From IMG/VR virus record IMGVR_UViG_3300032282_002789: a stretch of DNA of 34,248 nt, one strand, 5' to 3'. This stretch comes from an uncultured virus (IMG/VR IMGVR_UViG_3300032282_002789). Taxonomy: Duplodnaviria; Heunggongvirae; Uroviricota; Caudoviricetes. Positions 1 through 34,248 of this stretch are shown one piece after another. How positions within the stretch are numbered: the first letter of the stretch is position 1; every line of letters begins with the position of its first letter. A model generated the notes under the pieces. It worked only from the letters and a program-made list of their open reading frames with translations. It was not told the DNA's origin and searched no databases. The position numbers and the translations under genes are program-made.

Positions 1-242
1 ACTAAGCACTCTGTTGTTGTGTAATCTTTTCTCCAACCCAAAGGAACTAATTCATCCCAGAATAATTCTTCTGTATATGGTTCTGGGTTTATTTGTTCAT
101 GGTAGTAGTCTTTGTATTGTTTTTGTTTATGTTTTATATACCCTTGATTTAGATCGTTATAAAGATCTACAAACTGTTTGCTATCCATATCCGCCCCTAA
201 CTAACTGACTAACTCTTCCTGGTTGCCAGGTAAGTTAGTTCT

Positions 243-274
243 GAGATAGCCCCACCATTTCTGATGGGGCTTCT
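243..274 (-). terminator. GC-rich stem-loop downstream of the transglycosylase gene
   Basis: gagatAGCCCCA-ccatttc-tgaTGGGGCTtctc inverted repeat just past the 315 stop; no clear U-tract. Confidence 0.45.
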
Positions 275-314
275 CCTATTGCTTTGCTTTACTGTGCTTC
301 TGCTATGGCTTTTG

Positions 315-944
315 CTATTGCTTTGCTTTTACTACAAGGAACTTATCCATTAACTGTTCAGTCTTTGGGGTAATTCCGTGCCAAGCATTCCAATTTTTGC
401 CACCATCACTCATGTAATAAGCGATAGTTGCATTGACCACAGGGTTGAGCAGTTCGGCATTAGATTTTAATCCAAACTTATCTCTACGAGATTGACCTAA
501 CTCTCCAAGCATATTTATTTGGAACATGCCCCACGAGTTATCGCCTGTGTCTATATTTCCATTGTGAGCGAGAGGTCGCCCATTACTTTCTTTCTTAGCG
601 ACTGCCCATGCTTCTTTAAGGTCTTCACCTTTGAAGCCTACGGCTTGTAGCAACTCGACCAATTCAGTATCGGTCAAAGTATTAACATTCTGATACTTTT
701 TCAAAGTTGCTTCTCTCTTTGTTTGTTGAACTATTTGCGCTTCGGCTTTGGTTGGCGCAAAGGCTATGGAAGTTCCAAATGCCATTGAACCAGTTGCTAG
801 GATCAAAATGATCCCACCTACTCCTAGTGCTTTTATTTTTGCTTTGGCTCGGCGGTTTTGCTCTGCCATTACCTTTGCTGATGCTTTTGCTATTGCTTTG
901 GCATCTGCTTCGGCTCTGTTCATTATCTTGTTTTTCATCATCAC
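315..944 (-). CDS. Membrane-anchored or secreted lytic transglycosylase (SLT/lysozyme-like fold)
   Basis: N-terminal hydrophobic segment (LGVGGIILILATGSMAFG), catalytic AKKES motif, GMFQIN motif, C-terminal WNAW; start overlaps the integrase stop. Confidence 0.8.
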   Translation of the reverse strand: MMMKNKIMNRAEADAKAIAKASAKVMAEQNRRAKAKIKALGVGGIILILATGSMAFGTSIAFAPTKAEAQIVQQTKREATLKKYQNVNTLTDTELVELLQAVGFKGEDLKEAWAVAKKESNGRPLAHNGNIDTGDNSWGMFQINMLGELGQSRRDKFGLKSNAELLNPVVNATIAYYMSDGGKNWNAWHGITPKTEQLMDKFLVVKAKQ

Positions 945-2278
945 TCCAAATAGCCATTGGCACTTTCAGATGCCTTTGACTGGTGTGAACGAAGGCGGTG
1001 TAAATACCGCTCTGTCGTCTTGATCGATTGATGCCCTAATCGCTCTTTTACTTCATGAACATCTACGCCGTTCTTTAATAACTGCGTAGCGTTGGCATGT
1101 CGTAAATCGTGAGTTCTAGGAAACCACCCGATTGCGGACTTGGCTATTGCTTTGTTCCAACTTGTTCTCCATACATCACGAGGCATGTGGCTCATATTGT
1201 TGATGAAACTCCCTTGCTCTTGCTTCTGCTGATGCTTCTGCTTTGCCTTACGGCTTCGGCTTCCTACCTGCTTTGCTTCTGCTAGTGCTTCTGCTTGGGC
1301 TTTGGCTTTGCGGTAGTTTCCTACTGCTTGCCTACAACCTTCGCATCTACAACCCCCATGTGTATAGGAGTAAAGAGTTCCATGCTGGAACTGTTTTCCG
1401 CCCTTCTCGAATGGTCGAGAGGGCTTTGCGCCTTGTGAACCTATTATTTTACTTGGAGTTATCAGTATTGTTCTTGGGAACATCAGATCATCTTTTGCTA
1501 TGCCTTTTGCTAGGACATACGCTTTTAGTTGCTGTAATAGGGCTTTACTTATCATTATGCTTCGCTTTTGCCCCGACTTTGTGGCATCTACAACTAGAAA
1601 TCTCTCGCCTTTGTTATACGCTTTGCCTAGATCACTAACTCGCCTTTGAATAAATATCTCGCCAGTTTTGAAGTTAATGTCTTTTGCTCTTACTTCTGTG
1701 GCTTCCCCATAGCGACACCCACTTGCTACTAGGAACTGGGCAAATAACTTTGCCCCTTCGGTTGGTAGGTGCTTTACAATCTCCTTGAACTCGTCAGGCT
1801 CTAATACATTGGAAATATCGGCATGATTAAGTTTGATCTTAATTCCATGAGTAGGATTAATTTCCACTTTTCCAGCACTAACTAACTTAGAAAACATAGA
1901 GCCAAGAGAGGCTTTAACTTGATTGAGCGTTGCGGGCTTAACGCCACTTAGTTTTAGATCATCAATTAACTTCACTAAGTCTGAAGGCTTCAGGGAAGTT
2001 AGTTCTCGATCTCCTATTGCTGGAATTACAAATCTAGTTAAAACCGATTTATAGCCCTTCTTTGTGATCGGCATGAGATCAGATACCGCCAGCCATTGAT
2101 CTACATAATCGCCCACCTTCAAATTAGCCTTTGAAGGGGTCATAGAGCCATGCTTCTCCCCTTGTATGGCGTGATACATGGCTTCGGTTTCATTAGCCCA
2201 TGTGCCAGCCGATACACGCCGATTTCCAAGCCTGTAATAGCCTGTAAATCTGCCGTTGCGCTTGCTCACATACGCCAT
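941..2278 (-). CDS. int: Tyrosine recombinase/integrase with internal Zn-finger insertion
   Basis: Catalytic set visible: GCRYGE (R), ATKSG (K), HDLRH (HxxR), LGHQS (H), TERYLH (Y); N-terminal arm-binding and SAM-like regions. Confidence 0.93.
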   Translation of the reverse strand: MAYVSKRNGRFTGYYRLGNRRVSAGTWANETEAMYHAIQGEKHGSMTPSKANLKVGDYVDQWLAVSDLMPITKKGYKSVLTRFVIPAIGDRELTSLKPSDLVKLIDDLKLSGVKPATLNQVKASLGSMFSKLVSAGKVEINPTHGIKIKLNHADISNVLEPDEFKEIVKHLPTEGAKLFAQFLVASGCRYGEATEVRAKDINFKTGEIFIQRRVSDLGKAYNKGERFLVVDATKSGQKRSIMISKALLQQLKAYVLAKGIAKDDLMFPRTILITPSKIIGSQGAKPSRPFEKGGKQFQHGTLYSYTHGGCRCEGCRQAVGNYRKAKAQAEALAEAKQVGSRSRKAKQKHQQKQEQGSFINNMSHMPRDVWRTSWNKAIAKSAIGWFPRTHDLRHANATQLLKNGVDVHEVKERLGHQSIKTTERYLHRLRSHQSKASESANGYLE

Positions 2279-2294
2279 ATCAGCCCCCTATGCT

Positions 2295-2340
2295 CTACTG
2301 GCGAGTAATGCTACTGGTGGGTAATGCTACTCGCCAGTAG
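2295..2340. promoter_or_regulatory. Three tandem near-palindromic sites (16-bp period) upstream of int
   Basis: cTACTGGCGAGTAatg cTACTGGTGGGTAatg cTACTCGCCAGTAg; the outer two form a perfect 13-bp inverted repeat. Confidence 0.55.
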
Positions 2341-2350
2341 GTTCTTGGTC

Positions 2351-2387
2351 AAAAAATAACCCCTAATCCAAATTGGGTTAGGGGTTA
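2351..2387 (-). terminator. Intrinsic terminator separating the upstream operon from int
   Basis: Minus strand TAACCCCTAACCCAA-T-TTGGATTAGGGGTTA followed by TTTTTT. Confidence 0.8.
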
Positions 2388-2512
2388 ACTATTAACTACA
2401 TAAAGAATTAGGCGGTCAGGCTTGGAACTAACTCGGTGGAACACCAGATAAGTTAGTCATTGGGAAGTTCTGAGCGTGAACTAACTTTTCTGGAATTAAA
2501 TAAAGTTAGTTC

Positions 2513-3061
2513 CTACCAACTGGCTCGATAAATAAACTCCAACTGATCAGATTGTTCTAGCAAGGTAGTAATTAGATCAATCGTGTATTCCAGTTGCGAG
2601 TAATAGTAATCACCAAGATCATCACTACCAAAGAAAAATCCAGCAGAAGGTTTAAGTGGATTTTCATAAGTATCAACTGTAATTTTTTGATCTAAACTAT
2701 TTAAGTAATCACACAATAAATAAAATACTTTATTGTTTTCAATTTGATATTGGCGATCAGGATTTGCCAAAGCCTTAACACAATCACTACGCAAAGTTTC
2801 TAATTGCTCTCTGCTCAGGTGTATCTCTTGGCACTCATCAACGCCGTCAGCAACATTATTAATGAACCAACCATGAATAGCGTTTGCCTTGCGCCAGTAT
2901 CCAACTAATTGTTTAACAAGGATATTCGCAAAATCAGGAGTTGGTAATTGTTCAAGTCCTGCTATTTTTTTAATATCCTTAAACATATTTGGGTGTTCTT
3001 TATCAAAAGTATCTGATGAACTCACATACTTCTCGGCATACAAATACATATCTAAACCCAT
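2513..3061 (-). CDS. Conserved phage hypothetical protein (MGLDMY...YWRKANAIH...SW type)
   Basis: 182-aa ORF with a motif pattern recurrent in phage proteins; RBS-like AAGGGAG upstream. Confidence 0.75.
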   Translation of the reverse strand: MGLDMYLYAEKYVSSSDTFDKEHPNMFKDIKKIAGLEQLPTPDFANILVKQLVGYWRKANAIHGWFINNVADGVDECQEIHLSREQLETLRSDCVKALANPDRQYQIENNKVFYLLCDYLNSLDQKITVDTYENPLKPSAGFFFGSDDLGDYYYSQLEYTIDLITTLLEQSDQLEFIYRASW

Positions 3062-3222
3062 TAATTGATCTCCCTTACAATATCAATCGCAACATCTAAT
3101 CCCGATATTGCGCCGTCTAACATCATAAAGTCAGAAGTGCCGTCTTGTTCAGCATGGTTCTGCCTTCTACGCCAAGCGTGTTGGAGTTCAGTTAATTCAC
3201 TAATTGCCTGATCTTTAGTCAT
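3061..3222 (-). CDS. Small hypothetical protein (53 aa, MTKDQAISEL...)
   Basis: Hand-translated; fills the gap and is coupled to both neighbours. Confidence 0.65.
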   Translation of the reverse strand: MTKDQAISELTELQHAWRRRQNHAEQDGTSDFMMLDGAISGLDVAIDIVREIN

Positions 3223-3403
3223 TAGTTGTTTCCACTTCTCTAGTTTTTAACCAGTTATTTACTGTTTCTTTTTTCCATAACGGAACTTTGCCGATTTGGT
3301 GATCGGGTTCGGGAAGGGTGTTGCGCTCTCGATACTTGTAGATCGTTCGAACTTTTAACCCTGCTAGTTTTGCTATATCTGTATTTGTTAGCCATTCGCT
3401 CAT
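3215..3403 (-). CDS. AlpA/excisionase-like (MerR-type) HTH DNA-binding protein
   Basis: WLTNTDIAKLAGLKVRTIYKYR...LPEPD..IG..PLW pattern. Confidence 0.8.
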   Translation of the reverse strand: MSEWLTNTDIAKLAGLKVRTIYKYRERNTLPEPDHQIGKVPLWKKETVNNWLKTREVETTND

Positions 3404-3405
3404 GT

Positions 3406-3876
3406 TTATTTAACAACTTTCTTTTTAGTTTCATTAGGTTTAGTTCCCCACTTTGTTGTTTGAGTTTCCGTATCAGCCCATAGATAAGGTAAAAATATAG
3501 GCACATTAAATACATAATAGTTTGGGTCTTTACGCATTAAATTACTTTGATGCGATTGGTGAACTAAATGATCACCAAACCAAAAAGGCAATCCAGTATC
3601 AGGAAAGGTTGGGTGTAGTGCTACGAACTGAGGCAACATGGTGTCCTTGTAGCCACGATCTACCCATTCTTGGCAGATCGCAATTCCATATTCACACAAA
3701 GCCTTCTCATGCCCACGCCACATCTTTGTAGCAGGGTGATTACGCCAGCCCTGACTAACACCCATTAATGCTCGAAGTATTTGCCACGCTTCAACTCGTT
3801 GCTTACCTAATCGCCTGTAATCAAGAGCCTTAGCAGACTTAGTAAAATCAGGATAAGGAATAAATGTATTAACCAT
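3406..3876 (-). CDS. MSMEG_6728-like protein (pyrimidine-dimer DNA glycosylase/T4 endonuclease V-related)
   Basis: TFIPYPDF..SA..LD.RRLGKQRVEAWQIL, GWRNHPATKMWRG, HQSHQSNLMRKDP motifs. Confidence 0.85.
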   Translation of the reverse strand: MVNTFIPYPDFTKSAKALDYRRLGKQRVEAWQILRALMGVSQGWRNHPATKMWRGHEKALCEYGIAICQEWVDRGYKDTMLPQFVALHPTFPDTGLPFWFGDHLVHQSHQSNLMRKDPNYYVFNVPIFLPYLWADTETQTTKWGTKPNETKKKVVK

Positions 3877-4015
3877 TATTTACTTCTGACGATAATTTGA
3901 ACTCACTTGGATTACACCATTTACATATATTAAGAGTTAGTTCCATATCACTATCAAAAGTTGTTAACCAAGTTTTTGTATTTATTGGTTCATAACATAG
4001 ATCGCATTTAACCAT
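3869..4015 (-). CDS. Small CxxC...CxxC zinc-finger protein
   Basis: MVKCDLC...ICKWC; start placed at the ATG overlapping the WhiB 3' end, with GGAG upstream. Confidence 0.55.
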   Translation of the reverse strand: MVKCDLCYEPINTKTWLTTFDSDMELTLNICKWCNPSEFKLSSEVNNG

Positions 4016-4304
4016 TGATACCACTCCTATATTGTTTTCGAAGCAAACTGGCTCGTTCAACTTCGGTTAATCCACCCCATATTCCATATCTAACTCTGTT
4101 GCTTAATGCGAAAGACAAACACTTATTTTTAATTTCGGTGTCGCAATTACCACAAAGAGTTTTGGCTTTTGTAATACCAGCATTATCAGTTGGATCAGGA
4201 AAAAAGATTTCAGGGTCAACTGTTTGGCATGGCGCATCATCAATATCCTGTGGAGTTGGAGTATCGAGTTCAACTGGTTTAATTACTTTTCGGGCTTTAG
4301 TCAT
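4008..4304 (-). CDS. whiB: WhiB-family Fe-S transcription factor
   Basis: C..DPEIFF, AKTLCGNC, CLSFAL, YGIWGGLT..ER; likely start MTKARK at 4304 with AAGGAG upstream. Confidence 0.92.
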   Translation of the reverse strand: MTKARKVIKPVELDTPTPQDIDDAPCQTVDPEIFFPDPTDNAGITKAKTLCGNCDTEIKNKCLSFALSNRVRYGIWGGLTEVERASLLRKQYRSGING

Positions 4305-4611
4305 TTTCTTGATCTCCTTTGTTTTTAACATGATCAACATACTGTTCCATTACTGTAATTAGATCAGCAGGGTCTAAATTAGCCAACTTTAATAGCACTT
4401 CAATCATGTGTAGTAAGCCCCATACCAACATTTCAGGTTCAATATCTTGATCAGCAATTAAAGTGTTTAAGTGTTCATTGGCTAAATGTTCTTTAATTTC
4501 TTGGGGCAAACTATCTTTACGATCTTGGTCAACCTTAAATCCACGAACAATTTTAATAAACTCATTCGCAAAATTAATAGATTTAATTAAATCCGATTGT
4601 TCTTGGTTCAT
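4297..4611 (-). CDS. Hypothetical protein
   Basis: 104-aa ORF, AAGGAG RBS, overlaps both neighbours. Confidence 0.7.
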   Translation of the reverse strand: MNQEQSDLIKSINFANEFIKIVRGFKVDQDRKDSLPQEIKEHLANEHLNTLIADQDIEPEMLVWGLLHMIEVLLKLANLDPADLITVMEQYVDHVKNKGDQEND

Positions 4612-4955
4612 TTTTTCTCCTTCATAATTAATTCATTTAAGTAATCGTATTTGGGAAATCCATTGTTATTTTGATGCCCAGTATCATTACCGCAATCAAC
4701 GCATTGACCCAATACTGGAACTTTACAACCGCACTCACAATTACATTCAGGTTCGGTTTCAAACACTTCATCAAACAAACTTTCATCAAGTAGATCATCA
4801 AACATTTTATTCTCCTTTAGTTGTTTTAGATATTCCGCTTCTATCTTTCTAATTTGTATTCTTGAAGTTCCAAACATACGAGCAACTTCTGATAAAGATT
4901 TTTGATACGCAACTCTTTGGTGAACTATCTTTTTCTTTTCATTTTCATTAATCAT
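4608..4955 (-). CDS. HTH (sigma region-4-like) plus Cys-rich domain; possibly two fused genes
   Basis: KSLSEVARMFGTSRIQIRKIE HTH; C-terminal CNCECGC...CVDCG; internal AAGGAG-N6-ATG at 4805. Confidence 0.6.
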   Translation of the reverse strand: MINENEKKKIVHQRVAYQKSLSEVARMFGTSRIQIRKIEAEYLKQLKENKMFDDLLDESLFDEVFETEPECNCECGCKVPVLGQCVDCGNDTGHQNNNGFPKYDYLNELIMKEKK

Positions 4956-4978
4956 TACTTACTCCATTTCTGTTAGGA

Positions 4979-5118
4979 GTTGAATAGGCGCAGATACGGC
5001 TCGTTTTATTATCCAAAGCAATTAAGGATATTAAAAGTCTTGACCGCCCTTCACAAGCGAAAGGAGTGGGGAATGAAAACGGAAACCCCGACAAATCTTG
5101 TGTTAACGCCTACCCAAC
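4979..5118 (-). ncRNA. Candidate structured intergenic RNA (about 140 nt)
   Basis: Closing stem GUUGGGUAGGCG/CGCCUAUUCAAC with G-U pairs on the minus strand; inner CACAAG/CUUGUG, GGGG/CCCC and UAUCC/GGAUA stems. Confidence 0.5.
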
Positions 5119-5127
5119 AATTTTAAG

Positions 5128-5304
5128 TTATCGAGAGAGTGATCTCTTTTGTGCTTCTACGCAGTTATAGCAAAACCAAAGAATATCCTGAGAATAATTA
5201 TCAGTAATTGTTTTGCCATTTTCTCTAACGCCTTGTTGACCGCATTGATCACAAGTATCTAATTCGTGATCATTAACTCGTCTAACAATTTCTACATAAC
5301 CCAT
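5128..5304 (-). CDS. Small zinc-finger protein (58 aa)
   Basis: Hand-translated MGYVEIVRR...CDQCG...WFCYNC. Confidence 0.7.
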   Translation of the reverse strand: MGYVEIVRRVNDHELDTCDQCGQQGVRENGKTITDNYSQDILWFCYNCVEAQKRSLSR

Positions 5305-5463
5305 TTATTTACCCCCAAAAAAACATTGATCAATAGTTCCCCAACAATAATGATTTCCCACCCAACTAATGTGAGTTGATAAATAATAAATCCCAATTAC
5401 TATCGCACTCCAAAATAAAATGCGAACCGCAGTTCGGATTTTGTAATAGGTTTTTGATCTCAT
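5305..5463 (-). CDS. Small membrane protein (52 aa)
   Basis: Hand-translated MRSKTYYKIRTAVRILFWSAIVIGIYYL...; GAAAGGAG RBS. Confidence 0.7.
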   Translation of the reverse strand: MRSKTYYKIRTAVRILFWSAIVIGIYYLSTHISWVGNHYCWGTIDQCFFGGK

Positions 5464-6075
5464 TTATTTACTCCTTTCTAAATGTAGTTGGTATCTCCAA
5501 CTATTTTGTTCTTGATGAGTTTTAATTCTGTGGCAACTGGAACACCTAACAACACACTTCTTTATTTCTGATTTAATTTTTGTAGAAAGAAGTTTGCTAC
5601 CAAGCGCAGTTCCGATATTAAACTTTTTACTATGTAAATGATCAAACTCTAAAGCCAGCACATTATTTTCACCACAATCAATACAAGGATTTTGTAATAA
5701 ATAATTAAATACAAACTCTCTTACTTCTTTGTGGTTAGTCCTGTGTTTTTCCGCTTGTCTAATAGACACACAAGGCTTACAAGCCCCTTCATAACCTTTA
5801 TTACCGCTTGCGTGAGTTTTAGGTTGAAAGCGTGATAGTAATTTGATTTTGCGACAATAACCACAACGCTTTCTACCCTTAGCAAGTAAGTTTAATTTTT
5901 CTGCTTTGCGCTTTGCTGAACCCTTACGCATTAAGGCAAAGCAAGATTTACACCTTGCCCTAACTTTGTATTGTCCGTCTAAGTGTTTATTAAACCGACT
6001 AAGTGGTAAAGCAGTAAGGCAACCAATACAAACTTTAGTTCGTTTTGATTTAGTTATGGATTTGTTGGTAGCCAC
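5464..6075 (-). CDS. HNH-type endonuclease with N-terminal zinc fingers
   Basis: Two CxxC..CxxC fingers, then CIDCG...LEFDH...KCVVRCSSCHR. Confidence 0.8.
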   Translation of the reverse strand: MATNKSITKSKRTKVCIGCLTALPLSRFNKHLDGQYKVRARCKSCFALMRKGSAKRKAEKLNLLAKGRKRCGYCRKIKLLSRFQPKTHASGNKGYEGACKPCVSIRQAEKHRTNHKEVREFVFNYLLQNPCIDCGENNVLALEFDHLHSKKFNIGTALGSKLLSTKIKSEIKKCVVRCSSCHRIKTHQEQNSWRYQLHLERSK

Positions 6076-6788
6076 AAACTATCCAATCTAAGTGTTTTAT
6101 ATTTAAGATCATTATGGTTTGACGGAGTTAAATACCCAACATTAAATCGGCTACCAGTTGTAGATACGATCTTGCCTTTACGCAAACGCCCATGCGCCTG
6201 AATAAACACCTGATCACCAACATTAATGTTGTAAGGATTTTTTGTATCGTATGAACCAATCCGTTCATCAGCAATAGAAATTAATTCATCTCTCACATCT
6301 ACAATTTGTGAAAGTAAATCTAATTTCTTTTTACATTTTTTAATTGCTTTATTTGGGTCAGTATCACCGCCATACATATAAAGCGTGGCAAGTTCACCTA
6401 ACCAATTTAAGTGTTGTTGGGCATCTCCAACGCCACCAATTTCGTAAGCAATACTTTCGTAATAAACAAATGATCTAACATCTTTCATGTGTCCACCAAT
6501 TTCATCATCAGCCAAATAACTATCGGTTGTGTTTCCCTTTAAGTCCAAAACTGTTCTGAACTCATAGTTAAATCCAATAGTTATTAATTGAAAACTTTTG
6601 TAGATTTGTTCATCAAAAGTTATATCAACTAACTTAGATTGAGTTAATACATCAAACCTATTGCGAGTATGTGGTTGCCAAATGTGATTGCTGGTATCCC
6701 CAACACTCCAATAGCCGTCTTTATTATTGAACTTAGTTTTTAATCGTTCAAGATAAAAACTATCTTTAGTAGTTGTTTGTGTAGTCAT
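6054..6788 (-). CDS. Hypothetical protein with a possible C-terminal SH3/KOW-like domain
   Basis: 244-aa ORF; INVGDQVFIQAHGRLRKGKIV. Confidence 0.7.
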   Translation of the reverse strand: MTTQTTTKDSFYLERLKTKFNNKDGYWSVGDTSNHIWQPHTRNRFDVLTQSKLVDITFDEQIYKSFQLITIGFNYEFRTVLDLKGNTTDSYLADDEIGGHMKDVRSFVYYESIAYEIGGVGDAQQHLNWLGELATLYMYGGDTDPNKAIKKCKKKLDLLSQIVDVRDELISIADERIGSYDTKNPYNINVGDQVFIQAHGRLRKGKIVSTTGSRFNVGYLTPSNHNDLKYKTLRLDSLWLPTNP

Positions 6789-7408
6789 TAACCCACCAAA
6801 TCTTTCGCTTCAAGAACTTTCTCGATTAATATGCTCATAGTTTTGAGATCAATACTCATCTCTGAAACTTCAATGTAGTTATCTCCAACTCGGCGATTGC
6901 GTTGATCAACTGTTATGTGATTAACACGATCACCAATAATTGTTTTAAGAGATGCGATTAGAGAAGCAGAAACTCTTTCGTGATATTCCTTTGCTTCACG
7001 CTGTTTGCGTTCACGCTCTTTCTGTTCTGCTTCTTGCTTTTGGCGTTCCAGTAATTCTTGTTGTTCTCTTTGCGCCCACTTTGGTTCAAGAGTTGCGTAT
7101 TCAGCAACAATGTCTTGTGGTCTAGCCAACCAAAAGATAGTTGTTGATGCTTGTCCTGATTGAATGTAATCATCTGAACAAACTAAATAACCAACATTAC
7201 GAGAACCTTTATTTGCTGGCGCAAAGTTTTGATCATCTTTTTTATCTGATCTATAAACTTTGTATTCATATTTATCAGTTGATACAAGAGTTGCGTTAGC
7301 AACATGATTGCGTTGAACACGATCAGGATTTTTCTTATCGCTTGATGAATAATCCCATGCTGGAATTACGCCATATTTAGTTCCTATTTTTAGTTCTGCG
7401 GATTTCAT
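6788..7408 (-). CDS. Hypothetical protein with coiled coil
   Basis: 206-aa ORF, AAGGAG RBS, E/R/Q-rich helix. Confidence 0.75.
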   Translation of the reverse strand: MKSAELKIGTKYGVIPAWDYSSSDKKNPDRVQRNHVANATLVSTDKYEYKVYRSDKKDDQNFAPANKGSRNVGYLVCSDDYIQSGQASTTIFWLARPQDIVAEYATLEPKWAQREQQELLERQKQEAEQKERERKQREAKEYHERVSASLIASLKTIIGDRVNHITVDQRNRRVGDNYIEVSEMSIDLKTMSILIEKVLEAKDLVG

Positions 7409-7432
7409 TTATTTATTCTCCTTAGTTAGAAG

Positions 7433-7464
7433 GGTGGAACATAGCCCCCCGACCATGTTCCACC
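7433..7464 (-). terminator. Stem-loop after the VWA gene (terminator or processing site)
   Basis: GGTGGAACAT...ATGTTCCACC perfect 10-bp stem. Confidence 0.5.
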
Positions 7465-7475
7465 ACATTTGTTTG

Positions 7476-9356
7476 TTATGCGTTAACTAATCGCCGACTA
7501 ATCGCATACTTCACGATTGATTTAGCCATGCTAATTAAGTTAAGGGGATTATTTACAACCGCACCAATTTCGCAATAGTGCGATTTTTCTTGATCAAGTT
7601 TTACAATCTCATCTTGATCAGCAATATACGCAAAAGCAGTTAATACACCAGCATTACCTAGTTTCTTAATTGCTTCGTTATTTTCTTTAACGGAATAATG
7701 TTCCCACTCTCCGTCAGTAATAGCAAAGAAAATACGAACTGGTTTTTCAGTTTCAGCAAGTATTTTAGTTGCGTAAGTAATTGCTTCGGTTGGATTAGTT
7801 CCACCCTGAGAGCCAGCATTACGGATTACACCAGTTGCTTTTTCATCAGCACGATACAAAACATTTGTAGTTGTGTTGAATGTAATTACTGTGGTGTTTG
7901 CGTTAATGCGATCTAATGCTCTTTTAATCGCATACATAGCCCGATAAGCAGAAGTTTCTTTACTGCCACTCATTGAACCTGAATTGTCTAAAAGGATTAC
8001 GCACTCGATCTCTGTGGCATCATCTTGTCCTTCTGACCATTGATCGAAAATCGTATCTAAATCATCACCACGCATATATCTATGCGCCTGTAAGCGACCT
8101 TGTGATTGGTATTTATTCCAAGCAGGGTCAAAGGTTGCTTTTAATCTTTCCAACTCTCTACTAAAAGATAGAGATGCTTGGAAAGTTTTAGCATCAGGAT
8201 TTTGATTTTGATACCGAGATTTATGTGGCTCTTTAGAATTATTAGTAGCAAGAGAAGGTAAGCCACCAATTTGTCTAATGATGTCGTTGATCTCGTCAGC
8301 AATCTGTTGGTTATCTAATATGTTATTTAACATATCAGATAAAGCAGATTGATTATCAGGAGTTTCATTACCAGCAGTTTTACCATTACCAGTATTTTTA
8401 TTTTGATTAGTTAAATCAATTTCAATTACTGGTTGTGATTTTAATTGTTCTGCCAATTTAGCATCATCTTTAATAGGTTTTGTTTTAGCCCTATCACGAT
8501 CACGCTTTTGTTGAATTGGTGGAACTGGGCGAGATGTTGATGAACTCTCTATACCTTCATGCGGTCTATCACCATGACCGAATGGAGATTTAATTGAGAT
8601 CATAACTTTCTTGCCACCATTACCAAGTAAATCTTTTTCCCAATCCGCTAATCCGTCTTGGGAAACTTCTTGTTTTGGCATTAACGCATCAAATCGTTTG
8701 ATTAAATCTTTTGCTAATTCAGTATCATCAGGAAAAATTAATACACGATACTGGTCAACAATTTCGCAGATTTCATCTAATTGATCTTGGAACTTATATG
8801 CGTTGCGTGATCGTGCCAACAATTCAGTTGGTAGATATTGCCGACCACGCAATAAGCCATACGAAGTTTCAAATGCTTTTGGGTCATCAACAAAGTGAAT
8901 AAGAATTGTTGATGTGAACCAATCAATCGTTGACGGATAACGAGTTGTAAATAAAGTTTCAATTCGCTGATCGTCTAACGCATTGTAAGCAAATAAATAA
9001 TCATTATCTCTACACCATTCAAAGATTTCAGAACCTTCTCTTGGTGTATAAAGAATGTGGCTAACTTCGTGTAAATCAAGACCACGCAATCCAGCAATTT
9101 CTTTTGCTGTATTTAAGTTGCCAAGTAATCGAGAGTTAAAACAAACATGACTAGCACCTGACCAAGCAGGTGCGTTTATGTCGGCATGTTCAACTTTAAC
9201 TTCTACCTTACGAAGTGTTAATGCGGAATTAACTCTGCCAAAGAACTGAGTAAATCGTTCAATCCTTTGGCGTTTAATTTCCGCTTCTTGTTTCTGTTTA
9301 TTTTTTAGATCAGATTGGGCTAAAGCCGTATCTAAATCTAAGAATGGATAATCCAT
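7476..9356 (-). CDS. VWA-domain protein with N-terminal HExxH metallopeptidase-like region (CobT-like partner of MoxR ATPase)
   Basis: LHEVSH; MIDAS ILLDNSGSM, GGT, AITDG. Confidence 0.88.
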   Translation of the reverse strand: MDYPFLDLDTALAQSDLKNKQKQEAEIKRQRIERFTQFFGRVNSALTLRKVEVKVEHADINAPAWSGASHVCFNSRLLGNLNTAKEIAGLRGLDLHEVSHILYTPREGSEIFEWCRDNDYLFAYNALDDQRIETLFTTRYPSTIDWFTSTILIHFVDDPKAFETSYGLLRGRQYLPTELLARSRNAYKFQDQLDEICEIVDQYRVLIFPDDTELAKDLIKRFDALMPKQEVSQDGLADWEKDLLGNGGKKVMISIKSPFGHGDRPHEGIESSSTSRPVPPIQQKRDRDRAKTKPIKDDAKLAEQLKSQPVIEIDLTNQNKNTGNGKTAGNETPDNQSALSDMLNNILDNQQIADEINDIIRQIGGLPSLATNNSKEPHKSRYQNQNPDAKTFQASLSFSRELERLKATFDPAWNKYQSQGRLQAHRYMRGDDLDTIFDQWSEGQDDATEIECVILLDNSGSMSGSKETSAYRAMYAIKRALDRINANTTVITFNTTTNVLYRADEKATGVIRNAGSQGGTNPTEAITYATKILAETEKPVRIFFAITDGEWEHYSVKENNEAIKKLGNAGVLTAFAYIADQDEIVKLDQEKSHYCEIGAVVNNPLNLISMAKSIVKYAISRRLVNA

Positions 9357-9370
9357 TTATTTATTCCTAA

Positions 9371-10234
9371 CTAAGCGTTAACTGTTTCAAGTAATCCGAG
9401 ATCGGATTTGATGTTGTATTCGCTACCTTCTAGCAACATACGAACTGCTGGCTTCTCATCATCAGCAAAGTTATTAACAAACACTTCACTAGCAAACTCA
9501 TAAGAAAGACCCTTAGCAAGTTTCTCGAATGTTTTTAAGATACGAGTTGATACTGGGGTTTCAAATATAGTTGACGGATTAGAAGCATCATTAACACGAA
9601 GCGTTGAACGCATACCATTAGCAAGTTCTAGTAATGAACTTGAACTAAGGATTTGTTTTTCAATCTTTGTGTCGTAGTTGTAAGTTAACTTAATTGCGAA
9701 GCGATCTTTCCACGCTTCATTAAGTAATTGAGTTCCACGATAATTAGGGTTCATATCAGCAACCACTAATAAATCAGGGTGAGCATGGATAACTTCGTTG
9801 TCGTGGCTCATCAATGTAATTGATCGGCGATCATCTAACAAACTCATTAGATATTGTGAAAGGTTCTTTGGTGCGTTATTTAATTCGTTAATTAATAACA
9901 CGCCACCTTCACGAACGATCTTTGTAATTGCGCCGTCAATCCACTTTAACTCGCCGTTGCTATCAGGAAATAGACCGCCAGTTAATTGTGTGAAATCAAG
10001 TGCGTTATTAGAAGGAACGGCAAAGAAGTTCATTTTGCGTTTTGATGCGTAAGCCATAGCGGAAGTTGTTTTACCAGTTCCAGCATCACCTTCAATTAAC
10101 ACATTCATTTTGTTTTCAAGTGAATAGTCATACATTTGAGTTTCGGTAATACCGCCACCGAAAGATCGTTCAATGTAATGCCCAGTTTGTTCCAGCGAAG
10201 GAACAAAGAAGGATTTGTTATTTGTTGTAGTCAT
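9371..10234 (-). CDS. MoxR/CbbQ/NorQ-type AAA+ ATPase
   Basis: Walker A GDAGTGKT, degenerate Walker B LLINELN, MNP.YRGT..LNEAWKDRF. Confidence 0.9.
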   Translation of the reverse strand: MTTTNNKSFFVPSLEQTGHYIERSFGGGITETQMYDYSLENKMNVLIEGDAGTGKTTSAMAYASKRKMNFFAVPSNNALDFTQLTGGLFPDSNGELKWIDGAITKIVREGGVLLINELNNAPKNLSQYLMSLLDDRRSITLMSHDNEVIHAHPDLLVVADMNPNYRGTQLLNEAWKDRFAIKLTYNYDTKIEKQILSSSSLLELANGMRSTLRVNDASNPSTIFETPVSTRILKTFEKLAKGLSYEFASEVFVNNFADDEKPAVRMLLEGSEYNIKSDLGLLETVNA

Positions 10235-10285
10235 TTTGTTTTCCGTTTCTGTTTGTTAGTTGGTTTGTATTACTGGGGAATTGAA

Positions 10286-10463
10286 TTGTGTTAGCAATAA
10301 CGGAATAAAGACGATCTCTTTATCTATTATGGATTTCTTTATAGTTGAATTGGCTAATCTGTTGTCGTTCATAAATGAAGGAACAAAACGCAAATGATTA
10401 ATAGCAACCATTTGATTTTCAGAAAACTGCCCAAAACTATTTAATCGGCTATTGCTAACACAA
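10286..10463 (-). ncRNA. Candidate structured RNA/leader upstream of the AAA+ gene (about 180 nt)
   Basis: Perfect 14-bp terminal inverted repeat TTGTGTTAGCAATA/TATTGCTAACACAA enclosing further hairpins. Confidence 0.5.
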
Positions 10464-10469
10464 ACTTAT

Positions 10470-10754
10470 TTATTTGTATTCAGGTATTTCCACTTCGGGG
10501 TGTTTTTCAATAATTGATGAAGCAAGTAAAACATCATCAAGTTGGTCGTCAACCAATTCAATGAACGCTTTTTGTTCAGCCACTTTTTCATCAAGAATAA
10601 TCTCGACCTGATTGAATAGAGGAATTGCCATTTCAATAAAGAACTCAGGTGCTTCAAGTTCTTTCATTTTTATTATTAGAGTTTTTAATGATGTATGTAA
10701 TAACCCAACTTCATCAAAAGTTAGATCATTAATGATCATTTTTTTGTTTTCCAT
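10470..10754 (-). CDS. Hypothetical acidic protein
   Basis: 94-aa ORF, AAAGGA RBS. Confidence 0.65.
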   Translation of the reverse strand: MENKKMIINDLTFDEVGLLHTSLKTLIIKMKELEAPEFFIEMAIPLFNQVEIILDEKVAEQKAFIELVDDQLDDVLLASSIIEKHPEVEIPEYK

Positions 10755-10937
10755 TTATTTTAGTCCTTTGACTATTTTGTTGATGTTTAATTCTTTCAAA
10801 ACACCAAGAGTGTAATTGTCAGAACTGGTAGAAAAGAACCGAGTTCCGTTAGATAGAACAAGATCAACTAAGTTAATTGAGATCGTTCCAGTAGCAACTA
10901 TCTTTCCGTTTGTATCTATATATGTATTTGTTTTCAT
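10755..10937 (-). CDS. Hypothetical protein, first gene of the leftward operon
   Basis: 60-aa ORF, AAGGA RBS, adjacent to the next gene. Confidence 0.6.
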   Translation of the reverse strand: MKTNTYIDTNGKIVATGTISINLVDLVLSNGTRFFSTSSDNYTLGVLKELNINKIVKGLK

Positions 10938-10990
10938 TACTTATTCCTTATTGTTGGGGGGAAGGAATTGGTTTCTATATTAAGTTGTAT

Positions 10991-11425
10991 TGAATACATT
11001 ATGTATTCACCACTATTACTGATCAAAGATAATTCGCAGATTATTTATTTCTCAGTAATAGCAGAAAACACATACATCAATATATTTATCATATTTATTA
11101 CTAACTAACTTCATAGTGCTTAGATCAGATTGGATACTGTCGGCATTTGTTATTAACAAAACTATCCATGATTAATTAGTAGAAAACATATTGATTATGT
11201 TTGCCTAATTCTCTATGTAATTAATAGTTGATTGATTTGCTATCACCCTAATAAGTTCCCGAAGGATTTAATGACTTATTAAGTTCACTAGAGTTCAATC
11301 TCTATCTAGGCTTTTTTCACTTGAAAATTATTGATCTTTTGCCCCTAGAGGTTTCTAAAAAGATCAAACTTTTATCTCGGTGTGCCTGATCAGATCGTAG
11401 CACTAACTACTACAAGTTGATAATA
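10991..11425 (-). ncRNA. Candidate large structured ncRNA or 5' leader (about 430-480 nt)
   Basis: ORF-free AT-rich segment with at least six local hairpins and a long-range TAGTGCT/AGCACTA pairing; strand inferred from the operon direction. Confidence 0.45.
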
Positions 11426-11619
11426 GGCTCGATCATTCCAGCAGGGGGCAATATGTCCGTTTTGCCCGATTGAGCGTGGAACACGCTGGCTCATGGCAGG
11501 GCGATCAAGCGTGGGGTGGGGTAAAGGGCTGGAACTGGGGGGTAAATGGCTCATAGACCCCTTCTAGCCCCTTTTAGGGCTATTTGAGCGTAAGGGGCTA
11601 ACTGGGGAACTAGGAACTG

Positions 11620-11940
11620 GAACTAACTATTCGAACGCCCGTTCGAACGGGCAAAACTTACTCATGGTGGCGAAAGCGGTGGTGGTGGCGAGTTAGTTGT
11701 GAACTAACTATTTACTCCAGTAAGAAGTTAGTTAGTTAAGTGTGTGCGCCTTGTTTAGATATTAGTTAGTTATGAAGTTATTTAGTTAGTTGGGAAATGC
11801 GCCGAAGTTATTTTTTCCAGTAATGATAAGAGAGAGATATATACATAAGAGAGATAAGAGATAGATGTATTCGATAACCAACCTACCAATAGCCATGTAG
11901 TTAAATGTTTCATTTGATTACATGGGAAGTTAGTTATGTG
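11620..11940. repeat. Cluster of AGTTAGTT/AACTAACT repeats
   Basis: Copies near 11621, 11691, 11702, 11726, 11763, 11783 and 11928. Confidence 0.7.
11631..11646. promoter_or_regulatory. Actinobacterial LexA (SOS) box
   Basis: TCGAAC-GCCC-GTTCGA matches the TCGAAC-N4-GTTCGA consensus exactly. Confidence 0.65.
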
Positions 11941-12337
11941 TGTGCGTGTGATCTAAGTGATTAAGTGATCGTGTGGTCAATGGCTAATGGCTAATGGGAG
12001 ATTAGTTATTACAAGGAGAAAGGCACTAATGATCTGATAACAAGTCCGAGAGTGATCTGTCAGGCTGGTCGTATCCGTATTGCCAGTTTGTTATTTATCG
12101 CAGTAGCCGAAAGTTAATTCGTTATCGTGTCATCAAATTGTCATCAAGCCATGTGGAACACATGGTTATTGAGCGTGTGTTAACACAATCGCACCTGATT
12201 AATAGTCAGGTGGAGTTGTTAACACGATCAAATGAGCCAAGACCCCCCCACCATTAAACGCCAGCGCACAGACGAACCCCCAGGTTGGACACACGGTTGA
12301 CGCTGTAGGAGGGGGGCAGTAGCCGTAAACTGGGCCT

Positions 12338-12586
12338 ATGAGTAACTTAGGACGTCAATTCGATAAGCCAAAGCAAAAGCGCACCATGGCATACTCTTAT
12401 GAAGACCCAGGAGTGACCTACTGCCCTAAATGCCATAAGAACGCTTTAGCAGAACCTAAGAGTAAAACAGGTTTAGAGGGCGAACCAACAATTAAGTACA
12501 ACACTGACTATCAGACAGGTGACCTCGAAGTCTGCACTGGTGGGTGTGGTAAGACTATATTTGGTAAAAAGGGTACCTACGAGTGA
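12338..12586 (+). CDS. Zinc-ribbon protein with N-terminal NLGRQF tag
   Basis: CPKC...CTGGCG; leaderless TAAACT-N6-ATG. Confidence 0.7.
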   Translation: MSNLGRQFDKPKQKRTMAYSYEDPGVTYCPKCHKNALAEPKSKTGLEGEPTIKYNTDYQTGDLEVCTGGCGKTIFGKKGTYE

Positions 12587-12978
12587 GCGCATCAGATCAT
12601 TTAGGCCCTCAGTGGCATCAGTTGGATATGTACCAAACTGCTAAAGCATTGCGTAAATACACCCTTCTTGATGTCGAAGATAAAAAAATTAAGAATAAAA
12701 GGAACCATCGCTCTAACGCTGATGTAGATAATCAGGTTATGGACAAGAAATTAGCCACTTCTAAAAAATCAGGGCTATATGACTCTGTTAAGAGGATCGG
12801 TGTTCAAGATCCCGTCTCTATTGGAGAGGGTCGCTTCCTACCCTATAAAAAGAATACCGTGGCCAATGGTCATCACCGCATTGCAGCAGCCTATAAAATA
12901 AACAAGAATATGATAATCCCTGTGGAGCATATAGGTCTTGAACCATTTAAGGTTAATGGAAAAACGTATAATAGTTAA
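12583..12978 (+). CDS. ParB/sulfiredoxin-like domain protein (HLGPQW tag)
   Basis: LYDSVKRIGVQDPV...NGHHRIAAA...IPV. Confidence 0.75.
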   Translation: MSASDHLGPQWHQLDMYQTAKALRKYTLLDVEDKKIKNKRNHRSNADVDNQVMDKKLATSKKSGLYDSVKRIGVQDPVSIGEGRFLPYKKNTVANGHHRIAAAYKINKNMIIPVEHIGLEPFKVNGKTYNS

Positions 12979-13143
12979 ATGGATTACCAGTCACGCCTAT
13001 TTGATGAGATAAAGACCGTTGCACGTATGCAGATGGCCAAAGAGATCCTTGAGGGTATACAAGAGATAGATGTAAACACATACACCCAGGCCCAGACCAT
13101 TAGTCGGGTTGTTCAAATCGTCGAGGGCGCAAAAGGAATCTAA
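12979..13143 (+). CDS. Small hypothetical protein (54 aa)
   Basis: Hand-translated MDYQSRLFDEIK..., starts directly after the upstream stop. Confidence 0.6.
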   Translation: MDYQSRLFDEIKTVARMQMAKEILEGIQEIDVNTYTQAQTISRVVQIVEGAKGI

Positions 13144-13199
13144 TTCCTTTTACCCTCCTCTCCCATTTAGCCACATCGAAGATGTGGTAGGTTGACTTC

Positions 13200-13346
13200 A
13201 TGGTAGATGAGTGTTTTGGCAAAGAGACGTGTAAGTGCGAGTTTGACTTGGATATGGATGGTCAGGTGACCTGTGTGATGTGCGGTGCCAGAGATACCTT
13301 GACCCCACCGTCTTGGGGAGATACCCCAGTTAGTTTTGAGGAGTAG
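13200..13346 (+). CDS. Small Cys-rich protein (48 aa)
   Basis: Hand-translated MVDECFGKETCKC...CVMCG; TGgTAGGTT-N6-ATG leaderless start. Confidence 0.55.
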   Translation: MVDECFGKETCKCEFDLDMDGQVTCVMCGARDTLTPPSWGDTPVSFEE

Positions 13347-13369
13347 TACAAAGGAGATAGAGTAGGGAT

Positions 13370-14080
13370 ATGACAAAACCTATAACAGTTTATTGGATGT
13401 GTAATGAAGATGAGTCTATTAGGGCAGTCGCACCTGAAAAAGCAAGTAAACGATTTTACTCCCATGATGTTAGAAGTGATGATTCAGGGTCTCTTATAGC
13501 CGTAAACTATTGTCCAGCATCAAATAGAGCATTAAAAAATCTTTACGCTATAAAATCAATTTATGATTATTCTTTTACAATAAAAGGTGATCGTTGCGAA
13601 TCCCCCATGTATGATCAGGTTTTTTTTGACAAGCATGTAGTTATAAGATCAATAGAAAAGAAGGTCTTTAGTTTTAAAAATGTGTATGCTTTTTTTACTG
13701 ATGAAAAGAGCCTAGAGATAACGGCATATGAATACCCCATATTTGAAGACAATGAAGTGGCTAAACGATGTATCCCTATTATGGGTAAATATGATATTGG
13801 GAAATGGTTCCGCCCCTTAGAATTCCCATTTATTTTAAAAGAGGAATTCGACACCTTTACAGTAAAGGAGCAGGATGTTCTTTATTACCTTAGATTTCAT
13901 ACAGATCGTCCCATTATCTTTAAGCAGGTTATGATGACCAATGCTTTAAAGAGCATGTTAGATCACTCAACAGCAGTACACGCTCATAAAACACGTACAT
14001 TTAAGACCCTTGAGAACTTCTACTCTCTTTTTAAAGGAAAAAATTACCTTTTAAAAGAACTTAATAGAAATTTGCTTTAA
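13370..14080 (+). CDS. Hypothetical protein (beta-rich)
   Basis: 236-aa ORF, YCPA and GKYDIGKWFRP motifs; TAGAGT-N6-ATG. Confidence 0.75.
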   Translation: MTKPITVYWMCNEDESIRAVAPEKASKRFYSHDVRSDDSGSLIAVNYCPASNRALKNLYAIKSIYDYSFTIKGDRCESPMYDQVFFDKHVVIRSIEKKVFSFKNVYAFFTDEKSLEITAYEYPIFEDNEVAKRCIPIMGKYDIGKWFRPLEFPFILKEEFDTFTVKEQDVLYYLRFHTDRPIIFKQVMMTNALKSMLDHSTAVHAHKTRTFKTLENFYSLFKGKNYLLKELNRNLL

Positions 14081-14108
14081 TCATAGGTTTAATAGTACGG
14101 TATATCCT

Positions 14109-14249
14109 ATGCGCCTATTTGGATTAGAAATTCGACGTGATGGTAGAATGAAGGAGATGACTGTAGTAACCTGCTACAAGTGTGCCTGTGACTACATGGT
14201 GGCCAAGGAACACCTTCGGGCGTATAACTACTGTCCAAGTTGTAAATAA
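14109..14249 (+). CDS. Small zinc-ribbon protein (46 aa)
   Basis: Hand-translated ...CYKC...CPSC. Confidence 0.55.
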   Translation: MRLFGLEIRRDGRMKEMTVVTCYKCACDYMVAKEHLRAYNYCPSCK

Positions 14250-14261
14250 CTGATCGGAGTA

Positions 14262-14435
14262 ATGATGATATTAAAGACCGACTTCATATCCCTCTTCTGT
14301 GTGACCATAGTTACCATATTTGTTTTGTGGGAATCTCGTCGTAAAGAGTCTCCTGTTTACATCATAATGAAAATTATTGCGGCAGTAATCATTGTTCTCT
14401 GGATAATGGCCTCAATCCTATATTCTCAGCAATAA
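14262..14435 (+). CDS. Small two-helix membrane protein (57 aa)
   Basis: Hand-translated; two hydrophobic stretches; GGAG RBS. Confidence 0.55.
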   Translation: MMILKTDFISLFCVTIVTIFVLWESRRKESPVYIIMKIIAAVIIVLWIMASILYSQQ

Positions 14436-14441
14436 CTAAAT

Positions 14442-14819
14442 ATGCCGTATAAGGACAGGAAGTCCGATAAGGCTAAGGCGACCAGTAAAAAGGCAGGCAA
14501 GAAGTACTATTTGAAAAATAGGGGCGCCCAGTTATTACGTAACAAGACCAAGAAGGATCAGATACGTGATTACATCCGTAAGTACAAAGAACACCGAGGA
14601 TGTATGGATTGCGGAGTTAAGTATCCTTATTACGTACTAGACCTAGATCATCGTGATCCTAATGAGAAGAAGTTCACCCCCGCCATGTTACATAAGACAG
14701 GTAGTTGGGAGAAGATGATCGTAGAGATCAGAAAGTGTGATGTGGTCTGTTCTAACTGCCACAGGCAGCGGACTCATGAGAGAGGTCACTACACTCACTC
14801 TAATGAACACATACTCTAA
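14442..14819 (+). CDS. HNH endonuclease
   Basis: CMDCG...LDLDH...EIRKCDVVCSNCHRQRT; same type as the C-terminus of 5464-6075. Confidence 0.8.
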   Translation: MPYKDRKSDKAKATSKKAGKKYYLKNRGAQLLRNKTKKDQIRDYIRKYKEHRGCMDCGVKYPYYVLDLDHRDPNEKKFTPAMLHKTGSWEKMIVEIRKCDVVCSNCHRQRTHERGHYTHSNEHIL

Positions 14820-14927
14820 GAGGTCTCTCTTGGCTTATGTGGGATCATTGCTGGGAAATTAGATAGGGGCTCATAAAATTTTTGAAACTCAAAGAGTTAG
14901 GCAGTGGCTTATGATAGGGTGGGAAAA

Positions 14928-16625
14928 ATGAAAATAGTTGGAATTAACAAAAATCATAATTCTTCAGTTGCTTTATTTGAAGATGATAATTTAATTTTTT
15001 TTATTGAAAATGAACGATTATCTAATATAAAACATCATGACTTTTGTTTTCAGGCTATTGATAAACTAAAAGAATATACAGATTCTATAGATTATTTAGT
15101 AATTTCAGGGTTATCTGAAACAAGGTCTGCCGATACTTATAAAGATCATAATGTTTATGTTTCTCAAATTTTAGGAATAAATAAATCTTTTTATAAAAAA
15201 GGATTTAAAGTTTTAGATAATTGGAATAATCACCATAAATTACATGCCTCAAATGCATTTTATAATTCGGGATTTAAAGAGGCCCTCTGTATTGTTAAAG
15301 ATGGCATGGGTTCAGAGGTTCTTCTTGGAGATTCTAGAACTTTTTTAGGACCTGGTTATGGGATGCAAGATGATTTGGGTAGAGAACTTGGGTCTGCATT
15401 TATTTTTTCATACCCATTTAATGTTCAAATTATTGAAAAACAAATTGGAACCACAACGCCGCTTCCTACTCCAAAGTTTAACTTAAATAATGGAGTAAGT
15501 TACTTAACGGGAGCAGTAAATGAGGGGGCTGCTTACAGCGCCATGAGTGTTTCCTATGGGTTTGAGCATCTTGATGCTGGAAAAGTCATGGGAATGTCCT
15601 CATATGGAAAAATTGATACTTCATTACCTGATATCTATGACAAAAATAACCTAATAAATAACCAAATGTTTATTTGGGAACACAATAATTTACAATTTCC
15701 AAAAATGAAATACAAAGTTGCCGATAATTTTGAATCTAAGGCTAATTTTGCGTACAAAGTACAAACAGAGATTCAAAACCACGTTACAGCATATATTTTA
15801 AACCTGTTAAAAATAACGGGCCAAAAGAATTTGTGTTTATCTGGCGGTTTCTTTTTAAATTGTGTTGCAAATTATCACTTATTAAAAAACCTCCCCGACG
15901 ACGTACAGATTTATATAGATCCAATTGCAAGTGATGCTGGAACGGCTATTGGAGCAGCCAGACTTTTATATAGAGAATTAACAAATGATGTAACCATAAA
16001 TCCACAAACAAATATTTACTATGGACCAAAGCACGACATCAAGTTATCTGACTTAAAAAATGAAAAAATTATTGAAAAGGTAACTCCTGAAGATGTTGCT
16101 AAATTACTTGCTGATAAAAAAATAATTGCTCTTTATCAAGGAAGATCAGAAGCGGGCCCACGAGCCCTGGGTAATCGAAGCATCCTTTATGACCCACGAG
16201 ATCCAAATGGTAAAGATCATGTTAATACTGTAAAGAAAAGAGAGTGGTTCCGCCCATTTGCTGGAACTGTGCTCTTAGAAAAGGCACGAGATTGGTTTGA
16301 TCTTCGATCTCTTACAGAATCTAAGTTTATGATGTTTGCTGTAGATGTATGGCCAGATAAACAAGCATTAATTCCAGCCATTACACATGTTGATGGAACT
16401 TGCCGAGTACAAACTCTAAAAAGAGAAGATAATCCTAGTTATTACGATTTGATCCAAGAGTTTGATAAATTGACGGGAGTACCCATTCTATTTAATACCT
16501 CCTTTAATTTGGCGGGTAATACTATTGTTGAAACCTTAAAAGACGCCCTATGGACTATCCATAACTCAGCCATTGATTATTTGTACCTTCCAGAGTTAAA
16601 GGTACTAGTAACAAAGGTGCCTTAA
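14928..16625 (+). CDS. Carbamoyltransferase (CmcH/NodU family)
   Basis: HNSS, ERLS..KH, HHKLHA, DGMG, GKVMGMSSYG, SGGFFLNCVAN, DAGTAIGAA, EAGPRALGNRS, KKREWFRPFA, NTSFN; start moved to ATG 14928. Confidence 0.93.
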   Translation: MKIVGINKNHNSSVALFEDDNLIFFIENERLSNIKHHDFCFQAIDKLKEYTDSIDYLVISGLSETRSADTYKDHNVYVSQILGINKSFYKKGFKVLDNWNNHHKLHASNAFYNSGFKEALCIVKDGMGSEVLLGDSRTFLGPGYGMQDDLGRELGSAFIFSYPFNVQIIEKQIGTTTPLPTPKFNLNNGVSYLTGAVNEGAAYSAMSVSYGFEHLDAGKVMGMSSYGKIDTSLPDIYDKNNLINNQMFIWEHNNLQFPKMKYKVADNFESKANFAYKVQTEIQNHVTAYILNLLKITGQKNLCLSGGFFLNCVANYHLLKNLPDDVQIYIDPIASDAGTAIGAARLLYRELTNDVTINPQTNIYYGPKHDIKLSDLKNEKIIEKVTPEDVAKLLADKKIIALYQGRSEAGPRALGNRSILYDPRDPNGKDHVNTVKKREWFRPFAGTVLLEKARDWFDLRSLTESKFMMFAVDVWPDKQALIPAITHVDGTCRVQTLKREDNPSYYDLIQEFDKLTGVPILFNTSFNLAGNTIVETLKDALWTIHNSAIDYLYLPELKVLVTKVP

Positions 16626-16676
16626 AAATTTCTCAATAGAGCCTCAAGACAGTAGCCATAATGTCACAATACAGTT

Positions 16677-17192
16677 ATGGCCAGATACGCAGAATTCCAA
16701 GACTCAGCAGGGCGTCACTACGTTGAGCACGATATGCCAGAAGAGACGGCGTATCAACATCCAATCCGTTCTTACGGTGATGCACGTCGTCTTTCTGTAT
16801 ATGACACAAAAGATTCAACGCCAAGAAAAGTTGACCCAAAGGGTGGCGGAGTTAGAGAAAATCCAAAGGGTGAGCCAGGTTTAGTTGGTTACTCAGATTT
16901 TTATCGTGAGCCTGTTCGTGAATCTGGTCTGACATTTGTAACTAGAGATCAACACGGCAATGAAACAAGAGAAAAGCCAAAGCCAATTGCAGATACCAAT
17001 ATCGGTTACATGCGTGTGAATGAGAAGTACCAAGGCGGAGGAATTGGGCGCCAGATGTTTGATTACATGCACAAAACAACTCCAGAAGGTTCAATCCTTA
17101 ATGTGGGTAAGGCAGCATCTAGAGAGACTCTACATATGTCTGAGAAGTTAAAGAAAGAGAAGCCAGACTCAATTAAATATAAGTTGTTTTAA
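16677..17192 (+). CDS. GNAT-family acetyltransferase
   Basis: Acetyl-CoA motif A: YMRVNEKYQGGGIGRQMF. Confidence 0.75.
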   Translation: MARYAEFQDSAGRHYVEHDMPEETAYQHPIRSYGDARRLSVYDTKDSTPRKVDPKGGGVRENPKGEPGLVGYSDFYREPVRESGLTFVTRDQHGNETREKPKPIADTNIGYMRVNEKYQGGGIGRQMFDYMHKTTPEGSILNVGKAASRETLHMSEKLKKEKPDSIKYKLF

Positions 17193-18022
17193 TGAAGAAG
17201 AACCTTTCCCAAAAGCAGTTCTCTCAACTAAAACTTTCGCTGGGTAACGTCGAGGGTTCAAAAATTAAACAACCACACCAAATGTCACCAGAGGAGTTTG
17301 CCTCTCATCCTTTTGCGGTTTTCCATACTACCCACCTTCCAACAGAGAAGGTCTTAGATGCAGGCTCACGGTTTGACCCTGGTATACACCTAGGTACAGA
17401 TATTGCTGCATCACAGCGCCACTTAGTAACTGGTAACAAATCAATGACGTCACTTACAAACGGCAAGATAGTTGAACCACATACTCAACCTGCAACTATG
17501 CACGTCTTCCATCATGACCCTGGTGAAAAACTTAATAGGATAGTCAGTGACGCTGCGGCAAATAATCGTGGCGGAAGTATTGAAAAACAAAAGAGAAATG
17601 TTTATTACAATAATAGTTATGAAGATCGTGGAAACCTATCCCTAGTTGTACACGACACCTCTCGATTAAAGTCTCAACACGACTTTGTCTCTAAAGCCAT
17701 CTCTGAAGGTAAAGAAGGCGAAGTTCATCCGTATACTTTAAAACTTTATAACTCAGGCTCATTAAAAAAGGGAAATGAAGTCCCTTACTCATTAAGTAAA
17801 CAACGTGTCCTTGATAACACAAGTGATCAAAAATTAAATCGTATTATGCATTTTGATGAAAAAAATAATCCAAAACTTCCGTTTGAAAAATCAGAAGGTG
17901 GTCTTTCTTCTAATAGAGGATTTTTTGGTGAACCAATGGGTAGAGACAAAACTAAATTTGAATTTCGTGGCCCTAATCAAGATGTTCTTAAAAAGGTTTT
18001 AAAAGATAGGAAGAAAGCGTGA
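17192..18022 (+). CDS. Putative ADP-ribosyltransferase-fold protein (NLSQKQF tag)
   Basis: VFHTT...GIHLGTDIAA...YYNNSYEDRGNLSLVV pattern resembles H-type ART folds. Confidence 0.5.
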   Translation: MKKNLSQKQFSQLKLSLGNVEGSKIKQPHQMSPEEFASHPFAVFHTTHLPTEKVLDAGSRFDPGIHLGTDIAASQRHLVTGNKSMTSLTNGKIVEPHTQPATMHVFHHDPGEKLNRIVSDAAANNRGGSIEKQKRNVYYNNSYEDRGNLSLVVHDTSRLKSQHDFVSKAISEGKEGEVHPYTLKLYNSGSLKKGNEVPYSLSKQRVLDNTSDQKLNRIMHFDEKNNPKLPFEKSEGGLSSNRGFFGEPMGRDKTKFEFRGPNQDVLKKVLKDRKKA

Positions 18023-18339
18023 GCGCCCAAGATAACCTCTCCCAAGAGCAATTCGGCCCCATGTACCATGGGACTAGAGCAGATGTAAGTGGTGGCTTTA
18101 TATTTCCTGCTGTCACTGAGGGAGAAGGCCGCATGGCTCGTGCATGGGCAACCAGTGACCCAGGGCAAGCAAGATTCTTTGGCGAAACTAAAATGCCAAA
18201 GGGTGCTGAGAAGAATCCAGTGAAGGTCTACAAGGTAGCACCAGTTAGCAAGGAAGTTAAAGAAGAATCTGGGAACATAGAGGGTGAACGTTTCTATTCC
18301 TCCCCTCACGGGTTTATGATTACTGGAGAACACAAATGA
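18019..18339 (+). CDS. Arr-like (rifampin ART fold) ADP-ribosyltransferase (NLSQEQF tag)
   Basis: GPMYHGTRAD...AWATSD...VYKVAP...YSSPHGFMITGE parallels the Arr layout. Confidence 0.65.
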   Translation: MSAQDNLSQEQFGPMYHGTRADVSGGFIFPAVTEGEGRMARAWATSDPGQARFFGETKMPKGAEKNPVKVYKVAPVSKEVKEESGNIEGERFYSSPHGFMITGEHK

Positions 18340-18467
18340 GCGCCAAATACTCACGTAACGAACCATTCAACAAGATGCAGATTAAAGATGGCTGGATAGT
18401 CATCATGCGAAAAGATGGATCTATCAAATCACGTATTGAGCCCTATCGCCCAAAAATAAAGAAATGA
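18336..18467 (+). CDS. Small basic protein (43 aa)
   Basis: Hand-translated MSAKYSRNEPF...; ATGA overlap and GGAG RBS. Confidence 0.6.
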   Translation: MSAKYSRNEPFNKMQIKDGWIVIMRKDGSIKSRIEPYRPKIKK

Positions 18468-18610
18468 AACGGTATTTAGAGATAATAGGTTTTACACTAT
18501 TATTTCTAAGTATTATTTCTTACAAAATGATGGAAGATGTACGAGGACAAGATCCAAGAGCACGAATTGATCCACCAACAGTAAAGGTAATGTGCACAGA
18601 CCATGTATGA
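18464..18610 (+). CDS. Small membrane-anchored protein (48 aa)
   Basis: Hand-translated; ATGA overlap; N-terminal hydrophobic helix. Confidence 0.5.
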   Translation: MKRYLEIIGFTLLFLSIISYKMMEDVRGQDPRARIDPPTVKVMCTDHV

Positions 18611-19007
18611 GTATCACGTAAAGAAGGTCAACAAGATAGTTGATGGAGATACTATCGATGTTGATATTGATTTGGGTTTTGATGTCTCATTCTCCTCTCG
18701 TGTGCGCCTAGCGGGTATTGATACCCCTGAAAGTCGTACTACCGATTTGAAGGAAAAAGCCCTCGGCGTCGAGGTTAAAGAAAAGATTAAAAAAGAAATA
18801 GCGGCGGCGAAAGACATTGTCATTAAGACAGAGAAGCCAGACTCATCAGAGAAGTACGGCAGAATCTTAGGTTGGTTATTCCTAGATAATAATGCTGTGT
18901 CATTAAATCAACAGTTAATAGATCAGGGTTATGCCTGGACATATGGGGGCGGCACAAAAATAAAAGACTTTGAAGAATTAGCCACAAAGCGCAAGGTGAC
19001 TAAATAA
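18603..19007 (+). CDS. Thermonuclease (SNase) family nuclease
   Basis: VDGDTID, RVRLAGIDTPES, EKYGRILG, LN..LI..GYA. Confidence 0.92.
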   Translation: MYEYHVKKVNKIVDGDTIDVDIDLGFDVSFSSRVRLAGIDTPESRTTDLKEKALGVEVKEKIKKEIAAAKDIVIKTEKPDSSEKYGRILGWLFLDNNAVSLNQQLIDQGYAWTYGGGTKIKDFEELATKRKVTK

Positions 19008-19009
19008 AC

Positions 19010-19165
19010 ATGTGTGAACATATCTATAAGAGTATAGGCGTAAGTGTGTGCCCTAAGTGCGGCCTTCCAACTCATAATATGAATTGGAAACATCAGAATC
19101 AACTAAGAGAACAATGGTTAATTACTAATCCTGATGCTGAGTATGTGGGATGGATGTCAATATGA
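19010..19165 (+). CDS. Small zinc-binding protein (51 aa)
   Basis: Hand-translated MCEH...CPKCG..TH. Confidence 0.6.
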   Translation: MCEHIYKSIGVSVCPKCGLPTHNMNWKHQNQLREQWLITNPDAEYVGWMSI

Positions 19166-19392
19166 GTAAGAAGTGGATTCCACATCCAACTGATAAGTGG
19201 CAAGTTGACTGGCACTCCCTTAAGTATCATAAGCATGCCATGACCTTTGAAGAATCAAATGCATTTATGTCTACACCTAACGAAGATGGCTCACATAAGA
19301 CTCGTCTTGATTTTCACAAACACTTACATGATCAAGAACAATTTGGTTTAGGCGAGCCTCACGATCACTTTACTCCCAAGGATAAAAAATGA
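19162..19392 (+). CDS. His-rich hypothetical protein
   Basis: Start at ATGA overlap (MSKKW); HKHLH...PHDH. Confidence 0.65.
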   Translation: MSKKWIPHPTDKWQVDWHSLKYHKHAMTFEESNAFMSTPNEDGSHKTRLDFHKHLHDQEQFGLGEPHDHFTPKDKK

Positions 19393-19643
19393 AGAAGAAG
19401 GGTTTTTCAAAGAGTGGTTATTCTAGATCTTCTTACGGAAAAAAATCCGTTCAGGAAAGATTTAAGGTTAAAGATGTGAATGAAGAGGGCGGTCCTGACT
19501 TTATTTCTGCCTGGGTTAATAACAACTTGAATAAGACGCAGATGTCTAATGCTGAAGGAATAAAGGATCTTATGCAGGGCCCGAAATTAGGTTACAACGT
19601 GAGAAAGCGCCAAACATCTGAGCCAAGGGAAGAAGATGAGTAA
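19389..19643 (+). CDS. Hypothetical protein
   Basis: 84-aa coupled ORF. Confidence 0.65.
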   Translation: MKKKGFSKSGYSRSSYGKKSVQERFKVKDVNEEGGPDFISAWVNNNLNKTQMSNAEGIKDLMQGPKLGYNVRKRQTSEPREEDE

Positions 19644-20025
19644 TTTATCTCCTAAACAATTTCATGTATTTCGTGGGTTACAAACTAATGCCTCTGGAAT
19701 ACAAAAAAACATACTGGGAGTTCATTGGACTGATAACCCAGATGTAGCAGAAGATTTTGGAAGTGGCAAGGGTCTAGGCGGCTATGCAAGTCATCGTGCA
19801 TCTTATAAAGGTCCCTACTCGGTTATACACGCAACAACAACCAAAAATGCCGTAGAAAGAAACCCAAAGAAATTACAGACCTATGACATTGCTATGGATG
19901 CCGAAGAAGATGAGGTACCTTTAAAAGAAAACGTTAAAGTTAAAGTTCACTCAATAACAACCGTGCATCCTAATAAACGTGAAAGAATGCGCCGATATAA
20001 AACTCCACGAGAGATGACTACATGA
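19636..20025 (+). CDS. Putative ADP-ribosyltransferase-fold protein (NLSPKQF tag)
   Basis: VFRGL...GVHWTDNPDVAEDF...EEDEV; R-x-ExE-type ART layout. Confidence 0.6.
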   Translation: MSNLSPKQFHVFRGLQTNASGIQKNILGVHWTDNPDVAEDFGSGKGLGGYASHRASYKGPYSVIHATTTKNAVERNPKKLQTYDIAMDAEEDEVPLKENVKVKVHSITTVHPNKRERMRRYKTPREMTT

Positions 20026-20540
20026 GTAGAGGTCAAGAGTTTTCTCACGGAGTCTGGAAACAAGAGCCGTTAATTCATACGCCTCGAGAATTAACCCATC
20101 TTGCTAAGAGTCTTACAGATAAAGATCATCCTGAACTTGGCGGAGAACATGGTGCTACAGGTAACCTTAATGACCCTAACAATAATCAATTAGCCTACAT
20201 GGGTGGGAATAAAGAAAGCGCAGCAGGTGAATGCGATAGGGCGTGTCGTTATGCCCACGACCATTTACCACATGGATCACATGTAGTTGAATATAGGCGT
20301 GACCATACTGGTAAGGATGAGTTTGCTAATCACTATGTGCACCATGTGCCAACAACTGAGGGTATGTATGCGGTTGACTATACTCAAAGACAATTTAACG
20401 CTAAAGCCAAGTTTCCAGTTGTAGAAAAGATGGGTAAATTTCAAAATAGAAAATCTATGTCAAAGTTTGACACCATGCATAGTGGTCGTGTTGATTTATA
20501 TCGTTCTGATAAAGAAGGGAACATTTACCCAGAACAATGA
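20022..20540 (+). CDS. Papain/transglutaminase-fold Cys-His-Asp enzyme (peptidase/deamidase-like)
   Basis: AAGECDRAC...NHYV...YAVDYTQRQF. Confidence 0.55.
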   Translation: MSRGQEFSHGVWKQEPLIHTPRELTHLAKSLTDKDHPELGGEHGATGNLNDPNNNQLAYMGGNKESAAGECDRACRYAHDHLPHGSHVVEYRRDHTGKDEFANHYVHHVPTTEGMYAVDYTQRQFNAKAKFPVVEKMGKFQNRKSMSKFDTMHSGRVDLYRSDKEGNIYPEQ

Positions 20541-20950
20541 AAAATTTAAATCAAAAACAATTTAATCGTTTATGGATGGACGCACCTGTTGTTAAAAAAC
20601 TTGGAGTGATTGCTCATGATCCAAAAGAAGATAACACTGAAGAAGGAATGTCTCGTGAGCATGCTATGTATTCTACTAAAGAACACCACAACCCAGAGGA
20701 TATGTGGGATATGCCCTCAACAGAGGAGTTACATACAACTCAAGGTTCTTTAGAAAAATCTGGAATTCGCCATTTTATTGATCACCCTAACAATCCTGAA
20801 CAATGGAAAGAAGGAGAAGGTTACGATGCTCCAGAAGTTTATTCGCATCAAGGAAAAACGTGGATTCATGAAGGACATCACCGAATAATTGCTTCTCGAT
20901 TAAGAGGAGATTCCAGTACAAAAGTCCACCATTGGGATACTGGAGAGTAA
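20537..20950 (+). CDS. ParB/sulfiredoxin-like domain protein (NLNQKQF tag)
   Basis: LHTTQ...PEV...IHEGHHRIIASRLRG. Confidence 0.72.
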   Translation: MKNLNQKQFNRLWMDAPVVKKLGVIAHDPKEDNTEEGMSREHAMYSTKEHHNPEDMWDMPSTEELHTTQGSLEKSGIRHFIDHPNNPEQWKEGEGYDAPEVYSHQGKTWIHEGHHRIIASRLRGDSSTKVHHWDTGE

Positions 20951-21456
20951 TGTTAAATCAAAAACAATTTCGTGTTCCTGTTCCTGAAAATGTTCAGGTA
21001 AGAAAAGCGGGTGGTAAGGGTCACCTTGAGGGAGATCCAACAGAAAGTGCTACTGGTATGGTTAGAACAGAGCGTTTAATTCCTCTAATGGAACATAGAC
21101 GTCTTGGTGCTGATGCTCAGCCATCTAGTTCTAATACCGTTGCTGGAATTAGAGCCGATATTAAAAATGGCAAAGGTATTAATAATCCAATTATGGTTGC
21201 ATATGATCACGCTAATAAGTGGGGCGTTGTTGGTGAGGGCCACCATAGACTAGAGGCTGCAATGGCAGAGGGCGTCTCTCATGTACCAGTGACAGTTTAC
21301 CGTCAGCCAGGATTAGGTGAAAGAAAAGAAAACTCTCTAGGTGGCCATCTAGCCATGCTTACTAACTTCACCGATAAAGGAAGCCACGAAGAACGTATGG
21401 GAAAAGAGTACGTCCCGACCAATATGCACCCTGGTCACTTCAAACAATTTCAGTAG
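20950..21456 (+). CDS. ParB/sulfiredoxin-like domain protein (LNQKQF tag)
   Basis: GINNPIMV...GEGHHRLEAAMAEGVSHVPV; start at TAATG overlap 20950 with GGAG RBS. Confidence 0.78.
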   Translation: MLNQKQFRVPVPENVQVRKAGGKGHLEGDPTESATGMVRTERLIPLMEHRRLGADAQPSSSNTVAGIRADIKNGKGINNPIMVAYDHANKWGVVGEGHHRLEAAMAEGVSHVPVTVYRQPGLGERKENSLGGHLAMLTNFTDKGSHEERMGKEYVPTNMHPGHFKQFQ

Positions 21457-21490
21457 ATAAGGTATTCTAGGATTAACTAAGGGAGATGTA

Positions 21491-22231
21491 ATGGCAGATA
21501 AAGGAACAGCAGCAGCAATATTAGAGATTGCTCAAAAAGAAGTAGGAACTATTGAAGGTCCTAAAGATAATGAAACTAAGTACGGTGCCTTTACTAAGGC
21601 TAATTTTTTGCCTTGGTGTGGTTCATTTGTTATGTGGTGTGCTAATCAAGCAGGTGTAAAAGTTCCTAATACAGTTTCAACTGTGGCAGGTGCAACAGCC
21701 TTCAAGAAGATGGGCACATGGACAGATGCCAAGGAGGCTTCTCCACAGCCAGGAGACATTGCTTATTTTGATTTTCCAGGAGATGGCGTAGACCGTATCT
21801 CCCACGTTGGCATTGTGCTATCTAATAACTTAGACGGAACAGTTACGTGTATTGAAGGTAATACCGCTGGAGATGCTAAAGGTGATCAACGAAATGGTGG
21901 CGAGGTATGCAAGAAAGTTCGTGGCTATCTTCCTAATAAGAAAAAAGTTTTAGTCTCTGTTGTTGGTTTTGGTCGTCCTAACTATTCTGGAAATGAAGTT
22001 AAGGCAAAAGTTCCAGTTTCAGATACTCCAGTATTCCCAGGAACTATTAAGCCTGGAGATAAGAGCGAAGGTGTAAAGGTAATACAGAAGGCTCTAGGTT
22101 TAAGTGCTGATGGTGACTACGGTCCAGCCACAAAAAAGGCCGTAGTATCATTTCAGGACAATCACGACAATTTAGACTCTAACGGAGTAATCGGTCCTAA
22201 GACCTGGGCAGAACTGGTCAAATTTATATAA
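21491..22231 (+). CDS. Endolysin: CHAP domain plus C-terminal peptidoglycan-binding domain
   Basis: PWCGSFVMW, PGDI, SHVGIV, IEGNT; C-terminal IQKALGLSADGDYGPAT...GVIGPKTW. Confidence 0.92.
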   Translation: MADKGTAAAILEIAQKEVGTIEGPKDNETKYGAFTKANFLPWCGSFVMWCANQAGVKVPNTVSTVAGATAFKKMGTWTDAKEASPQPGDIAYFDFPGDGVDRISHVGIVLSNNLDGTVTCIEGNTAGDAKGDQRNGGEVCKKVRGYLPNKKKVLVSVVGFGRPNYSGNEVKAKVPVSDTPVFPGTIKPGDKSEGVKVIQKALGLSADGDYGPATKKAVVSFQDNHDNLDSNGVIGPKTWAELVKFI

Positions 22232-22251
22232 ATCGGACATTTTACCCCTGT

Positions 22252-22289
22252 AGCCCCCATAGATATTTCTGGTATTCTATGGGGGCTTT
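22252..22289 (+). terminator. Intrinsic terminator after the endolysin
   Basis: AGCCCCCATAGA...TCTATGGGGGCT followed by TTCT. Confidence 0.7.
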
Positions 22290-22307
22290 CTACTGAGAGG
22301 GGTGCTC

Positions 22308-22853
22308 ATGACAACAATCATTGGAGTACAGTATGAAGATCGCTGCATCCTACTTGCAGACAATCAAGTAACAGATGACAGTGGTCGTATCTATCGCCAT
22401 CCAGAGATGGCAAAGATTACAGAACGTGGTGATTTTATAATTGCTGGTTCTGGAGAAGTATCTCCTTGCGATATTGCTCAACACATTTGGAATCCGCCAA
22501 AATTAACTCCTAAAGATTCTAAAGATGTCTATCATTTTATGATTGCAAAGGCAATGCCTGCTTTTAGAAAATGTTTAACTGAAAATGGATACGATTTTAA
22601 TGAAGACCACGATAAATCAAAAGAGGGATTACGATTTCAATTTTTGATGGCTGTTGGTGGCGAAATTTTTGATATCGATCAAGATTTGGCTGTTATGAGA
22701 AGTATGGACGGTACCTACGCAGTTGGTTCTGGTGCTACATACGCCTTGGGCGCATTACATGCGGGGGCTAAACCTATGAAGGCTATGGAAATTGCAGCAA
22801 AACTTACAGCCTTTACTTCAGGTCCATACATACAGAAAGAACAATACAAGTAA
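22308..22853 (+). CDS. Ntn-hydrolase, proteasome beta/HslV-like peptidase
   Basis: N-terminal (M)TTIIG, LADNQ, K..IAGSG, AVGSGA.YALGAL. Confidence 0.85.
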   Translation: MTTIIGVQYEDRCILLADNQVTDDSGRIYRHPEMAKITERGDFIIAGSGEVSPCDIAQHIWNPPKLTPKDSKDVYHFMIAKAMPAFRKCLTENGYDFNEDHDKSKEGLRFQFLMAVGGEIFDIDQDLAVMRSMDGTYAVGSGATYALGALHAGAKPMKAMEIAAKLTAFTSGPYIQKEQYK

Positions 22854-22939
22854 CTTTTGTGGGTTAGATCACATTCAATAAAAGTTACTCCTGATAATAA
22901 CTTTTTAATTTGTTAAAATACTTCCGTCTCTTTGTAGAC

Positions 22940-22970
22940 ACTTCTCCTGAGTAAGAGGTAAAACTGCTCA
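22940..22970 (+). ncRNA. H-type pseudoknot motif, copy 1
   Basis: Stem ACUUCU/AGAGGU; loop UGAGUA pairs with downstream UGCUCA after AAAAC. Confidence 0.55.
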
Positions 22971-23015
22971 TTTTTAAGACTCCAACGTGAGCCTATTTTA
23001 AGGAGATACAACTAA

Positions 23016-23981
23016 GTGATATCACTGAAAAAAATCGCATTTGTTTGTGCTGCAGCACTTACAAGTACAGTTCTTTTAGTTCCATCAGCAAGTGCAGCCG
23101 CAGCAACAACGCTAACCGTAAATGGATCAGCAGCAACTGGAGGCACAGCAGCAACTGCTCCTGTGGCACTTCCTGTTCCAGCAGATAACAGTGTTGATTT
23201 AGCAGATGCATTAAAGATTGCTGTAACAGGTTTAGATACAGGTACAGTTGTTACTGCTGTTGCAACTAATGCAACACTAGTACCAGCGGTAGCAACATCT
23301 GCTGCACCAGTTACTTCAGCATCAGGAACTGCAAGTCTTTCTATTAGTACAGGTACTGGTACAACCGCTGATATTTTTGTTTATACAAAAACAACTGCAG
23401 TTGGAACTGTGTCCGTAACAATTGGTGGAAACACAACCACATATTATGTACAAGGTACTGCTGGCGCACTTAACGCAATTGCATTAACTGCACCAGAATC
23501 AGCAGCGGCTGGAAGCACTCAATCACTAAAGGTAACTGGATACGATGTATTTGGTAACTTAAAAGGTGGAGCATCAATTAACGCTGTTGTAAGTAATGGA
23601 TCAACTGCAAGCGCAACTACACTAACAACTGACACTGTTACAGCAACAAATGGAAATAAAACATTTGATGTTGTAATTCCAGCATCAGGACAAGTTACTG
23701 TAATTGTTTATGCAACCGTAGCAACAGCAATTACTGGAATGTCAACACCTGTTGGGTCAGTTAGCAAGAACATTGCTATCCGTGATCTTGCTGGCGAATT
23801 GGGAGCAACTCAAGCAGCATTGGCAGCAGAAAAAGTAGCCCGTGCAGCAGACAAGGCAGCCTCTGATTCAGCCACTGTAACTGCAAATAAGCAAATTGCT
23901 GATTTAACTGCATCAATTGCAAGTCTAAAAGCCCTTTATAACAAGTTGGCTAAGAAGTACAAACTAAAGACTATTAAGTAG
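23016..23981 (+). CDS. Secreted Ala/Thr-rich beta-sandwich (Ig-like) surface protein with C-terminal coiled coil
   Basis: Signal peptide KKIAFVCAAALTS...ASA; DVFGN motif; AAGGAG RBS. Confidence 0.8.
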   Translation: MISLKKIAFVCAAALTSTVLLVPSASAAAATTLTVNGSAATGGTAATAPVALPVPADNSVDLADALKIAVTGLDTGTVVTAVATNATLVPAVATSAAPVTSASGTASLSISTGTGTTADIFVYTKTTAVGTVSVTIGGNTTTYYVQGTAGALNAIALTAPESAAAGSTQSLKVTGYDVFGNLKGGASINAVVSNGSTASATTLTTDTVTATNGNKTFDVVIPASGQVTVIVYATVATAITGMSTPVGSVSKNIAIRDLAGELGATQAALAAEKVARAADKAASDSATVTANKQIADLTASIASLKALYNKLAKKYKLKTIK

Positions 23982-24001
23982 TATTTAACTACAACTTAAT
24001 A

Positions 24002-24037
24002 TGTGCCTCCTGAGCATGAGGACGCAAAAACTGCTCA
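24002..24037 (+). ncRNA. H-type pseudoknot motif, copy 2
   Basis: Stem UGUGCCUC/GAGGACGCA; loop UGAGCA pairs with UGCUCA after AAAAC. Confidence 0.55.
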
Positions 24038-24062
24038 TCTAAACTTATGATAGGATCTGGGC

Positions 24063-24326
24063 ATGTCTAAGACCCAGGATAAGAAAAAACAAAGAAAAGA
24101 AGAACATGCTGAATTCTTATGGCATCAGGCTCAATTAAACGCCGCATACGCTAAAACCGAGTTGGACTTGGCGGTCCAAACCTTTAAGGATCTAAATAAA
24201 GAAATGAACGATGAACAAGTAAAAGCAACTGAAGAACAGACTAAAATTCAATATAATCGCATTGAAGAGTACTTGATGAGTGAAAAAGAAAAGTATTTAG
24301 AACGTATGGGTATCCAACAAGACTGA
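24063..24326 (+). CDS. Coiled-coil hypothetical protein
   Basis: 87 aa; TGaTAGGAT-N6-ATG. Confidence 0.7.
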   Translation: MSKTQDKKKQRKEEHAEFLWHQAQLNAAYAKTELDLAVQTFKDLNKEMNDEQVKATEEQTKIQYNRIEEYLMSEKEKYLERMGIQQD

Positions 24327-24364
24327 TAATAGTACCTAACCCGAGGGGGAATCGAGATAGGTTT

Positions 24365-24703
24365 ATGTTGATGAAAAGTTTAAATAACGTATTAATGCGT
24401 ATTGTTGCAGTATTTGCAGCAAGTGGTCTTGGAGTAATTGGTGCTGGTGCAATTGCTGGTATCTCGACAATCAAGGCTGTAACAGTTGCGGGATTAACAG
24501 CAGTTGCCGCAGTGGTTGAAAAATTGGCTCGTGCATTTATGGATGATGGAAAACTTACTCTTGATGAAATTAACGCAGCGTTTGCTACTGTTGATAAGGG
24601 TGCAAAAACGGTTGCTGATGTTGAAGTAGAAAATCGTCAAGCAGCAGATAAAGCAACTGCCACTGCACCTGCAGCAAAGTTAGACGATCCTAACTACAAT
24701 TAA
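24365..24703 (+). CDS. Membrane protein, holin-like
   Basis: Two hydrophobic helices followed by DDGKLT.DEIN. Confidence 0.6.
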   Translation: MLMKSLNNVLMRIVAVFAASGLGVIGAGAIAGISTIKAVTVAGLTAVAAVVEKLARAFMDDGKLTLDEINAAFATVDKGAKTVADVEVENRQAADKATATAPAAKLDDPNYN

Positions 24704-24879
24704 CGATTATCTGTCTTATAAAAACCGCCGCCTTTAAAAACGGCTGTAACAGGAGAGTAAATTCGGATTAGAGCGTAACCACATGATTCACAAAAGTACT
24801 TATTTTCTGGATCGTTAATACTACGTTCTTTTTCGTAATCAATGTCGCAGTGCATACATGCGTATGGATAAATTGGCAT
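24700..24879 (-). CDS. FmdB-family zinc-ribbon protein
   Basis: Hand-translated MPIYPYACMHC...CESCG...FKGGGFYKTD. Confidence 0.85.
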   Translation of the reverse strand: MPIYPYACMHCDIDYEKERSINDPENKYFCESCGYALIRIYSPVTAVFKGGGFYKTDNR

Positions 24880-25020
24880 TTAAGGGTGGGTGGTCATTAC
24901 GGAAACCATTTGACCACAATCGGTACAGGTCTCATAAGTTTTAGCGGTAAATGGGCATGAACTTTTTTCAGTACTAACATGTTTACACCAGAACGCTTTA
25001 ATTACATCAAGTAACTTCAT
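24880..25020 (-). CDS. Small zinc-binding protein (46 aa)
   Basis: Hand-translated FWCKH...SCPFT.KTY..C.DCG; AAGGAGG RBS. Confidence 0.7.
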   Translation of the reverse strand: MKLLDVIKAFWCKHVSTEKSSCPFTAKTYETCTDCGQMVSVMTTHP

Positions 25021-25076
25021 AATTATCCTCCTTGGTATGAGCATACACTACTAGATAAAGGGGGCAAAATATGACC

Positions 25077-25253
25077 ATGAACGGTAACTTATCCACAGCA
25101 CAATTTGCATCAAATCAATCAAGTATGACTAAAATGGGTGCTATGCCAATAAAAGATAAGTTTGACGGTGCAGCACCTCTTAAAGAATCTGGTAGTCAAA
25201 ATAGGATGTCACCGAATGCAAGTGCACCTTTGCCTAAGCCAGGGTTCTTTTAA
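25077..25253 (+). CDS. Small protein with NLSTAQF tag
   Basis: CAAAAT-N6-ATG favours the second ATG (MNGNLSTAQF). Confidence 0.6.
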   Translation: MNGNLSTAQFASNQSSMTKMGAMPIKDKFDGAAPLKESGSQNRMSPNASAPLPKPGFF

Positions 25254-25459
25254 TGCCAACTTCAATTGATACACACAAACCGTTGGACGTTACTGATCGA
25301 TGCGATAAATGTGGAGCACAAGCAATGGTTAGAGCAACTCTTGCAAATGGTGAACTGTACTTTTGTGGGCATCATGCACGAGACGTTGGATCTAAACTAG
25401 TAGGACAATCTTTAGTTGTATATGACCCTAATGAGGTGTTTAATTATGGCAGGAAATGA
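25253..25459 (+). CDS. Actinobacterial-type small zinc-finger protein
   Basis: DRCDKCGAQA...LYFCGHH. Confidence 0.75.
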   Translation: MPTSIDTHKPLDVTDRCDKCGAQAMVRATLANGELYFCGHHARDVGSKLVGQSLVVYDPNEVFNYGRK

Positions 25460-25808
25460 TTTCTATCGAACTGGTAAAGGAATTTTTGGTGGTCGTTACG
25501 GTTCTTACGGAAAATACGGTGTAAGTCCAGCAGCAAGTAATCTTTCTGTTCAATTTGATAATGCTGAAAATGTAGAAGAAACTCAACGCCGTAGATTTAA
25601 ACGAAAACGTGAATCTGGATATGTTGGTAATGGTTATTGGTTTGGAAACTATCCTTACATGATTGGTGCCATGGGTTCTTCAAATCCTGATGAAAATATT
25701 AAAGACCAAGATCAACCAATGAGTGATGCAAGCCAATCTGCTTCAGACACAAGTGGATTAGGTAGTGGTGGAACAGCCGCTGGGTTTGTTGGCGGGTTAG
25801 GTAGTTAA
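25446..25808 (+). CDS. Gly-rich hypothetical protein
   Basis: Likely start MAGNDF at 25446 (GAGG upstream); internal NLSVQF. Confidence 0.65.
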   Translation: MAGNDFYRTGKGIFGGRYGSYGKYGVSPAASNLSVQFDNAENVEETQRRRFKRKRESGYVGNGYWFGNYPYMIGAMGSSNPDENIKDQDQPMSDASQSASDTSGLGSGGTAAGFVGGLGS

Positions 25809-26041
25809 TGGACTCTGTATTTGGCTCAGAAAAATTAAATCGTAAACCATTAACAGTTAATCCAAACCGTCGTACTAGAAAACAAGAATTTAATTTTAAT
25901 AGTAATTTAGGGTTTAAATCAAAAGCAAATCCAAACATTGTTTCTTGGGCATCTCGTGGTAAAGGTGTGCAAGGTGAAACTGTTAATTCTCAAAATAACG
26001 CCAGTAAGTTAATCATAAATAAGAATTGGAAACCGCTATAA
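25808..26041 (+). CDS. Basic hypothetical protein
   Basis: 77 aa, TAATG coupling. Confidence 0.6.
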   Translation: MDSVFGSEKLNRKPLTVNPNRRTRKQEFNFNSNLGFKSKANPNIVSWASRGKGVQGETVNSQNNASKLIINKNWKPL

Positions 26042-26075
26042 TCTAATACGGGCCTTACTATTCCGAGGGGAATAA

Positions 26076-28463
26076 TTGAGAGAACTGCGTACATTCGCAG
26101 CACTATCTGTAGTATTAAAAACTGGAAGACTATTATTATGTGGGGGAATAGTTACTCTATTCCTTATTTTTGGCATGTCTCAAAGTGCCTATGCAACAGA
26201 CCCATCATCTGTTGAGCAAGTTATTGTTAGCCCTGCTCAACAAGCAGTTAATTCTTTTTTAGATACAGCAACAGTACAAGTTCAACAGGCTATTGCAGCC
26301 ACGGATACAGCAACAGCCACGATAGCAATAGCACAAACAGAATTAGTGCAGGCTCAAACAGCGGTAGAGACGGTGACTGCAACTGTAGTAACAGCACAGA
26401 CAACTATTGCCTTAATTGATACAGCAACTGCAACAATAAATGCTATTGATTTAACTACTTCTTCAATAAATCAAGGCTCACCAGTAGTTCGAGATGCTAG
26501 AGATACTGTAATTAATGCTCAAATGGCTATTAATAATATTGGTACAACAACGGCACAAACAGAAATTTCTCAAGTAGTTACAGCAAGAGCATCGGCTATA
26601 ACAACACAGACAGCCGCACAAACAGAGTTAACTGAAGCAAATATTGCTATTGATAATGCTCAAACAGCAGTTAACAATTTACAAGCAACTATTGGAACTA
26701 GTACAAATGTTTTGGCTGGTGTAGATGATGCTGGAATTAGAATGAATCTTCCATTTGGAATGCAAATGGGTGGAACTGTTTATACCAATGTTTATGTCGG
26801 GTCTAATGCAACAATAACGTTTGGAGTAAATGAAGGATCAAATTATTATTCAACTCCAAATGCCCCATCTGTTTCTATTGCTGGATGGGATTGGACAACC
26901 TGGAGCACAGGAACTGGAATTACCTATGCAACTACTGGAACAAGTTTAGATATTGCTTGGGATGTAAGACCTTTTCCACAACAAGATGCATCAACTCAAA
27001 TGGTTCAGGTAAGATTTAATGCTGATGTTAATCCAAATGATGGTGCTTGGATGGCAACTGTTAGTGCTAATGGTCCAATACCTAATGGTGCAAGATTTAA
27101 TTACAGAGAAACAAGAAACGGGAATATAACTAATATTGAAGATACAAATTCTGGATCAGGATTCAATGGGCAAGTCAGTCAAGGCAATACCTTTACGCCA
27201 TATGTAGATCCTAATACCTCAACAGTTCAAGCAGCAGTAGATGCTGCAAACGCTATTATTTCACAATTAAACTCAAGTCTTACTCCAGTAGTGGCTCAAA
27301 ATACTTTAAATAACTCCGCTAATGCTGCATTAGGATCAAGCATAACAGTTTTAAACAACGTTTTAAATTTGGCAGAAACAACAAAAACAAATCTTCAGTC
27401 AACGTTAACAATTAAAGCAGAAAATTTAAACTCTGCAATTAGTTTAATTCCTTTAGTTCCTGTTGCTATTGTGGTTCCTGCGGCTCCAGAACCTCCACTT
27501 GCGCCTCCTCCTGCACCAGAGCCAGTCGCACCTTCTCCAGTTGTAATTCCTGATCCAACTCCTCCAATTCAACCAGAGCCAATTGTTGTAGAAGTTCCTG
27601 ATTTTCAACCAGTACCTGTTGAGCCACCTTCTGAACCTGTTCCTGTCGCTCCCGTTGAAGAAGCGCCACAACCAACCCCAGAACCTGATGTTGCTCCTGC
27701 GCCAGAGCCTGAAGTCGCTCCCGAGCCTGTTCCAGAGCCTCAACCAATTCCCGATGTTGCACCTGAACCACCCCTAACTGTAGAAGAACTTGGATCCATC
27801 ATAGATGATTTAGTTAGTAATGGCGAACTATCTACATCTGATGCACAAGCAATTTTAGATACTTTAAACGCAGATGGAGAAATTACCTCGGATGAAGTTA
27901 ATAATCTATCTGATGTTTTATCCGCAGATGGCACTTTTACAGATGCTGAAAAAGCATTAGTTGCAGATGCTCTTATCGAAGCAGCACAGGGTGAAGCGGT
28001 TACTGCTAACGATATAAAAGAGGCAGGACTTACATACTCTGATCTTCCAGCAACAACTCCTGTAGAGGTTCGCCAAGATGAAAACGGTAATGAAGTTATA
28101 ATTGTTGCAGAAGTTGCTGCAGCCTTACAAGTCTTGGAGTCTCCTTCAGAATTAGTTAGTGCAATATTTAACGACCCAGGTCAAGTTCTTCTTGCATTGG
28201 GAAGTATCGGTGCTGATATGAGTCCACAAGAACGTGAAGAAGCAACAAAGATGGTTGTTGCAACAGTCATTGCTTCTGGAGCAGCAATTAACGCTGCAAC
28301 AGTAGCAGCAACTAGTGCAGCAACTAATGCAGCAACATCTGCGGCTACAAATGCCGCAGGTACAACAGGGGGCGGTACAGCACCAAAAAGTGGTGGAGGC
28401 GCTGGCGGTCCTGCCGCTGGTAACGACAAACCAAAGAGAACGTTTAGGAGACGTACTAAATGA
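26076..28463 (+). CDS. Large secreted/membrane protein: coiled coil, beta domain, Pro-rich linker, acidic helical domain
   Basis: Signal/TM ending AYA; A/T/Q heptads; DD...LPF...YTNVYVGSNATITFG (nidogen-like); PEP repeats; start uncertain. Confidence 0.8.
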   Translation: MRELRTFAALSVVLKTGRLLLCGGIVTLFLIFGMSQSAYATDPSSVEQVIVSPAQQAVNSFLDTATVQVQQAIAATDTATATIAIAQTELVQAQTAVETVTATVVTAQTTIALIDTATATINAIDLTTSSINQGSPVVRDARDTVINAQMAINNIGTTTAQTEISQVVTARASAITTQTAAQTELTEANIAIDNAQTAVNNLQATIGTSTNVLAGVDDAGIRMNLPFGMQMGGTVYTNVYVGSNATITFGVNEGSNYYSTPNAPSVSIAGWDWTTWSTGTGITYATTGTSLDIAWDVRPFPQQDASTQMVQVRFNADVNPNDGAWMATVSANGPIPNGARFNYRETRNGNITNIEDTNSGSGFNGQVSQGNTFTPYVDPNTSTVQAAVDAANAIISQLNSSLTPVVAQNTLNNSANAALGSSITVLNNVLNLAETTKTNLQSTLTIKAENLNSAISLIPLVPVAIVVPAAPEPPLAPPPAPEPVAPSPVVIPDPTPPIQPEPIVVEVPDFQPVPVEPPSEPVPVAPVEEAPQPTPEPDVAPAPEPEVAPEPVPEPQPIPDVAPEPPLTVEELGSIIDDLVSNGELSTSDAQAILDTLNADGEITSDEVNNLSDVLSADGTFTDAEKALVADALIEAAQGEAVTANDIKEAGLTYSDLPATTPVEVRQDENGNEVIIVAEVAAALQVLESPSELVSAIFNDPGQVLLALGSIGADMSPQEREEATKMVVATVIASGAAINAATVAATSAATNAATSAATNAAGTTGGGTAPKSGGGAGGPAAGNDKPKRTFRRRTK

Positions 28464-28627
28464 TAAAACTACTTAAAGATATGGTTGACCAACTATGGAC
28501 ACTCCTAGGGATGTTCATTGCTTGGGTTGTGCTTGATGGAAGTGCAAAAACTATCGTTGGTTATGCAATTTTAGCAACACTAGTTGCATGGGCAATTACG
28601 TATCCCCTGCGTAATCGACAGGATTAA
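28460..28627 (+). CDS. Small two-TM membrane protein (55 aa)
   Basis: Hand-translated DQLWTLLGMFIAWVVLDGSAKTIVGYAI; ATGA overlap; AGGAG RBS. Confidence 0.75.
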   Translation: MIKLLKDMVDQLWTLLGMFIAWVVLDGSAKTIVGYAILATLVAWAITYPLRNRQD

Positions 28628-28669
28628 GGGACCATTTACTCCGAGGTTGGGCATTTTGTAAGGAGAAGT

Positions 28670-28864
28670 ATGGATAAGAAAGCACTACAAGCAGCAGCAG
28701 CCACGTACCTACGTGCAGCAGGTGCCGCATGTGCCGCTCTATACATGAGTGGTATTACTGACCCAAAGACTTTAGCAAACGCTTTTGTTGCTGGTCTTCT
28801 TGGCCCATTAGCCAAGGCACTTAATCCAAAGGATGCGTCCTACGGATTAGGCGCTAAGAAGTAA
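28670..28864 (+). CDS. Putative holin
   Basis: 64 aa, two amphipathic or hydrophobic helices, ALNPKD..YG end; AAGGAG RBS. Confidence 0.6.
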   Translation: MDKKALQAAAATYLRAAGAACAALYMSGITDPKTLANAFVAGLLGPLAKALNPKDASYGLGAKK

Positions 28865-28888
28865 CTTCAAGAAAGGCAAAAAAATCGG

Positions 28889-29260
28889 ATGACCAATAAC
28901 ATGATAATTACTATCTTTGCAACGGTTGGAGTAATAACCGCAGCCCTGCTAGGACTTCGTCAGTTACTACAACCTTACAAAGATAAGGCAGATTTATTCA
29001 TGAGTTGGTTTGAAGATTTTAAACGAGATTGGTCTGGAGAAGAGGAGTCTCCAGGCCGAGATCGTACTGCAGGAGTAATGGAGAGATTAAATCGCCTTGA
29101 CGGAGAACTTTCCAGTAATGGTGGAAAGTCAACAAAAGATGTAGTAAATAAACTATATGATAACCAGGGAATCCTCATGGAGGCCTTTGTAGAGATGGGT
29201 GAACGTCTTATTAGTATTGAAGAATCTCTAGCAGTTACCAAGTCTGACCAAACGATATAG
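28889..29260 (+). CDS. Membrane-anchored coiled-coil protein
   Basis: N-terminal TM; DW.GE...PG...GVMERL...NGGKS.KD.V pattern typical of actinophage lysis-region proteins. Confidence 0.7.
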   Translation: MTNNMIITIFATVGVITAALLGLRQLLQPYKDKADLFMSWFEDFKRDWSGEEESPGRDRTAGVMERLNRLDGELSSNGGKSTKDVVNKLYDNQGILMEAFVEMGERLISIEESLAVTKSDQTI

Positions 29261-29274
29261 GGGATGATAGACCT

Positions 29275-29658
29275 ATGAGTTATTCAATTGGTAAGGGTCC
29301 TAATATATTTAGGAAAGGATTAGAACTGTCTAAAAAAACAGTTGCTACTCCTATGCAGGAACACAATGCATACCAATCATCCAATATAGAACACGCTTTA
29401 ATGATGGGTTCCGTTAATTACGAAGCAACTAAACGGCACACTGCTCAGCAGGCTCGTCTTACTGAAAGATCACGAGTAACTGAGGATAAAAGAAAAACAG
29501 AATTTTTTAGTAACATGCATAACATGGCAGAACCAGGTAAGCCAGTATCTTTTAAACATGGAGATGTACAAGCAAGTTATACTCCTAAGATGCCAACTAT
29601 TCAAAAACCAGGAAGAGTGCCTGTTAAGAAGAACAGGGGCGGAAAGAGACCGCAATAA
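29275..29658 (+). CDS. Hypothetical protein
   Basis: 127-aa ORF. Confidence 0.65.
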   Translation: MSYSIGKGPNIFRKGLELSKKTVATPMQEHNAYQSSNIEHALMMGSVNYEATKRHTAQQARLTERSRVTEDKRKTEFFSNMHNMAEPGKPVSFKHGDVQASYTPKMPTIQKPGRVPVKKNRGGKRPQ

Positions 29659-30008
29659 TGGCTGGGGCAATAGATAAAGGTCACAAATCGTATGACGACT
29701 TCAACTCTGGATATAATTCTCGTCAGAATCCATTAACTGCTATTGATAAAAAGATTTTAAATTTTGCTGTACGTGTTTCTAACAACCCAACTATTAAGAC
29801 CCACGGACAAATCCTAAGAAATTTTGGAATGCATCCCCCAGAGTTTTGGACTAAAGCCCAAAATCTTTCAGATCATCCAGAGATTGACCCACAAATGAAA
29901 GAACAACTCTCTAAGGTATTCCCAGACCCATCTCGTCCAGGACCAATGGGTGGCGGAGCAGATGTAGACACAGAGAGTAAAAAGTTCTCTCACGGATTGG
30001 AGTGGTAA
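29658..30008 (+). CDS. Hypothetical protein
   Basis: 116-aa coupled ORF. Confidence 0.65.
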   Translation: MAGAIDKGHKSYDDFNSGYNSRQNPLTAIDKKILNFAVRVSNNPTIKTHGQILRNFGMHPPEFWTKAQNLSDHPEIDPQMKEQLSKVFPDPSRPGPMGGGADVDTESKKFSHGLEW

Positions 30009-30257
30009 ATGAAATGTGCTAATTGTGATAAAGAAGCAATGTATGAGTATCAAATTGCAAAAAATAGTTCTATATTTTATTGTGGTAAGGATCTACCAAA
30101 GTTTTTAGATGCCAGACGACGTGCTGGGTTATTAAAAATTACAAAAGAATACACAGAGGCAAAAGAGAGTGCGTTAGAAACTCTTGCTGTAACTCTATCT
30201 GAATTACCAGAAGAACCTAAACCAGTTAAGAAGGCTCCAAAAAAGTCGGAACAATAA
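30009..30257 (+). CDS. Zinc-finger hypothetical protein
   Basis: CANC...YC; GGAG RBS. Confidence 0.7.
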   Translation: MKCANCDKEAMYEYQIAKNSSIFYCGKDLPKFLDARRRAGLLKITKEYTEAKESALETLAVTLSELPEEPKPVKKAPKKSEQ

Positions 30258-30494
30258 ATGAAGGTTATTCGCAAATTTGCGGTACAAGGTCATTACATCC
30301 CAAAATCATCCCATAGTCCAAGAGGACCCTTTCCTCCAGAGGTTCTGGCTGAACCACAGATGGATCAGAGTGAATATCACTCCGATTCTTTACATGTAGC
30401 CTTAGATGATGTTCATTTCTTCAGATGTAAGGAATGTGAAACTATTCTAGAAACAGCCGAACTTGAAGACCATAACTGTGAGGATTTTAAGTAG
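30258..30494 (+). CDS. Zinc-finger hypothetical protein
   Basis: FRCKEC...HNC. Confidence 0.7.
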   Translation: MKVIRKFAVQGHYIPKSSHSPRGPFPPEVLAEPQMDQSEYHSDSLHVALDDVHFFRCKECETILETAELEDHNCEDFK

Positions 30495-30552
30495 ACTTAA
30501 GTTGCCTCTAAGCGCATGAGGTGAACAATTACTCTCTAGAGAAAGAAGAACA

Positions 30553-31209
30553 ATGGCTACAAATAATAACGGTAATCTTCTTGATACCGCAGGTGAGGTC
30601 GCAATTGACTTTGTGTGGGGAAATTTCCCTATTCAACCAAACGATGCTCGTCCAAACACAACAGCAGAACGCCTAGACCCAGCACTTGATAACCACATCA
30701 TTGCTCTTTCAGGTTGGGGCGGATACCCACAGTTTACAGCAAACTCAGCAGGCGAAGATGTAGCAGGTTCAACTGACTACGTACTCGTACCATCAGTAAT
30801 TGGTCTTACAACAGCACTAGCAACTGACGCAATGAAGGACGCATCACTCGTTCCTACAACTGCATCAGCAGCAACTAACGCTGCTAAGTCAATCTCAGCA
30901 GCATCTCGCACAGCAGGTTCTAACACATTGACTTTGACAACTGGTGCAAGCCACGGTTACTCAGCAGGTCAACTTGTTACAATCACTAGTGTCGATGCTT
31001 CAGCAAACGGAACATGGGTTGTTTCAGGTGGTTCAGGAACAACACTTACTGTTGGAACAACACCAACAACATCACTCTCACTTACTGGTCTTACAGGTTC
31101 AGTAGTTGCAGTTGCTGGAACAATCAAGACTCAATCTGTAGCAGCAGGACAGAACAGCGTCGTTCCAGGTGCAGCAGTAACAATCACTCCTTGGGCAACA
31201 GCGTCCTAA
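30553..31209 (+). CDS. PASTA-like domain protein, probably virion-associated
   Basis: VPSVIGLT...A..A and GTIKTQSVAAG...VTIT halves; biased codon use suggests high expression. Confidence 0.65.
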   Translation: MATNNNGNLLDTAGEVAIDFVWGNFPIQPNDARPNTTAERLDPALDNHIIALSGWGGYPQFTANSAGEDVAGSTDYVLVPSVIGLTTALATDAMKDASLVPTTASAATNAAKSISAASRTAGSNTLTLTTGASHGYSAGQLVTITSVDASANGTWVVSGGSGTTLTVGTTPTTSLSLTGLTGSVVAVAGTIKTQSVAAGQNSVVPGAAVTITPWATAS

Positions 31210-31226
31210 TTAGTTAGGAACTTAAT

Positions 31227-32036
31227 ATGGCTCGTGTAGCAGGCGGGGGATCAGCCCGTGGTAAAAAAGCGGCTCTCCCGTCTGCACAAGAGTTACAGCA
31301 AGCAATAGGAGCAGGTTCTGTCTACGGGTTTTCTCAAAAGGAAACCCGTGGAATGTTTAATATCTTAGGACAAAGTCCATTTTCAGGATTACCAACCGCC
31401 GCATCTAAAGGCGAGTTCTTTGAAACTATATCTTTATTAAATACCAATGAATCAATGCGTTACTATAATCCACAATCAACAAGTACCGCATCGTCTAGAA
31501 ACTTAGCAGGACAAGCACTGGCCCCAGGATTAGACAGCGATGTCTATTACATAAACTCTCAAGGAGAGTTTGTTGATCGTTCTGCTTATCGTCAGTCTTA
31601 CGATGTTGATGAGGATACGGGTGAATTAATTGTTCCTGGTGAACAGGGTCCTCAACAGGGTGAGCCTACTGCACCAGCACCACTATCAGTTGTACCAACT
31701 TCTACAACCAATCCAGATCGTCCACGCACCGTTGCTGCTGGATATGACAAGGGCCGTGAAGTAATTACTGTAGTATTTCGTGATGGAACTTTCTATAATT
31801 ACTACGAAGTGAGCCCCGTTCAGTGGCAGGCATTTAAATCTCGTGTATCAAAAGGACAATTTATTTATCAAGAATTGGATTATCACCCACGAGGTCCAGC
31901 AGATATGAATAATGTTCCGTCATATGCACGTCAATCTTTGTATAAGTTGACTCGTGCACTACAATTAAAGAATCAAGGCAAACAAAATGCCAGTGGAAAA
32001 AAGAGCCAGAGTACAAAACGACCAAAGAATAGGTAA
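31227..32036 (+). CDS. KTSC-domain protein
   Basis: AGYD....ITVVFRDGTFYNYYEV....W..F....SKGQFI. Confidence 0.8.
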   Translation: MARVAGGGSARGKKAALPSAQELQQAIGAGSVYGFSQKETRGMFNILGQSPFSGLPTAASKGEFFETISLLNTNESMRYYNPQSTSTASSRNLAGQALAPGLDSDVYYINSQGEFVDRSAYRQSYDVDEDTGELIVPGEQGPQQGEPTAPAPLSVVPTSTTNPDRPRTVAAGYDKGREVITVVFRDGTFYNYYEVSPVQWQAFKSRVSKGQFIYQELDYHPRGPADMNNVPSYARQSLYKLTRALQLKNQGKQNASGKKSQSTKRPKNR

Positions 32037-32038
32037 CA

Positions 32039-32437
32039 ATGCCAAAGGTGCACAATATCGGACCCAAGTACTTTGTTCAGTTTACTAATTTCCCATTTAA
32101 GTGGGGGTTCAAGGTTATAGTTCGTGGTTGGACTCAAGAGATAGAGCCGCCATATAGGACATCCACACCTTATATAGTACGATTACCTAGGTATAAAGCC
32201 TTGGCCCTTGGCAAATGGGAAGGTACAAGAACAGAGGAAGAAGCATTAAACTTGGCACTAGAAAGGCGGGATTTAACTTACGATGATTTTTCAGAAGAAG
32301 CAGGTTGGACACCAGCCCCAGACTCGGATAGAGAAGCGGGTGGCAACAATCCCTACTCCAGATTTGATTTCATGGATGGAGCAGTCGATGTATACGATTG
32401 GCAAACATATTACAATCTGGCAAAGACAGCAGAGTGA
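32039..32437 (+). CDS. Hypothetical protein
   Basis: TQEIEPPYR..P motif; 132 aa. Confidence 0.65.
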   Translation: MPKVHNIGPKYFVQFTNFPFKWGFKVIVRGWTQEIEPPYRTSTPYIVRLPRYKALALGKWEGTRTEEEALNLALERRDLTYDDFSEEAGWTPAPDSDREAGGNNPYSRFDFMDGAVDVYDWQTYYNLAKTAE

Positions 32438-32525
32438 ATCAGACCTTGATGAAATTCTCATGGGTGCGGAAGCATTCCAAGCAATTGCTAGGGAATTAAA
32501 ACGACGTTCTAAAACTGTGTTATGA
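32283..32525 (+). CDS. Small helical protein upstream of terminase
   Basis: 80 aa, amphipathic helices (LDEILMGAEAFQAIARELKRR); GAAAGG upstream; overlaps the previous ORF. Confidence 0.6.
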   Translation: MIFQKKQVGHQPQTRIEKRVATIPTPDLISWMEQSMYTIGKHITIWQRQQSESDLDEILMGAEAFQAIARELKRRSKTVL

Positions 32526-32553
32526 TTAACTGTCTTACTCTCTTACAGGTCAG

Positions 32554-32583
32554 GCGTTAACCCATCCCAGTGATGGGTTTCGC
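32554..32583 (+). promoter_or_regulatory. Stem-loop in the terminase leader
   Basis: GCGttAACCCATC-ccagt-GATGGGTTtCGC. Confidence 0.45.
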
Positions 32584-32600
32584 TATTTAATAAGGACACT

Positions 32601-34187
32601 ATGGAATCTGGATACGATAAAGATAAATTTGAAGAGATCAATCCTGAGTACTATCAGGCTGATGAAAAACCTGTTGACGAAAATTATGAAGAGAAGTTAG
32701 ATGAATTATCCCAACAATTTGTAAATAAATTAATTGATAAAATGATGGACTTTTTAAAGGTCCTTGTAGGGCATGACTTACACCCCTACCAAAAGCCTTT
32801 GGCACGTCGTATTATGGAATCAGTAATAATCAATGATGGTGAAGAAGTAACTGCCTTAGCATCACGTCAGTCAGGTAAATCTGAAACTGTTGCAGATACT
32901 GTAGCAACATTAATGATTCTTCTTCCACGTCTTGCAAAACTTTATCCAGATTTATTAGGTAAGTTTAATGATGGAGTATGGGTCGGTTTATTTGCTCCTA
33001 CTGAATCTCAGGCTGAAACATTATTTGGTCGTGCTGTAACACGATTAACTTCAGAAAGAGCAGTAGATATCATGGGAGATGTTGAAATTGATGACTCTGC
33101 AGTTCGTGTAGGCGGAGTAACTCGTCAGATTAAATTAAAGAAGTCTGGTTCAACAATCACTATGATGACCGCTAACCCTCGTGCAAAAATTGAATCTAAG
33201 TCTTTTCATTTAATTGTTATCGACGAATGTCAAGAAGCAGATGACTTTGTTGTATCTAAATCTATTTCTCCTATGCTTGCATACTACGCAGGAACTATGG
33301 TTAAAACAGGAACTCCAACTACAAGTAAAAATAACTTTTATAGATCTATTCAATTAAACCGTAGAAGACAAACTACTAAAGGTAATAGACAAAACCATTT
33401 TCAATGGGATTGGAAAGACGTATCAAAATTTAATCCAAACTATGAAAAGTTTATTCGTAAAGAAATGCTACGTATTGGAGAAGAGTCTGATGAGTTTCAG
33501 ATGTCTTACAATTGCAAGTGGTTACTAGAAAGGGGTATGTTTGTTACTTCTACGATTATGGACAACTTGGGGGACACTTCTCAAGAACTTGTTAAAGTAT
33601 GGCACAAGACCCCAGTTGTTGTCGGCATTGACCCTGCTCGCAAAACTGACAGTACAGTTATTACTGTTGTTTGGGTTGATTGGGATCGTCCTGACGAGTT
33701 TGGTTATTTTGATCATCGGATCCTTAATTGGTTAGAACTTCAAGGCGATGATTGGGAAGAACAATACTTTCAAATTGTTAACTTCTTAAGTAACTATGAT
33801 GTACTAGCAGTCGGTGTAGATGCTAACGGTGTTGGTGACGCAGTTGCCCAACGTTTAAAACTTTTATTACCACGAGCAGAGGTAATGCCTATAACATCCA
33901 GTCCTTCAGAGCAATCCAAAAGGTGGAAACACTTGCAGGCTTTAATTCAACGCCAGATGATTTCTTGGCCTTCTCACGCCAAAACTCGACGACTTCGAAC
34001 TTGGAAACGGTTTTATCAGCAGATGGTTGATGCTGAGGTTCAATATAAGGGGCCAAACTTTTTGGTTGCTGCACCTGATGAATCATACGCCCATGATGAC
34101 TTTGTGGATAGTCTTGGTATAGCGTGTTCTTTAACTCAAGACTTAGTAATGCCAGAAGTTGTGTCTTCTAGTAATCCTTTTTTCTAG
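32601..34187 (+). CDS. terL: Terminase large subunit
   Basis: HPYQ, Walker A ASRQSGKS, Walker B LIVIDECQ, TGTP, RNase H-like VGIDPAR and HDDFVDS. Confidence 0.93.
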   Translation: MESGYDKDKFEEINPEYYQADEKPVDENYEEKLDELSQQFVNKLIDKMMDFLKVLVGHDLHPYQKPLARRIMESVIINDGEEVTALASRQSGKSETVADTVATLMILLPRLAKLYPDLLGKFNDGVWVGLFAPTESQAETLFGRAVTRLTSERAVDIMGDVEIDDSAVRVGGVTRQIKLKKSGSTITMMTANPRAKIESKSFHLIVIDECQEADDFVVSKSISPMLAYYAGTMVKTGTPTTSKNNFYRSIQLNRRRQTTKGNRQNHFQWDWKDVSKFNPNYEKFIRKEMLRIGEESDEFQMSYNCKWLLERGMFVTSTIMDNLGDTSQELVKVWHKTPVVVGIDPARKTDSTVITVVWVDWDRPDEFGYFDHRILNWLELQGDDWEEQYFQIVNFLSNYDVLAVGVDANGVGDAVAQRLKLLLPRAEVMPITSSPSEQSKRWKHLQALIQRQMISWPSHAKTRRLRTWKRFYQQMVDAEVQYKGPNFLVAAPDESYAHDDFVDSLGIACSLTQDLVMPEVVSSSNPFF

Positions 34188-34248
34188 TTAAACCACACAA
34201 AAGCCTAAAAAGGGTGGAAACTATTACCAAGGAAAAGGCCTTTCCCAA

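Follow-up and report, generated by a model that had tools for sequence, protein, structure and literature searches.

The window, a stretch of 34,248 nt that would represent the joined ends of a linear genome of ~95 kb, belongs to an uncultured lake-water (freshwater) myovirus, probably with a low-GC Actinobacteria host. Its left part carries 14-15 genes, every one read inward from a predicted genome terminus, and the rest is the start of a rightward block of ~84 kb (Table 1). In three complete relatives (G001, G003 and G004; ~95-97 kb) this leftward island occurs once each and is the only large block on the opposite strand. Eight of its genes are core genes, present in 16 of the 16 lineages tested.

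The core HNH-family protein resembles HNH endonuclease PHROGs in its C-terminal part and the 'Lar-like restriction alleviation protein' phrog_5558 (E 5e-12) in its N-terminal part. The adjacent core proteins of 244 and 206 aa gave confident structural models, similar only to generic small beta-barrels. The product of the second island gene, a 94-aa acidic protein, is an Ocr-like candidate only by its position; it had no family match and is not core in the lineage comparison. The preliminary description of this DNA had suggested that the region may encode anti-restriction functions. Profile, homology and structure-model searches found no recognised anti-restriction gene or DNA mimic, and the sole leads for such a putative function are the Lar-like match and the small acidic proteins. 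A tyrosine recombinase is among the core genes, as a temperate phage's lysogeny module would have; integrated copies in host genomes were sought with the island ATPase as query, and two scans covering 185,579 species genomes returned no match, although a pattern-based scan of this kind can miss relatives.

Table 1. Features of the window, ordered by position.
Feature	Position	Strand	Basis or remarks
Convergent intergenic region, inner border of the island	185..320	.	Hairpin folding
Lysozyme-like SLT_3 protein, last island gene	315..944	-	Core, 16/16 lineages; hydrophobic N-terminal segment
Restriction-word-free tract (island)	433..12279	.	Word counts, shuffles
Tyrosine recombinase (Phage_integrase)	941..2278	-	Core; profile match
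182-aa acidic protein, pI 4.5	2513..3061	-	Confined to the window's own clade
Pyrimidine-dimer DNA glycosylase (Pyr_excise, DenV-like)	3406..3876	-	
WhiB-like transcription factor	4008..4340	-	Core; marker of actinobacterial phages
104-aa acidic protein, pI 4.6	4297-4611	-	
115-aa sigma-70 region-4-like protein	4608-4955	-	
203-aa basic protein, HNH-family	5464..6075	-	Core; PHROG matches
Two proteins, 244 aa and 206 aa	6054..7408	-	Core; predicted structures
VWA/CobT-like protein	7476-9356	-	Core pair member
AAA_5 (MoxR/CobS-like) ATPase	9371-10234	-	Core pair member
94-aa acidic protein, second island gene	10470-10754	-	pI 4.4, 22% D+E
60-aa protein, first island gene	10755-10937	-	
Non-coding leader, about 1.1 kb, between predicted repeat and first island gene	10938..12064	.	
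Predicted short direct terminal repeat, ~219 bp, and physical genome ends	12065..12283	.	Projected from BRock and LuckySocke
Start of ~84-kb rightward block, predicted opposite (left) physical end of virion DNA	12284..34248	+	
TerL	32601-34187	+	

The preliminary description had also reported that GGCC is missing before 12333, that GTAC, GCWGC and GANTC follow the same pattern, that CCWGG and TGCA turn up only near the far left end and that GATC stays frequent, and counting confirmed the observation. Sites in 1-12332 and in 12333-34248 number 0/30 for GGCC (with copies exactly where listed, at 12333, 12604, 12861, 13035 and 13089), 0/71 for GTAC, 0/57 for GCWGC, 0/66 for GANTC, 3/29 for CCWGG (left copies at 218, 226 and 12280), 1/121 for TGCA (left copy at 429) and 85/75 for GATC. 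The depletion is stronger than first described: ACGT (0/59) behaves likewise; asymmetric and other words (GGATG, CCATC, CASTG, GTCTC, GAAGA, GTNAC and GGWCC) are missing from the tract alone; and AGCT, CCGG and CGCG are absent from the entire window. Within 433-12279 there is no GGCC, ACGT, GTAC, TGCA, GCWGC, CCWGG, GANTC, GGATG, CCATC, CASTG, GTCTC, GTNAC, GGWCC or GACGC, and GAAGA occurs once, at 622. A set of 15 motifs gives one site in 433-12279 and none in 623-12279, as against 774 sites in the right arm (35.2 per kb, largest gap 204 nt).

Chance cannot account for a depletion of this size. Expected left-arm copies per 4-mer come to 15-62 under base-composition, first-order and maximal-order Markov models. 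In a codon-preserving control of 300 synonymous-codon shuffles over 9165 coding nt, mean counts were 11.9 for GGCC, 22.7 for ACGT, 21.1 for GTAC, 33.1 for TGCA, 20.2 for GANTC and 34.5 for AGCT, and the lowest values reached were 6-23, versus 0-1 observed; the right arm matches expectation for the shuffled words (z -2.7 to +1.0). Since the shuffles never came near zero, composition is excluded as the cause. Among the purged words are asymmetric ones that known Type IIS enzymes recognise, which argues for nucleases rather than DNA structure or coding constraints. It is likewise extremely unlikely that a chimeric assembly or a composition effect created the pattern: the window is a metagenomic contig, and breaks close to both borders of the island are frequent among related contigs, but a contig from the source sample bridges 8929-20000 at a depth of 40.2, compared with 38.1 for the contig within the island, and the same junction is spanned in other samples by 11 or more independent contigs.

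The bounds of the tract differ from those first proposed. The change had been placed at the strand switch; instead the right edge, an abrupt one at 12280-12333, lies some 1.4 kb rightward of where the last leftward gene starts and 5 nt ahead of the first rightward ATG (12338), which puts it where the divergent non-coding region gives way to the rightward genes. Fifteen sites occur within the first 700 nt outside it. The other border is soft, with five sites of the 15-motif set in 263-622, and because this second edge (~430-620) lies inside the window, the 'left arm' of the preliminary description is a bounded island of ~11.9 kb. Sites return leftwards from the convergent intergenic region, where two strong hairpins lie at 199-270, one of them CCTGG-TTG-CCAGG flanked by inverted AACTAACT copies; the fold (dG -45.5 kcal/mol, z -5.5) was equalled in stability by 0 of 200 shuffles, and these hairpins are likely to mark the end of the island transcription unit as a predicted terminator. 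At the opposite end of this unit the leader lacks ORFs of at least 60 aa and carries nine copies of AACTAACT within 11621-11935. A promoter scan of 1-14000 found 28 sigma-70-like sites versus 44 in shuffles, and identified no leader promoter.

Depletion recurs in every one of the 31 related islands compared, at protein identities as low as 56%. GCWGC, CCWGG, GGATG, CASTG, GGWCC and GACGC have two sites or fewer in 31 of 31 islands, GGCC in 29 and ACGT in 26; the corresponding numbers for flanks are 0/15 for GCWGC, CCWGG, GGATG, GGCC and ACGT, 1/15 each for CASTG and GGWCC, and 3/15 for GACGC. A core set (GCWGC, CCWGG, GGATG, CASTG and GGWCC) is purged in every island, and other words are lineage-dependent: GTAC is reduced to two sites or fewer in 15/31, GANTC in 12/31, TGCA in 10/31, GTCTC in 19/31 and GAAGA in 13/31. 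Random substitution of 2% of the island created a mean of 27 forbidden sites (minimum 15 in 200 runs), and relatives at 7-25% divergence have none. Sites kept out over such divergence imply ongoing selection and make a separate origin, the alternative offered in the preliminary description, unlikely. We consider it very improbable that the island came from another phage avoiding these words genome-wide. The mosaic-like junction falls exactly at 12300, and island GC is slightly lower (about 0.33-0.44 per kb bin against 0.32-0.45 elsewhere; means about 0.37 and 0.40), but the block is syntenic and orthologous in 31 of 31 islands, with its core genes in all lineages tested; the purged sets are lineage-specific; and none of the relatives compared has a genome-wide purge of these words.

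The nearest cultured relatives, the Streptomyces myoviruses BRock (Borockvirus) and LuckySocke (TerL 52% identical), suggest where the island would lie in virion DNA. Both share the plan of one long block plus an inward-reading block of ~10 kb at the right end, and the sole leftward block of LuckySocke (genes 201-220) adjoins the right physical end; 41 G001 ORFs match LuckySocke (tblastn), nearly all (about 38) collinear. Unlike the window, the two phages show no word depletion in the terminal block (0 of ~135 4-mers, 0 of ~480 5-mers), have no AAA_5/VWA pair, have a GC content of 52-53% and genomes of 112-115 kb, and carry tRNAs. Their exact terminal repeats measure 221 bp (BRock, identified by a sharply delimited doubling of read coverage) and 344 bp (LuckySocke). 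The predicted repeat of the window contains CAGTAGCC at 12101, an invariant hairpin (CACCTGA..TCAGGTG, 12192-12212) and CCCCCCNACCNTTAA at 12243-12257, with a conserved CCWGG (12280) at the predicted genome end. CAGTAGCC begins at nt 37 of the BRock and LuckySocke repeats alike; CCCCCCNACCNTTAA, unique in the window, G001, G004 and LuckySocke, lies 26 nt from the repeat end in LuckySocke, is 1 nt shorter in BRock and has no exact match in G003. Motif spacings agree (131-145 nt; 60 versus 64 nt). Alignment of the whole element at the window's edge with the LuckySocke and BRock repeats scored 34 and 29, no higher than shuffles (maxima 36 and 35), so that what ties this edge to those repeats in the proposed link is a pair of short motifs with their offsets.

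The motif was found in 25 of 29 loci searched; towards the long block, all 25 have their nearest core-set site at a distance of 20-27 nt, while on the island side the next site is 11.7-14.1 kb off in 11 loci and eight loci end before any site. Collinearity, together with repeat motifs at matching offsets, places the physical end at ~12283, where the tract stops; by this projection the tract would lie at the genome terminus. The flat depth reported above indicates that the island is single-copy and not a long terminal repeat, and, with the circular assembly, is compatible with a short one.

Such a position bears on the possibility that the whole genome enters at once and only cuts in the early operon are fatal, others being repaired or tolerated after early functions (phage RecA, nuclease inhibitors) have been produced. 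The tract is indeed one transcription unit plus leader, and the phage encodes RecA; yet we think this quite unlikely to be the explanation, as one infecting genome alone offers no template for repair, and exonucleases would gain access to the operon through a cut 50 nt beyond the tract, so that a gradient would be expected in place of the abrupt return of sites at the right edge. The site-free zone also takes in 1.3 kb of non-coding sequence along with the predicted repeat, and the coincidence with the predicted terminus would go unexplained.

A second tier of avoidance is not local. AGCT and CCGG are absent genome-wide in the relatives, as is CGCG or GATC in some lineages, and in the rightward block of the window the island-specific words occur at normal density with AGCT, CCGG and CGCG still absent. 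This tier resembles the genome-wide avoidance of restriction sites in phages outlined by Rusinov et al. 2018 (PMC6286503), and Brevibacterium phage Cantare is without GCWGC, CCWGG, GGWCC and GCSGC throughout its genome; the main signal here, by contrast, is local, and site location was not considered in such surveys according to PMC12455610.

Could the bulk of the genome be protected by a base modification that the phage directs, with the terminal block left unmodified, or kept so for the host RNA polymerase? Genome-wide avoidance limited to three or four words would then reflect enzymes that the modification does not block. G001 encodes a dNMP kinase (DNMK), and dNMP kinases accompany non-canonical nucleotides in some phages; T5, whose DNA is unmodified, has one too, however, and the 121 G001 ORFs include no DNA methyltransferase, hydroxymethylase, thymidylate-synthase-like or other modification gene (E<=1e-4). 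A mechanism exempting a single 12-kb block from modification is not known to us, and nothing in this reading would explain how sharply the tract coincides with the predicted physical end; we regard region-specific modification as unlikely.

Known phages offer precedents for a site-free leading end. T5-like phages are restricted only via sites in the first-transferred DNA, and T7-like Murciavirus phages only via motifs in the leading region (PMC12455610). The T5 analogy raised in the preliminary description stands in its principle, that sites in leading DNA matter. Like the first-step-transfer (FST) region of T5/BF23, the island would be a terminal block of roughly 10 kb with pre-early genes that include an HNH gene, in a genome with a dNMP kinase; restriction sites are kept out of it and tolerated elsewhere, and, by projection from the cultured relatives only, it would lie at a physical end of virion DNA. 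The analogy fails in the anatomy. The T5 block is a 10.2-kb terminal repeat and the island single-copy; in T5 the inner border is marked by a non-coding, repeat-rich 'injection stop' region, where the window has only about 110 nt of non-coding DNA with the two hairpins, its 1.1-1.4-kb non-coding region adjoining the predicted terminus; and when 15 island proteins were compared with T5 1-10219 by tblastn, nothing rose above noise at E<=1, hence no similarity to A1/A2. T5 is moreover a siphovirus of E. coli, unlike this myovirus, probably of Actinobacteria, and by the same test the depletion here is far broader, with 36 absent 4- and 5-mer words in the tract versus 2 in the T5 FST region.

With T7 the island would share a short terminal repeat (here predicted), a non-coding leader, inward-reading early genes and a terminator-like structure. 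It differs in length (12 kb versus a few kb for the T7/Murciavirus leading region), in that no phage RNA polymerase family was found among 121 G001 ORFs or 47 window ORFs and no Ocr homologue was found, and in that the published T7-like cases involve Type I motifs, where the words here are short and Type II/IIS-like. Beyond the island, transcription runs back in its direction and so cannot pull the remainder in, unlike in T7.

Staged entry could also be combined with self-avoidance, in which the purged words would be the targets of island nucleases that degrade host DNA at a stage when no other phage DNA is in the cell, after Davison's A1 hypothesis for T5 as set out in bioRxiv 10.1101/866236. 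The core HNH-family protein of the island, and further HNH, SNase and EndoVII genes in the genome, fit this idea, which could cover the AGCT and CCGG tier as well. We nevertheless find it improbable: more than 20 words are purged, in sets that differ between close lineages (as for TGCA and GANTC), which would require many fast-changing phage nucleases, and the nuclease gene set is instead conserved. Diverse host restriction-modification systems are a simpler cause of the varied word sets.

We therefore favour, as the reasonably probable whole explanation, staged entry with a site-free leading end. Positions 433-12283 would be the right-terminal block, comprising, from the end inward, the repeat, the leader, the island genes and the two convergent hairpins. 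Projection of the terminus and the T5-like and T7-like precedents indirectly support the island end entering the cell first; it would be transcribed inward from the terminus, and this transcription may drive its entry. During a pause the island would be the sole phage DNA in the cytoplasm, long enough for any restriction site to kill, and only after island gene expression would the other ~84 kb come in or be accessible, shielded by a putative general protection. The model gives no reason for the avoidance of AGCT and CCGG everywhere, which counts against it; these words, with CGCG or GATC in some lineages, would presumably match nucleases escaping that protection. Under this model, sites would be lethal in the first-entering DNA, so that every lineage would have purged from it the Type II/IIS target words that it meets, and the putative protection of the later DNA would let the same words persist there at normal frequency.

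The left arm of the window holds a bounded island, from 433 to 12279, from which a set of restriction words has been purged. The site counts of the preliminary description for GGCC, GTAC, GCWGC, GANTC, CCWGG, TGCA and GATC proved exact on recount. Left of position 12333 there is no GGCC, GTAC, GCWGC or GANTC, against 30, 71, 57 and 66 copies respectively in the right arm (12333 to 34248), and ACGT has the same pattern (0 vs 59). CCWGG occurs there only at 218, 226 and 12280, and TGCA only at 429; GATC is common in both arms (85 left, 75 right), and AGCT, CCGG and CGCG are missing from the entire 34-kb window. The left/right difference held both under three background models, by which the left arm should carry 15-62 copies of each 4-mer, and under 300 shuffles that left all protein sequences and the codon usage of the arm unchanged: the shuffle minima for GGCC, ACGT, GTAC, TGCA, GANTC and AGCT were 6-23, and 0-1 were observed. 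The right arm lies at its own shuffle expectation for the island-specific words (z -2.7 to +1.0); AGCT is absent there against 69.7 expected. For a set of 15 motifs, the right arm has 774 sites (35.2 per kb, largest gap 204 nt) and there is none at all from 623 to 12279. Among words with an expectation of at least 8, the island lacks 4 of 133 4-mers and 32 of 443 5-mers, and an equal-sized slice of the right arm lacks neither 4-mers nor 5-mers. The GATC excess in the window's island is mostly codon usage (61 vs 49.7 in shuffles, z 2.7).

At the left border sites resume at about 430-620, within the window, so the tract is a bounded island. Each of three complete relatives (95.5, 96.3 and 97.4 kb) has a single tract of this kind, about 12 kb long, which is its sole large opposite-strand block, the other ~84 kb being undepleted. 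All island genes of the window lie on the minus strand (table), and eight core genes are present in 16/16 lineages tested. Read from the predicted terminus, the layout is a projected short repeat, a 1.1-kb leader, 14-15 inward-read genes and two strong convergent hairpins; beyond the island genes lie 1.4 kb without any ORF of at least 60 aa. No leader promoters were found, a sigma-70 promoter scan was not enriched, and scanning the window for tRNAs and Rfam families gave no matches.

Features of the island and its surroundings (window coordinates unless stated)
Feature	Position	Strand	Remark
Tyrosine recombinase	941-2278	-	core island gene
HNH protein with Lar-like N-terminus	5464-6075	-	phrog_2255 (HNH)
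SLT lysozyme-like protein, DenV-like glycosylase, WhiB, sigma region-4-like protein, small ORFs	island	-	
VWA protein and AAA_5 ATPase	island	-	
Two core proteins of 206 aa and 244 aa	island	-	homologues are hypothetical proteins only
Second HNH gene	14442-14819		right arm; same phrog_2255 as the island gene
AACTAACT clusters	199-240, 2426-2511, 11621-11935		in G001: 82703-82825, 93930-93960
CAGTAGCC	12101		begins at nt 37 of BRock and LuckySocke repeats
Terminal repeat (projected)	about 12065-12283		
Conserved CCWGG	12280-12284		at predicted end

That the left arm might have a separate origin had been raised as an alternative. A foreign origin is very unlikely, because the block, with its eight core genes, is orthologous and syntenic throughout the related lineages. 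Inside the island, relatives that are likewise stripped have diverged from the window by about 7-25% of nucleotides; random substitution of 2% of the island would create a mean of 27 forbidden sites, and of 10% a mean of 121. This speaks for selection rather than ancestry or origin. Megablast gave no close phage relatives for either arm, and no joint removing the island was found among the joints listed. A prophage and host search with the island ATPase (single protein and alignment) found no relative in 185,579 species genomes. A tyrosine recombinase is part of the core, yet these genomes yielded no integrated relative. The recombinase might circularise the genome via terminal repeats rather than integrating it; BRock, a cultured relative, is described as virulent. 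Homology to relatives ends exactly at 12300-12302, and since contigs of another lake link 12300 to 12589 or 12988, the genes at the start of the right arm are swappable cassettes. In other lakes, the stretch 13300-17200 recruits far lower depth than the island does. Upstream of TerL, the right arm encodes a carbamoyltransferase, an SNase-like nuclease, a CHAP endolysin and an HslV-like peptidase.

We surveyed 31 related islands (ATPase identity down to 56%) and 15 flanks, calling a word purged where at most 2 sites remained. GCWGC, CCWGG, GGATG, CASTG, GGWCC and GACGC were purged from 31/31 islands, and GGCC (29), GGATC (29), CCATC (28) and ACGT (26) from most. Others varied by lineage: GTCTC (19), GTAC (15), GAAGA (13), GANTC (12), GTNAC (11), TGCA (10), ATAT (10), GCATC (7) and ACTGG (3). 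Flanks were almost never that low (0/15 for most words). Words of a second tier are missing from the whole genome: AGCT (31/31 islands, 15/15 flanks), CCGG (29/31, 14/15), CGCG (17/31, 7/15) and GATC (8/31, 4/15). This tier may mark nucleases beyond the protection's cover, or the phage's own. The asymmetric purged words we take to be sites of FokI, BccI, TspRI, BsmAI, MboII, MaeIII, SfaNI, AlwI, BsrI and HgaI. ATAT is purged from the islands of lineages L013-L021, L031, L032, L036 and L038 and of the complete relatives G003 and G004 (0 vs 84 expected in G004), with normal flanks; we know of no restriction enzyme with the 4-bp site ATAT. Some words, where unpurged, are enriched in the islands of L013-L025, L030, L039, L040 and G003/G004: GATC (91-191 per 10.3 kb island vs 26-47 per 5.4-7.4 kb flank), TCGA (55-101 vs 11-19) and GANTC (about 2x). 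Brevibacterium phage Cantare (90.7 kb; GCWGC 2, CCWGG 0, GGWCC 0, GCSGC 0, TTAA 6) shows the classic pattern of purging across an entire genome, and its purged words overlap with the core island set. We infer that the hosts are low-GC freshwater Actinobacteria from the presence of WhiB, from the GC content (38-45%) and from the fact that 20/20 matching runs come from lakes or fresh water.

The closest cultured phages by TerL are the Streptomyces myoviruses BRock and LuckySocke (52% identity). The complete relative G001 is a myovirus encoding PolA, DnaB, primase, RecA and dNMP kinase, in which a DNA methyltransferase and an RNA polymerase were not recognised. Its matches to LuckySocke comprise 41 ORFs, nearly all collinear (G001 82.3-1.2 kb corresponding to LuckySocke 22.9-99.2 kb), the exceptions being two swapped adjacent baseplate genes and one weak out-of-order match. 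LuckySocke genes 1-200 run mostly rightward, and genes 201-220 form a ~10-kb leftward block abutting the right physical end; judged by gene order, the island occupies exactly the position of that block. The terminal inward-read blocks of the cultured phages (LuckySocke 103401-114564, BRock 1-11000) have a GC content of 0.57 vs 0.52-0.53 elsewhere, and no word depletion. The site-free leader of G001 contains an opposite-strand endonuclease VII gene (82271-82642; L128:2271-2642), which looks like a mobile insertion, since its LuckySocke counterpart sits at 22.9 kb.

Exact terminal repeats span 221 bp in BRock, where the repeat was recognised by its doubled, sharply bounded coverage, and 344 bp in LuckySocke. 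At the island's outer edge a ~300-nt non-coding element, kept in 12 lineages, stops abruptly at about 12326 and has two motifs in common with these repeats, CAGTAGCC and CCCCCCNACCNTTAA. A second CAGTAGCC follows 60 nt further on in the window and 64 nt in LuckySocke. CCCCCCNACCNTTAA occurs only once in each of LuckySocke, the window, G001 and G004; in LuckySocke it ends 26 nt short of the repeat end. In BRock the motif is 1 nt shorter, and an exact match is missing from G003. The distance between the motifs is 131-145 nt in BRock, the window, G001 and G004. The projected terminal repeat (table) rests on motifs and offsets, because the whole element aligns with the BRock and LuckySocke repeats no better than shuffles do. 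CCCCCCNACCNTTAA was found in 25 of 29 loci searched, and in 25/25 the nearest core-set site (GCWGC, CCWGG, GGATG, CASTG or GGWCC) on the long-block side, that of the remaining ~84 kb, lies 20-27 nt away, being the conserved CCWGG. On the island side, 11 of the 25 loci are site-free for 11.7-14.1 kb, 8 end before any site, and 6 have an earlier site at 300-8,994 nt, in some cases a single stray one and, in L039, within a lineage that retains GGCC. CCWGG is purged from every island; this one copy, conserved beside the C-run motif CCCCCCNACCNTTAA, may straddle the cut, fall outside it or belong to the terminase target. The 8-mer AACTAACT has 19 copies in the window vs 1.85 expected, 18 of them within 199-11935, mostly intergenic and clustered at both island borders, and of its 30 copies in G001, 19 fall inside or at the edge of the island; it may serve as a promoter element, an operator or a stop signal.

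On the most economical reading, the end that bears the island would enter the cell first and alone; the host polymerase would transcribe it, and it would establish protection before the rest of the DNA became exposed. Against this reading stand the undepleted terminal blocks of the cultured phages, the absence of any identified anti-restriction gene and the failure to find leader promoters. To our knowledge, a restriction-proof leading end with staged entry is established by experiment only in a few model coliphages and their relatives. The likeness to T5 proposed in the preliminary description stands for island size and restriction logic; a T5-like long terminal repeat is excluded by depth in the probable source sample (38.1 within the island vs 40.2 on a border-bridging contig). 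In its projected anatomy of terminus, short repeat, leader, inward genes and convergent hairpins, the island instead resembles T7. The first-step-transfer DNA of T5, our positive control for the absent-word test, lacks no 4-mers and only 2/429 5-mers, so the test has low power for hosts with 6-mer-recognising enzymes. Type I and II systems act on T5 and BF23 only via sites in the first-transferred DNA, and only leading-region motifs matter for restriction of T7-like Murciavirus phages (PMC12455610). In open-access text and preprints we found no published description of this group's island; the related work found there treats T5, BF23, T7-like phages and genome-wide surveys.

Transcription would be unable to bring in the rest of the genome, because adjoining genes are oriented towards the island and a phage polymerase was not recognised, which implies an island-encoded step. 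We tentatively suggest, as a possibility that we regard as rather doubtful, that the island is a self-contained "beachhead": at first host transcription would draw in these 12 kb alone, up to the convergent hairpins, and the core products (a membrane-anchored lytic transglycosylase, the AAA+/VWA pair, the two core proteins of the table and the tyrosine recombinase, which may act on terminal-repeat motifs) would then bring in and circularise the other 84 kb, shielded against nearly all nucleases. No anti-restriction gene was identified. The predicted folds of the two core proteins are confident (pLDDT 91 and 88.5); for these proteins, profile searches of PDB sequences reached a best E of 0.51, and Foldseek gave no match at E<=0.001. 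The best VIA-align matches (Z 7.1, rmsd 2.7, 66 aligned; Z 6.0, rmsd 5.5, 83 aligned) are generic Tudor/SH3/PWWP-like barrels within the background range; a weak Foldseek row for an NTF2/VirB8-like conjugation protein (E 0.013, TM 0.21) was unconfirmed by VIA-align.

The signal is readable from sequence alone, providing a computational marker for the polarity and physical ends of metagenomic phages and a catalogue, lineage by lineage, of the restriction specificities met by phages in nature, with fast turnover between close lineages. Genome-wide site-avoidance surveys, being blind to location, can miss the strongest selection. The core early genes of unknown function are candidate genes for broad protection against nucleases or for DNA import. 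If the "beachhead" proposal is true, the purged words of each lineage would be a direct readout of restriction enzymes active in uncultured freshwater Actinobacteria, and any uncultured phage with staged genome entry could be recognised by the same signature. Staged entry itself, if true, would place the coliphage principle in a new setting, that of abundant uncultured freshwater myoviruses, and with a different anatomy.
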